This document shows, in pieces, positions 1 through 64,000 of a stretch of DNA of 64,000 nt. The position numbers and the translations under genes are program-made. Under the pieces are notes generated by a model, which worked only from the letters and a program-made list of their open reading frames with translations, was not told where the DNA came from and did no database searches. Position 1 is the first letter of the stretch; each line of letters starts with the position of its first letter. Source of the stretch: a virus. Taxonomy: Duplodnaviria; Caudoviricetes. The stretch covers positions 4,634-68,633 of the IMG/VR virus record IMGVR_UViG_3300032233_001141; one strand, 5' to 3'.

Positions 1-1189
1 TTCCAATCCACTTAGAAAACTTAAGTTCATCACGCAAGATTTCAGATGAACGACCAAGTGAGAATCCTTGGTTAGCATCATCCAAACGTGATGGTGGGAG
101 GTTCAATGAATTATATAGTTTCTTTTTAAAGTATTCAACATCCTTCAACTCTCCCAGATTTTGACCACCAGGCAGAGTTGTGATTTCAGTTCCTCTGCCG
201 CCTTCACGACGAGGGAGCCAGAAATCTTCAAGCATACTCATATGCTTTTTGTCGTCACGAATCTCACCTGTCTGTGCATCGTAAACAAGTTTGTTTCTAT
301 AACGCGCCATTGTCTCGCGTAGGTATTGCTCTGCTTTTACCTTTGGTAGATTACCTACATCGATGTAGAAAATTCTTCTTTCTGGTGCGCGTGACAAACG
401 ATAGATAACCAGCGCATCTTCGATCATGCGAATCTGGTTAAGTGATTTGATTGCCTTGTGTAAGAAACTCAAGACCATCTTTTTGTTAAGATCTTGAATA
501 CCCGATTGAACATAAGTGATAGCATCGTTCGCAATCTTGACGCCACTTGTTGCGTTGTTAACGTCAAAGGTTGAACTGATAAATCCCTTAGGATTATACA
601 TGTAGTAATCAATATACTCACCAAAATCATATTGGTAAGCAGTTCCTTGAATGCCTTGTAAATTTTGTGCTAGTTTTGGATCTTTATTTTGAACTCTTAC
701 TTTCTTGATTCTAAGTGGATCAATGTATCTGAGTTCAAGAATACCCGCTTTAGGATTAGCAAGATCGATGACTTTATGATAATATAACCTACCATCAATA
801 TACCAAGTTCTAAAAATTTCATGAGCTCTGGTATCAAAGTGCAGTAGACGTTTGATATAATCAAACTCTTCTCTGATTCTTTTTTTGATTGATTCGCTAA
901 CTTCTAAATTTGAAAGTTCAATAGATACTGGTGAATCATCCAAACCAGAATTAATTGATTCGTTAACAATCTCATCAATAGCGGAGTCAACTTCTGGGTG
1001 CATCGACATATCACGATAGCGCCTAATGAGGTCAAACTCATTACGCGCTACGCCATCAATATCCACATACGAACCAAAGTAACCACCTGCTACAGTGGTT
1101 ACCGCGTCGTCAGCAGCTGGAGGAATTGGGGATTGACCTTTCAATTCCTCCTGTTTGCTTTTAATTGAAAATCCAAATAGTTGACTCAT
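1..1189 (-). CDS. gp20: Portal vertex protein, 5' part (runs off the left edge)
   Basis: Manual translation from ATG at 1189 gives MSQLFGFSIKSKQEELKGQSPIPP...GGYFGSYVDIDG...EFDLIRRYRDMSMHPEVDSAIDEIVNE, and later MIEDALVIYRLSRAPERRIFYIDVGNLPKVKAEQYLR. These are T4-like portal motifs and the gene follows gp19. Confidence 0.97.
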   Translation of the reverse strand, partial: MSQLFGFSIKSKQEELKGQSPIPPAADDAVTTVAGGYFGSYVDIDGVARNEFDLIRRYRDMSMHPEVDSAIDEIVNESINSGLDDSPVSIELSNLEVSESIKKRIREEFDYIKRLLHFDTRAHEIFRTWYIDGRLYYHKVIDLANPKAGILELRYIDPLRIKKVRVQNKDPKLAQNLQGIQGTAYQYDFGEYIDYYMYNPKGFISSTFDVNNATSGVKIANDAITYVQSGIQDLNKKMVLSFLHKAIKSLNQIRMIEDALVIYRLSRAPERRIFYIDVGNLPKVKAEQYLRETMARYRNKLVYDAQTGEIRDDKKHMSMLEDFWLPRREGGRGTEITTLPGGQNLGELKDVEYFKKKLYNSLNLPPSRLDDANQGFSLGRSSEILRDELKFSKWIG

Positions 1190-1214
1190 ATTTAAATTAT
1201 CTCACTTGTTGATC

Positions 1215-1222
1215 TATTTATC
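1215..1222 (-). promoter_or_regulatory. T4-type late promoter (GATAAATA) upstream of gp20
   Basis: NATAAATA on the minus strand in the gp19-gp20 spacer, 25 nt before the ATG. Confidence 0.7.
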
Positions 1223-1224
1223 TA

Positions 1225-1830
1225 TCAAGCAATAGTGCCATTGCTGACGCCTTGAGCAGCAGCATTAGAATTTCCACCTGATGCTACTACATTCCAGTAT
1301 TGAAGTTGGAACTCAACTGTGAAATCTTCGATCTGATCGTTGCTATCATAAGCAAGATCAATCTGAGATACGTTAGTTGGGAAGCAACCGACTAGTTTGT
1401 AACTTCTTAGAACACTACCAGAAGCTGTTGAATCTCTTTCCAATTGTTGGATTGTGATGTCAGCAGTATAACCAGCAGTATCTGGAGTCCAGATAGCAGC
1501 AGTGTTTGCTTCGTGTGCGTTGATAGATTGCATCCATGCTTCCATGGAGTGTCTGATTTTGAAGTTTCTGTCGTTGATGAAAGTAGCAGTCCAAGTGTCG
1601 AAGGTTCTGTCACCTGCGACTTTAACTGTTCTTCCTCTGAAAGGAACTTCGATAACACCTAAGTTTGATGCTGGGAGAGCAGCAGACTTACAAAGGAGAC
1701 CTGTTAATTCAACATCTCCATTGATGTTTGTTCCCCCTGCTGGAAAAACAAAACTTGCTAGAAACAGGTTAGGGCGAACGCCCTGCTTAACCTGATTTAA
1801 AAATTGACTTACGTTACTGGTGATTGCCAT
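1225..1830 (-). CDS. gp19: Tail tube protein
   Basis: RPNLF, CKSAALPASNLGVIEVPFRGRTVKVAGDRTFDTWT and FPTNVSQIDLAYDSNDQIEDFTVEFQ motifs; lies between sheath and portal. Confidence 0.96.
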   Translation of the reverse strand: MAITSNVSQFLNQVKQGVRPNLFLASFVFPAGGTNINGDVELTGLLCKSAALPASNLGVIEVPFRGRTVKVAGDRTFDTWTATFINDRNFKIRHSMEAWMQSINAHEANTAAIWTPDTAGYTADITIQQLERDSTASGSVLRSYKLVGCFPTNVSQIDLAYDSNDQIEDFTVEFQLQYWNVVASGGNSNAAAQGVSNGTIA

Positions 1831-1864
1831 TGATCTTTACCTCTGGATAATTGTTTAAAAAGAA

Positions 1865-3997
1865 TTAACGACCTGTTACTTCAGAAAAACTCACTCCAGA
1901 TCTCGTAGCAACAAACGTGATAGTGATGTAGTTGATTGAACGAGTTGGTTTTACATAAATTTCAGCAACGAATTCGTTTCTATCAATGACATCCGAAGTG
2001 TTGTTTGATTCATCACAAACAACGAGGAAGTCAGTAACACCTCTCTTAGATTGAATCTCGGAAAGGAACGAATTAGCAGCACTTGAGAAAGAACTGCGAG
2101 TTGTGGTGTCGTTGAGTTCGAATAGAACTGTCTTTGCTAGTTGACCGATTCTCTTTTCCATTGCGAGGAAGAGGCGGCGAACGTTGATACGATCAAACGC
2201 ACTTGGAGTAGCAAGAGCAGTTTTGTCTCCGAAGAGAACTACGCCTTGACCAGGGAAAGAAGTGATTGGATTGATTCTCTTTTGATAAAGTTTGTCTCTA
2301 TCTGACTTAGTAGGAACGTAAGCAAGCTTAACAGCGTTCTTAATGTTACCTCTATTTAAACCAGCAGGAGATACCCAATCTTCTGAGTTAGCAGATGTCT
2401 GAACACAAACACCAGCAACGTCAGCATTACATGGAATGTAACGGTAAGCATCATTGTACTTATCGTAGATATACTTGTAACCGCTATCTAACACAGCGTA
2501 TGAACTGCTACCGATGCTATCAAAGAATGATAGGATCGCATCTCTTTGAGCGGAAGGTGAAGAGATTGAAACAAACCCATTGTGTGGGGAAACAAACGCA
2601 ACACAATCTTTTCTAGATGAAGCAATATCAATTACTTTCTGTGCTTTGGTTACTTGGTCTGCCTGTAGACTGAGACTTCCACCAGCAAGGATGAAATCGA
2701 TTTCGATTGCTTCAGTATCAGATAGAAGATCAAAAGCAGTGGTGATGGTCGAAACGTTAGTTACATAAGCATCAACACCAGCACTGAATGTTAGAGTTGC
2801 GTTGCCAGCGGCAGGAGCAACTGTTCCAGCGTAGATGTAAGATGACTTGTTAGCAATTGCGTTAACATAATAAGTTGAACCACCTTGGTCATCCTTTGCG
2901 GTTGATAGGCGTGAAACATAAAGGAATGTTTCTAGAATGTTGTTGTTAGCATCTAGAACAGCAATGTGAAGATCATTTGCTGTGGATGGTTTAGCAGCAA
3001 TCGTGTTCCACTTAGTTGAACCATAAACATTTTCGGTATCATAACTACCAACCGAACCATCGATTGTTACAACCTTGATTCCGTTTGCCCATGTACCAGG
3101 AGTGCGAGCAGCAAACTTCCAAGCATAACCAGAATAGTTTGCTAGGTAATGATCGTATGATTTGATGGTTGGAGCAGTAACACCAGCAACTGTAATGAAT
3201 GGATATGCAGTTGAAAGTGTGGTGGTAGTTCCAGTAGCGACAAATGATAATAGAGCAGCAGTAACTGTTGCGCCTGGTTGTGCTACAGCAGTTGTTCCTA
3301 GTTGTGCTCTTGTTACAACAATTTGGTTGCCGTCAACAGAAGTAATTCTTACAATTTCGTTGGCAGCATTAGATCCAGCACCACTATTTGTTAAGCGAAC
3401 GTATGAACCAACTACGAAATTAGTTGAACTAGTTAAATCCAAAATTGTTTCAACCGCGTCAACCGTTTCAGTAACAACTGTTGTTGTTGCTCCATTGGTA
3501 AGAGTCCATTTTGTAACAGTTGCTCCACTAGCGTGATTTGCTTGGGTTGACCCAAGTTGTGCTCTGGTTACTGACAGTGAATCCGAACCGCCAGTAGTAG
3601 TTGCTGTTACAACAAAATATTCGTCATCAACTTTAACATAATCGGTTGCAGAAAATGAAGAAGCATTAGCAACATTTAATTTGCTTGAATCTGTTGTCGT
3701 AGAACCAACTTCTGATACACCGTTCTTGAGCGAAGCATCTTCGATTCTTACAATCTGAAGTTGACCGCCGTATGAAAGGAAGGTTGCTGCTGAGAACCAA
3801 TCCTCGTAGTTATTGTTGTTTGGTGCCCCGAATGTTTCTAAGAGTTCTCTTTCGGTAGCAATATTTGTAATTACTCCGACTGGTCCTTTTTCGAAACTAC
3901 CAACCAATGCAGCACTATTTGCTTGCTGGTTTACGATAGTTTGACCAGTTAAATCACGTTCTCTTAGAACAATTCCAGGTGATACTTGACCTGCCAT
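1865..3997 (-). CDS. gp18: Tail sheath protein with an inserted repeat domain
   Basis: N-terminal SPGIVLRERDLT; C-terminal SPAGLNRG, LFGDKT, SAFDRINVRRLF and IYVKPTRSINYITITFVATRSGVSF. Confidence 0.97.
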   Translation of the reverse strand: MAGQVSPGIVLRERDLTGQTIVNQQANSAALVGSFEKGPVGVITNIATERELLETFGAPNNNNYEDWFSAATFLSYGGQLQIVRIEDASLKNGVSEVGSTTTDSSKLNVANASSFSATDYVKVDDEYFVVTATTTGGSDSLSVTRAQLGSTQANHASGATVTKWTLTNGATTTVVTETVDAVETILDLTSSTNFVVGSYVRLTNSGAGSNAANEIVRITSVDGNQIVVTRAQLGTTAVAQPGATVTAALLSFVATGTTTTLSTAYPFITVAGVTAPTIKSYDHYLANYSGYAWKFAARTPGTWANGIKVVTIDGSVGSYDTENVYGSTKWNTIAAKPSTANDLHIAVLDANNNILETFLYVSRLSTAKDDQGGSTYYVNAIANKSSYIYAGTVAPAAGNATLTFSAGVDAYVTNVSTITTAFDLLSDTEAIEIDFILAGGSLSLQADQVTKAQKVIDIASSRKDCVAFVSPHNGFVSISSPSAQRDAILSFFDSIGSSSYAVLDSGYKYIYDKYNDAYRYIPCNADVAGVCVQTSANSEDWVSPAGLNRGNIKNAVKLAYVPTKSDRDKLYQKRINPITSFPGQGVVLFGDKTALATPSAFDRINVRRLFLAMEKRIGQLAKTVLFELNDTTTRSSFSSAANSFLSEIQSKRGVTDFLVVCDESNNTSDVIDRNEFVAEIYVKPTRSINYITITFVATRSGVSFSEVTGR

Positions 3998-4040
3998 GTT
4001 TTTTTCCTCGTGAAAAATAAGTTCATTTTTAATCTACAAG

Positions 4041-4048
4041 TATTTATG
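4041..4048 (-). promoter_or_regulatory. Late promoter (CATAAATA) upstream of gp18
   Basis: NATAAATA motif in the intergenic gap about 45 nt before the gp18 ATG. Confidence 0.75.
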
Positions 4049-4088
4049 AAATTGTTTATTTCAAATGGGGAAACAACGCATGAACAAA

Positions 4089-4316
4089 TTACCAGTCGGG
4101 ATATTCCCACACATATGTTTGTTTCTTTTTACGATGACTTGAAACTCTTTCAATTGTGCAATCCTTACACTCATAAGAATATGATGAAGGAAGATATTTT
4201 TTTGATTTTCGAATGATATAATAATCTGTCATGAGATCTTTTATTTCACCACATATCCTACATTGTCTTTCTCTAAACAATAAATGATCAAGTGAAAACT
4301 GATCTCCAATATCCAT
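4089..4316 (-). CDS. Small Zn-finger protein (CxxC...CxxC)
   Basis: 75 aa with CRIC and CKDC; start codon overlaps the gp17 stop. Confidence 0.75.
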   Translation of the reverse strand: MDIGDQFSLDHLLFRERQCRICGEIKDLMTDYYIIRKSKKYLPSSYSYECKDCTIERVSSHRKKKQTYVWEYPDW

Positions 4317-5977
4317 TAGAAACCCAACATATATTCTACATCCGCATATGGATTACCATATCCATCTGTATACCAAATATTACCATCTTCATCAATAATT
4401 TTTTCCTCTTCATCTAATCCATCTGATATAAAGCCGAAGGGCGACATGTCTTGTTCAATCTGATTCTTTTGTTCGTCGTAGATTCTTTTGCGAACATCGT
4501 TATCAGTCATCTCCCTAAAGTAGGGTTGAACTGCTAACCACGCAAAGATAACTAGACACATTACTAGGTCATCATTGAAACCATCATCTGCTTCAAACGA
4601 TTGATTCTTCTGAATAAATGTTGTTAGTTCGCTGATGATTTCATAATCTGGCACAACAAGCTTGTCGTCTTCAATCAGCGTCTTCAAGTTAGAACATCCA
4701 ATCTTCTTGGTCACTTTTGACATCTTCAAACCAAGTTGAGATTTGGTGCCAGAGAATCCTTGCCCGACCATTTGCCCAGCTCTTCCTCTCATCGCACACA
4801 TCAAAATATTTGGATACTCCAAATCATAGTGGAGGATGTTTCCAACCTGCTCGCCAATATCATTAATTTCAATAAGTATATAGCATTTGTTGTAGTTACG
4901 AGCAACCTGATCTATAATGTTTGGAAACAAAATAGGTTTAATTTCATTGTTTCGATACTTGGCAACAATCTTCCAAGGCAGGGTAGTGACATCAAATACT
5001 ACAAATGCCGAGAAATCATTGTTAGTTCCTCTCGAAACATCGACGGTCATGATATAATCTCTATCTTCCTTAACCGCTTCATAAACTTTTAATCCTTTGC
5101 CGTTATCTTGGATTGGTTCATCATATACCAATGCTCTCAGTTTAGCAGCAGAGATTAGGGTATCAACCGACCCTAAGAACTCACACTCAAACTCCTGTGT
5201 AAATTGCCTCTCAGAGGTGTTCCTGATGGTCTCCTGCTTCCATGCCTCATCTCGCCCAGGAACGGCACTCCAGTGGACCTCCAAGGGCACGTAACCGTTC
5301 CTCCCGCGTTCTGCGTCATGCCATAGCTTATAAAACATATTCATACCCTGTGGGGTAGAAATGATAATAACCTTTGTTGTCTTACCAGATGAGATAGTAG
5401 GATACACAGAGGAGAAGAACTGCTCTGCCATGTGGTTTGGAACGAACGCAAATTCGTCAAGAAAGATGATGTTGAAAGAGTTACCACGCACCGCTGAGGA
5501 TGACGTAGAAGCGGCGATAATCTTTGAACCGTTATCTAGTTCCAACGAACCTTTGTTCCACGCTACAATGCCTTGCTGCATCCACTTAGGGAGGTTCTCA
5601 TATGCCAGCTGTAGACGAGACAGAAGTTCCCTTGACGTTTCTGCCTTGTTTGCTAGAATAGCAATCTTAATGTTGTCGTTGAAGACAGCATAATGAAGTA
5701 GATAAGAAATAACCGTTGTTGATTTTCCTGTCTGTCTAGGAAGCTTTGCTATGTTAAATCGATTCTCGTGGAAGTTCTGAATCATCTGTTCTTGAAAATC
5801 ATACATCTTGAAAGGCACCAAACCTTCATCAAGTGAAATGATTTTCACATAGTTCTTCGCAAAATGTACGGGGTCATCCTTACATTTAATAAACTCCTCA
5901 ATCTGTTTCTTGGTAAAATTGATTGGAGTATTTGCTTTTTTTAAATTGGGATTACCAAGATATACATTATCAGTCAT
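4316..5977 (-). CDS. gp17: Terminase large subunit
   Basis: Walker A PRQTGKST, Walker B IIFLDEFAF, IIISTPQGMN, F.QEFECEF, nuclease motifs VDVSRG and HDD-like NDDLVM. Confidence 0.98.
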   Translation of the reverse strand: MTDNVYLGNPNLKKANTPINFTKKQIEEFIKCKDDPVHFAKNYVKIISLDEGLVPFKMYDFQEQMIQNFHENRFNIAKLPRQTGKSTTVISYLLHYAVFNDNIKIAILANKAETSRELLSRLQLAYENLPKWMQQGIVAWNKGSLELDNGSKIIAASTSSSAVRGNSFNIIFLDEFAFVPNHMAEQFFSSVYPTISSGKTTKVIIISTPQGMNMFYKLWHDAERGRNGYVPLEVHWSAVPGRDEAWKQETIRNTSERQFTQEFECEFLGSVDTLISAAKLRALVYDEPIQDNGKGLKVYEAVKEDRDYIMTVDVSRGTNNDFSAFVVFDVTTLPWKIVAKYRNNEIKPILFPNIIDQVARNYNKCYILIEINDIGEQVGNILHYDLEYPNILMCAMRGRAGQMVGQGFSGTKSQLGLKMSKVTKKIGCSNLKTLIEDDKLVVPDYEIISELTTFIQKNQSFEADDGFNDDLVMCLVIFAWLAVQPYFREMTDNDVRKRIYDEQKNQIEQDMSPFGFISDGLDEEEKIIDEDGNIWYTDGYGNPYADVEYMLGF

Positions 5978-6203
5978 TTAATTTATCCAAATCTCTTTCA
6001 AAAGTTTCCATTGCCGCTAATCGTTTTGCCCACCCGTCACCTTTTGTAGTGCCTTTTGCTGGGTTAATACATTCATCTGATTTAACCATGTCACAAACTA
6101 ATGATGCTAATTCTGTTTCATTACCAAGTTTACCAGTGCCAGACCAATAGTGCTGACCTTCCATCCAGCAAGCACCACATTTAGAGCAAGTTTTAGTATT
6201 CAT
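5970..6203 (-). CDS. Hypothetical Cys-containing protein
   Basis: 77-aa ORF translationally coupled to gp17; contains CSKC, LVC and CINP. Confidence 0.75.
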   Translation of the reverse strand: MNTKTCSKCGACWMEGQHYWSGTGKLGNETELASLVCDMVKSDECINPAKGTTKGDGWAKRLAAMETFERDLDKLND

Positions 6204-6204
6204 A

Positions 6205-6990
6205 TTAGCAATTCCAAGCTCTTAGTGATTTAGATAGGCGGTCTTCGCCAGTGTTATTACTATCTTTTTGTCTCTTACGCATTCCTTTCATCCTCGCGCA
6301 AAAACTTTTTCTACGAGGATTACCAACTTTCTTTGAAGGTGCTTTTAAGTCACTTCCAGGATTCTCACGCTCGTAAGATTTTCTACCTTTTTCATTCAAC
6401 CCACCTTCAGAATTCTTACCAGATTTTTTTGTCCAAGCAGCTCCTTCATTTATGATATCTGGGTGTGGAGCATACAGTGGACCATCATAATTTCCAGCAA
6501 ACTCTTCGTTCTTGCTGCTCATGTAATCAGCAGCAGTATCAATGTAGTCGCAGGCAAGCGTAACCTTAGATTGAACCCAACCAGGAAGTTGCATTTTGGG
6601 GTCTCCAACTACTGAACGAAGACGGTTAACCGCATTCTCAATAGTATCAAGTTGACTCATAATCATTCCACCTTCGTCATCGATCTCTTTACCCATCGCA
6701 ACAGCAATGTGATTCTCACAAATCTCACGCATTTCTTTGACAGTTCTTTTCTTTTTGTGTTGTGCTTTTAGTTCTTTTTCCATCTTAAGTAAGTGAGTAT
6801 AGTAATCTGGGAATTCATCTAAATGCTGGAGAGCAATACCATATGCTTCTTCGTGTGTAGTGACATGCTCTCGCTCTACAGTAGAACCAACTTCTGCCTG
6901 TTTGATAATAGTTTCAACAGACACACCATGCTTCTTGGCGATTTCTTTTTCTGTGGGAACTTTCTTTTTCATTAGTAAATCTCCCTCCAC
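6205..6990 (-). CDS. Multi-module basic hypothetical protein (possible internal head protein)
   Basis: 261-aa ORF (start probably at the second Met, MKKK). Modules EHVTTHEEAYGIALQHLDEFPDYY and AWTKKSGKNSEGGLNEKGRKSYE...RRKSFCARM are recalled from T4-like cyanophage hypotheticals. Confidence 0.75.
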   Translation of the reverse strand: MEGDLLMKKKVPTEKEIAKKHGVSVETIIKQAEVGSTVEREHVTTHEEAYGIALQHLDEFPDYYTHLLKMEKELKAQHKKKRTVKEMREICENHIAVAMGKEIDDEGGMIMSQLDTIENAVNRLRSVVGDPKMQLPGWVQSKVTLACDYIDTAADYMSSKNEEFAGNYDGPLYAPHPDIINEGAAWTKKSGKNSEGGLNEKGRKSYERENPGSDLKAPSKKVGNPRRKSFCARMKGMRKRQKDSNNTGEDRLSKSLRAWNC

Positions 6991-8336
6991 TGAAGACCTG
7001 CTCTGATTGTTGCTGCGTTATTACCCATGTTCGTTACCAATACAATATATACTTCAGATGAACTTGAGTCAAAATTCTGAACGATAATGTTTTTCTTGGC
7101 AGCAGAAATGGAACCAGTTGAAGCAGCAGATAAAGAGTTCTGTGAAGAACCAGCAGTCACATAACCACCAAACAATACATCAGCATCTGCTGCCGTATAA
7201 CCAGTAGCACCAACAGAATATTGAACTCCACTATCAGCATCAACATCGGTCCAAGTAAGTGTTCCTGCCAAACTTGCTTCGCTAGGTAGTTTAGCAATTT
7301 GAAATGCCATCGTCTCTCCAGTTGGATACAGAGCAATATTATTCAACTTGACAGAAATTCTGTTTGGATAAGATTGAAATGTATTTTTCAAACGGATTGC
7401 CAATACTGGCAGAGTGGCAGCTGCGCTAACTGCTCTTGATGCTGTCATCAAATGCATAAAGTCAATGCCACTTTCTGTGTATCCACCTTCTGACATTACG
7501 GTGGAACAAATCTGATCCATCGAACCACCAGAAGTTGTGCCTGTGTTTAGGATCTCACATCTTACTGGGAGGTTTGGATTAGACATATAAACTTCTGATA
7601 GCACATTCGAGCAGTAGTATTCATGTGCTAAAATTATCTGTCCGTCATGAACAAATCCACAACGAACTCTACCAACTCCAAGCCACTGGAAGTCAATATA
7701 AACCAGTTGTGTTTTTGAAGTATCAATATTGAACTTGGAAGGACCAGTTCCATCACAAGGATCAATATTCCATTCTGATTGTGGAACTCTTCTCTTGTAA
7801 TCTCCTACTGTCGCTTCACTAGCACTACCGCCAGCATAGGAACGAATTACAAAATTGAGTGTGCCATTTGTTGTTCCGTTGGAAGTTCCATTACCAACTT
7901 GCTCGAAGTAAATGCCATCTCTGTCATCAAAGTATCCAGTTCTTTTGGTTACATTCTGCTGTGCGTAACCAAAACATACTGAACTAAAGATAACCTGTGA
8001 TTTACCTGGCTGGTAATGATGATAGAACTTTGTTTGGTGAGCAGCACTAGAAGCAACATTAGATGTTGTTGTCATCGCAGCACATGCTTTATTCGCATTA
8101 TATTGAATGTTGCCACCATTCAATTTTCTATCATTGAAGTTAGGGTCAATAGCATAGAGGTGCTTATAGTCACCAAGAGTAAATGTCTCAGCAACTCTCA
8201 AACGACCAAAAGCATCAACAGCAGTCGCACCAGTTCCAGCAGTAAGATTACCGAAGTTATCGGCAATCATAACTACTTCAAAGTTTGTTTTTTCCTGTGG
8301 TAGGAAATCCTCGTAGTGTTTGCTATACTGTGCCAT
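6972..8336 (-). CDS. Conserved phage hypothetical protein (DAFGRLRV type), probably virion-associated
   Basis: 454-aa ORF with DAFGRLRV, HHYQPGKSQ and DFQWLGVGRVRCGF; coupled to its neighbours. Confidence 0.8.
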   Translation of the reverse strand: MAQYSKHYEDFLPQEKTNFEVVMIADNFGNLTAGTGATAVDAFGRLRVAETFTLGDYKHLYAIDPNFNDRKLNGGNIQYNANKACAAMTTTSNVASSAAHQTKFYHHYQPGKSQVIFSSVCFGYAQQNVTKRTGYFDDRDGIYFEQVGNGTSNGTTNGTLNFVIRSYAGGSASEATVGDYKRRVPQSEWNIDPCDGTGPSKFNIDTSKTQLVYIDFQWLGVGRVRCGFVHDGQIILAHEYYCSNVLSEVYMSNPNLPVRCEILNTGTTSGGSMDQICSTVMSEGGYTESGIDFMHLMTASRAVSAAATLPVLAIRLKNTFQSYPNRISVKLNNIALYPTGETMAFQIAKLPSEASLAGTLTWTDVDADSGVQYSVGATGYTAADADVLFGGYVTAGSSQNSLSAASTGSISAAKKNIIVQNFDSSSSEVYIVLVTNMGNNAATIRAGLQWREIY

Positions 8337-8581
8337 TAGTTTGAATACGCAACTTTAGATGCTTTAAATGCTGCGCCTCCTTCTAGTGTGTCGGTTGGTT
8401 CTTTCTCAACATAAGCAACTTCATTTGCTGCCATTGTGAAACTACCAATCGTAGCACCACCGCTATCTTTGCGAGTTACTACTGCTGCTGCGCCAGTATT
8501 CAAAACTCTAACAACAGTTGCTGAGTCAACATTCGTAGCTGCCGTAAGTGTGGTCTCCGCCGCCAATACTTTTAATGCCAT
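8336..8581 (-). CDS. Small hypothetical structural protein
   Basis: Likely start MALKVLAAET at 8581; the longer ORF start at 8626 overlaps gp16. Confidence 0.75.
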   Translation of the reverse strand: MALKVLAAETTLTAATNVDSATVVRVLNTGAAAVVTRKDSGGATIGSFTMAANEVAYVEKEPTDTLEGGAAFKASKVAYSN

Positions 8582-8603
8582 AATGCTTTCGTTTATTTTA
8601 TAT

Positions 8604-9026
8604 TTATTCTTCTTCCACTTTGCCACGCTTCAGCATCAACTGAAGGTCAGCAGTAGTTCCAAAGAACATATTGTTTGTAACATTACCATTGATAGCAGCA
8701 GATTTCTTATCTACCTTATCGAGGTCTTTGATTTTCTTTTGAAGGTCAATCAGTTTGTCAGTCATATCAGCAGTTTGCTTGATGAAGTTACCAGCAACCT
8801 CATAAGCTCTTGGGTGGTTACTTTCCCTTGCTAGGTCAAGCACATCATTGATTGCCTCTGATGCTTTGTCGATCAGATTGTATAGATTTGCTCTGGTGTA
8901 TTCGTAATCCTTTGTTGCATCAACCGACATTTCGGTATCAATTTGTTTAATCATTTCACCTTTTGCCTCTATAGCAGTTACATCAATATCAAAAATTTCT
9001 TCCATGTTGTCGTCAAACTTACTCAT
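8604..9026 (-). CDS. gp16: Terminase small subunit
   Basis: KDYEYTRANLYNLI, ESNHPRAYEVAG, KLIDLQKK and NNMFFGTTADLQ; follows gp15. Confidence 0.92.
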   Translation of the reverse strand: MSKFDDNMEEIFDIDVTAIEAKGEMIKQIDTEMSVDATKDYEYTRANLYNLIDKASEAINDVLDLARESNHPRAYEVAGNFIKQTADMTDKLIDLQKKIKDLDKVDKKSAAINGNVTNNMFFGTTADLQLMLKRGKVEEE

Positions 9027-9820
9027 AGTAATGTGATACCTTCATTGAATCCGAAGTCATCGCCTGGCATTACCAATAGATCATCGGCAGCATTAATCAC
9101 ACCATTATTATTCATATCTTCCAGTGCTGCTGGTGTTACGTCATAGCGAAGGATTCTCTTGTGCTGTTCGAAATCACCAAGATTCTCAAACACAGTTGCC
9201 TTGCGAATGATAGCAGCCTCGTTAACTGGACCATACATGTAGGTCTTGAGTGTAAAGTCAAGAGTATAAGTAATGCTTCTACGACGCATCATATCATCTT
9301 CATAATCATCTTCATAGTTAATACTATTCAAAATGATTGGTAAATCTTTCTTCTCATCCATCTCAGGAATGAGATTGATGGTTACATTAAAAGATGGTTG
9401 AAAGAATGGTAAGATTTGCTCTAGGATTTGTAATGCGTCATCCTGTGTCTTTGACAGAATAGCAAGTTCAAATGCTAGGTTATAAGGCACAGGCATAAAC
9501 TGAACCTTAGTTGTGGTGCCATCTTCCTGCTTCAGATACTTCTGAATCGGTGATGTCTTCCTTGATGCGTCATACGATAACCCAGTCATCTCAAAAGAGA
9601 TACGAGGCATTGTGATACTAACCTTACGCTCTGTGCTTGGGTCTTGATCTAAACGAGCAAGGAACTTCGACTTGGGACCATAAGCCAACGCAACTTTCTC
9701 GTTACGGATAACTTCGCCAGTAGTCGGATCTTTCTTGACGATTTCTAGATTGTTAAAGATTGTTCCAAATGCCTTTACATTCTTATGGATAATCTCGTGA
9801 TAAAAGTGTCTACCTAACAT
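9023..9820 (-). CDS. gp15: Tail sheath stabiliser / completion protein
   Basis: MLGRHFYHEII, VALAYGPKSKFLARL, PRISFEMTG and VPYNL motifs. Confidence 0.95.
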   Translation of the reverse strand: MLGRHFYHEIIHKNVKAFGTIFNNLEIVKKDPTTGEVIRNEKVALAYGPKSKFLARLDQDPSTERKVSITMPRISFEMTGLSYDASRKTSPIQKYLKQEDGTTTKVQFMPVPYNLAFELAILSKTQDDALQILEQILPFFQPSFNVTINLIPEMDEKKDLPIILNSINYEDDYEDDMMRRRSITYTLDFTLKTYMYGPVNEAAIIRKATVFENLGDFEQHKRILRYDVTPAALEDMNNNGVINAADDLLVMPGDDFGFNEGITLL

Positions 9821-10716
9821 TAAAATACCCCCATGTCTCCAAATTCACCAAATGGGTTTCCTTCACTGAAGTCAAGGATATCATCGGCTTTGTCTTCATA
9901 CCACTTGTTCTCAGCATTGTCGTAGTTGTCAATCTGAAAGTCAATAGTAGAGAAGGTGGAAACATTCCAAGATGCTCCGCTATCTTCTCCTACCAGTGGT
10001 AAGTTTTGTTGTAATACTCCATTTATATATGTGAGACGCAACTTACGATTGGCAGCATCCCATTCAGCAACTGTTGCTTCTGTAGTTACTGGTGCTCCAT
10101 CTACCATATATGTTTGAGAAACTCTCTCTCCAACTTCATAGGCACCAGTGCCACCAGCAGCAACGGTGACGGGGAATACGTGTGCCTCTTGGGTGAGATC
10201 ATCAATTTCATCAATACCAGTATCAAACTGATTGTCGGCATTTTCAAGTAGTTCACATGATAATGAATAGATGTAATTTTTACCTAGTTGATAGAAAGGT
10301 GTTTCTCTTTCTACAAACTTAATCTCGTAGGTATTTTTTGTCATCGGTACATAAATCAAATCACCTTCATTTGGTCTTCCTTCTACATGTGTTGACAACG
10401 CTAAAGAAGTCCAAGATTTCCACCTTCTTTTTGAAACAGCAAACGTAATCTCATCAGTTAATCTGAGACCAAACTTGCTCATGGCAACAGCACCAGCTCC
10501 ACCAAATCCTTCAACGTTAATTAACATCATTTCAATCATATAAGTTTCTTTGAACTCATTTAAAATAACATCATTTAAAGTTCTATCAATTAACATTGTT
10601 TTTGGAACGTAATATACATCCATTCCAAACAGTTTAATCTGTTCGTCAACTAAACTTTGTACTAGTTCTTGTTCGGTATTGATTCCACCGAACTGTGGGA
10701 AATGAACGCTTTTCAT
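9820..10716 (-). CDS. gp14: Neck protein
   Basis: EQELVQSLVDEQIKLFGMDVYY, SKFGL, RPNEGDLIY and PFYQLGK motifs; ends FSEGNPFG. Confidence 0.95.
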   Translation of the reverse strand: MKSVHFPQFGGINTEQELVQSLVDEQIKLFGMDVYYVPKTMLIDRTLNDVILNEFKETYMIEMMLINVEGFGGAGAVAMSKFGLRLTDEITFAVSKRRWKSWTSLALSTHVEGRPNEGDLIYVPMTKNTYEIKFVERETPFYQLGKNYIYSLSCELLENADNQFDTGIDEIDDLTQEAHVFPVTVAAGGTGAYEVGERVSQTYMVDGAPVTTEATVAEWDAANRKLRLTYINGVLQQNLPLVGEDSGASWNVSTFSTIDFQIDNYDNAENKWYEDKADDILDFSEGNPFGEFGDMGVF

Positions 10717-11522
10717 TATCCGATGGCATCCATTGGTGGAATTTCATAATCAGAAATCATCTTCCTTTCGATCTCTTCAATTTCTTTCAAAGCATCTTCA
10801 AAAATTTGACGACCGTTTAATGACACACCGCCAGGTAGTTGAACATTATTAAACTTGATTAAATTTTGACCCCACTGACGTTTGAACAAAGCAGTGGTGT
10901 ATCGCTTTACCCAAAAATCATTATAAATTTTTGTTAACTGGGTTGGGTCTAATGCTCTGTAGCAATCAATAATAAAGATCTTACCTGCTGTCATCAATGT
11001 TGCGTCGTAGTCAATATAAAGTTTACCGTTTCTTTTTGTAAATCTATACTGAACAATTGAACCAGTATTGAGCACCATATCAAGTGTCTCAATATATGTC
11101 TTGGTCATGTAGTAGTTTAGAATATCAATCGAACCAAAAGCATACAAGTCATTCAAGAAGATTTGGTATTCGATACCAAATAGATCTCCTCTGATGCTAC
11201 TGGAAGTTACACCGAAGATTCTTTCAATACCAATGATGTGATCTGGTAGTTGTAGGTAGTTATTTCTTTCCGTAAATACTGTTCCGTCAGAACCAGTGTG
11301 AGTAGTGTTTGATGTTTTGAATCGTGCGACATCATCAGCAGTCATCGTGTGCTTCAGATACATTCTCTCAGCACCATCAAAATGACGTTCAGAAAAATAT
11401 TGTAAAGCTTCATCAATACGATCTTCTAATTGGTCATCATCTACGTTGATTTCCAATACAGGAGCACCTAGTTGGCGAAGACAATATAATTTTAATTCTT
11501 CTCTCGATGCTGGCTTAGCCAT
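10716..11522 (-). CDS. gp13: Neck protein
   Basis: CLRQLGAPVLEINVDDDQLEDRIDEALQYF and KRQWGQNLIKF.NVQLPGGV.LNG motifs. Confidence 0.95.
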   Translation of the reverse strand: MAKPASREELKLYCLRQLGAPVLEINVDDDQLEDRIDEALQYFSERHFDGAERMYLKHTMTADDVARFKTSNTTHTGSDGTVFTERNNYLQLPDHIIGIERIFGVTSSSIRGDLFGIEYQIFLNDLYAFGSIDILNYYMTKTYIETLDMVLNTGSIVQYRFTKRNGKLYIDYDATLMTAGKIFIIDCYRALDPTQLTKIYNDFWVKRYTTALFKRQWGQNLIKFNNVQLPGGVSLNGRQIFEDALKEIEEIERKMISDYEIPPMDAIG

Positions 11523-11545
11523 TATTGTACTTTTACTTTATTGAC

Positions 11546-11553
11546 TATTTATG
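11546..11553 (-). promoter_or_regulatory. Late promoter (CATAAATA) upstream of gp13
   Basis: NATAAATA in the 40-nt gap before gp13. Confidence 0.75.
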
Positions 11554-11562
11554 AATACTAAG

Positions 11563-12483
11563 CTACCAAGAATGAATAATCACTAACCCAGCACCACCAT
11601 CACCGCCACGACCACAACCAGCGCCAACCGCAGTGCCACCAGCACCACCACCTCCACCACCAGAACCAAACCCACCATTACCACCTCTGGTTCCACCAGC
11701 TGTTGCAGATAATCCGTTAGTCCCACCAGTGGAAAGGAGTGGATGGTAAATTTCTACTCCAGATTGCCCAAGGTTTCCAGCACCACTGACAGTTGTGAGA
11801 GTTGAAAAAATAGTGTATGCAGTTTGAGTTGGAGCAGTAATACTGCCACCTGTTACGTTAGTGCCTCCACTACCACCCACACCGCCAGAAAGTAAAAGTC
11901 CTGTGGTTGGATAAGTATTACTTGTGGTTGTAGTGAGACTACCATTTGTTCCTGCTTGTCCAGCAATAAAATTAGTAATACCATAAGATGCTAATGGCAT
12001 ATCAACAATTGTTGCAACAATGCCACCAGCACCCCCAGTACCACCAGCAGTTGCTGTTGCAATGGTTCCCGCTTTTCCACTATTAGCATAACAAACGCGA
12101 TAAATTGTAGCATTACTTGGGGCAATACAAACATAAGAATTTATCCCACCTCCTCCAAGAGTTGCTCCAGTAATAGTCGTATTTCCACCAGAACCACCTG
12201 CACCAGAAGAGACATACAATATATCTGGAACAACGTAAGCAGGAATAGTTGCGATGGAGATAGCAGAACTTCCACCACCAGCTCCACCAGCTCGTAAAGT
12301 GGTGCTAGTAGCAGCAAATCCACTTCCACCTCCCCCACCACCAGCAATACAGGTGATTCGTATCATATGAATTCCTGTGGGTTTTTCCCAGGCAATCCAA
12401 GAACCTCCATCAGTATTCGAGATACCTGTAAAATAATCTATATTTCCATTTTGTTCTTTTGGAAGATGTAAGTAATCTAACAT
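11563..12483 (-). CDS. Glycine-rich putative adhesin / fibre-tip protein, paralog 3
   Basis: 306 aa; MLDYLHLPK start, GGGGGG runs, YPTTGLLLSGG motif, ends in W. Confidence 0.8.
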   Translation of the reverse strand: MLDYLHLPKEQNGNIDYFTGISNTDGGSWIAWEKPTGIHMIRITCIAGGGGGGSGFAATSTTLRAGGAGGGSSAISIATIPAYVVPDILYVSSGAGGSGGNTTITGATLGGGGINSYVCIAPSNATIYRVCYANSGKAGTIATATAGGTGGAGGIVATIVDMPLASYGITNFIAGQAGTNGSLTTTTSNTYPTTGLLLSGGVGGSGGTNVTGGSITAPTQTAYTIFSTLTTVSGAGNLGQSGVEIYHPLLSTGGTNGLSATAGGTRGGNGGFGSGGGGGGAGGTAVGAGCGRGGDGGAGLVIIHSW

Positions 12484-12489
12484 TGTTCT

Positions 12490-13419
12490 TTACCAGCAAC
12501 TTATTATGACTAAACCATTACCACCATTACCACCATTACCAGCATTACCGCCACCAGCACCACCACCTCCACCACCAGAACCAAACCCACCATCACCACC
12601 TTTACCACCAGCAGCAGTTCCATCAAAAGATGAACCACCACCAGCACCACCACAAGATAATAAAGGTAAAGAAAGTTCTATTCCATCAAATCCAGGACCA
12701 CCTGCTGCAGGATCTCCCCTAACACCCCCTGTTCTTGTTTGAAATAAATTATAAACTGTTGTTTGTGATGCTGGTGCTGAAACTGCTCCCCCATCTCTAC
12801 GATCAGCACCTCCACCTCCCGCACCGCCAGAAAGTAGAAGACCTGTAGTTGGGTAAGTAATGGAATTTCCGTCGTTAGTGCTACCACCTGCTGCCCCTGA
12901 TTGACCACCAAGCGAAGTGAAGTTGCCTTGCCCAGCCATCAATGCGGAAGATATTGTTGTTACTGTAGCACCAGTGCCACCAGCAGCAGCGCCAGTGGAG
13001 GCTCCAGGGTTGCCACCGCCGCCGCCTAGAGCAGCACAAATTGTGTAAATTGCTGCGTTACTTTGAGCAATAGAAACATAAGATGGGGTGCCACTAAAAC
13101 CATTAAGACCAACCAAAGAGCTACCAGTGCCACCAAGACCAACACTTACATATAATGTATCTGGAAGAAATATTGCTGGAATCATCACAGTTGCTACATC
13201 TGCGGATCCACCACCACCACCTCCACCTCTTCCTGATACGCTAGCAGAAGCAAATCCCTTTCCACCACCACCCCCTCCACCAATCGTAATAATTTTAATA
13301 AAACTTATACCCCTTGGTTTGTTCCATACTCGCCATTGTGCTCCATCATTAATAGAAAATCCTTCGAAGTGATCAATATAACCATTTTGGGGTTTGGGAA
13401 GATGTAAAAGATCAAGCAT
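12490..13419 (-). CDS. Glycine-rich putative adhesin / fibre-tip protein, paralog 2
   Basis: 309 aa; same architecture as its neighbours (MLDLLHLPK, YPTTGLLLSGG, GGFGSGGGGGGA, ends in W). Confidence 0.8.
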   Translation of the reverse strand: MLDLLHLPKPQNGYIDHFEGFSINDGAQWRVWNKPRGISFIKIITIGGGGGGGKGFASASVSGRGGGGGGGSADVATVMIPAIFLPDTLYVSVGLGGTGSSLVGLNGFSGTPSYVSIAQSNAAIYTICAALGGGGGNPGASTGAAAGGTGATVTTISSALMAGQGNFTSLGGQSGAAGGSTNDGNSITYPTTGLLLSGGAGGGGADRRDGGAVSAPASQTTVYNLFQTRTGGVRGDPAAGGPGFDGIELSLPLLSCGGAGGGSSFDGTAAGGKGGDGGFGSGGGGGGAGGGNAGNGGNGGNGLVIISCW

Positions 13420-13425
13420 TTTTCT

Positions 13426-14334
13426 TTACCACGTTTGAATAACTACTAAACCAGCACCACCATTTCCACCAACACCACCAGGAGTTCCAGTAGTAACAGA
13501 TGCTCCACCACCTCCACCACCAGAACCAAACCCACCACCACCACCTGTGTTGCCACCATTTACAAATGCACCTCCACCAACTCCACCACAAGACATTAGA
13601 GGTTTATAAAGTTCTGCTCCATATTGCCCATTAGTAAAAGCCGCAGCCGTGCGTGTTTGAAATAAATTATAAACTGTTGTTTGTGATGCTGGAGCATTAA
13701 CATTTCCAGCAGCACTAGAAGTATTGGCAGATATACCTCCGCCAGCAGACCCACCACTAAGAAGAAGTCCTGTGGTTGGATAAGTAATTGAACCACCAAC
13801 ACCAACACCACCACTAGCACCAGATTGACCCGCTATACTATTAAAATGTCCTTGAAAACCTTGTAGTGCTGTAGTTAGAGCTGAAAGACCGCCTCCAGCT
13901 CCACCAGTTCCTCCAGATACACCAGCATTTCCGTTCCCGCCGACATTACCACCATTAGCATAACAAAGAATATAAATGGCAACGTTTGCTGGAGCAATAC
14001 ATACTTGTGAAGATATTCCAACTCCACCAGTATTTACAGTTCCACCAATACCAGCACTTACATACAATACATCTGGCACAAAACTAGCAGGAATTGTTAT
14101 ATTTGCTATTGCACTTGACCCTCCACCACCTCCACCAGTAGCAGAAGTGTTTGTTCCATTACCAGCTCCACCATTACCACCTTTACCACCACCCCCAATA
14201 CATAAAATTCTAATAAAATTACAATTTTTTGGTTTATTCCAAACTTCCCAAACTGCTCCAGTAATACTAGAAAATCCTGGGAAATAATCTACTGTTCCAG
14301 TCAGCGGTTTGGGTAAATGGCCAAAATCAAGCAT
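13426..14334 (-). CDS. Glycine-rich putative adhesin / fibre-tip protein, paralog 1
   Basis: 302 aa; MLDFGHLPK start, YPTTGLLLSGG motif, ends in W. Confidence 0.8.
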   Translation of the reverse strand: MLDFGHLPKPLTGTVDYFPGFSSITGAVWEVWNKPKNCNFIRILCIGGGGKGGNGGAGNGTNTSATGGGGGGSSAIANITIPASFVPDVLYVSAGIGGTVNTGGVGISSQVCIAPANVAIYILCYANGGNVGGNGNAGVSGGTGGAGGGLSALTTALQGFQGHFNSIAGQSGASGGVGVGGSITYPTTGLLLSGGSAGGGISANTSSAAGNVNAPASQTTVYNLFQTRTAAAFTNGQYGAELYKPLMSCGGVGGGAFVNGGNTGGGGGFGSGGGGGGASVTTGTPGGVGGNGGAGLVVIQTW

Positions 14335-14777
14335 TAATAATCTCCACCAATTACGGTAGCAATCCAGGCAGTGCTTGCTGTATTGGTGGTACTTGTAGAT
14401 ACAATAATATATTGGTTTGATGGAATTGCAAAGTTTAATGGAATATCAATTGGATATGATGCTGCTAATGCCGTTGGGGTTTGTGTAGCAGCATTGACTT
14501 CTTGATATAGAAAAGTGTTTGCTGTTGTGAGTAATCCAGTATTTGCGGTTGAAATATGAACTCTCAATGTTGTTGCAGCAGAAGCAGTACCCATTGTAGC
14601 TTCTGCAAGTGAAAATCTCACTCTTTGTAGATAACTTCCGTTTGTGCCTGGAGTAAAAGCAAGAAATACTGTAGAACCTACTGTTCCAGTTCCATCAGAT
14701 GTTCCAAGTGCTCCAGTAATTCTAACTGAAGAAGTTCTTGGAGTTACGCTAAAAATTGGGGAAGTATTGGCTGGCAT
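14334..14777 (-). CDS. Hypothetical fibre-associated beta-rich protein
   Basis: 147-aa ORF (MPANTSPIF); its stop overlaps the start of the Gly-rich trio. Confidence 0.75.
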   Translation of the reverse strand: MPANTSPIFSVTPRTSSVRITGALGTSDGTGTVGSTVFLAFTPGTNGSYLQRVRFSLAEATMGTASAATTLRVHISTANTGLLTTANTFLYQEVNAATQTPTALAASYPIDIPLNFAIPSNQYIIVSTSTTNTASTAWIATVIGGDY

Positions 14778-14799
14778 GTATTTTAAATCTTTCTGCCGT

Positions 14800-14807
14800 T
14801 ATTTATG
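14800..14807 (-). promoter_or_regulatory. Late promoter (CATAAATA) overlapping the stop of the upstream gene
   Basis: NATAAATA 22 nt upstream of the ATG at 14777. Confidence 0.6.
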
Positions 14808-15456
14808 GCATGAACATACCATATGCAGATGCCAATGCGGTGCCGTAATTTGGAGCCGCTGTAGGTGTCGACCAATTTCCATCTGCTCTTAAGAAAGTAG
14901 TAGTTCCACCCCCAGAGGCAGGAGCAACACCTTTTTCTGAAGATGTAAATTCAGAAAGAAATGTTGTTACTTGTGCTCCTGTTAAATCTAATGGCACCCC
15001 CTGTATCCCCGCCGTTCTACCTTTGAGAGTGCCAGGTTGCATATCAGCAAGCATTGTGTTTTGAATAGTTGCCGAATCACCTGTTGTTACAAATGTTCCA
15101 CTAGTATTTGGAAGAATTATTGTTCGGTTGGCAGTTAACGTTGTTGGTACAATGGTGACATCAAAACTTCCAGTGCCACCATTACGACCTTGGAGAATAA
15201 TTCCATCTTGAGCGGCATTAGAATAATTGATAGTTTGACCAGTGGCATTGGTAAACGTATTAGCTCCAGTAAAAGCGTTACTGGCAGAAAGACTAACTCC
15301 ACTAGCATTTCCATCAACTATCAAAGTAGCAACGCTAGACGAATTACCGACAAAAATTTTCTTGTCGGTAATATTTACTCCAAGTTCACCATAGGTGAGG
15401 GTCGGAACTGCCGCTGCCGTTTCCGACCTCTTAACTTTAATTATCGGGGATGCCAT
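14803..15456 (-). CDS. Short tail-fibre-like protein
   Basis: N-terminal IKVKRS...GELGVN...KIFVG resembles fibre N-terminal anchor domains; also GGTTTFLRADGNW. Confidence 0.7.
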   Translation of the reverse strand: MASPIIKVKRSETAAAVPTLTYGELGVNITDKKIFVGNSSSVATLIVDGNASGVSLSASNAFTGANTFTNATGQTINYSNAAQDGIILQGRNGGTGSFDVTIVPTTLTANRTIILPNTSGTFVTTGDSATIQNTMLADMQPGTLKGRTAGIQGVPLDLTGAQVTTFLSEFTSSEKGVAPASGGGTTTFLRADGNWSTPTAAPNYGTALASAYGMFMP

Positions 15457-15479
15457 AACTAATTATAGGGGGTTAATTA

Positions 15480-17114
15480 TCAATATGTTCCGCAATCAAT
15501 AGTTACGTTAATAATTGTTTTAGTTGCACCTGCAGTAATAACTTCGTTTGTAGCAGTACCAAGAGCGCCAATATACAAATTATTAACTGCTAATGTAGCA
15601 AGAGTTGTTACAGTTAACTGTGGATCTGCGGCCGTAGTTCCAGCATCACCAGAACCAATAGCAAGTTCAGATGCCAGAGTAAATCCAGTGTTGTCCAACC
15701 AAACAATACCAGATTTCTTTGCTGATGTAGCAAAGTAGTTAAATCCAATTGCTGTATCCCATGTTGTAGCAGATGATGGAGCAGCACCAGCAACTAAACC
15801 TAATTCGATGAATCTATCTTCAACTTGAATTGTCTGAGTGTTGAGGATAGTGGTGGTTCCAGATACTGTTAGGTTTCCAGTTACAGTTAAATTATTGTTA
15901 ACCGTTGTGGTTCCAGTTGAAGCACCAATTGATAAAGTGGTAGCAGCACCAGCAAAGTTTACCGTAGTTGCTGTGGTGTTAAGTAAATCAAATGATGTGC
16001 TACCAGTTGCTAATGATGTTGTTACGCTTGGAGTTGTTAATGTTGGTGAAGTGCTGAATACAAGGTTAGTTGAAGTAGTACCAGTAGCACCAGAAGCACT
16101 GTATCCACTGATGTTGTTGAAAGCAGTAATGCCAGCAGTGCTAGCTCCTGTACCACCATTAGCAACGTTTAGAGTTCCAGCAAGAGTAACAGCGCCAGTT
16201 GTTCCTGTGCTAGGAGTTAGACCAGTTGTGCCTGCTGAGAATGATGATACGCCAGTTCCATTAATTGAACTGTTAAATGAACTATACCATTGTGTGGTTG
16301 ATGAAGCATTAAACTCCATCACCCCACCAACTGGAATTGAAATGGAAGCGTTTGCTGCTAAGGCATCAATAGTGGCACCAGTAGCAGGATAAACGTTTAT
16401 TGGGTTAGCACCCTTGTTAACGATAACAATTCTTCTACCAGTTGTTGCTGTAGGTAGAGTTACACCAGATGGGTTAGCAGCCGCTGTAGTGATGACGTTG
16501 TAATCACTTGTGAGAGCACCTTGACCTTGAGTGTTGGTTCCAGCAGTGACGTTGTTGGTGGTGCTGAATGTTTCTCCAGAAAGTGATGGAGTTGTGAGTG
16601 AAGGAGATGTAGCAAATACTAGTGATCCAGTTCCTGTGTCTTCAGTTACAGCAGAAAGAAGATTTGCTGCCGAAGGAGTGGCGAGGAATGTTGCTACGTT
16701 AGTTCCTAAACCAGTTACAGCAGAAATACCAATTTGCGACCATGAAGTGTCGCCACTTGTGTTACTGGTCATGAAGTACCCAGTGGCACTAGCAGGAACA
16801 GCAGCAGGAAGTGTGAAACTATAACTTGCTGTTACGGTAGCAGGTGCTTTAACTGTTAAGGTATTCTGCGATGCTTGAGCATCTTTGAGTAGTACCTGAC
16901 CAGCACTAGTGCTAGCGACAGATTTGACTAGAATTTCTGCTGAAGCAGCATATGTGCTAGCACTAGCAACAGCAGAACCAGCACCAGAACCAGAACCACC
17001 TGCATCTCCAAGATACAGAATTTTTCCTGTGGTATTATAAACTGGTTGTGCTTCGTAGAAAATACTACCTGGAACAGTAGTTCCTCTCTTTAACTGTAAA
17101 ATAGGTGCTGCCAT
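15480..17114 (-). CDS. Tail-fibre-like protein
   Basis: 544 aa, Thr/Ala/Gly-rich; N-terminal ILQLKRGT; fibre repeats such as GTGSLVFATSPSLTTP and NLVFSTSPTLTTP; ends IDCGTY. Confidence 0.75.
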   Translation of the reverse strand: MAAPILQLKRGTTVPGSIFYEAQPVYNTTGKILYLGDAGGSGSGAGSAVASASTYAASAEILVKSVASTSAGQVLLKDAQASQNTLTVKAPATVTASYSFTLPAAVPASATGYFMTSNTSGDTSWSQIGISAVTGLGTNVATFLATPSAANLLSAVTEDTGTGSLVFATSPSLTTPSLSGETFSTTNNVTAGTNTQGQGALTSDYNVITTAAANPSGVTLPTATTGRRIVIVNKGANPINVYPATGATIDALAANASISIPVGGVMEFNASSTTQWYSSFNSSINGTGVSSFSAGTTGLTPSTGTTGAVTLAGTLNVANGGTGASTAGITAFNNISGYSASGATGTTSTNLVFSTSPTLTTPSVTTSLATGSTSFDLLNTTATTVNFAGAATTLSIGASTGTTTVNNNLTVTGNLTVSGTTTILNTQTIQVEDRFIELGLVAGAAPSSATTWDTAIGFNYFATSAKKSGIVWLDNTGFTLASELAIGSGDAGTTAADPQLTVTTLATLAVNNLYIGALGTATNEVITAGATKTIINVTIDCGTY

Positions 17115-17132
17115 GATGGTAATTTCTATAGG

Positions 17133-17462
17133 TTAATAGGAACCATAATCTATAGCATTATCTAAACTTCCGTCAGCCAAATCAATAAGTTGTTGTGGTT
17201 GTAAGTATTTATGAATATTATTATCTGAATCATATACTAATATAGAATTATTCTGCCTATTAGTTGGATCAACAGTTATATTTGATGAAATTACTGGAGC
17301 TGTTGGAGCAGTATTAATTTGAACTGATCCTGTAGTTGTTGAATTATTTACACCAACATTAATATTATTGGTATCATTAATTTGTGCAGATTTTTTGATG
17401 GTGGTATTTTTTACGCCAACATGAATATTGTTGGATGTAATTAATTTAACATCGTAGTTCAT
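17133..17462 (-). CDS. Hypothetical protein
   Basis: 109-aa ORF coupled to the upstream gene; ends IDYGSY, similar to the 544-aa protein end IDCGTY. Confidence 0.7.
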   Translation of the reverse strand: MNYDVKLITSNNIHVGVKNTTIKKSAQINDTNNINVGVNNSTTTGSVQINTAPTAPVISSNITVDPTNRQNNSILVYDSDNNIHKYLQPQQLIDLADGSLDNAIDYGSY

Positions 17463-17800
17463 GTTACTCCTGGAGAAACATAGAATAATCCTTCTATAAC
17501 TCTGGTTTTTATACCACCAAGATTAATTGGAGCAATTATCACGACATCATAGACATATCTTGGAGATGTCATCAATGCTGTTTGTGCTGCTGATAAAGCA
17601 ATTTTTATTTTTCCAGTGGCAGCATTTATAATCGTAGCAGTAATAATATTTTTAGTTGTATTTGTGTAACTTCTACTATATTTTGCTGTCAAAATAAAAG
17701 AAGTTAAATTTAGTGCCAATCCATTGTCTCCAGTTAAGGTAAGCTCGGCAGAAAAATCAGCACCCGCTTCTATATTAAAATTAATTGGTGTTGCTGCCAT
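17459..17800 (-). CDS. Hypothetical structural protein (Ig-like / BppU-like fold suspected)
   Basis: 113 aa; INFNIEAGADFS...GKIKIALSAAQT...RYVYDVVI...RVIEG...VSPGVT pattern is common in phage baseplate and fibre regions. Confidence 0.7.
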   Translation of the reverse strand: MAATPINFNIEAGADFSAELTLTGDNGLALNLTSFILTAKYSRSYTNTTKNIITATIINAATGKIKIALSAAQTALMTSPRYVYDVVIIAPINLGGIKTRVIEGLFYVSPGVT

Positions 17801-17819
17801 TACACAAACCTTTTTTAAG

Positions 17820-17827
17820 TATTTATA
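17820..17827 (-). promoter_or_regulatory. Late promoter TATAAATA
   Basis: Perfect T4 late consensus 19 nt before the ATG at 17800, directly after a terminator. Confidence 0.8.
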
Positions 17828-17852
17828 AAAAAATCCCCACCTGAGTGGGGAT
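17827..17852 (-). terminator. Rho-independent terminator
   Basis: Minus strand ATCCCCAC-TCAG-GTGGGGAT followed by a T run, downstream of the 65-aa gene. Confidence 0.85.
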
Positions 17853-17872
17853 CGAGTAGTTTGTTTATTGAA

Positions 17873-18070
17873 TCACTCTACGATTTCTGTAGGTGTTGTT
17901 TCTGTTGGTGCTTCTGGTTCTGGATTAAGAAGTGCCAGAGTTTCTAATCCACCTTGCAACTTGAGTTTATACTCTTTTGCTTTCACAAGGTTTTCTTCGA
18001 GTTCTGAAATTTGTTTTTCAGCGGTAGCAAGTTGCTCCTCGAAATTCTTTTTAAGTGCTTCAGTGTCCAT
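17873..18070 (-). CDS. Small coiled-coil protein
   Basis: 65 aa with a heptad pattern; late promoter TATAAATA at 18098-18105 upstream. Confidence 0.75.
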   Translation of the reverse strand: MDTEALKKNFEEQLATAEKQISELEENLVKAKEYKLKLQGGLETLALLNPEPEAPTETTPTEIVE

Positions 18071-18123
18071 GCGTTTATCTAGAATGATGTGACGTTTTAT
18101 TTATAATTTAAATTTTTTATCAA

Positions 18124-19137
18124 TTATGGAACAACAATAGTTACGTTATTACCACTATATGAATATGTTGTAGTAGCACCAGTAGTGGTATTGAGAATTC
18201 TGGCGAATCCGTTACCTCCTGTAGATGCTGGTAATCCACCTAGACCAATACCACCACCAGGATATCCTGCAGCACCACCTCCAGCATTGGATCTATATTC
18301 TCCTCTTTCATTGAGTCCGTTTCTTACATAAGTAGTGTTAATATATCCAGAACCGCCACCACCGCCCGCCATGGTGTTTGATTCGGAATATCCACCAGCA
18401 GAACCACCAAAGTATCCACCGCCACCAGCACCACCATAACCATTTACTCTAGAAGTTCCGCCCAATAGAGCTTGACCAGGAACGTTAGTGTTATCTGCAT
18501 CAGATGCTGCTTGATCTGGTGCAGAACCTTGACCGCCACCTCTACCTCTGTAGACTATTTTGTTTTCATATGGAGACTGCCCATCTTGTCCCACATCACC
18601 TCCCCCAGCACCACCAAAATTACCAACGTTGGCGCGAGAAGATCCTCCACCTCCTCCACCACCAGCAATCATTATAGCGTTTGCCTGTGAAACACTACCT
18701 AAAAACAATCCACTATATCCACCACCATTTGAACCATAACGGTTGTCGCTACCAGTTCTATTTGCTTGACCACCACCACCAAAACTTACTGAACCACCAT
18801 TAACTATACCACCTTGACCAACTTGTAAAATCAACGAAGCACCAGAAGTCAACCCAGAAACTTCTCCATACGCATATCCTCCTCCACCACCAGCTGCTCC
18901 GAAAGACCAACCACCTACAGTTCCTCCTCCACCACCAGCTCCCCAAAGTTGTACTATGAACTGAGAAGATGACGTTACTACGTCATTCCATCTTGAGTTA
19001 GCAAATATTTGAATACTTCTAGTAGTTGAATTATAAATTACTAACCCAGATTCTCCCGTAGGTCTAGATGCCGTAGCAAAAGATGGCAATACCAATCCTA
19101 AAGTGGTAGTTACTTTTGCTGCATTAAGAAATGACAT
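18124..19137 (-). CDS. Glycine-rich putative adhesin
   Basis: 337 aa; QLWGAGGGGG, AGGGGGYAYG and GGGGYFGGSAG motifs; N-terminal RPTGESGLVIYNSTT fibre-type linker; late promoter CATAAATA at 19163-19170. Confidence 0.75.
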   Translation of the reverse strand: MSFLNAAKVTTTLGLVLPSFATASRPTGESGLVIYNSTTRSIQIFANSRWNDVVTSSSQFIVQLWGAGGGGGTVGGWSFGAAGGGGGYAYGEVSGLTSGASLILQVGQGGIVNGGSVSFGGGGQANRTGSDNRYGSNGGGYSGLFLGSVSQANAIMIAGGGGGGGSSRANVGNFGGAGGGDVGQDGQSPYENKIVYRGRGGGQGSAPDQAASDADNTNVPGQALLGGTSRVNGYGGAGGGGYFGGSAGGYSESNTMAGGGGGSGYINTTYVRNGLNERGEYRSNAGGGAAGYPGGGIGLGGLPASTGGNGFARILNTTTGATTTYSYSGNNVTIVVP

Positions 19138-19213
19138 GGTGAATTTTTATATCCTTGTTCTTTATTTATGGTTGTAAACCTTTATTGGAACACTACTAAA
19201 ATATTAAAATTTT

Positions 19214-19645
19214 TTACTCTTCTGGTTTGGGGAATGATTGCTTTACAGTTTCAATCGCATTAATCCAAGAACCACCAATTAAATTTTCATTTTTTATATC
19301 ATGATACAACATATCTAATTGTTCTCCGATAGATGGGTATTCATCTTTGCGAAGATCTTTGTAAAGAACAGTTTGTTCGTAATTTTTATATGATGCTTCT
19401 GCAAATGCAAAACTATCATCTACATAATGCATTTGTTCTGGAGTTGCCAAATATCTTAAATTAACTCCATCACGAATTAAATCAATTTCAAATATGTTTC
19501 CTTTTACATAACAAGAATCAACCTCATTTAAATTTTCAGGCCATTCTAATGTGTTAGTAAATTCTCTACCATCAACAACAAAAGTATTGTCTCTTTTGAT
19601 ATAAAAATCGTATTTGTATCTAGGTTGTAAATCAGCTGGTCCCAT
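19214..19645 (-). CDS. Putative fibre assembly chaperone
   Basis: GGAGG RBS before the ATG at 19645; C-terminal YKDLRKDEYPSIGEQLDMLYHDIK...W..AI..VK..FPKP is shared with 20985..21308. Confidence 0.65.
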   Translation of the reverse strand: MGPADLQPRYKYDFYIKRDNTFVVDGREFTNTLEWPENLNEVDSCYVKGNIFEIDLIRDGVNLRYLATPEQMHYVDDSFAFAEASYKNYEQTVLYKDLRKDEYPSIGEQLDMLYHDIKNENLIGGSWINAIETVKQSFPKPEE

Positions 19646-19647
19646 AA

Positions 19648-20985
19648 TTACCTCCAAGTTTCTCCAGTGTATGCGTCGTGTGGAAAATTATTTGTATAAT
19701 AATCCGAAATCCTTTCGTAAGGATTATTTTGCTCTGCAGTTTCGGTATATGCTCCTCTGCAGTACATTGGATTTTCCGATCTGGTGTATAATCTAAGTCT
19801 TATTTGATATTGACCGCCATAATCTTGTCTAGCTACTTGTTGAACAATTTGTCTAGGAATATAACATCCTCTAGGAGATCCTCCATATAATCTATTTCGA
19901 TAACAATTTCCATATCTACCAATTTTATTTGGGGATAATCTCGTAGCAAATTGATTTAAATCATTATTTAAATCAAATAAAGTAACTCTGGGACTAGATC
20001 CATACCAACTACTTGCATGTTCTTGAAATACACAATAAACTCCATTAGTGATACTTGCAATAGGCAATCTAATTTCGCCATAATCTGTATTATTATTAAA
20101 TTGACACAACCCACCTTCATTCCAGTTAGATGTGTTCCATGTAAATCCAGCTCCACCATTCGAAGCCCAATGTAAATCTAATGGATTTAATGGACATACA
20201 CCATATGGATTGGGAGTTACTGAAATGCCAGATATCCATAAACGTCCAGAATCATTAGCTCCTCTGTGAACAGAAATATACAATTCGTTGTTGGCGTCTT
20301 TGTATTGTTCCACTTTATCTCTGGGAATACAAAAACCTAACCATTCGTGATATTGACAAACTTTTGCTGGTCCCTCTAATGGACCCAAATGGAACCAGTT
20401 TCCATTGCCTCCCTGACCTTCATTTCTTCTTCCTCCACATCTGTACTGCTGTACTCCAGCAGAGTTACAAATCCAAACATCAGGAGTCTGCCATCTATCA
20501 CCAGTAATTAATTCTAACCAAAACATATTGTGGACGTTTGGTGTAGCTGGAACTCTAAAATAAACATGGTTATTGGAAGATCCTGATGTATTATCACCAT
20601 CAACGCCAAACATCAATCTATAGTTCCATTGAGTGCTTGCGTAGGAACCAAAATCTGTTCCAGGTGATCCCCTAGTTAAAATTCGCCCAGAGAAAACTCT
20701 ATTCCAGTTTTCCCATTCTCCTTCCCAATGAATTGTTGGTTTTCCGAAAACTGCATTATCTCTTTGCATATCATCGGATTCAACCCATTCTCCAGATCCA
20801 TTAGCTCTGAGAATAGTTCTCCTTCCAGTAGTAGAAGCATCAACAAATTTTTTGGTTACTCCATTCGCTTGTACGGTAGATTGAAAATTCACATTCAATG
20901 GAACGTTTACACTGGAACTCGTGAGATCCATGGCGGTGGTGCCAGTGAGTGATTGAATTTGATCTACTCTAAGTATTCCAGGCAT
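19648..20985 (-). CDS. Putative receptor-binding / virion protein, Trp- and Asn-rich
   Basis: 445-aa ORF; N-terminal MPGILRVDQIQS resembles the starts of neighbouring accessory fibre genes. Confidence 0.65.
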   Translation of the reverse strand: MPGILRVDQIQSLTGTTAMDLTSSSVNVPLNVNFQSTVQANGVTKKFVDASTTGRRTILRANGSGEWVESDDMQRDNAVFGKPTIHWEGEWENWNRVFSGRILTRGSPGTDFGSYASTQWNYRLMFGVDGDNTSGSSNNHVYFRVPATPNVHNMFWLELITGDRWQTPDVWICNSAGVQQYRCGGRRNEGQGGNGNWFHLGPLEGPAKVCQYHEWLGFCIPRDKVEQYKDANNELYISVHRGANDSGRLWISGISVTPNPYGVCPLNPLDLHWASNGGAGFTWNTSNWNEGGLCQFNNNTDYGEIRLPIASITNGVYCVFQEHASSWYGSSPRVTLFDLNNDLNQFATRLSPNKIGRYGNCYRNRLYGGSPRGCYIPRQIVQQVARQDYGGQYQIRLRLYTRSENPMYCRGAYTETAEQNNPYERISDYYTNNFPHDAYTGETWR

Positions 20986-21308
20986 TATTGTTCACCTACT
21001 GTTGGTTTAGGAAATTTATTCTTAACATTATTTATCACCTGTCTCCATCCTTCATATCCTTGATGGTATAACACATCCAATTGATCTTCCATTGAAGGAT
21101 ATGCATTTTTTCGCATTCTTTGATATTCTAAATCATCGTATTTTTCTTGTAAACGTTGTTTTTCATTAATGATAGATTCCACACTTGGAATTAATGAAAC
21201 ATCGGTATTTAACCAATCAATCTGTTCTACTGAATCATCTTTAACAATAAATTGACATTGATTACATAGTGAACGAATTGCCTCGGAAGTTGAAATATTA
21301 TAATTCAT
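20985..21308 (-). CDS. Putative fibre assembly chaperone
   Basis: 107 aa; YQRMRKNAYPSMEDQLDVLY...VKNKFPKP. Confidence 0.65.
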   Translation of the reverse strand: MNYNISTSEAIRSLCNQCQFIVKDDSVEQIDWLNTDVSLIPSVESIINEKQRLQEKYDDLEYQRMRKNAYPSMEDQLDVLYHQGYEGWRQVINNVKNKFPKPTVGEQ

Positions 21309-21940
21309 GCGATAATCTCCATTGCAACTAAATTTGTAGTACTTGCCATATCAGAAGATCTATCGTTTATTCTTAGTGTGTTGATACCACCAGCCCAACT
21401 AGAACATGCAGCAGCTGCGTATGTGATTGGACTAGTTGTTCCAGCTAGATCTCTGTGTTGAATAAAAGAATTCCACATAAAACTATTTGGATCAGATTGA
21501 CCCCAGTAAATAGTTGATATAGCATTTGCTGAGTTAGTGTTATTTGATCCACCTATACGATTTCCATTTTTAAGAAATCCAAATGAAGACACATAAGTAG
21601 CACTATGATTAATCATTGACATCAATAGTATTTGACTAGTTGATCTTGTTGGTGTGATTGATACTTGCAATCCAAATGAAGCAATTTCTTGTGATGAAAT
21701 ATCATATCTTCCACCAACCAATTCCGCATAAACTACTTGAACTATTTGTCCAGTACTTCTTAATAGTGGTTGACCGCCACTATTTAGTAATGGCGTGGAT
21801 GATGATAATGTGATGCTCCCTGATGATAAACTAGAAGCAACAAAAGATCCTTCAATCGATAGAGTATGACCTGTCGGAATTCTTACGGTATTGCTAAAAG
21901 CCGCAATTCCTTGTATATCTCTAAGTGCTAATATACTCAT
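21305..21940 (-). CDS. Accessory fibre / adhesin-like protein
   Basis: 211 aa; first 17 aa identical to 22204..22824; GQIVQVV...ITPTRSTSQILL beta-domain. Confidence 0.7.
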   Translation of the reverse strand: MSILALRDIQGIAAFSNTVRIPTGHTLSIEGSFVASSLSSGSITLSSSTPLLNSGGQPLLRSTGQIVQVVYAELVGGRYDISSQEIASFGLQVSITPTRSTSQILLMSMINHSATYVSSFGFLKNGNRIGGSNNTNSANAISTIYWGQSDPNSFMWNSFIQHRDLAGTTSPITYAAAACSSWAGGINTLRINDRSSDMASTTNLVAMEIIA

Positions 21941-21956
21941 GTTACACTATACTCCA
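21890..21956. repeat. 67-bp direct repeat, copy 1 (copy 2 at 22774-22840)
   Basis: attgctaaaagccgcaattccttgtatatctctaagtgctaatatactcatgtta(c/t)actatactcca; one mismatch between copies. Confidence 0.95.
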
Positions 21957-22197
21957 CCGCCGCTCTTTCTTCTCTTTCTTTGCATGAAAGAATTTCAGCA
22001 GCAATTACAATATCTTCTTTAGTGCCAGAGATTGTTCCTCCTTCAGAAGTAATTCTTTCAACTTCTTGCAATACTATTTCCTCTATAGCAACTCTACATC
22101 TTTCGTATATAGCATTTTGAATCCATTCTTGTGGATCGTATGCGATATAGGAAAGTGCTTTATATTGTGCTTCAGTAAGTATAATTTTGTATTCCAT
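21937..22197 (-). CDS. Small acidic hypothetical protein (putative partner of the C1q protein)
   Basis: 86 aa; directly follows the C1q gene. Confidence 0.7.
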   Translation of the reverse strand: MEYKIILTEAQYKALSYIAYDPQEWIQNAIYERCRVAIEEIVLQEVERITSEGGTISGTKEDIVIAAEILSCKEREERAAVEYSVT

Positions 22198-22203
22198 AAT
22201 TTT

Positions 22204-22824
22204 TTAACCTAGTAAATATCCACAAAAATGCGAGTGTCCCATATAAATCACACCTCCAGATATATTTTGCCAGTCACCAACAGTAACATAATCATTGGCA
22301 TTTAATCTCCATATAACAGAAGCAGACCAACAGGTAGAAGTATTATATTGTGTTTGCATATTTTGATATGAACCACCATTAACTTTTATACTTAATCGGC
22401 CACCGCCACCATTATTAAATAAACTCACGGTAAATAAGTAAGTACCTGTAACAGGGCAAGTAAATCTACCACTTCCAGTATTAAAATGCCCTCCTACATT
22501 AAAAAAAGCATTATTGAATGGCAAATCTGATTGGTTTGTCAATGTAAAGTTTGCTTCCGATCCCCTAGCAGCAAACATAGGGTTGGCGGAGTTAGTTACT
22601 CTTCCCGAAGCATCAATTTGTAAAGCAGCTACTCCACTGGAATTTTGTATATTGGTTGCTCTTAAATTAGTAGCAGTTACAGTTGGGAAGCTTGCTGCAT
22701 TAGAAACATTCAACGTTCCTACAGTAGCGGTGCCAACAACATTTAAAGAATTTCCAGAAGGAATTCTAATTTCATTGCTAAAAGCCGCAATTCCTTGTAT
22801 ATCTCTAAGTGCTAATATACTCAT
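22204..22824 (-). CDS. C1q-like domain protein (putative adhesin)
   Basis: C-terminal PMFAAR...LPFNNAFFNVGGHFNTGSGRFTCPVTGTYLFTVSL...LNANDYV...HFCGYLLG matches the C1q/TNF-like pattern. Confidence 0.8.
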   Translation of the reverse strand: MSILALRDIQGIAAFSNEIRIPSGNSLNVVGTATVGTLNVSNAASFPTVTATNLRATNIQNSSGVAALQIDASGRVTNSANPMFAARGSEANFTLTNQSDLPFNNAFFNVGGHFNTGSGRFTCPVTGTYLFTVSLFNNGGGGRLSIKVNGGSYQNMQTQYNTSTCWSASVIWRLNANDYVTVGDWQNISGGVIYMGHSHFCGYLLG

Positions 22825-22840
22825 GTTATACTATACTCCA
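22774..22840. repeat. 67-bp direct repeat, copy 2
   Basis: Spans the end of the 2972-aa gene (WSIV-stop) and the first 17 codons of the C1q gene. Confidence 0.95.
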
Positions 22841-25800
22841 TGCGCCGCCATTGCTAATGGTGATTGTTACTCCATTATTTATCGTGATTGGTCCAGCGGT
22901 CATTGCATTTGTGTTTGCTGGTATGGTAATACTTTCAGAAATAGAATTTCTATTTGTTTTAAATATTCCATAACTATCTAACCATTGTCTATCACCATTA
23001 GCATATACCACAGATGGGTTTGCTCCAGATGTCAATGTTGTATTTTCAATATTGATACCTGTGTTGGAAACACCACCCACATGTAATGTATATGTGGGAT
23101 CTGCTCTATTGATACCAACTTTAGACAATCTATGAATATCTGTTCCGTTGGTTGATGCGGTCCATCTGGAAGCAACGAATGCTGCACCATTTTGATATAG
23201 GGTGCCGTCGAAGTTGACATTACCATTGATATCCAAAGCAAATGCTGCTATTGGTGAACCGTAAGTTGTGTTTGGTGTCTTGCGAACACCAACGGCACCA
23301 ACAATAGTTGTAGATGCTGGAGCAGCAAGAGTCTGTGACCCACTAACCACAAATGCTGGAGTTGTAAATGTTGCACCACCATCCGCAGTAGATGGGGTAA
23401 TTTCAAAACCATTATCAACAGAAATCTGATTACCAATACGGAAGTTTCTTCTAGTTGAAGATCCGAAGAAGAATAGTGGAGCACCTGAGTTATCATTAAG
23501 AGTATCAATTTCAAATCCAGTGGTTACTCTTGCCTTTCCTACAATATCTAAAGCATATCCAGACTGTGCCTCTTTTCCAATACCTACTTCTCCAGAAGTT
23601 AATATGGTTATTCTTCCAGAACCATTAGCAACAGTAAAGTTAGCATCAGTTGCTTGACCTGCACCAATGGCAAAAGTAGATGTTCCATTTAACATACCAA
23701 TAGACCATGGATAAACACCTTGATCGACTAAATTGATATATTGATTGTTTGTGGCGGTTCTAGTAATTCTTAGTAATCCATTATAACCATTATCTACAGT
23801 TCCATCGCTAACAGTTATCGCACCATTTCTTACATCTAATGCAGCTGTTGGGAGGAGGGTGAGTATACCAACACGATTGTTAGTAGCATCTACAAATAAT
23901 GTATTTGTATTAACTGTTAAGTTTCCTGTAAGTGTTGTATTACCAGTAACGCCAAGAGTTCCACCAACACTCAAGTTGCTGCTTACTCCACTGATGGTTA
24001 GCGAACCAGTCATGGTATCGCCTGTCTTCAATACGTTGAGAGAAGCAGCACCAGTCAAGCTAGCAGTAATTGTGCCAGCAGCAAAGTTGCCAGAAACATC
24101 GCGTAGAACAGCAGTGCTTACAACGTTAGTACTGTTGAATGTTACGTTACCAGCATTCCAGATAGCATTATTATTAATCGTTACATTATTCGCTGTTCCA
24201 GCAACAATGTTCAGAGAACCACTACCATCAGTAGAATTTCCTCCACTGGCAATCATTGCTATATTATAATTTGTTGCTGGAGAAGCACTGCTATTAAAAT
24301 AAATCGCTGGACTTGAAGCAGTATTATCTTTTCTTCCTAACCTAAGTCTAGCAGTACCAGCATCACTCAGTAAAGAAGCAGTTTCAATCGTTTGTGCTAT
24401 ATTTAAAGTATACTCTTGGAAAGGATATCTAACACTAGCAGTACCAATAGTTTGTGCTACGGCTGGAGCAGTGAAAGAACCAGAAATTAATACACCTGTT
24501 AGAATAGTATAATCTAATGTATCATCTGCATCATTATAGGTTTGAACATTAGTTAATGTAAGTGTTCCTTGAGCTTGAGAATTGACATCATATAGGTTAA
24601 CTTGTAAACCTGCCAGGAATGGACTTGTAGTTAAGACTAATCCAGATAGGTAAATATCATATACTGCACCAGCACCGCCAGTTGTATAAACTTTAATACC
24701 AGTATTAAAGTTTTTGGAACTCATGTAAGATGGTACTCTATTATCGCTAAGAGAACCGTAATTTATATTTCTAGCATCTTGATAAAAACGACCTTGGCGA
24801 TTATCTAACTTGTCTGCATCTAAATCTGTTCCTGGACCATCATTCAAGGAAGACCATACTTTGGCCCATGAACCATAACTAGCAACACCAGAACTCGAAC
24901 CACGAATCCACATGTTATTGTTATCGGTAAATGCTAGTTGTCTAACACCACCACCAGTAGAATCAGAACCACTACCAAAATTTCTTAAAGTTAGAACTAA
25001 ATGTTTTGTTCCGCCATCATCTAATCCATCGGAAGTATTATTTCTGGTATCAGATGTTATACCTTCAGCAGCAGCATTTGGGTTTGGAGAAGATGTTGGG
25101 TTATTGGTTGAAGTAATTAAACGCAACGTATTACCAGACTGACCTGAAATACCAATATTGTAACTTCCTGCTAAACGGTCAACTGATAATGTTCCAGCAT
25201 TTAGGTTACCAGCATTCAAGTAATACGCGCCCTGGGCACCATCAAGTAAGTCAGCATCTAATCCACTATCGGCACCAGTCTTGAGTGTTACTGAACCGTT
25301 ACCAGCAGCACCGATAGTGAATTGTGATTTTTGGAACCTAGCAACACCGACAGTTCCAAAAGCATCTGAACCAAGTGTTTGATCGGTTACTCGGAGAATA
25401 TCAATAGCGGTATTTGAATAATTTTTATTTGCCGTTGCAATTTTAGCGGCAAGAACAGCTCCAGAACCAGCACCTATTGATGTAGGCATTGGCGTAATAG
25501 TGAAATCGGAATTGTAACCCGATCCACCATTAGTTACAGTGACGGAAGTAATTGCATTACCAGCAACTGTGATATTTGCTTTTAATCCTGTTCCTGTTCC
25601 TCCAGACAATGTAACATCATAATATGTTCCATTAGTAAAACCAGACCCTGGGCTAGCAATAACAACTTTATCTATAAAATTGCCTATAGTGTAGGTAGAA
25701 TCTAATAATACTGGCGATGCTGGTCGTCTGAATTCAATAACTGTTCCTGCAGTTAAAGTTGCTGTTAGTGGAATACTAATAGTTACTGTTGATGTGCCAG

Positions 25801-28800
25801 ATGCAGTAACTATATTGCTAACAATAGTATTTGCTGCAATACCTGTAATTACAACTAATTCGTGATTTTTTAGAATATCAGCATTAGTTGTAAATAATAA
25901 TGTTTGAGAATTTTGATTAGCTGTTGCAGACAATCTTGCAAAATATCTGGTTTCAGTTCCTTTAATAGACTGCAATGCTGGAACGTAAGATTGATCTCCT
26001 CTTAAGAAAGTAAAGGAGTTTGCTTCCGAAGAATTATTTGCTAATCTAGTTGTAGCAATAACACCAGATGTAATATTATCTGCAGAAATTTGGTTGGATG
26101 ATAGTGATACCCAATTAGATGAAGTAAACGCAGATGTATTAACAACTCTACCGATATCAACTACAGTTGGAGTAGGTAAATTATTAGAACTGATTGTGTC
26201 GGTATCTAATATTTTTATATTATTTACTATAGTTCCATATAATCTACTTTCGATCAATACAGAAGCAGTTGCTGTTACACCGCTTCCACCAGGACTTGCA
26301 ATGTTGATAGATGGTTGAGTAGTATATCCTTTACCTCCAACAAATCCACCAAATGCAACTAGTGTTATAGTAACTACCTGACCATTTGCTATAGTTGCAG
26401 TAGCTGAAGCAGATACGGCGCCAGATTGTGGGTTTCCGCCACTTATAGTAACAGTTGGTGCAGTTGCATAACCGCTACCAGGAGTGAGTATATTGATTTT
26501 ATATACAACACCCTGTCTATATTCAGTTGCCTGAATTTGACCTCCTGATATAGATCCAGTAAAAATATTTCCGTTAGTAAATTGTAAATTGGTATCTACT
26601 GGGAATGCAACAAATAAACTAGTTAAATCATTATTTAAAATATACGATACTGAAGTATCAGATTGAATCGCAATATCACCAGCTAATGCACCTTCTAATG
26701 CTAATCTTGCTGCTGAGTTTGCAACAGTATATACACTGAATGGTCTAAGTGCAGGTATTTGATCAATTGAAATTTTACCAGAGTCTGTTAATTCTACAAG
26801 TGCTCTTGGAACAGCATTTGTAGAATATGGTTTGTTTAAATATGCACCAAGATTATTGGAAATGTAGTCCTTTACTGCTTTTTGAGTTGGAATTTTGCTG
26901 TCCGAAGAAAAACTTCCACCCAATGTATTAGAAGCATCAAATCCAGTAACAACAACATCGCCGCCTTTCAGTTTTAGGAACTCAACTTCAGAAATGGTAA
27001 CTGTACCAGTAAAGGTAATGTTACCAGTTCTGTTTTCAATACGTGCGAAGTAACCTACTTTGAAGTCACCAAGTTCATCTGTACCAGAGGTATATACACG
27101 ACCATAATTTTCGGAAACTTGTTCGTATGCTTCAATTTTTGTACCACCGTTTTCTGGTAGAGCATTGTAATCGGTTCCAGATCCAGAAAATTCCCAAGTG
27201 TGTCCCGAGGAGTTTACAATAGATGGTCTATGTAATTTAATTGTTTTGCCTACAAATTCTGCATTTGAATTTGCAACTACTAATCCTGTAGAAATTTTGG
27301 TAAAACTTGCTTCTTCGTTTAAGGTAATTGTTGCCGTAAATGGAGGACCAACAGTAACAGCACTTACTGCATCAACAAAGTATTCAATTAATTGATTAGT
27401 ATTTCTATAATCATTCCATTTGACAACATAATGCTCCAGAGGTCTTCTTCCTAATCCAGTTACAGTTAAAACCGTTTTTCCTGTAACCGAAGTAGTTACA
27501 TTAGTTATGGTGCCAATATCGAAAGAGTATGGATCTTGTCTAAATCCACGAGCTCTCAAAGCATAGATACCAAAGTTTGTAGCAGCGTTGGTGATAGAAA
27601 CATAACCACCAGAATCAGCGTATACACCATCAGCACAGAACAGTACGAAAACAGAAACTAACTGAGAATAACCATCATTGACTACTTTGTATCCAGTACC
27701 ACCAAATGAAACAATAGTGAACTGAGCGGCAACCATAGATTTACCCTGGTTAGGGTAAGATGCAGAACCATCTAATTCCAATCCTGGGAAAGGACAGTTT
27801 GGTTTGGATACCTTATCTCCATCGATTTCGCAACCGCCGCCACCTAAGAATGAGATAACAGAAGCGTTTTGAATGTATGGCGATGCCTCAATAATTGGAA
27901 GATCATTCCACAATCCTCTAGGAGTTATTCTCTCATCATTTGCATCATATAAAGTATTTTCTGGAACTGAAAGAATGCTATTAACATTAAATAATGTTCC
28001 GTATGTTTTTGTCGTAGCTCCTGGAATGACTGTTCCTGATAAAATAGTATCAAATAACGTTAGTTCAGTATCTATAGCACTAAAAATACCAGCACATTTT
28101 GAAGTATTTGTATCAGGAAGTATAGTAAGATCTATGAATAATGGAATTGTTGTTTCGTATACCCTAGTATAAGTTGCTCCATCTCCATTAGCACCTATCT
28201 TCCAATTACGCATTGCTAACTGCGCCAACTCTTTAACCTTGGTGTTAAATGCATAGCGAGTAGCGGCAAGCTCTCCAGCTGGAATACCTGTTAGTTGAGT
28301 TCCTGTGAAATATGCTTCAGCTGCTGTTACTATTCCAGCATTTCCTCCCAAAACAAGATCTCGGCAAAGATATGAAAGAACTGTGCGAATATCTCGCTTA
28401 CACTTTCTTTCTTGATCTGTGGTTAATCCTAATGCTGGATATAAATTTTTTGTAAATCCTAATGCTTCTGAAGCAATAAAGTCTGCATTACGTTGAATCA
28501 AATACGCAGCATCCATCTGTGTACCAGTACTTGAGCTACCAGCACCAGACGATCCATTAGTGATAATTGTATTGAAAATATATGCAAGGTTGTTGATAGA
28601 ATTTCTTACATTAGAACAAGCAGAATTTGCAGTGTCTTGAGTTACGGTACTATCAAAATATCTTGCTATAGCAGAATAAACTGGCGTGTATAATGCATCG
28701 GCAATTCTGCCGCCATAAACTTCAGTTACAGTGATGTATAAATCATTTGCTGTGCTAGTACCACCTAAAGAAGTTCCAAGAATTCTCATTCTGTCGCCAA

Positions 28801-31744
28801 CTTTATAGTTAGTTCCTACTGCATTTACTGTTACGGTGTATACTCCACCAGTTCTGTTGACATTAAATGTTGCTGTAGAACCAGTACCATTTATGTTAGT
28901 TGCGGTTAATGCAGTATATGATGCGGTGCCAGCAGCAGCAGTGCCAGAAGAAGAAACAGCAAATATTTGTGTGCTGTCAGTTCTCCAACGTCGCATTGCC
29001 AAAATACATAACTGTCTAGCAATTTCAAAAGCTCTTACAGTTTCTGCAATTTGATAACCAACATACCCTAATTGTGTTCCTGTAATGTAGTATTGCGCTG
29101 CTTCAGCAACGTTATAGTTGCCTCCATATTCTAAATCACGAATAATAGCACTAACAAAATGTCCTATATCTCTACGGCATTTTGTTTGATTTGGTGTTGT
29201 AAATGCTCTTTGAATATATACTGTTGCTCCAATTGAAGGCGAAGTTCCAGTTGTGTAAGTATTTCCTGATGTTAAACCAAATGAGGTTAACGATTGTCCA
29301 CTTAGTAATAAATATCTAACTTCAAATACAGTAGCACTAACTCTATTTGTAACTGTATAATCTGTATTAAAATTGCTATTTAAATTATTTTTATATAATT
29401 TTACATTATCATCTACATAAAAACCATGATTTCCTGTAGTAGTTATTCTTAGAATAACATAACCAGCATTTGCTCCAGATCCAGTAGTGGTTTGAATAGA
29501 TGTAATACTAAAATTAGGGCAAAACTCATCTTCTATTTGTAAATATGTTTCATCTTTAATAAATTCAATATTGTTTCTAATTAAATTGCAAGCATCTTGA
29601 TATCTTCTTGAAACATACGCAGGTTCTAAAAATTTGTTTGGAGAGTTTAAAAGAGATAGAGTTATATAATATGAATATGATTTTACAAAACCAGCATTTG
29701 GAATGTAATTATTTTGAACAAATGATCCTAATTTTTTAGGTATTACAAAACGTCTTGCTCTTCCGTCAGCATCACGAATAATTTTATAAATTCTTTGCTT
29801 TCCATTAAACATAGAAAGATCAGGAGATGAAGTTGGCAATCCACTGATTTCTACTTCTTGACCTTCTTTGAAATCATGAGTATTTAATCTTCCAATCAAC
29901 GGGTTGGTGTAAAATACTACACCATCTACAGTTGGATCTGATTGTAAAGAACCATCAATTCTTGTAATTGGTAAAGTTGTTGTCAGATCTTGATTGTGTG
30001 ATACTACTTCTCCTTCTGGTCGAATTGAAATTATATCTGTAGCAACGAATGAGTATGCTGATCTTAAAAATGTAAGTGTAGTAGTTCCATTCGCAGCCGC
30101 ACCACTAGTATGAACTGGTCCTGTGCTTCCAGAAACTCCTCCAGTAGTTACCGTATAAACATTAGTACCATTATAAATTATTTGTCCAGATGTATATGTT
30201 GTTGTTTGGGCCCATGGTCTACCAGTATTTCCAGGATAAGTAAATGTTTCGCCAGTTTGGAAAGAACCACTTAAAATTTCTACATCAGCACTTCCATTAA
30301 TATTGCCAGATTCAAAAGTTACTACTCTTACTACACCTACCGCGCCAGTGTTAACACCAGTTACATATTCATTTACAATTAATGCTGTTAATCCTGTGTT
30401 TGTTTGAAATGGTACTCTAATTTTATTGGGACCAAAAATTTGATGTCCTACGGGAAAACTTCTACCAAAATCACCGCCAGCAGTTGGATCATAATAAACA
30501 CGTTGTTTGTCATCAAAAGCACATGCGTAATCCCAAGTAGCAACGGGATCTCCATTGCTATCAATTTTATCTCTAAATGTTAGACCAGAAATATAATTTT
30601 TATCCGCAAACTTAAACATGTGTTTGCGAGGATTGTTTGGTCTTACAATTACAATACGCAGAGAGTCACCGACAACAGAGCAATCTGGTGGAATTGAAAT
30701 TGGGTTATCTTCGGTATACTCACCCCCAGAAACAACAACAGTTTCTTTAACTCCAACTGATTGAGAAGCAATTTGACATGCTTTCTTAATAGTTCTTACA
30801 GGAGCAACAGCCGAGCGACCATCATTACTATCATTACCGATCTGTGCAGAAACGTATACACGACCACCAACGTCATTGGTGGCGAGGTTTAAAACATACT
30901 CTGTGGTTGCGATTTTATCTGAATCGTCACCCAATTGAGGTGTAATGGAACGAGGAAATTTCATTTCCTCGTTATAAAATTCTAAATCAGCACTGTCTAC
31001 TCTATAACCAATATGTTTGAAAGTTACTGTTCCATTAATATCAACACCATCCACCCAGGTTGGTGGGGTATTTGCTGTTAGTCCAGTATTTAAAGCTTCG
31101 TAAATATTTGTTCCAAAATATCTGTAGTCTCCCTTTTGGACGGCAACATTTCCAGACCAAAGAGTTCCTGTATTGTTTGCATATGTTTTTAGACTGGGAG
31201 CTCTAAATTTTGTATCTGGAGTAACAAAATTTTCAATATCAAGGTTTAAAATTCTTGCAGTGTCTGAAATAATAGAAGTAGATGTTCTAATAGCGCCGCT
31301 AACATCTAATTCAAAATCAACAGTATCCAAAAATGCAGTTGCTGCAGCACCAGACCCGCCGCCGCCAGAAAAAGAAACACTTGGGGCGCTGGTATATCCA
31401 AGTCCTTGTTCGTCAATGATTACAGCAACTAAAGATCCCGAAGAAATAATAGCTGTACCTGCTGCTTGAACTCCATTTGAAGTTTGTGGTGGACCAATAA
31501 TTACTGATGGAGGACTAGAGTATCCACTTCCGTTACCATTGGGGTTAATAACAATTTTTTCAATTTTTTGACCTGTTCGGTTAATACCAACACGAGGAAG
31601 TTTTGTTGTAGTATCTAATTGAACTCTAACAACTTCTTTTTCATCAGACCCAATACCCGATCTAATACTAAGCTCATTAGTACCAATGAGTTTTTGATTA
31701 GATCCCTTGATTATTTGCTTATCGGCATTAAATTCTAAACTCAT
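22826..31744 (-). CDS. Giant tail fibre / tailspike protein
   Basis: 2972 aa; GRVYVSAQIGNDSNDG...RTIKKA beta-helix entry motif, GLDADLLDG and DLDADKLD fibre motifs, NTLFVDATNNRVGI repeats, C-terminal ITIPANTNAMTAGPITINNGVTITISNGGAWSIV. Confidence 0.8.
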   Translation of the reverse strand: MSLEFNADKQIIKGSNQKLIGTNELSIRSGIGSDEKEVVRVQLDTTTKLPRVGINRTGQKIEKIVINPNGNGSGYSSPPSVIIGPPQTSNGVQAAGTAIISSGSLVAVIIDEQGLGYTSAPSVSFSGGGGSGAAATAFLDTVDFELDVSGAIRTSTSIISDTARILNLDIENFVTPDTKFRAPSLKTYANNTGTLWSGNVAVQKGDYRYFGTNIYEALNTGLTANTPPTWVDGVDINGTVTFKHIGYRVDSADLEFYNEEMKFPRSITPQLGDDSDKIATTEYVLNLATNDVGGRVYVSAQIGNDSNDGRSAVAPVRTIKKACQIASQSVGVKETVVVSGGEYTEDNPISIPPDCSVVGDSLRIVIVRPNNPRKHMFKFADKNYISGLTFRDKIDSNGDPVATWDYACAFDDKQRVYYDPTAGGDFGRSFPVGHQIFGPNKIRVPFQTNTGLTALIVNEYVTGVNTGAVGVVRVVTFESGNINGSADVEILSGSFQTGETFTYPGNTGRPWAQTTTYTSGQIIYNGTNVYTVTTGGVSGSTGPVHTSGAAANGTTTLTFLRSAYSFVATDIISIRPEGEVVSHNQDLTTTLPITRIDGSLQSDPTVDGVVFYTNPLIGRLNTHDFKEGQEVEISGLPTSSPDLSMFNGKQRIYKIIRDADGRARRFVIPKKLGSFVQNNYIPNAGFVKSYSYYITLSLLNSPNKFLEPAYVSRRYQDACNLIRNNIEFIKDETYLQIEDEFCPNFSITSIQTTTGSGANAGYVILRITTTGNHGFYVDDNVKLYKNNLNSNFNTDYTVTNRVSATVFEVRYLLLSGQSLTSFGLTSGNTYTTGTSPSIGATVYIQRAFTTPNQTKCRRDIGHFVSAIIRDLEYGGNYNVAEAAQYYITGTQLGYVGYQIAETVRAFEIARQLCILAMRRWRTDSTQIFAVSSSGTAAAGTASYTALTATNINGTGSTATFNVNRTGGVYTVTVNAVGTNYKVGDRMRILGTSLGGTSTANDLYITVTEVYGGRIADALYTPVYSAIARYFDSTVTQDTANSACSNVRNSINNLAYIFNTIITNGSSGAGSSSTGTQMDAAYLIQRNADFIASEALGFTKNLYPALGLTTDQERKCKRDIRTVLSYLCRDLVLGGNAGIVTAAEAYFTGTQLTGIPAGELAATRYAFNTKVKELAQLAMRNWKIGANGDGATYTRVYETTIPLFIDLTILPDTNTSKCAGIFSAIDTELTLFDTILSGTVIPGATTKTYGTLFNVNSILSVPENTLYDANDERITPRGLWNDLPIIEASPYIQNASVISFLGGGGCEIDGDKVSKPNCPFPGLELDGSASYPNQGKSMVAAQFTIVSFGGTGYKVVNDGYSQLVSVFVLFCADGVYADSGGYVSITNAATNFGIYALRARGFRQDPYSFDIGTITNVTTSVTGKTVLTVTGLGRRPLEHYVVKWNDYRNTNQLIEYFVDAVSAVTVGPPFTATITLNEEASFTKISTGLVVANSNAEFVGKTIKLHRPSIVNSSGHTWEFSGSGTDYNALPENGGTKIEAYEQVSENYGRVYTSGTDELGDFKVGYFARIENRTGNITFTGTVTISEVEFLKLKGGDVVVTGFDASNTLGGSFSSDSKIPTQKAVKDYISNNLGAYLNKPYSTNAVPRALVELTDSGKISIDQIPALRPFSVYTVANSAARLALEGALAGDIAIQSDTSVSYILNNDLTSLFVAFPVDTNLQFTNGNIFTGSISGGQIQATEYRQGVVYKINILTPGSGYATAPTVTISGGNPQSGAVSASATATIANGQVVTITLVAFGGFVGGKGYTTQPSINIASPGGSGVTATASVLIESRLYGTIVNNIKILDTDTISSNNLPTPTVVDIGRVVNTSAFTSSNWVSLSSNQISADNITSGVIATTRLANNSSEANSFTFLRGDQSYVPALQSIKGTETRYFARLSATANQNSQTLLFTTNADILKNHELVVITGIAANTIVSNIVTASGTSTVTISIPLTATLTAGTVIEFRRPASPVLLDSTYTIGNFIDKVVIASPGSGFTNGTYYDVTLSGGTGTGLKANITVAGNAITSVTVTNGGSGYNSDFTITPMPTSIGAGSGAVLAAKIATANKNYSNTAIDILRVTDQTLGSDAFGTVGVARFQKSQFTIGAAGNGSVTLKTGADSGLDADLLDGAQGAYYLNAGNLNAGTLSVDRLAGSYNIGISGQSGNTLRLITSTNNPTSSPNPNAAAEGITSDTRNNTSDGLDDGGTKHLVLTLRNFGSGSDSTGGGVRQLAFTDNNNMWIRGSSSGVASYGSWAKVWSSLNDGPGTDLDADKLDNRQGRFYQDARNINYGSLSDNRVPSYMSSKNFNTGIKVYTTGGAGAVYDIYLSGLVLTTSPFLAGLQVNLYDVNSQAQGTLTLTNVQTYNDADDTLDYTILTGVLISGSFTAPAVAQTIGTASVRYPFQEYTLNIAQTIETASLLSDAGTARLRLGRKDNTASSPAIYFNSSASPATNYNIAMIASGGNSTDGSGSLNIVAGTANNVTINNNAIWNAGNVTFNSTNVVSTAVLRDVSGNFAAGTITASLTGAASLNVLKTGDTMTGSLTISGVSSNLSVGGTLGVTGNTTLTGNLTVNTNTLFVDATNNRVGILTLLPTAALDVRNGAITVSDGTVDNGYNGLLRITRTATNNQYINLVDQGVYPWSIGMLNGTSTFAIGAGQATDANFTVANGSGRITILTSGEVGIGKEAQSGYALDIVGKARVTTGFEIDTLNDNSGAPLFFFGSSTRRNFRIGNQISVDNGFEITPSTADGGATFTTPAFVVSGSQTLAAPASTTIVGAVGVRKTPNTTYGSPIAAFALDINGNVNFDGTLYQNGAAFVASRWTASTNGTDIHRLSKVGINRADPTYTLHVGGVSNTGINIENTTLTSGANPSVVYANGDRQWLDSYGIFKTNRNSISESITIPANTNAMTAGPITINNGVTITISNGGAWSIV

Positions 31745-31795
31745 TTTGGCCTAATGCTCCGAAATTTATTAAAATTCTTCTATGTTATTTAGTTG

Positions 31796-32305
31796 TCAAG
31801 TCCACTGTAAACTGACTACTTGGACGTAAGCAATCCATTTGATATTTACCACTGTTCCTCCTCTGACCGAAGAATAACTGAATTGGTTCACTGCTCCAGC
31901 ATCATATGATGTTATAGACCACGTTTCTCCAGATGGAACGCTGTCTTTTAATATAGTAATTAATTCAGATAGAACTTGCACATCTCCAGAAGCACCACAT
32001 GTAACATGAGATTCAATTTTTGTAGAATAGTACCCGTTACCCGAAGCATTCACGGCAACAATATTTGCAGTTATAAAATTAATAGTATTTGATGGTAAAA
32101 TAATAGTATTACCACTTCCACTCAAGGCAAGAATAGCGGTATTATTACCCCTCATAATATAATCTGTTTTATTCACATCAGTATAATTAGAATTTTTAAT
32201 TTCTAATGTATTGATATTTTTAATATCTCGTAAATCATTTATAACTGTTGTTTCATTAACAGCAAATCCGCCAACCGAATTGTAAGTTTGTTTAGTTACT
32301 GCCAT
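31796..32305 (-). CDS. Hypothetical virion protein
   Basis: 169-aa ORF inside the structural operon. Confidence 0.75.
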   Translation of the reverse strand: MAVTKQTYNSVGGFAVNETTVINDLRDIKNINTLEIKNSNYTDVNKTDYIMRGNNTAILALSGSGNTIILPSNTINFITANIVAVNASGNGYYSTKIESHVTCGASGDVQVLSELITILKDSVPSGETWSITSYDAGAVNQFSYSSVRGGTVVNIKWIAYVQVVSLQWT

Positions 32306-32311
32306 GGTTTA

Positions 32312-35300
32312 TTATTTTTTAAAGATTGTTTTAACAACATTAAGTACAACTACATTTGCAGTAATTACACTCGAAGATAATGTAGCAGTCAATCTAACAT
32401 TACTAGAGGCATCAAAATCAAACGCAGTATCAACTTGATTCAATGATGTGATGACATTACCATACTCAGTATGGAATATATCAGTACCCTTAGATACCAC
32501 ATTAAATTCCATAATTTCTCTATCATTTGTATTTACATTATTTGCAATTAATACCACTTTTGCTCCATTGTGTAATGTTGGATTGAAAATATTAAATAAT
32601 GCAAAATTTGTGGTTCCTTTTGTTAATGTAAATTCAGATGTTTCAACCAAAACATCATCCAATTCAAACGTCTTCAACTCATTGTCTAATACTTTAATTA
32701 AAGTATTGGAACCAGTACCATAAGTTTTATTAATATAAATATCGCCAGTATTATTTAATCTAATTAATGGGTCATTATTTAATCCAGAAGATAATGCTAC
32801 ATCAAAATTTGTGCGAGTAGATAAAAATTTGCTAGTGGTAGATACACTATTATCTATGGTTAGTGCTAAATTGTCAAATGTTACGGTATCTACATTAAGA
32901 TCCAAATTATTATTTGTGGATGTAATAGTATCTAATGTATTAAATAATACTTCATTCTGAGTTATGCGTAAAGTATTGTTGCCATTATTATAGAAGTATA
33001 AAATATTTTCATTTCCACCAGGAACACTTTCGGGAATAATATATGTGTTTCCATCAACATCTTTTACTCCACCTAAACTAGTCCAATTTGTGCCATTGTA
33101 CCCTTCAAAAGAAGAAAGTGTTGTGCTGTAACGAATAGATCCTTGTGAAGGAGAACCTCTTTGTCCAGTATCTCCAGCAGGAATTACTAAAGAAGCAGTT
33201 GAATTAATTGATACTTTTTTCCCTGTAAATGGTTGTAAAACAATATCATCTGCTATTGCAGAAATAATATTTTGCGAGAGTTGTAATTTGTCATTAATTG
33301 TTAATTTGGTTGGAGTTGTGGTATTTCCAACTTTTACTGAATTTATTTTTCCAAAAGTTAAATCATCTACATAAGAACCAGTATATAAAAGTGTGGCAGT
33401 TCCATTTACAGCCGAACCTGTAGTGTGATTTGGTGGACTTGAAGAACTTGCAGTAGTACCAGCAATGGTAACCTCATAAACATTAAATCCATAATTTAAA
33501 TAAGTACCTAATGTCACAGGAGTATTTGCATTCCAAGGAACACTAATTGGCACAACTGTATTCAATGAAGATATAGTTTTTAAAGTATTGAAAATAAATT
33601 CAGTTGGAGTTACTTTCAATGTGTTGGCGGAATCATTATAAAAATATAATGTATTATCATTTGCACCAACTGTTGCTTCTGCCGCAATATAAGTATTACC
33701 ATCTAAATCTCTAACACCACCTAAAGAAGACCACGAAGAAGTTGTTGCACTATATCCTTCATATTGGGATGTATCAGTATTGTAACGAATAGCTCCATTT
33801 GCTACTATGGAACCTGAAGGTCTTTCGCTATTGTTTCCAGCAGGAATTATTAGAGCAGTTGTTGCAACTACTTTTGCTACTCTAGATGTAGATGGTGTTA
33901 GTATAATATCAGTAGATGCTGCTGAGGAAATATTGCTATTTACAATAGTTAATTTATCATTAATATTTAAAGATCCTGTTGTTTTTAATACTCCACTAGT
34001 AGTTAAGTCGCCGCTTGTGGGGGCAATTGATAATGTGGTGCCATAAGATACTATTGGAGATGTAATTAGAATATCAGTGGTAGTTATTATATCTAAACTA
34101 CTGGAATTTATAGTATTAATTGTTGCAGTGTTTGCATTTAAAGATGCTGTGGTTGTATTTCCTACAATATCTAATGCGTCAAAATTTCCTTGATCTGATG
34201 TAATTGATAATGCTTGTAAATCACCTGTCTCGATATTTGAGGAAATTACATCTTCAGAATTTACATCATTTACTGTTAAAATTAATCCACTACCAAAAAC
34301 TTTTGGGTTTACTTGATTTACAGTAATTGTTGCTTCCTGTCCGTTTAATCCCGCCTCGTCTTCGTGAGTAGATCCCCCATCACAAAAATAATACAACGTT
34401 GCTGGTGTTGTTGTGGTTGGAGTAATTGTTAAAAAAGAATTAGACCTAGTAACTTCAGATCCTGAATAGATAGCACCTTTAAAAGATAGTGTAACTGCTC
34501 CAGCAGTAGTTGGGGTGGACGATAGAGTTACTGTAGTTCCGTTTATTGCTTGTACGTAAACTTTTGTAGTAGAAACTTCTGAAACTAACATACCAGTTCC
34601 AGAAGTTTTGGTAACTTCCATACCAACTAAAATACCAGTTGCACTTGAAACAGTAATTTGTGGACTGGAAGTTGATAGAGTACTAGTGATACCACTAACT
34701 ACATTATTTGTTCCATCTGGATGTATACTTAAATATAATGGATGACTGGATATAGAAGATAAATTAAACGAATATTTACTATCTTTGTAAATCGTTAAAT
34801 TTGGATGTAACTGTGGTCCACTACCTAGATCAATGAAATATTTCTCTCTATCGTCAATTGTGGAAATTGTGAATGTTGGTGTAGTTGTTCCAACTTTTCT
34901 CAAAATCATAGATGTAGTTAATGTGCCAGATGTAGTATCTGCAGTTATAAAACTTATATTTGCTCCACTGGTTAACTTTTCTTTTACGCTAAGATTAGCA
35001 TTTACAACTACAGTAAAAATTGTAATCGTTAAATTATTAGCAGGAGTTGCACCACCTAAAGATGCTCCATTGATTGTAATAGTATCTGCAGGAGCATAAC
35101 CACTTCCAGCAACAGATATTGTGTCTATCGTGTAAGTACCACCTGTTCGAGAAATGGTAAATCTTGCATTAATACCAGAACCAGAAGTGGACGAGGGAGC
35201 TACGTTAGTATATGTCTGTGTTCCAGATGCTGCTGTGCCATTACTATTTACAGTTAAAATTGCACCTACGTTTGCAACTTCTAAATTATCATTAACTAAA

Positions 35301-36814
35301 ATATTTGTTGAAGGTATAGTTCCACTAAAAGTTATTTTTTGATACGTCTCACTAGACACATCATATATTACTGGAGAAACTAAATCTTTAGCGGCAACTG
35401 ATAACGTGTCTCCAATAATATACCCAAGACCACCGTTAATTATAGAAAAATCTGATACAACACCAATTGCACTAATTGTATAAGCAAATCCAGTTCCAGA
35501 ACCATATGTGGGAGTGAAACTTAAAGTAGCAGATCCTGGTGTTGTTGGTGATGATGATAGTGTTAATGTGGTTAAATTTTGTATTGATTGTACTGTAGTA
35601 TTTGCAGCTAAAACACCAGTACCAGCGGTTTTAGTTACTTCTGCACCGATTTGAATATTAGCAGTTGATGCTACAGTTATTACTGCTGGAGTCGAAGATA
35701 CAAAATCTAATGTAGCTGCTCCAGATCCAGTTGGGTTTGATGATAGTGTTATTTGTGTACCACCGTTCACACTTAAAATTGTAGTATTTAATCCTAAAGT
35801 ACCAGTAGAACCAGCACCAGTAGTTACTGACATTCCAGCAACTAAACCAGAAGTACTAGTTAATGTAACTAATGGAGTTGCAGTCGATAATGTTGCAGTT
35901 AACCCAGAAATATTACCTGTTAAAGTGGTTGTTACCCCAGTAACAGCCGCTGGTAATGATAGAACATTTCCTGATACATATCCACTACCGAAATCAGAAA
36001 TTTCTAAACCTTTTACTTTTAACGGATTATTTGTAATAGTATATTGAAATCCGCTACCAGATCCACCAAGGTTTGCCGCAGATGCTGACAAAACATTGCC
36101 TTGTAAATATCCAGTTCCTTGAGATGTAATGTTGATCGAACTAACTACACCACCAAATACATTTATTGTAGCTTGAGCTCCAGATCCACTTCCACTAACA
36201 TTTGTTAATGGAACATTCTGATAAGTGTTTGATACATAACCAGATCCAGGATTTGTTATTGATCCTTGTATTCCTTCTACCGTAAAGGTACACTCTGCTC
36301 CAGAACCTGATCCGCCTGTTAATTTTTGTTGACTGTATGCACCGATGGTGTAATTAGATCCTGCATTAGTTGTAGATCCAGCAAATCCATCTACAGTAAT
36401 AGTTGCAGTTGCTCCTTCACCAGTACCACCTAATAGAGAAACAGTGTCAAATATTCCTTCATCATAAAAAGTACCAGCAGCAGTTGTAGTTATTCCTGCG
36501 GTTTCTAGTATTTTTCTTTGTAAAGTGAAATTTCTGTATGAATAATGTGAACCAGATGAAAATTGAAATAATGATTTTGATTCACAAACAACACCTATTG
36601 CTTTATTTTCTGGTTTAAAAATGCCGAGAGATGAATCTGAAGTGAACGCTAAAGATGGAGATGCTAGTGTGCCATCTCCTAATCTTAAATTTCCAGTGGC
36701 AAGATCGCTACCACCACTACTGATGCCGTAAACATCTTGAGCTAGCAGATTTATTTTTTGTCTCTGAGATTCCAGAGTGTCTGTTTTGGCGACATTTCTA
36801 AGTACTGCTGGCAT
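32312..36814 (-). CDS. Large baseplate/fibre-associated structural protein
   Basis: 1500 aa; repeated GSGY..G motifs; internal duplication (GAIRYNTD...WSSLGGVRDLDGNTYI and GSIRYST...WTSLGGVKDVDGNTYI). Confidence 0.8.
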   Translation of the reverse strand: MPAVLRNVAKTDTLESQRQKINLLAQDVYGISSGGSDLATGNLRLGDGTLASPSLAFTSDSSLGIFKPENKAIGVVCESKSLFQFSSGSHYSYRNFTLQRKILETAGITTTAAGTFYDEGIFDTVSLLGGTGEGATATITVDGFAGSTTNAGSNYTIGAYSQQKLTGGSGSGAECTFTVEGIQGSITNPGSGYVSNTYQNVPLTNVSGSGSGAQATINVFGGVVSSINITSQGTGYLQGNVLSASAANLGGSGSGFQYTITNNPLKVKGLEISDFGSGYVSGNVLSLPAAVTGVTTTLTGNISGLTATLSTATPLVTLTSTSGLVAGMSVTTGAGSTGTLGLNTTILSVNGGTQITLSSNPTGSGAATLDFVSSTPAVITVASTANIQIGAEVTKTAGTGVLAANTTVQSIQNLTTLTLSSSPTTPGSATLSFTPTYGSGTGFAYTISAIGVVSDFSIINGGLGYIIGDTLSVAAKDLVSPVIYDVSSETYQKITFSGTIPSTNILVNDNLEVANVGAILTVNSNGTAASGTQTYTNVAPSSTSGSGINARFTISRTGGTYTIDTISVAGSGYAPADTITINGASLGGATPANNLTITIFTVVVNANLSVKEKLTSGANISFITADTTSGTLTTSMILRKVGTTTPTFTISTIDDREKYFIDLGSGPQLHPNLTIYKDSKYSFNLSSISSHPLYLSIHPDGTNNVVSGITSTLSTSSPQITVSSATGILVGMEVTKTSGTGMLVSEVSTTKVYVQAINGTTVTLSSTPTTAGAVTLSFKGAIYSGSEVTRSNSFLTITPTTTTPATLYYFCDGGSTHEDEAGLNGQEATITVNQVNPKVFGSGLILTVNDVNSEDVISSNIETGDLQALSITSDQGNFDALDIVGNTTTASLNANTATINTINSSSLDIITTTDILITSPIVSYGTTLSIAPTSGDLTTSGVLKTTGSLNINDKLTIVNSNISSAASTDIILTPSTSRVAKVVATTALIIPAGNNSERPSGSIVANGAIRYNTDTSQYEGYSATTSSWSSLGGVRDLDGNTYIAAEATVGANDNTLYFYNDSANTLKVTPTEFIFNTLKTISSLNTVVPISVPWNANTPVTLGTYLNYGFNVYEVTIAGTTASSSSPPNHTTGSAVNGTATLLYTGSYVDDLTFGKINSVKVGNTTTPTKLTINDKLQLSQNIISAIADDIVLQPFTGKKVSINSTASLVIPAGDTGQRGSPSQGSIRYSTTLSSFEGYNGTNWTSLGGVKDVDGNTYIIPESVPGGNENILYFYNNGNNTLRITQNEVLFNTLDTITSTNNNLDLNVDTVTFDNLALTIDNSVSTTSKFLSTRTNFDVALSSGLNNDPLIRLNNTGDIYINKTYGTGSNTLIKVLDNELKTFELDDVLVETSEFTLTKGTTNFALFNIFNPTLHNGAKVVLIANNVNTNDREIMEFNVVSKGTDIFHTEYGNVITSLNQVDTAFDFDASSNVRLTATLSSSVITANVVVLNVVKTIFKK

Positions 36815-37019
36815 TGTTAATAAATTCTCTTAGAAGGTTTTTAATATCTGATAATTCATTTTTTAATTCTTCCACATCAGATTGAAGTTTTTTAATAGAC
36901 GCTGAACCGTTTTTACGTTTTTTTGCGTCTTCAAATACACTTTTATCAGTATTTATAATGGCACCAGTACTATTATCTCTAACGAGATAATCATGATCCA
37001 TTACTTTTGTATAATCCAT
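36798..37019 (-). CDS. Small coiled-coil protein
   Basis: 73 aa; LVRDNSTGAIINTD, then IKKLQSDVEELKNELSDIKNLL. Confidence 0.8.
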   Translation of the reverse strand: MDYTKVMDHDYLVRDNSTGAIINTDKSVFEDAKKRKNGSASIKKLQSDVEELKNELSDIKNLLREFINNASST

Positions 37020-40000
37020 CAGAATGAAGCAACTATTCTACAATCTTGAATTTTAGGAACAAATACTGGTTGTGAACTTCTAAGAATAATCTTAATGGCA
37101 AAAGAAGAAAATTCTGGAAGATCACGAACACTAAATTTATACTCTTTATATGAAGATTGATTTTCTAAGTATCCAGATACGACATTATCACTGGATGGGA
37201 CAACTACAATATCTGGACTTCCATCTTGATTAAAATAATTCCAATCCAAATCATCAAAATTATATTGTGAACTTGCTAGTTTATACTTATAAAGAACTTT
37301 AATATCATCTTGTTCGAATAGATTAGCAGATAATCTCACATCAATACATGAGGAAGGATTTTCCAAAGAAATTTCTTTAGTTACATATTTGGCAATAGAA
37401 GAACTATTTTTCGAAGCACTTTCATTTACATATAAAACACCAGAAGAATAAGTTATAGATTTAATTTCTGCAAATGCTCTTTCCGATGAAGCTAAATTAT
37501 CATATGATAATAAATCACCAGATCTGAATATATCTGGTTGTTGTGCGCTAGTATTCCCAACAAACGAAATTCTGGCGTATGGTGTTACAGTTGCATCTGC
37601 AGTGAAGTTATTATTAATGGGGTTTTTGTTATTTGCAATTCTTAATTCTTTCTTCCTATCATCCCAAAGAACAACAGTACCACTAATAATGTTAGTATAT
37701 TTTTTAGTTAAATCACTCTTATCAAATGCAGTAATAGTTGAACCTTTATCAAAAGTAAATGGTACTTCTGTGATACCATTAGGTGACGAGAATACATTTG
37801 ATGGATATTGATTCAATCCAGAAATATCATCAAAGAGTAAAGTTTCATTTGCCTGGAAGATGGTATCAGTGAGCATCTTAATCCATAGAGTTGTTGTTGA
37901 TTTATCAACTTTCACAATGACACCTTTTGCTTTAGAACTATAACCAGTTACCGTTTTAATGTTAGTTGTGCTACCAACAATATTACTTTCGGAAATAGAC
38001 CCAAGACCAGTACCACTGTAAATAACTTTGTAAATAGGATACAATTTAATTATTTGATCTCTTCTTCCAAAACGAGATTCTACGCCACTTGATTTTTCTA
38101 CTTGATTGTGAACTAATTTAACGGAACTAGTTCTCAAATCAATTACTGGAGATAAGTAAGATTTATCTGAAGATAGTTGTAATTTATAGGATAAAGATTC
38201 TCCGTTAATAGATGTATTTTTTAATTCATTAACTCTAGAAGCAACTACTTTCTGATTATTAAAAATATGTTCTTGGTTTAAAAATGTTTTCTCGTAACCA
38301 TTATCAGATGTTGATTGGGAATACGAAGAATAAACAGTAGAAATATTATCAACAGGAACAATATTTGTAGTCTTAACGTATGCTTCAACTGAGGTCGAAG
38401 GTAATGATAAAATACCTACTTGAGTATATAATTTCTCAAATTTTCTATTGTATGATGCAAATACAGTAGTACCACCACCAATTTCATTTGAAGTTGCGCG
38501 AATTTCGGTATTGATGTGGTAATATTCTAGACCAGAGTTAATTACGGTGAATAGTTTATCGACGATTAGTTCTGATGCTAAACCACCAAAATTGTTTATA
38601 GATTTAAACGAAACATAAGAATCTCCACCATCTTCAAAACCATTATTGAGATGTCTTACTTTTACAATTTTATTATTGTTGCGGAACAAATCTGATGTAG
38701 CAGTTCCATCTGAAGTTGAATCTGTTTCAAATGGGTTTGCTTCGATAACCTCGTAACCAAGTGCTTCGTTTTTCAGATTAAGCACAGCAGTTCTAGAAGT
38801 ATCAAATTCTGCTCTAAACAGAGTAAACTTAATGTCCTCAAAAATATCTTCTGTCCAAGTATCTACGTTTTGTGATTTAAATACAGAACCAATAAGTGGT
38901 TGTGTAGTTACTGCTGCGTTTGTTATTTTTTCATTTTGACCTAATTTAGAAGACCAAATTTCATAATCAGTTGAATCTGATTCTACAGCAAAAGCATATT
39001 CACAGTCATTTTGTAGATAAACTGGATAATCAAATTTGAAGAATGTGGGAATAGTTGACTGTTCAGTGTCAGTATCTGTTGCTACTCCCATTCTAATTGC
39101 TGGAGTATCAATAGTAATGAATGATTTAATAGATGCTCCAGCTGGGGAAGAACCAGTTCCATTAATAATTACTGATGGTGCTTCAGTATACTCGGAACCA
39201 GTAATAGTTACTTCTGCATCATATACATTACCACTTGACACGTAAACGTTAGCAGCTGCTGTGATACCACCAAGAAGTTGGGGACTTTCGATGGTCAAGG
39301 TAGCAGTTTCATAACCAGAACCAACATTAGAAATTTCTAGTCCAGTCAGTCTGCCAGAATCTTTAGCGATTGTTACTTTAAGTGCAGTAGAAATTGTGGT
39401 ATTTTTGGCATTATATAGACTTAAACTATCAAAGAGTAAATCTTCATTTTGAACAAATAATTTGCCATTGTGATTGGAAAGAACAATAGTATAAATTTGA
39501 TCGTTTGATAAAGTATATTCGCCATTAATTGATGGGATTAGTTCAATTTTATTTTTATCTAAAACTGTTTTGATTGGACCAGATGCTTTTGAATTAGCGC
39601 CAGTAGCGAATTCTCCTCTAGTAATCTTTAAACTACCGTTTGTAAAGACTCTTAAATAGGTGTCTGACAATAGTGACTTTTCGGTTCCAGGAATAATATA
39701 TTTTCCTGGTTTGCCACTTTCTATGTTTGATAGATATACTCTAACAGGAATTGTAGAACTCTTCTTAGCAAAATACAAGTTAATTCCTGTTAAGAAAATA
39801 CCACCAGGGCTATTTTCAATCTTAAATGACTGTGATAAAGGATTTGGTTTGATTTTAGCACCATCAATTAATTGTATTCCTTCTTCCGATTTTAAAATAG
39901 CGGGAACAGTGGAAGTAATTGAAGATGGATTTTGTGGTAATGATCCAGCAACATGATAAACAATACTAGAGAAGGTATCTACATCAGAATTGGTACTTCC

Positions 40001-43000
40001 ATTAGTATCTGATGTAAACTTAATTGTCTTAGATCCAGTAATAAAATATAGTGGATCTCCATTAGAATCATAAGAAATATTTTTGATATCAGTAGGAACA
40101 GAAGATCCAGATACAGGTGGTAATCCAGATGGAATTAAGATTACACCACTAGCATTTCCATTTTCATCAGTAACAATACCACTACCAAAAGTGCTAATTG
40201 AGTTGCCAGCAATTCCAGTAAATCTGAAATCTTGAGCAACCCATCTATCGATATTTTTGCCATCAACAAAAACAAATAGTTTTGTTTTTGGTTTCATTCT
40301 AGTGAGAACAAACTTAACTAATCTTGATTCGCAGAAGAATTTAATATTAGAAATAACACTATTACCACCAACAGTAGATGAAGAAACGCCTTGCGCTAAT
40401 TCATTATTTTGTGGACTAATGTTTGAAGAACTTGCTACATTAGCAGTTACTGTAGTGGAAGATGATGAGAAATTAATATCATTTAACGGGGAAGTATTGA
40501 AGAAAGTTCTATTTGTTCCAATCCAGTTAATCGAGTAGTTATTGTAGATACTTGCCAGACCTTCTCTAGTATCTTCCTTAGCATAAAATACTGAAAATAC
40601 TTTCCCGTCATTATTTAAAATTGCTGGGAATTGCTTTTGATTAAACCACTGGTCTACTGGTGGATTTAGTTGTACATCTCCAACATATTGAACAACTACA
40701 AATGGATTGATGTTGATTGTTTTAGTAGCAAAAGAGCTACTGAGATATGAAATATTTGTGTATGGTAATGTTACAACACCATTTGAAATAGTGTAACCAT
40801 CTAATGTTCTTTCTTCGTTGCGGGTATTAATTTCTTTTAATCTTAGTGAAGACTCTAATGATCTTGGACGCAATACAGATTGTTGAGTATCAATCGCACA
40901 TTTATAATCAACGGAAATTAAATTGCCAATATTGTGTGATTCAAAATTATCTACAATAAACCCACTCTTGAATCTGTCAAGTCCAATTTCATCCTTTACT
41001 TGCATGTTGAGTGCTTGTTGCTCCAACATACTGAGTAATGTATATTTTTCTAATCTTTCAATACGCTTTTCTAATTTTCCGATATCACGCATGGTGTATC
41101 GCTTATTATCTACTGGAATGATATTTACATCATTAGCGGAGGCAGTAAATGCTGGTAGATAATAATAATAAATTGGAATGGCATCATCTAAATCTGTTGG
41201 TTTTGATGGGTTTAATGATGGATTACCTTTCTTAATTAGGAAGTCACCATTTTTATTTAAGAACAATCCATCAATTCTATCTAGATATTGTTGTAGATCA
41301 AAAGATAAACTATACTCTAAATTTTGATCTGAAGCAATAGTACCAGCAGTAATTCCTCCCGCTTTAGTAAAACTTGGTGGTGAAGAAAGAATGGATGTAT
41401 CCTGGTAACCGCCAATTGTGCAAGTAGAATCAACTTTTGCTCGGAAATCAATTACATCTTTTAGTGATACTTTACCATATACAGTTGAGTTGAAGTTGGG
41501 GACATCATCTTCAGAAACTCCAGCTTCGTGTAAATACGAGTCAATTGTGCAAAAATCTCCTTGGGAATGTTCAAAATAATCAAATCCAATTAATAATTGA
41601 CCAGTTGGTGGTTCGTATCCTGGTTTTAAAACAATTCTTGCTACGTCGTAGAAAGTATCTCTTTGTCCATCATCAAACGTAAATCTGTCGGTAACGTCGT
41701 TACCAGATAACAGAGTGCCATTAACATCTGCTACGGGAGCAACCGATGTGCTGCCCTCGTAAACATACTTAAATTTATAAACATCAGAGTAGGATAATAC
41801 TTCGGATGAATTTGTATCATAATCAACTCCTCTGAAAGGAATTACTCTATCTCCAGGAGAAGAAATTACAATTCTCTTGTTTGTATATGATGTTTTTAAA
41901 CGTGGTTTTGCCTTACTTACTTCTACGGTGGCTGTTAATTTAATCTTAAAGTTGTCATAACTATTGATAGTTCCGAAAAAGTTAGAAGGAAGATTTACGG
42001 TTACGCTACCAGCAGTTAATCCAGTTGCAGTATCTGAAGAATTGGTAATTGTTACTTGATCTTCGGACAGATATAAAATATCTCCCTTGTCCACCGAAGT
42101 GTTTGGGTTACTTTCTTTATCTGGATCAAGAATAGTTATTAGGAAATTCTTTTCAGTGAAAGCTACAAATCTTTGAGTACCATAAGGAAGTTGAGCTGCA
42201 AAAGTGATATTACCACCGCTGCTTGTGATTTTTGTGATAAAATCTCTTCTCAAATAATAAGTAATTTTTGAGTTTTCTGGAGAAGATACAACTGAATTTA
42301 AATATTTTGCTCCTGTTGGAATAATCAAAGAAGAAGAAGTAGAATTTTCTATCTTAGCTCTTAATCTAATAATGTTAGTATTTACCACATCTTTCTTTAA
42401 AGCAGAATCAAGATAAATTCTTGCTTTCAATAAACCTTGGGGTTGAGTGACATATTGAATAACAGTTCTCTCAACAGTGTTATCACTATAAACAAATTGT
42501 ATAACATCTCCTTGTACTAAATCGGGAGAAGGATCACCAGAGAATCCATTACACTCAACAAATTTATATCCTCTGGTTCCAGAGAAAGTAAAATCGGTAA
42601 GTGTCTTGTTGCTTAAGTAAGAATTATTAAAAGATTCAACATCCGCAGTGAAAATATACTTAGAATTTGCCCCAAACTGCGAGAACATTGATTTTACATT
42701 TTGTGGTCCATAAGTAACCACGGTATTCTTATAAAGAACGGGGAAAATAAATGCCCCAGTTCCAACTGTAGCAGTAACTGAAGGAACTGAATTATATGAT
42801 TCAGAAACTAAATCTCTATCAGCAACTTCTATTTTATAAATTGAACTGCCAATTAAATTAATTTTAACAGCAGCACTTTCATATCCAACTCCATTAATCA
42901 GCACCTTACTGATGATTGAGTTATCTCCTGAAGAAGTAGTAGTGTAACCAGTTCCTTTGTTGTAGACTACAAAATGAGAAATTGTGTTTTCTCTAGCAAT

Positions 43001-45403
43001 TCTTCTTGAGTTGCCGTCTTCATCTACAATAGTTTCTCCTGGTTTAAATTCTCCAGATAAAGTGCGTACAAATAAAGTATTTCCAGTTGAATAATACCCA
43101 CCAGACAAACCTTCAACTACACCGTAAGCACCACTTGTTAATCCAACAACATACTTTCCAATATAAAAAGAGGTACTATCTAAATCTTTATCAACGATAA
43201 TTTTGGTAAAGAAAATTGGATTGAAATACGAAAGATTGAAAATAGCATTATATGGTCCTGAATCCAGAACGGATGTTAAAATTGCTCCAGATCCGTTCCC
43301 TCCAGATATTGTTACAGTCGGAGCAGTAGTGTATCCAGAACCAAAATTTGTTATCTTAATAGAAGAGATTGAACCACCACTAATAGTAGCAGTTGCTGTT
43401 GCTGTGGTGCCGCTAGGAGGCGCTGAAAGGGTTACTGAAGGAACTGAGGTATATCCAGTACCCCCAGAGTTAATAACTACACGTTGAACGGATGAAGCAC
43501 CAGAACCTCTACCTTTTGATAATATAATATCCGTATCTGTATTAAATCCAGAACCCTTTTCTACCAAAGTAAAATTCTTTGGTTTACAAATACCAATAAT
43601 TGGAGTGATACTTTCATTATAATCAACAATTTGACCATATGGAGCTGGTTGACCATCAGCATAATAAAAATCATCTGATAAAGTTTTAGTAGCAAAAATA
43701 AATCTTACTTTAGATCCATTATCTTCATCATAATCTGTTAGTAAATTTAAATAAGATTTGTTGCCTAGTACAGTGTACTCTACATAATTTGCGGTTGGAT
43801 CCGATCCAATTTCTGGTCTTTTTACAATATTATACGCAAGAATTTCTACAGATTCTGATACTACAGTTGCAGCAGAATTTCCTTTTTGTATAATAAACCA
43901 CAATTTAGTTCCCAAAATAGAATCCGATGGATAAGTTGGATTATCTCCACCTAATTTTAGGTAAATTGTTCTGATTGCTTGATCTGTTGTGTATTTTAAT
44001 CCCCTGCGATTAAATTTGGTTGTTATATTATTAAAACCAATTTTTCCATCATTAAAAATAGAATTTAAATAGATATCTGGATATCCGTTCAAATCTTCTC
44101 CTTCTGCATTTAAAGGAACACTATTGTATGTGTTTGAAATATTAAATCCAGATAATTGAGATACTTTAATTCTGTTATTTTCTTTTTTAAAAGTATCTCT
44201 AGCTTTTTCTATGGTCTGATATGTAATGTCTTTTTTTACAATTTCATAACCTTTTACATATGCTTTTCCTGGACCAATTCCAGCAATCATTAACCCCCTA
44301 GCAGCATCTTCTTCCGTGCCGTTAACGAGATTTGTATCTGGATCTAACGCATATGTTCCTCTATTATCATTTCTGAGATAATACTCTCTCAAATCAATTG
44401 AAAAATCATTGACTACATAATCACCAGATTCATCGTAAGTTCTTCTTGCTAAAGTTTCTTCAATTAAATTGTATGATTCTGATTTAATTAATTTTTGGAT
44501 AGCACCATTTTTGATGGTAACTAATTGTATAAATTCTGATGATGTTGTAGCATCATATTCATAAACTGATAAAATTAAATTTATTTTTAGACGATGTGCC
44601 CCAGGTGCCGAAAAATTAGAAAACCCCCTAGCGTTGTCGTATAGTGTGTTATCTTCTTCAGGTGTAACAATTTCTTCTTTTACTTCAAATCCAACTTTTA
44701 CTGATGGTTTGTTGTAATACTTATCAACAACAATAATTTGCTTGGCATTATTTACAAAATATCCATTAACAAAGTAAACACCTTCTTCTACCTGTACGGC
44801 AGAAGCATACCCCATAGCAGGACTATCTGTGGTAACTATTTTTTTAGTATCATAATCAATTACATCAATGGTTGCTGGTAAAACGCTACCATCTGTTCCT
44901 ACAATCAATAAAGGACTATCAGCAATATCTAATACTTCTAAAGTTTCGCCTTGTCTAAAATTAAATTCTTCGTTGGTGTTACCGCTATTGGTATACTTAA
45001 CAAACAATACGTCAGATTCTGTTTCGCTACCATAAGCATACGAAACAACAGTTGCTGTTACCCCAGAAGATAACCCAGATAAAATAGTCCCTACTAAATT
45101 TTTAATATCGTATTTTTGAAATACAATATTTCCATTCACATTGACTGCTACTTCAGATACAGAAGATAATTTAACATAATTTAATTTGTTATTGAAAGAG
45201 ACTTCACCAGGGACAACTTGTTGCCCCTGTTTATATTGGCTCTTACCAAAATTCTCAATTTGATTCTGTAGTACAGATTGGAGAGTGGTTAACTCTCTAC
45301 TTTGAATAGAATATCCAGGTCTAAAAAGAACTTTATAATATCCCTTCGAAGCATTAAAATCGTCATTATATGGCGTTGAATTAAGATTAATCTTCTGGGG
45401 CAT
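37019..45403 (-). CDS. VrlC-like / DUF4815-type large baseplate protein
   Basis: 2794 aa; NLNSTPYNDDF...YYKVLFRPGYSIQSRELTTLQSVLQNQIE, LARRTYDESGDY, YTMRDIGKLEKRIERLEKYTLLS...DRFKSGFIVDNF. Confidence 0.85.
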   Translation of the reverse strand: MPQKINLNSTPYNDDFNASKGYYKVLFRPGYSIQSRELTTLQSVLQNQIENFGKSQYKQGQQVVPGEVSFNNKLNYVKLSSVSEVAVNVNGNIVFQKYDIKNLVGTILSGLSSGVTATVVSYAYGSETESDVLFVKYTNSGNTNEEFNFRQGETLEVLDIADSPLLIVGTDGSVLPATIDVIDYDTKKIVTTDSPAMGYASAVQVEEGVYFVNGYFVNNAKQIIVVDKYYNKPSVKVGFEVKEEIVTPEEDNTLYDNARGFSNFSAPGAHRLKINLILSVYEYDATTSSEFIQLVTIKNGAIQKLIKSESYNLIEETLARRTYDESGDYVVNDFSIDLREYYLRNDNRGTYALDPDTNLVNGTEEDAARGLMIAGIGPGKAYVKGYEIVKKDITYQTIEKARDTFKKENNRIKVSQLSGFNISNTYNSVPLNAEGEDLNGYPDIYLNSIFNDGKIGFNNITTKFNRRGLKYTTDQAIRTIYLKLGGDNPTYPSDSILGTKLWFIIQKGNSAATVVSESVEILAYNIVKRPEIGSDPTANYVEYTVLGNKSYLNLLTDYDEDNGSKVRFIFATKTLSDDFYYADGQPAPYGQIVDYNESITPIIGICKPKNFTLVEKGSGFNTDTDIILSKGRGSGASSVQRVVINSGGTGYTSVPSVTLSAPPSGTTATATATISGGSISSIKITNFGSGYTTAPTVTISGGNGSGAILTSVLDSGPYNAIFNLSYFNPIFFTKIIVDKDLDSTSFYIGKYVVGLTSGAYGVVEGLSGGYYSTGNTLFVRTLSGEFKPGETIVDEDGNSRRIARENTISHFVVYNKGTGYTTTSSGDNSIISKVLINGVGYESAAVKINLIGSSIYKIEVADRDLVSESYNSVPSVTATVGTGAFIFPVLYKNTVVTYGPQNVKSMFSQFGANSKYIFTADVESFNNSYLSNKTLTDFTFSGTRGYKFVECNGFSGDPSPDLVQGDVIQFVYSDNTVERTVIQYVTQPQGLLKARIYLDSALKKDVVNTNIIRLRAKIENSTSSSLIIPTGAKYLNSVVSSPENSKITYYLRRDFITKITSSGGNITFAAQLPYGTQRFVAFTEKNFLITILDPDKESNPNTSVDKGDILYLSEDQVTITNSSDTATGLTAGSVTVNLPSNFFGTINSYDNFKIKLTATVEVSKAKPRLKTSYTNKRIVISSPGDRVIPFRGVDYDTNSSEVLSYSDVYKFKYVYEGSTSVAPVADVNGTLLSGNDVTDRFTFDDGQRDTFYDVARIVLKPGYEPPTGQLLIGFDYFEHSQGDFCTIDSYLHEAGVSEDDVPNFNSTVYGKVSLKDVIDFRAKVDSTCTIGGYQDTSILSSPPSFTKAGGITAGTIASDQNLEYSLSFDLQQYLDRIDGLFLNKNGDFLIKKGNPSLNPSKPTDLDDAIPIYYYYLPAFTASANDVNIIPVDNKRYTMRDIGKLEKRIERLEKYTLLSMLEQQALNMQVKDEIGLDRFKSGFIVDNFESHNIGNLISVDYKCAIDTQQSVLRPRSLESSLRLKEINTRNEERTLDGYTISNGVVTLPYTNISYLSSSFATKTININPFVVVQYVGDVQLNPPVDQWFNQKQFPAILNNDGKVFSVFYAKEDTREGLASIYNNYSINWIGTNRTFFNTSPLNDINFSSSSTTVTANVASSSNISPQNNELAQGVSSSTVGGNSVISNIKFFCESRLVKFVLTRMKPKTKLFVFVDGKNIDRWVAQDFRFTGIAGNSISTFGSGIVTDENGNASGVILIPSGLPPVSGSSVPTDIKNISYDSNGDPLYFITGSKTIKFTSDTNGSTNSDVDTFSSIVYHVAGSLPQNPSSITSTVPAILKSEEGIQLIDGAKIKPNPLSQSFKIENSPGGIFLTGINLYFAKKSSTIPVRVYLSNIESGKPGKYIIPGTEKSLLSDTYLRVFTNGSLKITRGEFATGANSKASGPIKTVLDKNKIELIPSINGEYTLSNDQIYTIVLSNHNGKLFVQNEDLLFDSLSLYNAKNTTISTALKVTIAKDSGRLTGLEISNVGSGYETATLTIESPQLLGGITAAANVYVSSGNVYDAEVTITGSEYTEAPSVIINGTGSSPAGASIKSFITIDTPAIRMGVATDTDTEQSTIPTFFKFDYPVYLQNDCEYAFAVESDSTDYEIWSSKLGQNEKITNAAVTTQPLIGSVFKSQNVDTWTEDIFEDIKFTLFRAEFDTSRTAVLNLKNEALGYEVIEANPFETDSTSDGTATSDLFRNNNKIVKVRHLNNGFEDGGDSYVSFKSINNFGGLASELIVDKLFTVINSGLEYYHINTEIRATSNEIGGGTTVFASYNRKFEKLYTQVGILSLPSTSVEAYVKTTNIVPVDNISTVYSSYSQSTSDNGYEKTFLNQEHIFNNQKVVASRVNELKNTSINGESLSYKLQLSSDKSYLSPVIDLRTSSVKLVHNQVEKSSGVESRFGRRDQIIKLYPIYKVIYSGTGLGSISESNIVGSTTNIKTVTGYSSKAKGVIVKVDKSTTTLWIKMLTDTIFQANETLLFDDISGLNQYPSNVFSSPNGITEVPFTFDKGSTITAFDKSDLTKKYTNIISGTVVLWDDRKKELRIANNKNPINNNFTADATVTPYARISFVGNTSAQQPDIFRSGDLLSYDNLASSERAFAEIKSITYSSGVLYVNESASKNSSSIAKYVTKEISLENPSSCIDVRLSANLFEQDDIKVLYKYKLASSQYNFDDLDWNYFNQDGSPDIVVVPSSDNVVSGYLENQSSYKEYKFSVRDLPEFSSFAIKIILRSSQPVFVPKIQDCRIVASF

Positions 45404-45450
45404 TTTTAACTCATCGTGATAGTATTGGTTGTCTTAAAAAAATAATCAAA

Positions 45451-47217
45451 TCAGAATTCGATAACTAATTTAATATCTTCAATTTGGTCAGCAGCTCTTG
45501 TGATGAGTCTTCTGTTTTCAATATAAATTAATTCGCCAGAATTAAATTTAACTTCTGGTAGTGCTAAACCACCGTTCGCTGGGTTGGTTGAATCAACACC
45601 AGTAGCAAATGTAGAACCAAGAAGTGCTCCAGTAAATGCTACTTGAACAGTACCAGAAATACCAGAAGAAGCGCCAATGATTGGTTGGGAAGCAGTTGCT
45701 TTAAATGGAACAACAGCACCGTTATGAGTATGTACTTCTGGGATTTGAACATACTTTAGAACACCAGCAGTTGTGCTAGCATTATCAAGAGTATAAGAAA
45801 CAACTTTACCTTTTGAAATTACACCAGAAATTGTTTGTGTGATTTCTTCGTCAGGAACAAAGTTTCCAGATGCTCCTGTAATTTTAATAGCGTATAAAGC
45901 AGTTCCAGTATCGCTTGAGAAGAAGTTTGTTGAACCAAACTGCTGTGGATCTTGGAGAATACCAATTCTACGGAAATCGTTATCAACAGGGAAATCACCA
46001 GAACCTTCTGCATATGTTAGACGAATGTTCGTCATAATACGCTTGGAATTTAGTTCCATGACTGGATCTGCGCCATATCCACCTTGAGGAGGGATTACGA
46101 CTTCTACAGATCCTCTAGCAGTAGCACCGACTGTAGTTGGTGTAGTTAAAGCAGCAGATGTGAATAAAAATCCATTTTTTAAAATAACATTGCCATAAGT
46201 ATACCCAGTTCCCGCAGCATTTACAGAAACTGCAGTGATAACTCCACCAGCACTTGTAGTAATTTGAACTTTACCACCAGTACCATCACCTTGAATAGCT
46301 GCAAACATAGTGGTGCTTACTGGTAAGTTAGCGCCAGGATCTCTCAAAAGAACCGTTTGAATTGCTCCATCAACTGCACCAGATTGAACAGTGGAGTTCA
46401 ATACAACTGGCATAAAATCTGATGACAAGAATTTAATTACATCATCGGTTGGGATGGTATACATGTATTTCCATCTATAATTACCAGATGGTTCGCTATA
46501 AATTCCACTAGCATAAGTTCCTTCGCCACCAGCTGGTGTTGTAGTTGGAACATATGTTGATGGTACGCCACTTGTGTTAGTTGAACTCGTGCCATTATAG
46601 AGACAAGTGAAAACTTCATATGAACTGTTCAACACAGCATATTTGGCGTCAGTAGATGCAAGTGATGCCTGACCTGTAGCAGTAGGTCTTTGAGAGTTGT
46701 AATCAGCTCTCCACATATCATATGTAACACTTGTTGCCCAGTTTACACGACGAATAACATGTCTTGCGTTGGCAGCATTAATTCTTTTGTATGCAATCAT
46801 TTCATCGTAAAGATGAAACTTCTCTTCTTGGTTATCGTGATCAGCGAGAGCAGGAGCAACTTCTTCTGTAGCGAAACGATAAACTCCAGATTTGGCGGTA
46901 GCTGTAGATGTTCCACCAGTTATTGTGGTGCCAACAGGAATTGTTGCTGTTGGTGAAACACCAGTTAATAATAGACTATTTGGGTATACTTCGGAAACAG
47001 TACCAGTGAATGCGCCACCAGTAACTGTTTCACCAACACTGAAGTTGGTTGAACTTACGTTGTAAATTTCTAAATATGTTTTCCAAGCTTGGGGTCTACC
47101 AACAAAGAAATACATTCTTGAACGGGTTGCGTCAGAATCGCCCGTACCTTCTGAAAGAGATTCCAGAAATTGTTTGGCGTTAAAAATTCTGAACTTTTCA
47201 GAAATGATTGCGGGCAT
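45451..47217 (-). CDS. gp8: Baseplate wedge protein
   Basis: MPAIISEKFRIFNAKQF, YRWKYMYTIP, PQGGYGADPVMEL and GELIYIENRRLITRAADQIEDIKLVIEF. Confidence 0.9.
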   Translation of the reverse strand: MPAIISEKFRIFNAKQFLESLSEGTGDSDATRSRMYFFVGRPQAWKTYLEIYNVSSTNFSVGETVTGGAFTGTVSEVYPNSLLLTGVSPTATIPVGTTITGGTSTATAKSGVYRFATEEVAPALADHDNQEEKFHLYDEMIAYKRINAANARHVIRRVNWATSVTYDMWRADYNSQRPTATGQASLASTDAKYAVLNSSYEVFTCLYNGTSSTNTSGVPSTYVPTTTPAGGEGTYASGIYSEPSGNYRWKYMYTIPTDDVIKFLSSDFMPVVLNSTVQSGAVDGAIQTVLLRDPGANLPVSTTMFAAIQGDGTGGKVQITTSAGGVITAVSVNAAGTGYTYGNVILKNGFLFTSAALTTPTTVGATARGSVEVVIPPQGGYGADPVMELNSKRIMTNIRLTYAEGSGDFPVDNDFRRIGILQDPQQFGSTNFFSSDTGTALYAIKITGASGNFVPDEEITQTISGVISKGKVVSYTLDNASTTAGVLKYVQIPEVHTHNGAVVPFKATASQPIIGASSGISGTVQVAFTGALLGSTFATGVDSTNPANGGLALPEVKFNSGELIYIENRRLITRAADQIEDIKLVIEF

Positions 47218-47245
47218 GTTTTTGTCTCTCTATAAAACGCTATTT

Positions 47246-47259
47246 TATTTATATTTATA
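47246..47259 (-). promoter_or_regulatory. Two overlapping TATAAATA late promoters upstream of gp8
   Basis: Plus strand tatttatatttata contains tatttata at 47246 and 47252. Confidence 0.75.
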
Positions 47260-47263
47260 CAGT

Positions 47264-50200
47264 TTATATCGAATATGGGACAATTTCAGCCCCAACAGAT
47301 ATGGTATTTGACCCAGAATAAACAGTGCAACCAGTAAAGGAGTTTACCGTTTTACCAGTGTATTGAATTACACCACCACCATTATGGAATAAGAATCCAC
47401 TAGATGGGAAATATGTAGTTTTTTGCACTGCTAATGTCGAAGTAATGGTGCCAGAATACTGAGATATGGTTAATGGATTTTGAACTGATGGATAACCAGC
47501 ATTGTAATATATTCCAGTATCTAAGTATGAACTTTCATTTGATGTATCAAAGTTTTGCAAAGATATAGGTCCATAACTTAATTCAAATTCTTCTATGGTA
47601 ACACCACTAACATTACTAAATCCAGTATCCATATATCTCCATGATTCTAGAGTTTGTATTTTATTTCCTACACTGCCTCTTAGATAACTATTGAAGTCAG
47701 TTTCATTGGTTATTGATCTATTTTGTACTTGAATAGTTCCACCAGATCTCAGACCTATAACTGTAATTACAGGATCTAATACTACAACAGTACTAGATCT
47801 AGTAATCACATTTCCATCTATAACAATACTTTCCAAGAAGAAATCTACAAATCCTGATCTAAAATTCTTAATGCATTCTGTGGATACCTTAGAAATTGTA
47901 GAAGTGATTATTTCTTCAATGGTTGATATTACAATTCCAGATACCTTAGTAGTAGTCGAGAAAGATATTATACTCTGATCTACATATGCTACAAAACCAT
48001 TATTTTCTACGGTGTTGATAGAATTATAATATACTTTTTGTTCAACTAATCCTAATATTTCTTCACCAACCGAAACAATATTTGGATTGATTGTCTGCTG
48101 AATATATGAGGTAATATCATTTGTTGCCAGTGATTGAACGGATGTTAATTGAATAGCAATCTGTTCAAAATAACCAGTAAATCCACCATTAATAACATTA
48201 ACAATTGAATTTACTGAGGTGACATCTTGAGTAATAACATCTATTTGTGTGCCAACCGAAATCAGATTGGGATTAGCTGTTTGTTCTATGACACACGTTA
48301 TATCTGCAACTGATGCTGATCCAGTGGAAATAGAACCTATAGAAATAATTTCAGATACTCCACCAGCACCAGAAAGACCAACAGAAATAATAGAAACATT
48401 CTCTCTATATTGACGTACAAAAGCACCAGCATCATGTGATGTGGCACTAGTCCCATCAACGGCTCTGGTAATATTAATGAAACGATCTGATAGTTTATCA
48501 TCATATCTGATAATTTCACCATCAATCATTAAGCGACCAGAAACAGTAAATTTACTTGTGTCTGGAATATAAACAATAAGATCAGTTGCTGATAGAGGAG
48601 ATTGTAAATAAGCACCTGTATCGTGCAATGCAGGGTATGTTGGACTTTGAATGAGTTTTAAGAAACTTCTTACATCTACAAGAATTTCTCTATTAGTATC
48701 CCTTACAGTTACTATAGATTCGGAAGAAACTTGTTCTATCGGAGGAGCAGAAGTTGAATATAAGAAAGATGATAAAGCAGAAAGAGAAGTAATTTGTATT
48801 GCCCCAGGTTCTATAATAATATCACAAGATGTTTTTGGTTGAATTACTGGTATGGTTGGTTTCGCATTGATAGAAATTTCAGCGGTGATAATAATATCAC
48901 TTTTAGTTAATTTAACTAAATTAAATGACTCAATGTAAATAATTGGTGGTTCTGGTTCTGTGCTTAATAATGATCCAGAACTAATAATTAGTCTACTAGA
49001 TTCAACCAGTGGAGTAAAGAAATTAGTTATAATTCTATGATGAGAATTTTTCTTTGATTTTTTTACATAATATCCTCTAGTAATATAAACTTTAGGTGGA
49101 CATTGGTATCCACTACCAACATCAGTTAAAACAACGTCAATTGGTTCTCCATTGTGTACTACAACATATCCACGAGCACCGCCTCCAGAAGAAGGAGATA
49201 TTACACTACCTCCTTCGTCTTTTAATGCTTGGGGAACAAAATTTAAACGTGGAGCATCTTCATAACCATATCCAGCTGGTCTTGGTAGAATTTGTTTAGT
49301 TTCATAGCGGTCATAGTCCTTTTTATTCCAAGTTAATGAAGTAACTTGTCCGTATGTGGGTGATAGAGAATCTGTATCTACATTAGCAATAATATCTAAT
49401 CCTTCTCCTAATTGTATTCCATTATAATTGGTAGTTGATATTTTACCAAGATAACCAGTAGTTACATCAGCATTTTCTCTATATTCAGTTTTAATTACTT
49501 CCGACGGGATTGATAGAATAGTTCTATATTCATTTTCACCGTCAATTTTAATTTCATCATCTGGAGAAAGAGCATTCCAATAATTTGGTTCTAAAGATGA
49601 TCCGATCAACCATCCTGTGGTAGTTTTCCTTAGAATATCCAATGTTTCTTCAGTTTCTTCAAAATATACGCTACTACCAGTAGTAGATATTGCATGACCA
49701 ACTGCATTAATTGAATTTGTTGGAATAATGACATCCCCCAATCCATCCGCTCTTCCATCAATACAATATAAATCTTTTGTTGTAACAAAAATTTTATTTT
49801 GTGTTTCTAACGTTAGCGTAGTTGTGATATAAACAATAGTGGCAGTAGTTGATGGGACAGAAGGAGCAAATGGCACTTCATATTTAAAAGTATTTGCCGT
49901 CAAATCAAACGGCATAATAAATCCTACATTAATATTGAATTCCTTTGCTGTGGATCCAAAAACTCTTATCTCTTGTCCTGCACGTAATCCATGTGGCGTT
50001 ACTGTGTTTACAGTTATTGTGGTTCCACTTGCCGTAATAGATGAAACACTGATAGGTGTTTCTTTAGCATCATATTTTTTGATTGTGCCTAAAGCAGTAT
50101 TTGTTTCATAAGTATTTCCCTGATAGCAAACAATATCCGTAAATTGTTTTAGTCCAGGATTATAGTTTACTTGTAATTCAATGCGATTTAAATAATCATT

Positions 50201-53200
50201 GTGGTCAAAATCAAACATTGTCAAATACTTAATAGTATTTCTACCATAAGCGTATATAATATTGATTTTTTGACCCAAACGCAGAGGTTCTACAAAAGAA
50301 ATATTTGATCCTCTAATTACATAAGATCTTAACCTTTTTTGTAATACTTCTTCTACAAAAACCAGTACATTTCTATCATCATCCACAGAAACAGTTTTAC
50401 CAGTAACTGCAGATCTTAATGTGAATGGACCAGTAAATTCATCATCAATATATTGTTCGTCTATAACAAGTCTTTCATAAGCACCAACATTATATGCAAA
50501 GAATGATTGTTTTGCTTTATTAAATACATCATTTGACGAAAGTTCTTCAAATTTTTTGGGAGCTTCTAAAAATACAATTTCATTCGGAACAGTAGTTCTC
50601 TTGATATAATATGCTCTATCTTTTGGAAGTAATGGTGTGGTGCCAGATCTCTGAATTACACCATCTACAGAAACAATCAAATTATCTGTGCTTGGTAATT
50701 CTACTGGGGTATTATCTTCATAATACAATTGGAATGAAGTTTTAATATTATCAAATTGAGATGAAATATCTTTTATTTTTTTGAAATTTTCAGAATTTAA
50801 TGTAGAGTCTTTAAATTTTATAAGTCTTCCAACAAAATCTTGTGAAGGAGTATCAACACCAACAACATAAGATCTAACTGAATAATCAACAAAATATGCA
50901 TTTGTAGCAACAGTATATCCATCTACAGTAATGGTGGAACCAAATGGGGTAATACCAGTTAAAATATTGGTAGAATATACAGAAGATAGTACAGGTAGTA
51001 GTTTTCCTTGTGGTTCTGCAGTAATGTAACGATTACCTATAATTACCGTACCAACAGTAGATGAAGATACTAAACCAGAAATTGTTACAATATTATTAGC
51101 AAGATCAACACCTTGCAATCCAGAATTTTGTGAAATCCCATTTCCACTAATTGCTAATCCAGCACTATTTACAGTTAATCCAGTGACATTAGATAATACT
51201 AAAGTTGCGGTGTTATTCCCAACATTATTGGTAAATGATACAACATTATAAAATGATCCTTCTACTCCTTTATCAACTATTTTATATGTACCAGACAACT
51301 CTGGTGCAATAACTACACCAGTTTTATACAGTAAAAACTGTCTTGTCGATGTTGTGGTAGTAAACTCTTGACCCACTACAAAATATGATAAATCCAATTG
51401 ACTTATCGTGGACTTAAATTTTATTTTGTAGGATGATACTGGATTTTTTGCCGTTAAGGAATCATTACCATATGAACCTTCAGAAAATCGTTTTCCTAAT
51501 GGCGCTTCGTTAAAGATTATTGTTGAATCGGTTACATTATATGACTTTATAGGTTCCTGTAAAATACCATCCAAAGAAATAAACAAATTATTAACATTTG
51601 AAACATTCAATAAGGAGTTTGAACCCTTTATTTTCATATTAAATGTTTTTGTGCCACTTCTATTTCCTTTTTCGTCTATATAACCATCAAATGCTGGATC
51701 CAAATAAAATTCATAGGAAATTGTTTCAGTTGTATCAAAAGGAGCAACATATGCAGATCCTTTACCTCTAACTTCATTTACATCTTTGACTTTAACAGTA
51801 GTCGATGTAATAACACGTCTAGTGCTTTCGACACTAACTCTATTTTTTTCTGGATCCCATAGTTGTACAAAACTAACCTTTGATGGAGTTACTGGATTTG
51901 CGACAAATTCAACAGATCCTCGGGTGTTTATTTCTACCTCACCAAATACTTTAAATCCAGCTGGATGTGAGGTTTTTTTGATTAAATTGCGCCAAATATC
52001 AGTTGGTGTTCTAGATTTGATAGTGTATGAGTAATCTTGATAGAAATATGAATCAGCAATACGTTGTGATTCGGAACCAATATTTGATCTATCAGAACTA
52101 TAATATCCCAAATTGTCATAATACGATTTAATTTGAGGAGAAAATAGTGTAGCAAACGAGTTTATGATATTAGCAGTGTTATTTTTAGATCTTCCAATAA
52201 TTTGCAAATCAGATCTAAAAATACCTTCTACAAACAATAAACGTAAAACATTACTACCAATTCTCCACCCTTCTTTAGCAACTGTACCTTTAGCAATCAA
52301 AGTATTGCCATCATACTGTACTATCTCTTCGCCATCAAAGAAAGCATCTTCGACAAAATTTCTCAGTGTTAAAATTTGTACAGATGAATATTTTTTAGAA
52401 ATAGACTGATCGCGGTTAAAATTATACCCATTGTTTACAATTTTAATATTTTTTGGTACGCCAATGGATTGACTAGAAAAATATGCGCTTATATCAGTTT
52501 CTATGATTTTAATTTCTGGTTGATACGAATAATTTTTTCCTTTGTTATTTACTAAAATAGCATTAATAGATCCATCAGAATTTTTGGCAACAGAAAATTC
52601 TGCCAAAGAACCATCACCAGAAGTTATTATTGCTTTTGGTTTTGAATAATTTTTACCACTATAAACAACACTCACCGAGTCAATTGTTTTTGCAGTAGAA
52701 TTCCAGTTGGCTTTAACAGTACATTCTGAAGATAATGAAGGACGAACTCCAGTAACAATAGGTAATTTTTTAAATTCTTTGCCTGGATTAGAAATTAAAA
52801 ATTGATTAATTTGTCCGACAGCGGAAGAAGATGTGGTAGTGTATGAAATAGTACCAGTACCATCGTATGAAGATATTTCACTTAATTCATAGACAAATTT
52901 GGTTGGAGTTACATACGTGATAGTTTTTGATCCTTGTAGCGGATCTTCGATAGTTTTTAAATAAGATTTATCAGTTTTTATAATATCGTTTTTGTCAAAA
53001 TAGAAGTAATTAGTATATTTTGTATCTTTTTTGGGCAATCCAGACTGAACTGAATAGAACGGACCAAATCCAAACTTGATTTCCACAAAAGACCCAACAG
53101 ATCCTGGTTTTGGAGTACTTCTAGAAGTTTCTAATGTTAAAATATTGTAATTTCCGCTTGGGGAAAATTCGAGGAAACTACCAACCAGCGATTCATTGCT

Positions 53201-56200
53201 AGTATCAAATTTATACTTATAATAACGTTGAATATCAATAATTGGATTTCTTACCCAATTAGCAGTTAAAGTATTTTGGGTTGAAAATTCAAACTGATAC
53301 TCAGCATCTTCAATAATTTGATCAATTGATACTAATTTCTTAGGAGTTGATTGATCAAAGAAGGTATAATTTAAATCAACTTTTCTAATAGTTTCTAAAG
53401 AAGTTGTTAGACCATAAACAATTGTCAAAATTTGTGTATCAGCATCATAATTCTGAACAATACCTGATTGTGCAGTAGTGCCAATTTCATAATCTTTGGA
53501 TAAATTATATTTTGATTTGTATAATACAACTGGTTGTAAATTGAAGTGATCTACAGCTGATGTGGATTGTTGTGCCCTAGTTACAGTTACTGTGTTTGTA
53601 TTTGAATTGATAGTATCTACTTTCAATACTTCTTTACCAATTTTGATCAAATCATTCTGCGATAATCCTTCTACTTTGTTTAATTTTAAAGTAGTTTCAG
53701 AAAAAGAGAATCCTACATGGTCAACATCAGCAATAAAATACTGAGTACTGATTGATCCAGAAAGTCTCTGTAAAGAGGTATTTGAAAATGTTACCAAATC
53801 TCCTTTTTTATATCCAAAACCTTTTGATGTTATAACAACGTTCGATACCAAACCAGAAGTTACCGTAACGGTAGCTTTGGCATTGCTAGATCCACCAATA
53901 TTTCCTAATACAGCATTTGAATTAGAAGATCCAACAATTCTTCCTTCAATATCTCTACATTTAGTTTGATCTGAAAAAATTAATTCTACATTAGTGAATG
54001 TTTGACTTCCACCAGAAGCATAATCAGCACCACTATTTAAAAATCTTAATCTTCCAATACCAGTGTCGGAAATAATTGAATCAAAAGAAGGAGATTTTAA
54101 TTTTACTTTTTGATAAATTCTTTTTCTTACATAATACGTGGTTGTGGTTGTAACATCATCTGGGAGAATATCCACATTTACAGTGTCTCCTTCTGCCAAA
54201 TTGTGTTCAACTGTAGTTGTTGCAATACCAATATTATTGTTTAATTTAAAAATTTTGATATTTTCACTTAATTTGTTTACTTGAGAAATTCTTACTCCAA
54301 CCGTATCAGTTCTAGTAGAACTGATTAAGAAATAATTTCCATCTACAACAAATTCTCCTTGAGTTACTTTACATTTGATATTATTTTTGTCTTCAGTAGT
54401 TTCTAAAATAATAGCTGTTGCTTTTTCACTAACTGCAATAGAAGTTGGTGTATTAGTATTCGTGAGAGTTAAAATAGATCCAGTTAAAGTTGATGAAATT
54501 TGAAAAGAATTAATTGTTCTATTTCTGACATAATAAATTGTATCTGCAGAAATACCAGAAAATGTATTTGAGAATACAATAGGTTCTCCATTTACAAATG
54601 GGTTAGAAGAAACATTTAAAGTATTGTTTGTAACATTACTAATAATTACTTGTTTACCATTTGTTAATTTTAATGTAGATCCTGCTGTAAAATTAGAAGA
54701 TTTATCAACGATTAAATTAATAACTTTTGTAGTAGAATAAAGTATATCAGTTAAATTAAATGTGCCGCTAACATTTCTTAGTACAATATTGTTTCCATCC
54801 AAAACATCGCCAATAATTTGACCACTGGCGTTTGTGTTTTGCTGATACAAAATATCATCTTTAAACAGATATGCAGTATTTTCAATTTTAATTTGAACTG
54901 CTTTAGTTTGTCTATTTTCTAATGAAGAAACAGATTTTCCCTTCACAGAAGATACTTTTGCTACAACACCACTACCTCCAGTTCCAGAGTTATCTACTTC
55001 TACTAAACTACCAACTGAAAAATTATTATGACTTCCGAAAATATCTAATGATGATACTGAACCTGAATTGATATTTTCAATATAAGAAAATACTTCTTTT
55101 CCATTATCTGGAATATTTGAAGTTCTCAATCTAGTTACCAATTTTGGCAAATCATTTTGAGAAATTTGTTTGCTGTAATTAGAATCTACTGGGATCGAAT
55201 AAAAATTATTTCCTAAAATATATGGGAAAACTGGGGTATCCTCAGAATTTACAGTTATGAAATAAGCATAAACTCCCTGTGGATATTCTGGCGTTATACA
55301 GAACCTTCCGTTATTTTCGTCCAAAGTTCCTAGGCGATGATTATACCTATAATCTTCAACAAATGATCCAAGAGGATATGTTGCAATTGGAGGACCACCA
55401 ATTCTATTATTTTTCAATTCGTAACTACTAACCATTCTGGTGATAGTAGTTGTGCTATCTAAAGGATTTGTGTATCCATATGGACCATAAATTGGGTTGC
55501 CATCGTAAGCATATCCGAGAATTTTTGAATGTTGTAAGGTTGAGAAAGTTGATCCATCTGGATTTAAATTATCTCCAATAGAAATTCTTAAATTTTTTGG
55601 ATTTCCAACATAAGCATACCCATATCCTAACGATGGATTTATATTTTCAAAGAAATAACCATTATTAGAATCTAATTCATTTTTGAGAACATTAAATCTA
55701 TTCTTCTTCCATCTTCTAACTGATGCCACAGCTGTTGCGCCATCACCCACAGAAACAATTTTGACCTCTACATTTTCTTGAGTATAAAACTTACCCTCAT
55801 CTTCTTTGATAAATCCAGTAATTTTGCCATCATTAGAAATAGTAGTACTATATCTGGCAAATCTACCTTTTCCTAATTTATCTACAATTCTTACTTCTGG
55901 TGGAGTTGAATAATATTCCCCAGGATTTGTTAATTTTAAACTAGTAATTTTCCCCAAAGTTACAACTGCTGAAGCAGTTCCATTTCTACCCGAAGTGATA
56001 GTTACAGTTGGTTCTGGTGGAAAGTATCCCGTCCCACCACCTTCAACAATAATTTCGTCTACCACTTCGCCAGCAAGTATAGATCTTGCTTTTGCTGCTT
56101 CAACACCAATTTTTTCTTCAATAAGAATGTATGGGGGATCTTGATATCCTTTTCCTTTTGACGTTAATGTTATTTCGGTTACACCACCAAAAATTACATC

Positions 56201-57925
56201 ATTATCAACACCATTGATTTTTGTGTAGTCTTTATTTCCATAAAAAGGAATACCATTAACAGCAATTCCAACATCAGAATTTGGAGTTTTTGTTACATCT
56301 GTACTAACAGATGGAATTTTTTTGATAATTTTTAAAATCTTTTGATCTTCTAGAAGTTTATTCCAAGATGTTTTGCCAAAATCATGAGATGGGAAACCAG
56401 ATGAGGTAATATAATAATACTGCTCATCTTCGTAAACAGCAGATACATCTGAATTCAGTTTACTTATCTTACTGGTATATGCCGATGGAATTAATGAAGA
56501 AGATGGATTTGTTAGAGATTCGTTAATTTTCCATCTGGTATTTCCAGTAAATTTATCATATACAATAGAATCTCTAGTTTCAAATCCAGTTTTTGATTCT
56601 TGAACATTATCACCCGAAATTGAATATGGGGAAGCATCGGATACGGTTAAATCATAGATAACACCCAATACAATTAATTTAACTGTTTGGAAGAATCCAT
56701 TAGAATCTGGGTATTGTGATTCTACAGCAGTGTAATTATAAACTTTAGTCCCAGTTGAATATGCTTGTGGAGTTGATCCTCTATTCTCAATTACAAACTG
56801 ATTGACATTTTTTGATTTATATGTAATCTGCTCATTATTGATTAAAATTTTGCCAGAAGTGGAATCCCAACCAATAGTTGAAAATACATCAATAGTGCTA
56901 TCGGCAATATCTAATAAAGTAACTGGTTTTGTTAATTGTGTTTCTGCTGCTACTTTAAATTCACCTACAATACTTTCTGCAGCAAGGATGATCTCATAAA
57001 ATCCGTTACCCAAATCAATTATATTATCTACAACCGCAAAAGATCTAATAGCATATGGGTCTAAATCATCTGGAGATTGAATAATTTTCTGTCCAATGAT
57101 ATTAGATACATTACCAGAAAGAACTTTAACCTTTAAAGCGTATTTGTTTACCCATTCGCCATTTGATGTTTTAAATGTATAATCTTTTGGATAATATACA
57201 CTTGGGATATCATCTGCTTCTGTAGATACAATTGAATTAAAAATAAATTTAATTGATTGGTCTGTACCTTTAGATTGATAAAAATATTTGATATTTTTGA
57301 TAAGAGTTTTCTTATCAACTGTAGGTTTTAAATTTTCTTCTGGAAAAGAAGAGAGATATTGAGATTCAAAGTTTTTTACAAATGCGTAGAGAAATAAATT
57401 GCTGATATTGTATACTAAAGTACCAGCAACATAAATTGGTCCCGATACTGTTTGTCCTGAAGATCCTTTACCTACATCAGAATAAGCTACTTCCTTGTAT
57501 TCTGATTCGCTATACAAATCTCCTAATTTTGTTGTGGCACTTACATTTCTATAACAATTTCTTAGAGCATTTCCTTCTCTTGTTTCGTAAAATATTACCT
57601 CATCACCAATCATCACATAACCATTCTTGTCTGGAAAAGAAGAACCATTTGCCAGATTAACAACAATTTCTGTAATTACATTGCTGCCATTTCTTGTTTC
57701 TACGATAGAAACTAACTCACTATTTTCCTGTAATAATTTTTTTTCATAAGTATCGATATCTTGATACTTTGTGATATGATTAATAAGGTCTAATGGCTGT
57801 CCAGGAGTCTCCAACTGCTCGTAGTATTTTTCTACGAACTTGACAAAATTTGGATAGTCTGTAGAGATAAACTCTGGTAGTTGGTTCTCAACTAGAGTAG
57901 AGAAACTTCTTACTTTTCCTGCCAT
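47264..57925 (-). CDS. gp7: Baseplate wedge initiator (gp7-like), giant, with a YHYH-like domain
   Basis: 3553 aa between gp6 and gp8; QLPEFISTDYPNFVKFVEKYYE, FYQSKGT and HPAGFKVFGEV motifs. Confidence 0.8.
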   Translation of the reverse strand: MAGKVRSFSTLVENQLPEFISTDYPNFVKFVEKYYEQLETPGQPLDLINHITKYQDIDTYEKKLLQENSELVSIVETRNGSNVITEIVVNLANGSSFPDKNGYVMIGDEVIFYETREGNALRNCYRNVSATTKLGDLYSESEYKEVAYSDVGKGSSGQTVSGPIYVAGTLVYNISNLFLYAFVKNFESQYLSSFPEENLKPTVDKKTLIKNIKYFYQSKGTDQSIKFIFNSIVSTEADDIPSVYYPKDYTFKTSNGEWVNKYALKVKVLSGNVSNIIGQKIIQSPDDLDPYAIRSFAVVDNIIDLGNGFYEIILAAESIVGEFKVAAETQLTKPVTLLDIADSTIDVFSTIGWDSTSGKILINNEQITYKSKNVNQFVIENRGSTPQAYSTGTKVYNYTAVESQYPDSNGFFQTVKLIVLGVIYDLTVSDASPYSISGDNVQESKTGFETRDSIVYDKFTGNTRWKINESLTNPSSSLIPSAYTSKISKLNSDVSAVYEDEQYYYITSSGFPSHDFGKTSWNKLLEDQKILKIIKKIPSVSTDVTKTPNSDVGIAVNGIPFYGNKDYTKINGVDNDVIFGGVTEITLTSKGKGYQDPPYILIEEKIGVEAAKARSILAGEVVDEIIVEGGGTGYFPPEPTVTITSGRNGTASAVVTLGKITSLKLTNPGEYYSTPPEVRIVDKLGKGRFARYSTTISNDGKITGFIKEDEGKFYTQENVEVKIVSVGDGATAVASVRRWKKNRFNVLKNELDSNNGYFFENINPSLGYGYAYVGNPKNLRISIGDNLNPDGSTFSTLQHSKILGYAYDGNPIYGPYGYTNPLDSTTTITRMVSSYELKNNRIGGPPIATYPLGSFVEDYRYNHRLGTLDENNGRFCITPEYPQGVYAYFITVNSEDTPVFPYILGNNFYSIPVDSNYSKQISQNDLPKLVTRLRTSNIPDNGKEVFSYIENINSGSVSSLDIFGSHNNFSVGSLVEVDNSGTGGSGVVAKVSSVKGKSVSSLENRQTKAVQIKIENTAYLFKDDILYQQNTNASGQIIGDVLDGNNIVLRNVSGTFNLTDILYSTTKVINLIVDKSSNFTAGSTLKLTNGKQVIISNVTNNTLNVSSNPFVNGEPIVFSNTFSGISADTIYYVRNRTINSFQISSTLTGSILTLTNTNTPTSIAVSEKATAIILETTEDKNNIKCKVTQGEFVVDGNYFLISSTRTDTVGVRISQVNKLSENIKIFKLNNNIGIATTTVEHNLAEGDTVNVDILPDDVTTTTTYYVRKRIYQKVKLKSPSFDSIISDTGIGRLRFLNSGADYASGGSQTFTNVELIFSDQTKCRDIEGRIVGSSNSNAVLGNIGGSSNAKATVTVTSGLVSNVVITSKGFGYKKGDLVTFSNTSLQRLSGSISTQYFIADVDHVGFSFSETTLKLNKVEGLSQNDLIKIGKEVLKVDTINSNTNTVTVTRAQQSTSAVDHFNLQPVVLYKSKYNLSKDYEIGTTAQSGIVQNYDADTQILTIVYGLTTSLETIRKVDLNYTFFDQSTPKKLVSIDQIIEDAEYQFEFSTQNTLTANWVRNPIIDIQRYYKYKFDTSNESLVGSFLEFSPSGNYNILTLETSRSTPKPGSVGSFVEIKFGFGPFYSVQSGLPKKDTKYTNYFYFDKNDIIKTDKSYLKTIEDPLQGSKTITYVTPTKFVYELSEISSYDGTGTISYTTTSSSAVGQINQFLISNPGKEFKKLPIVTGVRPSLSSECTVKANWNSTAKTIDSVSVVYSGKNYSKPKAIITSGDGSLAEFSVAKNSDGSINAILVNNKGKNYSYQPEIKIIETDISAYFSSQSIGVPKNIKIVNNGYNFNRDQSISKKYSSVQILTLRNFVEDAFFDGEEIVQYDGNTLIAKGTVAKEGWRIGSNVLRLLFVEGIFRSDLQIIGRSKNNTANIINSFATLFSPQIKSYYDNLGYYSSDRSNIGSESQRIADSYFYQDYSYTIKSRTPTDIWRNLIKKTSHPAGFKVFGEVEINTRGSVEFVANPVTPSKVSFVQLWDPEKNRVSVESTRRVITSTTVKVKDVNEVRGKGSAYVAPFDTTETISYEFYLDPAFDGYIDEKGNRSGTKTFNMKIKGSNSLLNVSNVNNLFISLDGILQEPIKSYNVTDSTIIFNEAPLGKRFSEGSYGNDSLTAKNPVSSYKIKFKSTISQLDLSYFVVGQEFTTTTSTRQFLLYKTGVVIAPELSGTYKIVDKGVEGSFYNVVSFTNNVGNNTATLVLSNVTGLTVNSAGLAISGNGISQNSGLQGVDLANNIVTISGLVSSSTVGTVIIGNRYITAEPQGKLLPVLSSVYSTNILTGITPFGSTITVDGYTVATNAYFVDYSVRSYVVGVDTPSQDFVGRLIKFKDSTLNSENFKKIKDISSQFDNIKTSFQLYYEDNTPVELPSTDNLIVSVDGVIQRSGTTPLLPKDRAYYIKRTTVPNEIVFLEAPKKFEELSSNDVFNKAKQSFFAYNVGAYERLVIDEQYIDDEFTGPFTLRSAVTGKTVSVDDDRNVLVFVEEVLQKRLRSYVIRGSNISFVEPLRLGQKINIIYAYGRNTIKYLTMFDFDHNDYLNRIELQVNYNPGLKQFTDIVCYQGNTYETNTALGTIKKYDAKETPISVSSITASGTTITVNTVTPHGLRAGQEIRVFGSTAKEFNINVGFIMPFDLTANTFKYEVPFAPSVPSTTATIVYITTTLTLETQNKIFVTTKDLYCIDGRADGLGDVIIPTNSINAVGHAISTTGSSVYFEETEETLDILRKTTTGWLIGSSLEPNYWNALSPDDEIKIDGENEYRTILSIPSEVIKTEYRENADVTTGYLGKISTTNYNGIQLGEGLDIIANVDTDSLSPTYGQVTSLTWNKKDYDRYETKQILPRPAGYGYEDAPRLNFVPQALKDEGGSVISPSSGGGARGYVVVHNGEPIDVVLTDVGSGYQCPPKVYITRGYYVKKSKKNSHHRIITNFFTPLVESSRLIISSGSLLSTEPEPPIIYIESFNLVKLTKSDIIITAEISINAKPTIPVIQPKTSCDIIIEPGAIQITSLSALSSFLYSTSAPPIEQVSSESIVTVRDTNREILVDVRSFLKLIQSPTYPALHDTGAYLQSPLSATDLIVYIPDTSKFTVSGRLMIDGEIIRYDDKLSDRFINITRAVDGTSATSHDAGAFVRQYRENVSIISVGLSGAGGVSEIISIGSISTGSASVADITCVIEQTANPNLISVGTQIDVITQDVTSVNSIVNVINGGFTGYFEQIAIQLTSVQSLATNDITSYIQQTINPNIVSVGEEILGLVEQKVYYNSINTVENNGFVAYVDQSIISFSTTTKVSGIVISTIEEIITSTISKVSTECIKNFRSGFVDFFLESIVIDGNVITRSSTVVVLDPVITVIGLRSGGTIQVQNRSITNETDFNSYLRGSVGNKIQTLESWRYMDTGFSNVSGVTIEEFELSYGPISLQNFDTSNESSYLDTGIYYNAGYPSVQNPLTISQYSGTITSTLAVQKTTYFPSSGFLFHNGGGVIQYTGKTVNSFTGCTVYSGSNTISVGAEIVPYSI

Positions 57926-57932
57926 TTACTTC

Positions 57933-59726
57933 TTACTCTTGGATGATGGTGAATGTGCTTTTGGCAATATCGACATCTAAAAACATTTCACGGACGGCAA
58001 CGATGTCATTGTATTGAGGTCTCAGTCTTACCTCAATTCTATTATCATCGTAAGTACCTTTGATAATAGTTAAATCAAACATCTGAATTTCTCCAGTAAC
58101 ATAATTAATTTTTCCTAGATTCGAATTGAGAACGATTTTAATACCAGTTTGTGAGTCTAATCTATATAGAACGACTTTGCCATCACGATCTTCAACATAA
58201 CATGTGTAGTTTGGATATTCTTGAACTACAAATCCAGTGCTTGATAAAGCAAGCTGGTCGTTGTCATAATCAAATGGGTTATTGAAACAAAGTTCATAGT
58301 ATGCTGTATTATTTAACGAAGGATAAAAATCCTTTCTCATGGTAACTTGAGTTAGGTTAGATCTAACTGATTTATCGGTGCTATCGATAGCACTTACTAA
58401 TCTACTATATCTAAATTTACCACCAAATTTTTCAGTATCAGAATTTTTGATATAACTTTCAATATTTTTAATAACAGCAGATCTTATGGCATCTGGTGTT
58501 TTGTTTGTAAGGGATGATTGTAGGTAAATCTTACTGATTAGTTCGATATACAAAATTGAAGGATCAATAATTTCTGGAGTTACTGAACCAACAGAAAACT
58601 TTTTAATTTCAGTTTCAATTTTTCTCTTGGTGTAACTAGTCAAGTAAGCAGCATTAGATGGTTTGATTACAACCTTAACCTTTCCATATTCTGGTGGGAT
58701 TGCTTCCTCTCCACCATATGAATAGATATCAGCAATAGAAGGGTAGATTCTTCTGCAAATTGCTTCATAGTCTTCAGCAGTTACTGCTCTATTCTGTGTA
58801 CCGAATAGTGCTGGAGCATTTCGCTTGATCGAATCAATACTCTCAATTGAAGCACCACCATAGGAAGGTGAATTTACCGAAACTGTTACGCCAGTAATTC
58901 CAAAGGGAGAACCATTCTCGTCTTCAATTACACCGTTGAATGTGAACACTTTGGCAGAATTAGTTAATTCGCCAGCAGTTACAACATAACTTACTTCAAC
59001 ATATTGACCTGGAGTTAAATTCTTACCTAAAACACCATCACCAAAACTCACTTTATAGTTTTCGTCTTCTACTTCAGTGACAAAGAAAACTTGTGATTGT
59101 GGATTTACTGTTAAAATATTCTCAGATAACTTGTAGATCTCAAAAGTAGATGAAGATGCACTATCATAAACGTTTACTCGGATGCTTGAAACATCGATCC
59201 CTACGTTGTCTAGGATGACCTCTGGGGCATTGCTACCTACAGTTACATAGGTTTTGATCAACGTGCCTTCATAAATTTTTAAACTCTCGAAAACAGCACT
59301 GCCACTATTGACTGCTGCCTTGTAATCATCCTGTAGAATATACTGATACAGTGTGTTATCAATTGTTGTGATGAATCCAGTGCCCCTTCTAAACACTAAG
59401 GCATTGATATCACCAACTGCCGAAATATTTACAGAGCAATTGACATCAGCTTCAGGTGCTGTTGCTGATGCTGGAGTGTAACCTAATTGCTTGGCAATAG
59501 AAACTACATTGTCTCTGAGCGTTGCCGAATCCAAGAACATCTCATTCGCAACCATATTGGTATTGAATGAAGTGTAATAAGTATTATACGCAAGTAGATC
59601 TAGTAAATTACTTAATACAGATCCCTCAAAATCATAATCAGTAAAATCCGAGTTCGCACGTAAGTAATCACGCAACGAATTTCGTATCTCGAAATAATCT
59701 AGATTTGTAAGTTGATTATAAGGCAT
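57933..59726 (-). CDS. gp6: Baseplate wedge subunit
   Basis: LDYFEIRNSLRDYL...FTDYDFEGS, FLDSATLRDNVVSIAKQLGYTP and QNRAVTAEDY. Confidence 0.95.
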   Translation of the reverse strand: MPYNQLTNLDYFEIRNSLRDYLRANSDFTDYDFEGSVLSNLLDLLAYNTYYTSFNTNMVANEMFLDSATLRDNVVSIAKQLGYTPASATAPEADVNCSVNISAVGDINALVFRRGTGFITTIDNTLYQYILQDDYKAAVNSGSAVFESLKIYEGTLIKTYVTVGSNAPEVILDNVGIDVSSIRVNVYDSASSSTFEIYKLSENILTVNPQSQVFFVTEVEDENYKVSFGDGVLGKNLTPGQYVEVSYVVTAGELTNSAKVFTFNGVIEDENGSPFGITGVTVSVNSPSYGGASIESIDSIKRNAPALFGTQNRAVTAEDYEAICRRIYPSIADIYSYGGEEAIPPEYGKVKVVIKPSNAAYLTSYTKRKIETEIKKFSVGSVTPEIIDPSILYIELISKIYLQSSLTNKTPDAIRSAVIKNIESYIKNSDTEKFGGKFRYSRLVSAIDSTDKSVRSNLTQVTMRKDFYPSLNNTAYYELCFNNPFDYDNDQLALSSTGFVVQEYPNYTCYVEDRDGKVVLYRLDSQTGIKIVLNSNLGKINYVTGEIQMFDLTIIKGTYDDNRIEVRLRPQYNDIVAVREMFLDVDIAKSTFTIIQE

Positions 59727-59727
59727 C

Positions 59728-60123
59728 TTATGCTACCGTTCTTTCTAGGAAAAATTCCAAATTCTGTACATTTTCTGGTTGACCAATGATTGTATACTCA
59801 ATAATTACATCAAAACCATTGTTATCATAATCAAGTTCGACCTCTACTTCCTTTAAAACTACTCTTGGTTCAAACGCATTAATCGTATAACGTATTTCAT
59901 CACGAATAATACCAGCAGTAATAAAATCTAATGGTTCAAAAAGAAGCCCAGAGACCTTACAACCAATATTTGGGTTGAAAAATCGCTCTCCAGGCTTAGT
60001 AAGTATTAAATTTGTAACTGCCCTTTTGATCGCAGCATCATTTTTTGTTACTAATAGGTCATCAGTAACAGGGTTTTTATCAAAGGTTATGCTGAGATCC
60101 TTAAAGGATTTACTGGTGGGCAT
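59728..60123 (-). CDS. gp25: Baseplate wedge subunit
   Basis: FKDLSITF, AIKRAVTNLILTKPGERFFNPNIG and FEPRV; late promoters at 60134-60141 and 60146-60153. Confidence 0.93.
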   Translation of the reverse strand: MPTSKSFKDLSITFDKNPVTDDLLVTKNDAAIKRAVTNLILTKPGERFFNPNIGCKVSGLLFEPLDFITAGIIRDEIRYTINAFEPRVVLKEVEVELDYDNNGFDVIIEYTIIGQPENVQNLEFFLERTVA

Positions 60124-60170
60124 AAATTTGGTCTATTTATAAACTTATTTATGCTCCATCTGTCGGAGAT

Positions 60171-60371
60171 TTACACCATCCACTCAACATAATCATCAAA
60201 ACCATCCTTGCCACCACAGAATTTTGATAGTCTATCGCTTGGCGGATCATTTTTCTTTCCCTTTGTCGGAGTCACGCGCTTTTCGGAACCATAATCGGTA
60301 ATTAATCGAGTGGTGCCCCAGTTTTCGCGCATATAATCTACGTCTCTGTCTGGATTTGGGTGAGTTGCCAT
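60171..60371 (-). CDS. Hypothetical protein
   Basis: 66 aa with a GAGGA RBS; WGTTRLITDYG motif. Confidence 0.75.
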   Translation of the reverse strand: MATHPNPDRDVDYMRENWGTTRLITDYGSEKRVTPTKGKKNDPPSDRLSKFCGGKDGFDDYVEWMV

Positions 60372-60436
60372 CTGTTTTTCCTCAAAATTTGATTGAAACA
60401 GAACTTTTTACGGGGTTGCTATCCCGAAAAATCACA

Positions 60437-60457
60437 AAAAAAGCGGCTAATGCCGCC
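60437..60457 (-). terminator. Rho-independent terminator
   Basis: Minus strand GCGGC-ATTA-GCCGC followed by TTTTTTT, just after the stop at 60466. Confidence 0.8.
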
Positions 60458-60465
60458 ATTTTTAT

Positions 60466-60609
60466 TTAATTTCCTTGACCACGATAGCGTTTCTTGCGAC
60501 CATTTCGACTGGTTGCGGCAAGATTCGTGTTTTTTGAACGTCCTTGGGCGCTCATCTTAGGTTTACCAGGAATATAACCTGTCTTGTTGAAACTCGGTGC
60601 CTTTGCCAT
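60466..60609 (-). CDS. Small highly basic protein (47 aa, absent from the ORF track)
   Basis: Manual translation MAKAPSFNKTGYIPGKPKMSAQGRSKNTNLAATSRNGRKKRYRGQGN; AGAGG RBS upstream and a terminator downstream. Confidence 0.8.
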   Translation of the reverse strand: MAKAPSFNKTGYIPGKPKMSAQGRSKNTNLAATSRNGRKKRYRGQGN

Positions 60610-60633
60610 AGAATTTTTCCTCTAACTCTTCAT

Positions 60634-60644
60634 ATTATACCACA
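60634..60644 (-). promoter_or_regulatory. Sigma70-type extended -10 promoter (TGTGGTATAAT)
   Basis: TGnTATAAT 24 nt upstream of the ATG at 60609. Confidence 0.7.
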
Positions 60645-60645
60645 T

Positions 60646-61059
60646 TTACACGCCGTTGGCAACGTTGATGGTCGGATATTTGAACGGTCCTGGTATTGGT
60701 CGATCAGTGCCGAGACCTTTCGTAACATCGCCCTGGACCGCAAACAAAATACCATTCAAATAAACTGATCTATTCTTAGTACAAACCAACACTCTTTTCA
60801 ATGGATCTGTTAATGGCGTGGTACATGGTCCAGGAGGTGTGTCAGTTGGTCCTGGAACTGGCGTTCGCATACATTCAACATCAGAACATTTTGAACTGTT
60901 TTTATAAAACTTCACAGGTTCTGCGTTTGGTTTATTACCTTGTTCGAAAAATACTTTCTTGGCAGTAATAACCTCGCCCTCCAGTGGCGCAGCAGGATAA
61001 ATGCAACAAAGATTGGTTGATGCAGAATCCTGTGCGTCCTCACCAATTAGAAATGCCAT
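60646..61059 (-). CDS. PAAR-like / spike-tip candidate
   Basis: 137 aa, Cys- and Pro-rich; SVYLNGILFAVQGD resembles the PAAR segment V.ING...A..GD; located upstream of gp25. Confidence 0.5.
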   Translation of the reverse strand: MAFLIGEDAQDSASTNLCCIYPAAPLEGEVITAKKVFFEQGNKPNAEPVKFYKNSSKCSDVECMRTPVPGPTDTPPGPCTTPLTDPLKRVLVCTKNRSVYLNGILFAVQGDVTKGLGTDRPIPGPFKYPTINVANGV

Positions 61060-61253
61060 TAATCCTCTAAAACCATCTCTAAAATATTTAGACGACCATA
61101 GACATCATCTAATACTTCATTGATCTTTTTATAATCTTCCCCTGGTGGTCGATAATACAACACAAAAGGATCTGGAATGCCACCCACACGCTCCTCTAAG
61201 GCACTTAAACGTCTATCAATGTCATTTACTACATCAATTAATCTATTTTCCAA
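61059..61253 (-). CDS. Small coiled-coil hypothetical protein
   Basis: 3' part of ORF 61059..61343; start uncertain (TTG at 61253 avoids a long overlap with the upstream gene). Confidence 0.6.
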   Translation of the reverse strand: MENRLIDVVNDIDRRLSALEERVGGIPDPFVLYYRPPGEDYKKINEVLDDVYGRLNILEMVLED

Positions 61254-61551
61254 ATCCTTTTGGTTTTGGTTTTCCTGGCAGTTCTCCAACATTAATGTCA
61301 AACTCGTTCGGAATTTCACTTGCTGTCTCACGGGTCTCTCCAAATGTTGCTACATCACTATAAACTAAATTTCCAGTGTCATCATACGACGAAATTTTTA
61401 ATTGGTCCCCTTCGTCATATCCACCATTATACCACTTGTCAGCTACCTCTAACATATGATCAGCTAACTTGTCATAATCATTGAATCTTTCATCCTGTAT
61501 TACATTACCGTTCTTGTCGATAATTGTATAACTTACATCAGTCTTCGTCAT
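61243..61551 (-). CDS. Acidic hypothetical protein
   Basis: Likely start MTKTDV overlapping the upstream stop; ends PKPKGFGK. Confidence 0.65.
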   Translation of the reverse strand: MTKTDVSYTIIDKNGNVIQDERFNDYDKLADHMLEVADKWYNGGYDEGDQLKISSYDDTGNLVYSDVATFGETRETASEIPNEFDINVGELPGKPKPKGFGK

Positions 61552-61747
61552 TTTCAGTTTCTCCATAAAATTCGGGATCTACACGCTCAAGTAATGCCGT
61601 GCCATCTTTGTTCATTCTCCATTCTACCACATCACTCTCGTCCCATCCGAGATTAGTGAGTAACTCTTCTGGAATCGTAATACTATATTCATCGAAGTCT
61701 TCGTTGTACTCTACAGTACTCTCATATGCTTTGCTCATATTGATCAA
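61538..61747 (-). CDS. AbrB/MazE/SpoVT-like DNA-binding protein
   Basis: YSITIPEELLTNLGWDESDVVEWRMNKDGTALLE fits the swapped-hairpin pattern (ITIP..L...LGW..GD.V). Confidence 0.7.
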   Translation of the reverse strand: MINMSKAYESTVEYNEDFDEYSITIPEELLTNLGWDESDVVEWRMNKDGTALLERVDPEFYGETENDED

Positions 61748-61765
61748 ATAAATCTCATTTATATA

Positions 61766-61948
61766 TCAAGTTTTTGTAAGTATTTTTCCCGAAGGTAACC
61801 ACTTTGCACACTTATGAATTGCTACAGTAAAACTATAAAAATCATCGAATTGAAGATTTACCTGTCTTCCATTCGTGCTGAAAGCATGAATCACCATGGC
61901 ACCCTGGTCTACTATCACGTAACTTACATTCTCCACAGCATTCTCCAA
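61766..61948 (-). CDS. Hypothetical protein (start uncertain)
   Basis: 60-aa ORF; the 5' end overlaps the 39-aa ORF, so the true start may be a downstream GTG or ATG. Confidence 0.45.
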   Translation of the reverse strand: MENAVENVSYVIVDQGAMVIHAFSTNGRQVNLQFDDFYSFTVAIHKCAKWLPSGKILTKT

Positions 61949-62043
61949 AGCTCTCTCAATACTATGTAGATATATCCGAACTCTTCCCTTTTGGTCGTTC
62001 GAGTTGATAGAGTTGGTTGAGTTGATTGAGGTTTTTGAGTCAT
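61924..62043 (-). CDS. 39-aa hypothetical protein (absent from the ORF track)
   Basis: Manual translation MTQKPQSTQPTLSTRTTKREEFGYIYIVLRELWRMLWRM; fills otherwise empty space and ends in an amphipathic helix. Confidence 0.5.
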   Translation of the reverse strand: MTQKPQSTQPTLSTRTTKREEFGYIYIVLRELWRMLWRM

Positions 62044-62202
62044 TTTTATTTGGGAAAAATTTTTTTTATAAACGTGTAAACACTCTCGCGTTTTCAAAGT
62101 TTTGTAGGTTAATAGTATCTATCGATTTTCGCTCGGCCGCGCCGCTATAACGGTATCGTTATAAAATAACTGTCGGCACTGCCCCTGTGCTAGGATGGCG
62201 GG

Positions 62203-62409
62203 TCACCCCGCCGCCAGCGCCTGCTCTAGTCTCTGCTCTAGTTGCTTGATGATCGTTCGCCCCAATCGTTCGCTTTTATTATGGTGGGGGATCGTGCCCC
62301 ATGCGATGGTAGGGTTGACGGGATGTTCCCATCGTTGGTGCTTACTCATTCGAACGCAGCGGTAACCCATGGCAGCAGCGGCACGGGTGATCTCCTTGGT
62401 GGTTCGCAT
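62203..62409 (-). CDS. HicA-like (dsRBD-fold) toxin/mRNase candidate
   Basis: MRTTKEITRAAAAMGYRCVRMSKHQRWEHP...TIPHHNKSERLGRTIIKQ parallels HicA (L...G....R..GSH....HP...TVP.H...L..GT...I); the GSH motif is replaced by SKH. Confidence 0.55.
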   Translation of the reverse strand: MRTTKEITRAAAAMGYRCVRMSKHQRWEHPVNPTIAWGTIPHHNKSERLGRTIIKQLEQRLEQALAAG

Positions 62410-62444
62410 CAGAGGGTAGGGGTATGGTGTGCTAGGATGGTGGG

Positions 62445-62648
62445 TCAGTTGAAGCAATGGCGGTTGACCCAGACGCCCACGCTAAGGGGGGGCATCAGCA
62501 CAGCGGCAAGGATGGCACGGCGGGAGACGCCACCGAATCGGTACACGGTCGCCCCGCTGGTGAAGGTCACCCGAACGCTGCCCGTGATGGGGTTGGCAGT
62601 CAGGCGGGTGATGGCGCTGCTGTGCTCGGTGTCGATGGGGAGTTGCAT
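62445..62648 (-). CDS. KTSC-like domain protein
   Basis: SSAITRLTANPITGSVRVTFTSGATVYRFGGV...LSVGVWVN parallels KTSC (SS.I....YD....L.V.F.SG..Y.Y..V.....S.G.Y.N). Confidence 0.6.
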   Translation of the reverse strand: MQLPIDTEHSSAITRLTANPITGSVRVTFTSGATVYRFGGVSRRAILAAVLMPPLSVGVWVNRHCFN

Positions 62649-62673
62649 GGTTTCGTGGTTGGTTGACTTGTTA

Positions 62674-62733
62674 ATTGTAGACGGTGAGGGGGGGTGGGGG
62701 TGCCCCCCCTGTGCCACTCTACAGATCGGACAT
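62674..62733 (-). promoter_or_regulatory. Early promoter repeat P5
   Basis: ATGTCCG-N10-TGGCACA, 30-nt spacer, then TACAAT. Confidence 0.7.
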
Positions 62734-62943
62734 CATGGCGCAGATCTCCAGTCCGTCGATGGCAGGATCATCCCAGCGGCACCCGTCGGGGGTCTCTTTA
62801 GAACCACACTCCCAGAGCAGCGCCACCAGCTCTTGGTAGTTGCCACAGCGGCGGGCAGCATCGTAGAGCCCCTCATCGTTGCCAATCCACAGGGCGACAT
62901 TCCAGGTCTCCCAGTTTGCCCATCCGTTGAATCCGTTGCTCAT
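62719..62943 (-). CDS. Early hypothetical protein (NGWANWETWNVALWI type)
   Basis: 74 aa; motif recalled from small phage early proteins; preceded by promoter P4. Confidence 0.8.
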   Translation of the reverse strand: MSNGFNGWANWETWNVALWIGNDEGLYDAARRCGNYQELVALLWECGSKETPDGCRWDDPAIDGLEICAMMSDL

Positions 62944-62970
62944 GGTCTCTCTCGTTTGGTTGATGTGATT

Positions 62971-63030
62971 AGTCTACAGGGTCAGGGGTCACCAGCGACC
63001 ATCCCATGTGGCAGTCTGCCAACCGTCACG
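62971..63030 (-). promoter_or_regulatory. Early promoter repeat P4
   Basis: CGTGACG-N10-TGCCACA, 30-nt spacer, then TAGACT. Confidence 0.75.
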
Positions 63031-63141
63031 CTCCATACGGCGGCGGTCGATCTGCTCATCATCGAAGCGATCATCGAAATCCATATCGAAGATCTCGCCT
63101 GGCATGTCTTGAATCTCGGTGAACAGGGTGTCGAATTCCAT
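62989..63141 (-). CDS. 50-aa acidic early protein (absent from the ORF track)
   Basis: Manual translation MEFDTLFTEIQDMPGEIFDMDFDDRFDDEQIDRRRMERDGWQTATWDGRW; preceded by promoter P3. Confidence 0.75.
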   Translation of the reverse strand: MEFDTLFTEIQDMPGEIFDMDFDDRFDDEQIDRRRMERDGWQTATWDGRW

Positions 63142-63168
63142 GGGTTGGGTTGTTTGGTTGACTCTGTT

Positions 63169-63228
63169 AGTCTAGACGGTGCTCAGTTGCACCAGGCGGC
63201 GAGTTGTGCCAGTTCGCCAGCCGTCTCC
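63169..63228 (-). promoter_or_regulatory. Early promoter repeat P3
   Basis: GGAGACG-N10-TGGCACA, 30-nt spacer, then TAGACT. Confidence 0.75.
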
Positions 63229-63380
63229 TGCAGGTTGGATTCGGTCAGACCAGCGAGGCAGGATTCCAGGTCGTCAGGATCCACAGCGTCGATGTCGCCA
63301 TTGATCTCCCATGCCTGTGCCTCAGCGAGGGCGAGGCAGCGGTCACGAAGGGAGAGGGTGAAGGTCGTTTCGTTTTTCAT
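63183..63380 (-). CDS. 65-aa acidic early protein
   Basis: ATG lies 6 nt after the -10 hexamer of P2. Confidence 0.75.
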   Translation of the reverse strand: MKNETTFTLSLRDRCLALAEAQAWEINGDIDAVDPDDLESCLAGLTESNLQETAGELAQLAAWCN

Positions 63381-63386
63381 GCTGTT

Positions 63387-63446
63387 AGTCTAGACGGTCA
63401 GTTGGCATCGAGGGCGGCGATCTGTGCCACCTTCTCTGCTGTCACA
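63387..63446 (-). promoter_or_regulatory. Early promoter repeat P2
   Basis: TGTGACA-N10-TGGCACA (best palindrome), 30-nt spacer, then TAGACT. Confidence 0.8.
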
Positions 63447-63550
63447 CGGTCTAGGGTCTGGGCGAGGGCGAACACCGATCCTAGGGTGTTGGCAAACATC
63501 AGGCAGATGCCAGCGACCAGGGCAAGACGGATGAGGGAAGCGGTGGGCAT
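63398..63550 (-). CDS. 50-aa early protein with an N-terminal hydrophobic helix
   Basis: MPTASLIRLALVAGICLMFANTLGSVFALAQTLDRVTAEKVAQIAALDAN; start overlaps the end of the upstream gene region. Confidence 0.65.
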   Translation of the reverse strand: MPTASLIRLALVAGICLMFANTLGSVFALAQTLDRVTAEKVAQIAALDAN

Positions 63551-63552
63551 GA

Positions 63553-63714
63553 TCAGCGATCGAACTGGGCGAGGGAGGATGGGGCGATGTGAGAGGGTGA
63601 CCCACAGGAGCGGTAGAAGTCTACCATGCGCTCTGCCTCTGCTAGGGTGGGGAACCACTGCGACCGCCACTCACAAGCATTGTAGGGGGTCTGGTAACGG
63701 ACTTCGATTCTCAT
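63553..63714 (-). CDS. 53-aa early hypothetical protein
   Basis: MRIEVRYQTPYNACEWRSQWFPTLAEAERMVDFYRSCGSP...; preceded by promoter P1. Confidence 0.75.
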   Translation of the reverse strand: MRIEVRYQTPYNACEWRSQWFPTLAEAERMVDFYRSCGSPSHIAPSSLAQFDR

Positions 63715-63735
63715 GGGTTGTTTGCTGATGTGTTT

Positions 63736-63795
63736 AGTATACAGGGTCAGGATGGGGGATCGGGGGCAGCGTGTGCCACCCCCTAGACTGTCCTC
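63736..63795 (-). promoter_or_regulatory. Early promoter repeat P1
   Basis: GAGGACA-N10-TGGCACA, 30-nt spacer, then TATACT. Confidence 0.8.
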
Positions 63796-64000
63796 AGTTA
63801 TCAGAGAAGATCGCCACCTGACGATAACCTTTCTCACAAGCGGTGAAATCGTAGCGAAGGGCGCTATCAAACGTCGCTTGCCAATCAATCACCAAAGCAC
63901 AGGGAACATCGTACAGATCGCTATAATATTGCTCAGCGAAGTCTGCCTCAGATTCGTACCAACCAATGAAGCGAGAATCACAATCTTCGATGTCAGAAAT
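63794..64000 (-). CDS. ardA: ArdA-like antirestriction (DNA-mimic) protein, 3' part
   Basis: Manual translation ISDIEDCDSRFIGWYESEADFAEQYYSDLYDVPCALVIDWQATFDSALRYDF...; resembles the acidic ArdA C-terminal pattern (G.Y....DFA.......P..L..YID......DL). Confidence 0.6.
   Translation of the reverse strand: MSDIEDCDSRFIGWYESEADFAEQYYSDLYDVPCALVIDWQATFDSALRYDFTACEKGYRQVAIFSDN

What the first reader, a model, noticed from the sequence alone, without database searches (positions are those of the whole stretch)
21890..22840. C1q adhesin cassette bounded by 67-bp direct repeats, with a fossil of the fibre gene end
Seen: 21890-21956 and 22774-22840 are 66/67 identical. Copy 2 contains the true end of the giant fibre gene (TGG AGT ATA GTA TAA = WSIV-stop) plus the first 17 codons of the C1q gene. 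Copy 1 retains TGG AGT ATA GTG TAA, now read in another frame as the end of the 86-aa gene (VEYSVT-stop), plus the same 17 codons of the 211-aa gene. Inference: one recombination between the repeats would excise or amplify the 884-bp C1q + partner cassette while keeping the fibre gene, the spacing and the next N-terminus intact. This is a simple accordion mechanism for receptor switching and shows how the array grew.
Basis: partly seen in the sequence, partly recalled or inferred. Interest (0 to 1): 0.7.

Follow-up and report, generated by a model that had tools for sequence, protein, structure and literature searches.

The report
Stacked tail-fibre tip cassettes, recombination scar
A freshwater T4-like phage carries two different receptor-binding tip genes behind its giant tail-fibre gene, and a duplicated 67-base junction marks where the second cassette was spliced in; related phages in other lakes carry only one cassette or the other.

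Summary
In detail: 21890-21956 and 22774-22840 are 66/67 identical. Each copy holds 16 nt that match the giant fibre gene's last four codons plus stop, then the first 17 codons of a tip gene.

The two tip proteins share only their N-terminal 32 aa. One head is C1q. The other is predicted to be a TNF-like jelly roll.

Contigs from other lakes show both single-cassette forms. One skips exactly the 884 bp, so the fibre runs straight into the 211-aa gene. The other has fibre, C1q and a 91-aa partner but no 211-aa gene. That 91-aa protein matches the window's 86-aa protein for residues 1-75 and then has a native tail. So the window's gene lost its tail at the splice and now ends in the fibre fossil.

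The best reading is an illegitimate crossover that stacked two alternative cassettes. The repeat is the scar, and it also carries the tip gene's ribosome-binding site.

The repeats could delete the C1q cassette, but an active accordion is not shown. The 884-bp-less form is 4-5% diverged, the source run shows no depth drop, and no amplification was seen.

By-product: 86-aa family genes sit directly after C1q-headed genes in 74 of 78 loci.

The parts
22826..31744 (-). Giant tail-fibre gene (2972 aa), ending ...NGGAWSIV-stop.
   Evidence: ORF. Its 3' end matches annotated tail fiber genes of S-CAM4, ACG-2014j and P-HM2. It has no Pfam hit.
22774..22840 (-). Repeat copy 2 (J2): the fibre's last 4 codons, stop, 1 nt, and codons 1-17 of the C1q tip gene. 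It contains GGAG 10 nt before the ATG.
22204..22824 (-). 206-aa tip protein. It has an N-terminal anchor (aa 1-32) and a C1q head (aa 92-205).
   Evidence: PF00386 at E 1.9e-14, 54.4 bits against a cut-off of 23.7. The anchor is shared with the 211-aa protein, 23/32 identical.
21937..22197 (-). 86-aa partner gene of the C1q head. The conserved core is aa 1-75; the last 11 aa are encoded by filler plus the fibre fossil.
   Evidence: 80 homologues; alignment A1. The 91-aa form on the 3740-nt contig is identical for aa 1-75 and then has a different tail. It follows a C1q-headed gene in 74 of 78 loci.
21957..21972 (-). 16 nt of filler at the splice. It is not homologous to the C1q-only form and lies outside the repeat. 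It contains a tandem copy of AAGAAAGAG, and a GCGGCG that resembles the fibre's GGCGGCG.
   Evidence: Joint at 21973; alignment; protein break after residue 75.
21890..21956 (-). Repeat copy 1 (J1). 21941-21956 is the fossil of a fibre gene end (TGGAGTATAGTGTAAC), now the 3' end of the 86-aa gene and the ribosome-binding site of the 211-aa gene. 21890-21940 holds codons 1-17 of the 211-aa gene.
21305..21940 (-). 211-aa tip protein with the same N-terminal anchor and a different head (aa ~60-210), predicted to be a TNF-like jelly roll.
   Evidence: phrog_7459 at E 2.3e-24 and phrog_6942 'tail fiber protein'. AF2 model with pLDDT 85.5. Foldseek matches Pgp3 C-terminal domain at E 1e-5 and the TNF-like lectin PLTL at E 1.3e-4, TM 0.64-0.69 normalised by target.
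20985..21308 (-). 107-aa small partner gene of the second cassette. Its last 53 nt (20985-21037) are also present in the C1q-only form, directly before the 445-aa gene.
   Evidence: phrog_9114 at E 7e-25; joint at 21037.
19648..20985 (-). 445-aa fibre-like protein, probably the third tip. It is present in all three arrangements.
   Evidence: ORF. It is covered by the contigs of X1, X2 and X3. It has no Pfam or PHROG hit.
19214..19657 (-). 147-aa small gene whose C-terminus is related to that of the 107-aa protein.
   Evidence: phrog_9114 at E 2.9e-13 and phrog_1787 at E 1.2e-11.

Best explanation
The window is the tail and baseplate module of a freshwater T4-like myovirus related to cyanomyoviruses. 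Behind the giant fibre gene lie 'tip + small partner' cassettes.

Each tip protein starts with the same N-terminal anchor. I infer that this anchor is the part that mounts the tip on the virion. The tip gene's ribosome-binding site (GGAG) lies inside the fibre gene's last codons.

In the population there are haplotypes with fibre|211+107 and with fibre|C1q+91. A non-homologous crossover between two such genomes cut the 91-aa gene after codon 75 and joined it, via 16 nt of filler, to a point just upstream of another genome's fibre stop codon. The product is the window's arrangement: fibre|C1q+86|211+107.

The 67-bp direct repeat is therefore the duplicated 'fibre end + RBS + first 17 codons' junction. 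It is near-identical because both parents already shared that segment. Identity ends at codon 17/18 because that is the breakpoint of the earlier head swap.

Shown: the anatomy, the three arrangements, the truncated and re-tailed 86-aa gene, and the out-of-frame fibre fossil. Inferred: the order of events, co-infection as the setting, that both tips are mounted on the particle and widen or shift host range, and that the 86-aa protein assists the C1q head.

The repeats can in principle delete the C1q cassette precisely. That is a consequence of the scar, not a demonstrated switch.
For: - Repeat and frames.
- The tips share only aa 1-32. The heads are C1q and a TNF-like fold.
- In relatives, the fibre's 3' end and the start of the next gene lie together: S-CAM4, P-HM2 and IMG/VR loci. 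In 20 of the 21 loci examined the fibre ends W-x-[IV]-[VI]-stop. This gives the direction of copying.
- Run X3 has one 8981-nt contig, depth 60, laid on 19000-21945 and continuing without extra letters at 22830-25000. This is an exact 884-bp skip. No contig covers the cassette in that run.
- Run X2 has one 3740-nt contig laid on 19000-21037 and 21973-22988, with 65 other letters between.
- That contig's proteins are a 206-aa C1q tip with the same first 17 aa, and a 91-aa partner identical to the window's for aa 1-75, then TDQLISSENSEQTSES instead of EERAAVEYSVT.
- The family alignment shows that the conserved core ends at about residue 75-76 and that tails vary.
- The anchor start MSILALRDIQGIAAFSN occurs with either head. 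It is found in 7 of 13 full-length members of the 211-aa cluster and in 3 of 3 members of the window's C1q cluster. Other members have 1-3 substitutions there. So the 17 codons are not invariant by constraint.
- The tandem form occurs on two contigs, of 68,633 and 68,086 nt.
- No recombinase or reverse transcriptase was found among the 35 ORFs scanned.
Against: - I could not read the letters of the X2 and X3 contigs. The parent or product status of X3 therefore rests on indirect signs: the divergence of 4.2% and 4.9%, and the joint being placed so that X3 carries the copy-1 (GTG) variant.
- That variant is polymorphic. The 68,086-nt contig's tail ..YSIT implies GTA in its fossil, so it is a weak marker.
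- X2 and X3 are not the actual parents. The window's fibre is closer to X3's (4.9% different) than to X2's (about 10%), although the model takes the left part from a C1q-type genome. Further recombination must be assumed.
- The origin of the 16-nt filler is unclear.
- Nothing tested here shows that the anchor binds the fibre, or that both tips are on the virion.
Confidence: 0.78

Rival explanations
1. Active accordion. Recombination between the two 67-bp repeats happens often enough within populations to remove or multiply the C1q cassette, and so serves as a host-range switch.
For: - A natural genome lacks exactly the 884 bp (X3).
- 55 nt of perfect and 66/67 overall identity may suffice for homologous recombination in T4-like phages. 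The threshold of about 50 bp for T4 is recalled, not checked here.
- The one mismatch differs between the two tandem-type contigs, which would fit occasional conversion between the copies.
- The collapsed 55-nt repeat contig in the source run has depth 36.7 against about 15 for the flanks, which is 2.4x rather than 2.0x.
Against: - X3 differs by 4.2% and 4.9% on its flanks, so it is not a recent derivative.
- In the source run the cassette contig has the same depth as the flanks (14.7 versus 15.8 and 14.8). No joint across the repeats is reported there.
- No amplified form was seen in any of the 4 runs laid.
- These are contigs, which drop rare variants, so low-frequency events cannot be excluded.
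- The C1q-only form cannot arise this way.
Confidence: 0.15
2. The identity reflects purifying selection alone, on the ribosome-binding site, translation start and N-terminal anchor, acting on two old paralogues. No recent common origin of the 67 nt is needed.
For: The segment does hold the GGAG and the anchor's first 17 codons. Anchors of this type are conserved at the protein level in S-CAM4, P-HM2, L005 and L008.
Against: - There are 0 synonymous differences in 51 coding nt, while the next 45 nt are 24/45 identical.
- The 16 upstream nt are read in a different frame in copy 1 and still match 15/16.
- Close relatives of both genes vary at 1-3 of the 17 residues.
- More distant relatives have only 41-54 of 67 nt identical in this segment.
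Confidence: 0.03
3. Assembly artefact. Two co-occurring haplotypes (C1q-only and 211-only) were threaded in tandem through the shared repeat.
For: In the source run Logan's contigs break at the repeat, so those contigs alone do not fix the order of the pieces.
Against: - The joint between the 86-aa gene, the filler and the fossil exists inside a single contig with 0 differences. It is absent from both single-cassette forms.
- All three pieces have equal depth.
- A second contig (68,086 nt), with its own substitutions, encodes the same fossil-tailed protein.
- A 67-nt repeat is shorter than ordinary reads.
Confidence: 0.03

Closest known systems
T-even phage distal fibre module: gene 36, then gene 37 with its downstream gp38, where adhesin parts are exchanged by recombination and small duplications change host range (Tetart et al. 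1996). The work is recalled; I saw the reference only in the reference list of PMC2248197.
   Same: The gene order is fibre segment, then tip protein, then small partner gene. The N-terminal joining part is conserved and the distal part is variable. Recombination is the source of new specificities.
   Different: Here two complete tips with unrelated heads are stacked in tandem, each with its own partner. The splice left a displaced, out-of-frame copy of the upstream gene's end. No sequence relation to gp37 or gp38 was found.
Dual-tailspike podoviruses (K1-5, K1E, K5, SP6), in which alternative tail genes are preceded by a shared upstream sequence.
   Same: Alternative or additional receptor-binding genes sit behind a common junction sequence, so cassettes can be swapped or added. 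One phage can carry two specificities.
   Different: The phage group, proteins and junction are different. Here the shared junction includes the previous gene's stop region and 17 codons of the tip itself.
C1q-domain putative receptor-binding proteins in 'metaviromic islands' of marine phages (PMC3909814, passages read) and in cryoconite phages (PMC7468147, passages read).
   Same: A C1q head sits on a protein encoded next to the tail fibre gene. The N-terminal part is conserved and the head is variable among co-occurring lineages. Several variants occur in nature.
   Different: In the passages I read, those papers describe variable recruitment and allelic variants. They do not describe a stacked second cassette, a duplicated junction with a fibre-gene fossil, or a conserved small partner gene.
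Xanthomonas phage OP1, Xp10 and Xop411 tail-fibre domain duplication and loss, with short direct repeats at domain borders (PMC2248197, passages read).
   Same: Host-range-related copy-number changes in a fibre locus are associated with direct repeats.
   Different: There, small domains within one gene are duplicated and the repeats are 5-8 nt. Here whole two-gene cassettes of different content are involved and the repeat is 67 nt.
Poxvirus 'gene accordions' (K3L amplification and collapse).
   Same: Direct repeats flank a unit that recombination could remove or multiply.
   Different: Accordions are copy-number changes of one gene seen within evolving populations. Here no copy-number variation was seen, and the two units differ.

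Membership tests
C1q domain (Pfam PF00386), for the 206-aa tip | Profile match above the curated gathering score. | tested here: met
   E 1.9e-14, 54.4 bits against 23.7; aa 92-205 cover profile positions 9-127 of 127.
C1q domain (Pfam PF00386), for the 206-aa tip | Trimeric jelly-roll head. | not tested
   No separate model of the head was inspected. In the complex job the three copies had pLDDT 81, but no interface was reported.
TNF-like / C1q-like jelly-roll fold, for the 211-aa tip head | Structural match of a confident model to solved TNF-like domains. | tested here: met
   The model has pLDDT 85.5, and above 90 over most of aa 70-210. Foldseek matches Pgp3 C-terminal domain at E 1e-5 to 3e-5 with target TM 0.65-0.68, and PLTL TNF-like lectin at E 1.3e-4 with target TM 0.69. 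There is no Pfam hit and no sequence similarity to the C1q head.
Tail-fibre tip with dedicated downstream assembly partner (T4 gp37/gp38 or lambda Stf/Tfa kind), for C1q tip + 86-aa gene | A small gene immediately downstream of the receptor-binding gene, with conserved synteny. | tested here: met
   Of the best 80 of 291 IMG/VR loci with an 86-aa homologue, 78 have an upstream ORF ending within -80 to +200 nt (2 lie at contig ends). PF00386 matches at E<=0.01 in 74 of 78, and at or above the gathering score in 67 of 78. The loci are not all independent; for example L033-L038 and L074 are identical.
Tail-fibre tip with dedicated downstream assembly partner, for C1q tip + 86-aa gene | Sequence membership in a described chaperone or assembly family. 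| tested here: not met
   No Pfam hit, no PHROG hit at E<=0.01, and no PDB sequence match with the family profile at E<=1. The nearest ESM Atlas clusters are unnamed viral proteins.
Tail-fibre tip with dedicated downstream assembly partner, for C1q tip + 86-aa gene | Physical binding of the partner to the head. | tested here: inconclusive
   Complex prediction gave weak support. The median score was 0.38 (runs 0.38, 0.47, 0.38) and the best of 3 controls was 0.00. The mark was reached by 116 of 157 solved complexes and 2 of 215 mismatches, but at 0.60 or under by only 18 of those 157 and by both mismatches. The runs agree in at least 70% of contacts, and the partner's pLDDT is at least 76.
Gene accordion (repeat-mediated expansion and contraction within a population) | Direct repeats flanking the unit. 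| tested here: met
   66/67 identity, 884 nt apart.
Gene accordion (repeat-mediated expansion and contraction within a population) | Copy-number variants of the unit within one population, including amplified forms. | tested here: not met
   In the source run the depths are 15.8, 14.7 and 14.8, with no repeat-to-repeat joint. No amplified form was seen in the 4 runs laid. These are contigs only, so rare variants would be missed.
Gene accordion (repeat-mediated expansion and contraction within a population) | A precise contraction product exists. | tested here: inconclusive
   X3 has the exact 884-bp-less arrangement but is 4.2% and 4.9% diverged. It may be the ancestral arrangement rather than a product.
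Site-specific tail-fibre switches (Gin/Cin invertible segments, shufflons) and diversity-generating retroelements | A recombinase with inverted repeats, or a reverse transcriptase with a template repeat. | tested here: not met
   The repeats are direct. None of the 35 window ORFs scanned matches a recombinase, integrase or reverse-transcriptase family.
T4-like myovirus structural module | Homologues of gp6, gp8, gp25, gp15, neck protein, gp18, gp19 and T4-type terminase, in one block. | tested here: met
   Pfam hits. The nearest DNA matches are Synechococcus and Prochlorococcus myoviruses. The record is 68.6 kb and estimated 35% complete.

The most novel reading that the evidence does not exclude
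The junction acts as a standard 'plug'. The tip gene's ribosome-binding site lies inside the fibre's last codons, and the first 17 codons encode the start of the anchor (aa 1-32). Any 'head + partner' cassette carrying this junction can therefore be swapped in by homologous recombination, or stacked by a sloppy crossover. The stacked phage would then mount two different TNF/C1q-fold tips on the same docking site, giving a dual or shifted host range.

Within this reading, the C1q head with its 86-aa gene is a pan-phage mobile adhesin module. Its small protein would be a new, undescribed class of head-specific assembly partner.
Probability: 0.3. Interest if true: 0.6.

Novelty: new member of a known kind. 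Interest (0 to 1): 0.42.

Why it matters
Phage host range evolves largely by exchange of receptor-binding modules, but the actual joints are rarely caught. Here all three states survive in nature: one cassette, the other cassette, and both.

The scar shows where and how the second cassette was added. It also shows why that product was viable: the fossil keeps the ribosome-binding site and the anchor intact, and the partner gene keeps its conserved core.

This gives a concrete and testable model for how T4-like phages of aquatic bacteria gain a second specificity. It also points to an uncharacterised small protein family that travels with C1q-type heads across many phages.

Tried and rejected
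- **Close relatives in IMG/VR.** Queries with the C1q tip and the 211-aa tip confirmed no relative. An exact 38-nt repeat core gave 0 matches. A degenerate pattern for GIAAFSNx[IV]RIP gave 0 matches in viral contigs and 0 in metagenome contigs. The 445-aa protein found no relative in metagenome contigs. These tools may leave out records very near the window, so the blanks say little.
- **tblastn of the 32-aa anchor against cultured phages.** Only 8 records from 3 phages matched, at E around 0.01. The query is too short to map the anchor's distribution.
- **Search of the large protein set with residues 1-40 of the C1q tip.** Only 2 hits.
- **tblastn of the C1q head against the 80 partner loci.** This undercounted (51 of 80). 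It was replaced by the Pfam scan.
- **Earlier notes of this scan.** None.
- **Run X5.** It has fragments over the C1q gene and the fibre junction and none over the 211-aa gene. The depth is 2-5 and holes prove nothing, so no arrangement is claimed.
- **A joint 21259 to 22937 in X1.** Depth 8.4, but only 24 letters on the shorter side, which is below the tool's reliability hint. It is left unexplained.
- **Is the junction exceptionally conserved across distant relatives?** No. It is 41-54 of 67 identical, against 129-143 of 200 for the fibre's 3' end.
- **Not tested.** The idea that the anchor docks on the fibre's C-terminus.
Full report
**What the window is.** The window is 64 kb of a 68.6-kb IMG/VR virus record estimated to be 35% complete. 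Its genes lie on the minus strand and form a T4-like structural block. Pfam finds gp25, gp6, a baseplate-wedge giant, gp8, neck protein, gp15, T4-type terminase, sheath and tube. The nearest DNA matches are Synechococcus and Prochlorococcus myoviruses at 67-77% identity over short parts. All 20 runs that hold words of the locus are metagenomes, and most are labelled freshwater, lake or river. The host was not determined.

**The observation.** The ORF order is as follows:
- a 2972-aa fibre gene (22826-31744)
- a 206-aa gene (22204-22824)
- an 86-aa gene (21937-22197)
- a 211-aa gene (21305-21940)
- a 107-aa gene (20985-21308)
- a 445-aa gene (19648-20985)
- a 147-aa gene (19214-19657)

The stretches 21890-21956 and 22774-22840 are 66/67 identical. 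A 30-nt core occurs twice, against none expected in 100 shuffles. In coding orientation, copy 2 is the fibre's last four codons (WSIV), its stop, one base, and codons 1-17 of the 206-aa gene. Copy 1 has the same letters with GTG for GTA. There they are read one frame off, as the last codons (..VEYSVT) of the 86-aa gene, whose TGA overlaps the ATG of the 211-aa gene. The single difference (21945 C versus 22829 T) is synonymous in the fibre's frame. Identity is 15/16 before the ATG and 51/51 in codons 1-17. It then decays over the next roughly 45 nt to background, and the upstream edge is abrupt.

**What the genes are.**
- The 206-aa protein has a C1q domain: PF00386, E 1.9e-14, above the gathering score.
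- The 211-aa protein matches phrog_7459 and a PHROG annotated as tail fiber protein.
- A model of the 211-aa protein built on 60 homologues has pLDDT 85.5. Its head matches TNF-like domains: Chlamydia Pgp3 C-terminal domain at E 1e-5, and the lectin PLTL at E 1.3e-4, with target TM 0.64-0.69.
- That head occurs at the C-terminus of proteins from 159 to 1532 aa; 201 cluster representatives match at E<=0.001.
- The two tips are alike only in aa 1-32, with 23 identical.
- So two unrelated-in-sequence heads, both of the TNF/C1q fold class, sit on one shared N-terminal anchor.
- The 107-aa and 147-aa proteins share a PHROG family (phrog_9114) of unknown function.

**Why the 16 nt are a fossil of a fibre gene.** In S-CAM4 and P-HM2 the annotated tail fiber gene ends ..AWSIL or ..AWAIV. 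It is followed at once by a gene beginning MSTLQVRNLQGLSNFNNE.. or MSTLSVHNLQGISTYSNK... I searched IMG/VR with the fibre's last 300 aa and found 26 loci. I examined the 21 whose match reaches the fibre's end and dropped 5 that do not. In 20 of the 21 the fibre ends W-x-[IV]-[VI]-stop, and one or several small genes with M-S/A-x-L/I-type starts and varied bodies follow. There are three in L009 and in L019-L023, and at least six in L024. The closest junction, in L005, reads TGGAGTATAGTATAA before its tip gene. So these letters evolved as a fibre C-terminus. Their copy in front of the 211-aa gene is out of context, in another frame, and must have been carried there. The fossil also supplies GGAG 10 nt before the ATG. 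A tip gene moved without the fibre's last codons would lose its ribosome-binding site. That explains why the viable product includes them (inference).

**Natural variants.** Contigs of four public runs were laid on 19000-25000.
- **X1 (the probable source).** It has the window's sequence in pieces that break at the repeat, with depths 15.8, 14.7 and 14.8. The 55-nt perfect repeat is collapsed into one piece at depth 36.7. The 889-nt middle piece (21915-22803, no differences) contains the joint between the 86-aa gene and the fossil.
- **X3 (a different study).** One 8981-nt contig at depth 60 covers 19000-21945 and continues, with no extra letters, at 22830-25000. This is an exact 884-bp skip, and nothing in that run covers the cassette. 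It differs from the window at 123 of 2946 and 107 of 2171 positions.
- **X2 (a third study).** One 3740-nt contig covers 19000-21037 and 21973-22988, with 65 other letters between. It therefore has the fibre end, the C1q gene and a partner gene, but not the 211-aa gene or most of the 107-aa gene.

The protein collection holds the products of a 3740-nt contig, which I take to be this X2 contig because the length and gene content match. One is a 206-aa C1q tip with the same first 17 residues. The other is a 91-aa partner identical to the window's 86-aa protein for residues 1-75, which then reads TDQLISSENSEQTSES where the window reads EERAAVEYSVT. Residue 75 ends at base 21973, exactly where the laid contig leaves the window.

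**Reading the splice.**
- The 86-aa protein belongs to a family with 80 hits at E<=0.01. Its conserved core ends near residue 75-76, and its tails are variable.
- The window's gene therefore kept its core, lost its own tail, and acquired 16 nt of filler (21957-21972) plus the fossil.
- The filler holds a tandem repeat of AAGAAAGAG, and a GCGGCG that resembles the GGCGGCG before the fibre's WSIV codons. This is suggestive of a microhomology joint but not conclusive.
- The tandem arrangement is thus derived from a C1q-type genome on the left and a genome with fibre followed by the 211-aa gene on the right. The two were joined non-homologously.
- The near-identity of the two junction copies needs no later homogenisation. 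The same first 17 residues occur with either head in single-cassette genomes: in 7 of 13 full-length members of the 211-aa cluster and in the X2 C1q tip. Other members differ at 1-3 of the 17.
- The end of identity at codon 17/18 is then the breakpoint of an earlier head swap by homologous recombination in the anchor.
- In X2, homology with the window resumes 53 nt before the 445-aa gene, inside what is here the end of the 107-aa gene. This looks like a second relic of the same kind. It suggests that fibre|211+107|445 is the older arrangement (inference; I could not read the contig's letters).

But several points weigh against an active switch:
- X3 is 4-5% diverged on both sides.
- Its joint is placed so that it carries the copy-1 variant. 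That fits a parental type, and fits a deletion product only if the crossover fell in the last 11 nt.
- The source run shows no loss of depth over the cassette.
- No amplified form was seen.
- The C1q-only form has a native partner tail and 65 letters that the window lacks, so it cannot be a derivative of the tandem form.

Some points leave the question open. The tandem form is present on two contigs that differ by substitutions. One of those changes the mismatch site itself (tail ..YSIT), so that marker is polymorphic. Contigs also hide rare variants, so occasional deletion remains likely in principle but is undemonstrated.

**The cassette's second gene.**
- I searched IMG/VR with the family alignment. 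This gave 291 confirmed loci, of which the best 80 were kept.
- In 78 of those 80 an ORF ends just upstream of the homologue. The other two are at contig ends.
- PF00386 matches that ORF at E<=0.01 in 74 of 78, and at or above the gathering score in 67 of 78.
- The C1q-headed proteins range from 161 to 1036 aa and have many different N-terminal parts. Some loci are duplicates of each other.
- The small protein has no Pfam, PHROG or PDB relative. Its nearest ESM Atlas clusters are unnamed viral proteins.
- A complex prediction (three copies of each protein, with alignments) gave weak support only. The score was 0.38 and the best of 3 controls 0.00. The mark was reached by 116 of 157 solved complexes and 2 of 215 mismatches, but at 0.60 or under by only 18 of those 157 and by both mismatches. 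The runs agree in at least 70% of contacts, and the partner's pLDDT is at least 76.
- I read the pair as a head plus a dedicated partner, probably an assembly factor. This rests on analogy with fibre chaperones and on synteny.

**Comparison with what is known.**
- C1q-domain putative receptor-binding proteins next to tail fibre genes, with a conserved N-terminus and a variable head, were described in marine 'metaviromic islands' (PMC3909814, passages) and in cryoconite phages (PMC7468147, passages).
- Repeat-associated duplication and loss within fibre genes is known from Xanthomonas phages (PMC2248197, passages).
- T4 adhesin duplications, the shared upstream sequence of the K1-5 group's tail genes, and poxvirus accordions are recalled, not checked here.
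- My five literature searches listed no paper whose title or abstract start describes this stacked arrangement or the 86-aa family. I read passages of only four papers, and subscription literature is not covered.

**Verdict.** This is a real and well-resolved example of a known process, modular exchange and stacking of phage receptor-binding cassettes. The scar is unusually legible and all three arrangements are documented in nature. It is not a new kind of system. The accordion reading is possible but unproven.

Noticed in passing
window 21937-22197; loci L031-L110: The 86-aa protein belongs to an uncharacterised family of 83-107 aa. In IMG/VR it lies directly after a C1q-headed gene in 74 of 78 loci. 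Those C1q proteins have very different N-terminal parts (T7-tail-like, collagen, BppL_N).
   Followed up: yes
window 20985-21037 (against the X2 contig): In the C1q-only form, homology with the window resumes 53 nt before the 445-aa gene, inside the 3' end of the 107-aa gene. This is probably a second relic of a replaced cassette.
   Followed up: partly
L019-L023, L009, L024 (downstream of the fibre match): Other myovirus contigs carry arrays of 3 to at least 6 paralogous small tip genes (about 185-250 aa) directly after the giant fibre gene. In L019-L023 a 107-aa gene follows the array.
   Followed up: partly
L005 5649-6230 (protein P0230): This 193-aa tip has an anchor (aa 1-40) close to that of the window's C1q tip, but its body matched the window's 211-aa tip protein over residues 1-136 (E 4.3e-5). 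Anchors and heads therefore seem to be shuffled at more than one breakpoint.
   Followed up: no
window 11563-14334 and 18124-19137: Three tandem paralogous genes of about 300 aa (306, 309, 302 aa); two of them match the Gly_rich_2 domain. There is also a 337-aa protein matching the ALK/LTK glycine-rich domain. Their function in the virion is unknown.
   Followed up: no
window 17133-17800: Two adjacent small genes (109 and 113 aa). One contains a 59-nt direct repeat 63 nt apart (17313-17371 versus 17376-17434, 75% identical).
   Followed up: no
window 21259 and 22937 (run X1): One contig at depth 8.4 in the source run joins these two places. What lies between is not known, and only 24 letters lie on the shorter side. 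It may be another related phage with a different cassette, or it may be noise.
   Followed up: no
window 32312-57925: Three further giant structural genes: 1500 aa; 2794 aa with DUF4815; and 3553 aa with a YHYH domain and a baseplate-wedge match.
   Followed up: no
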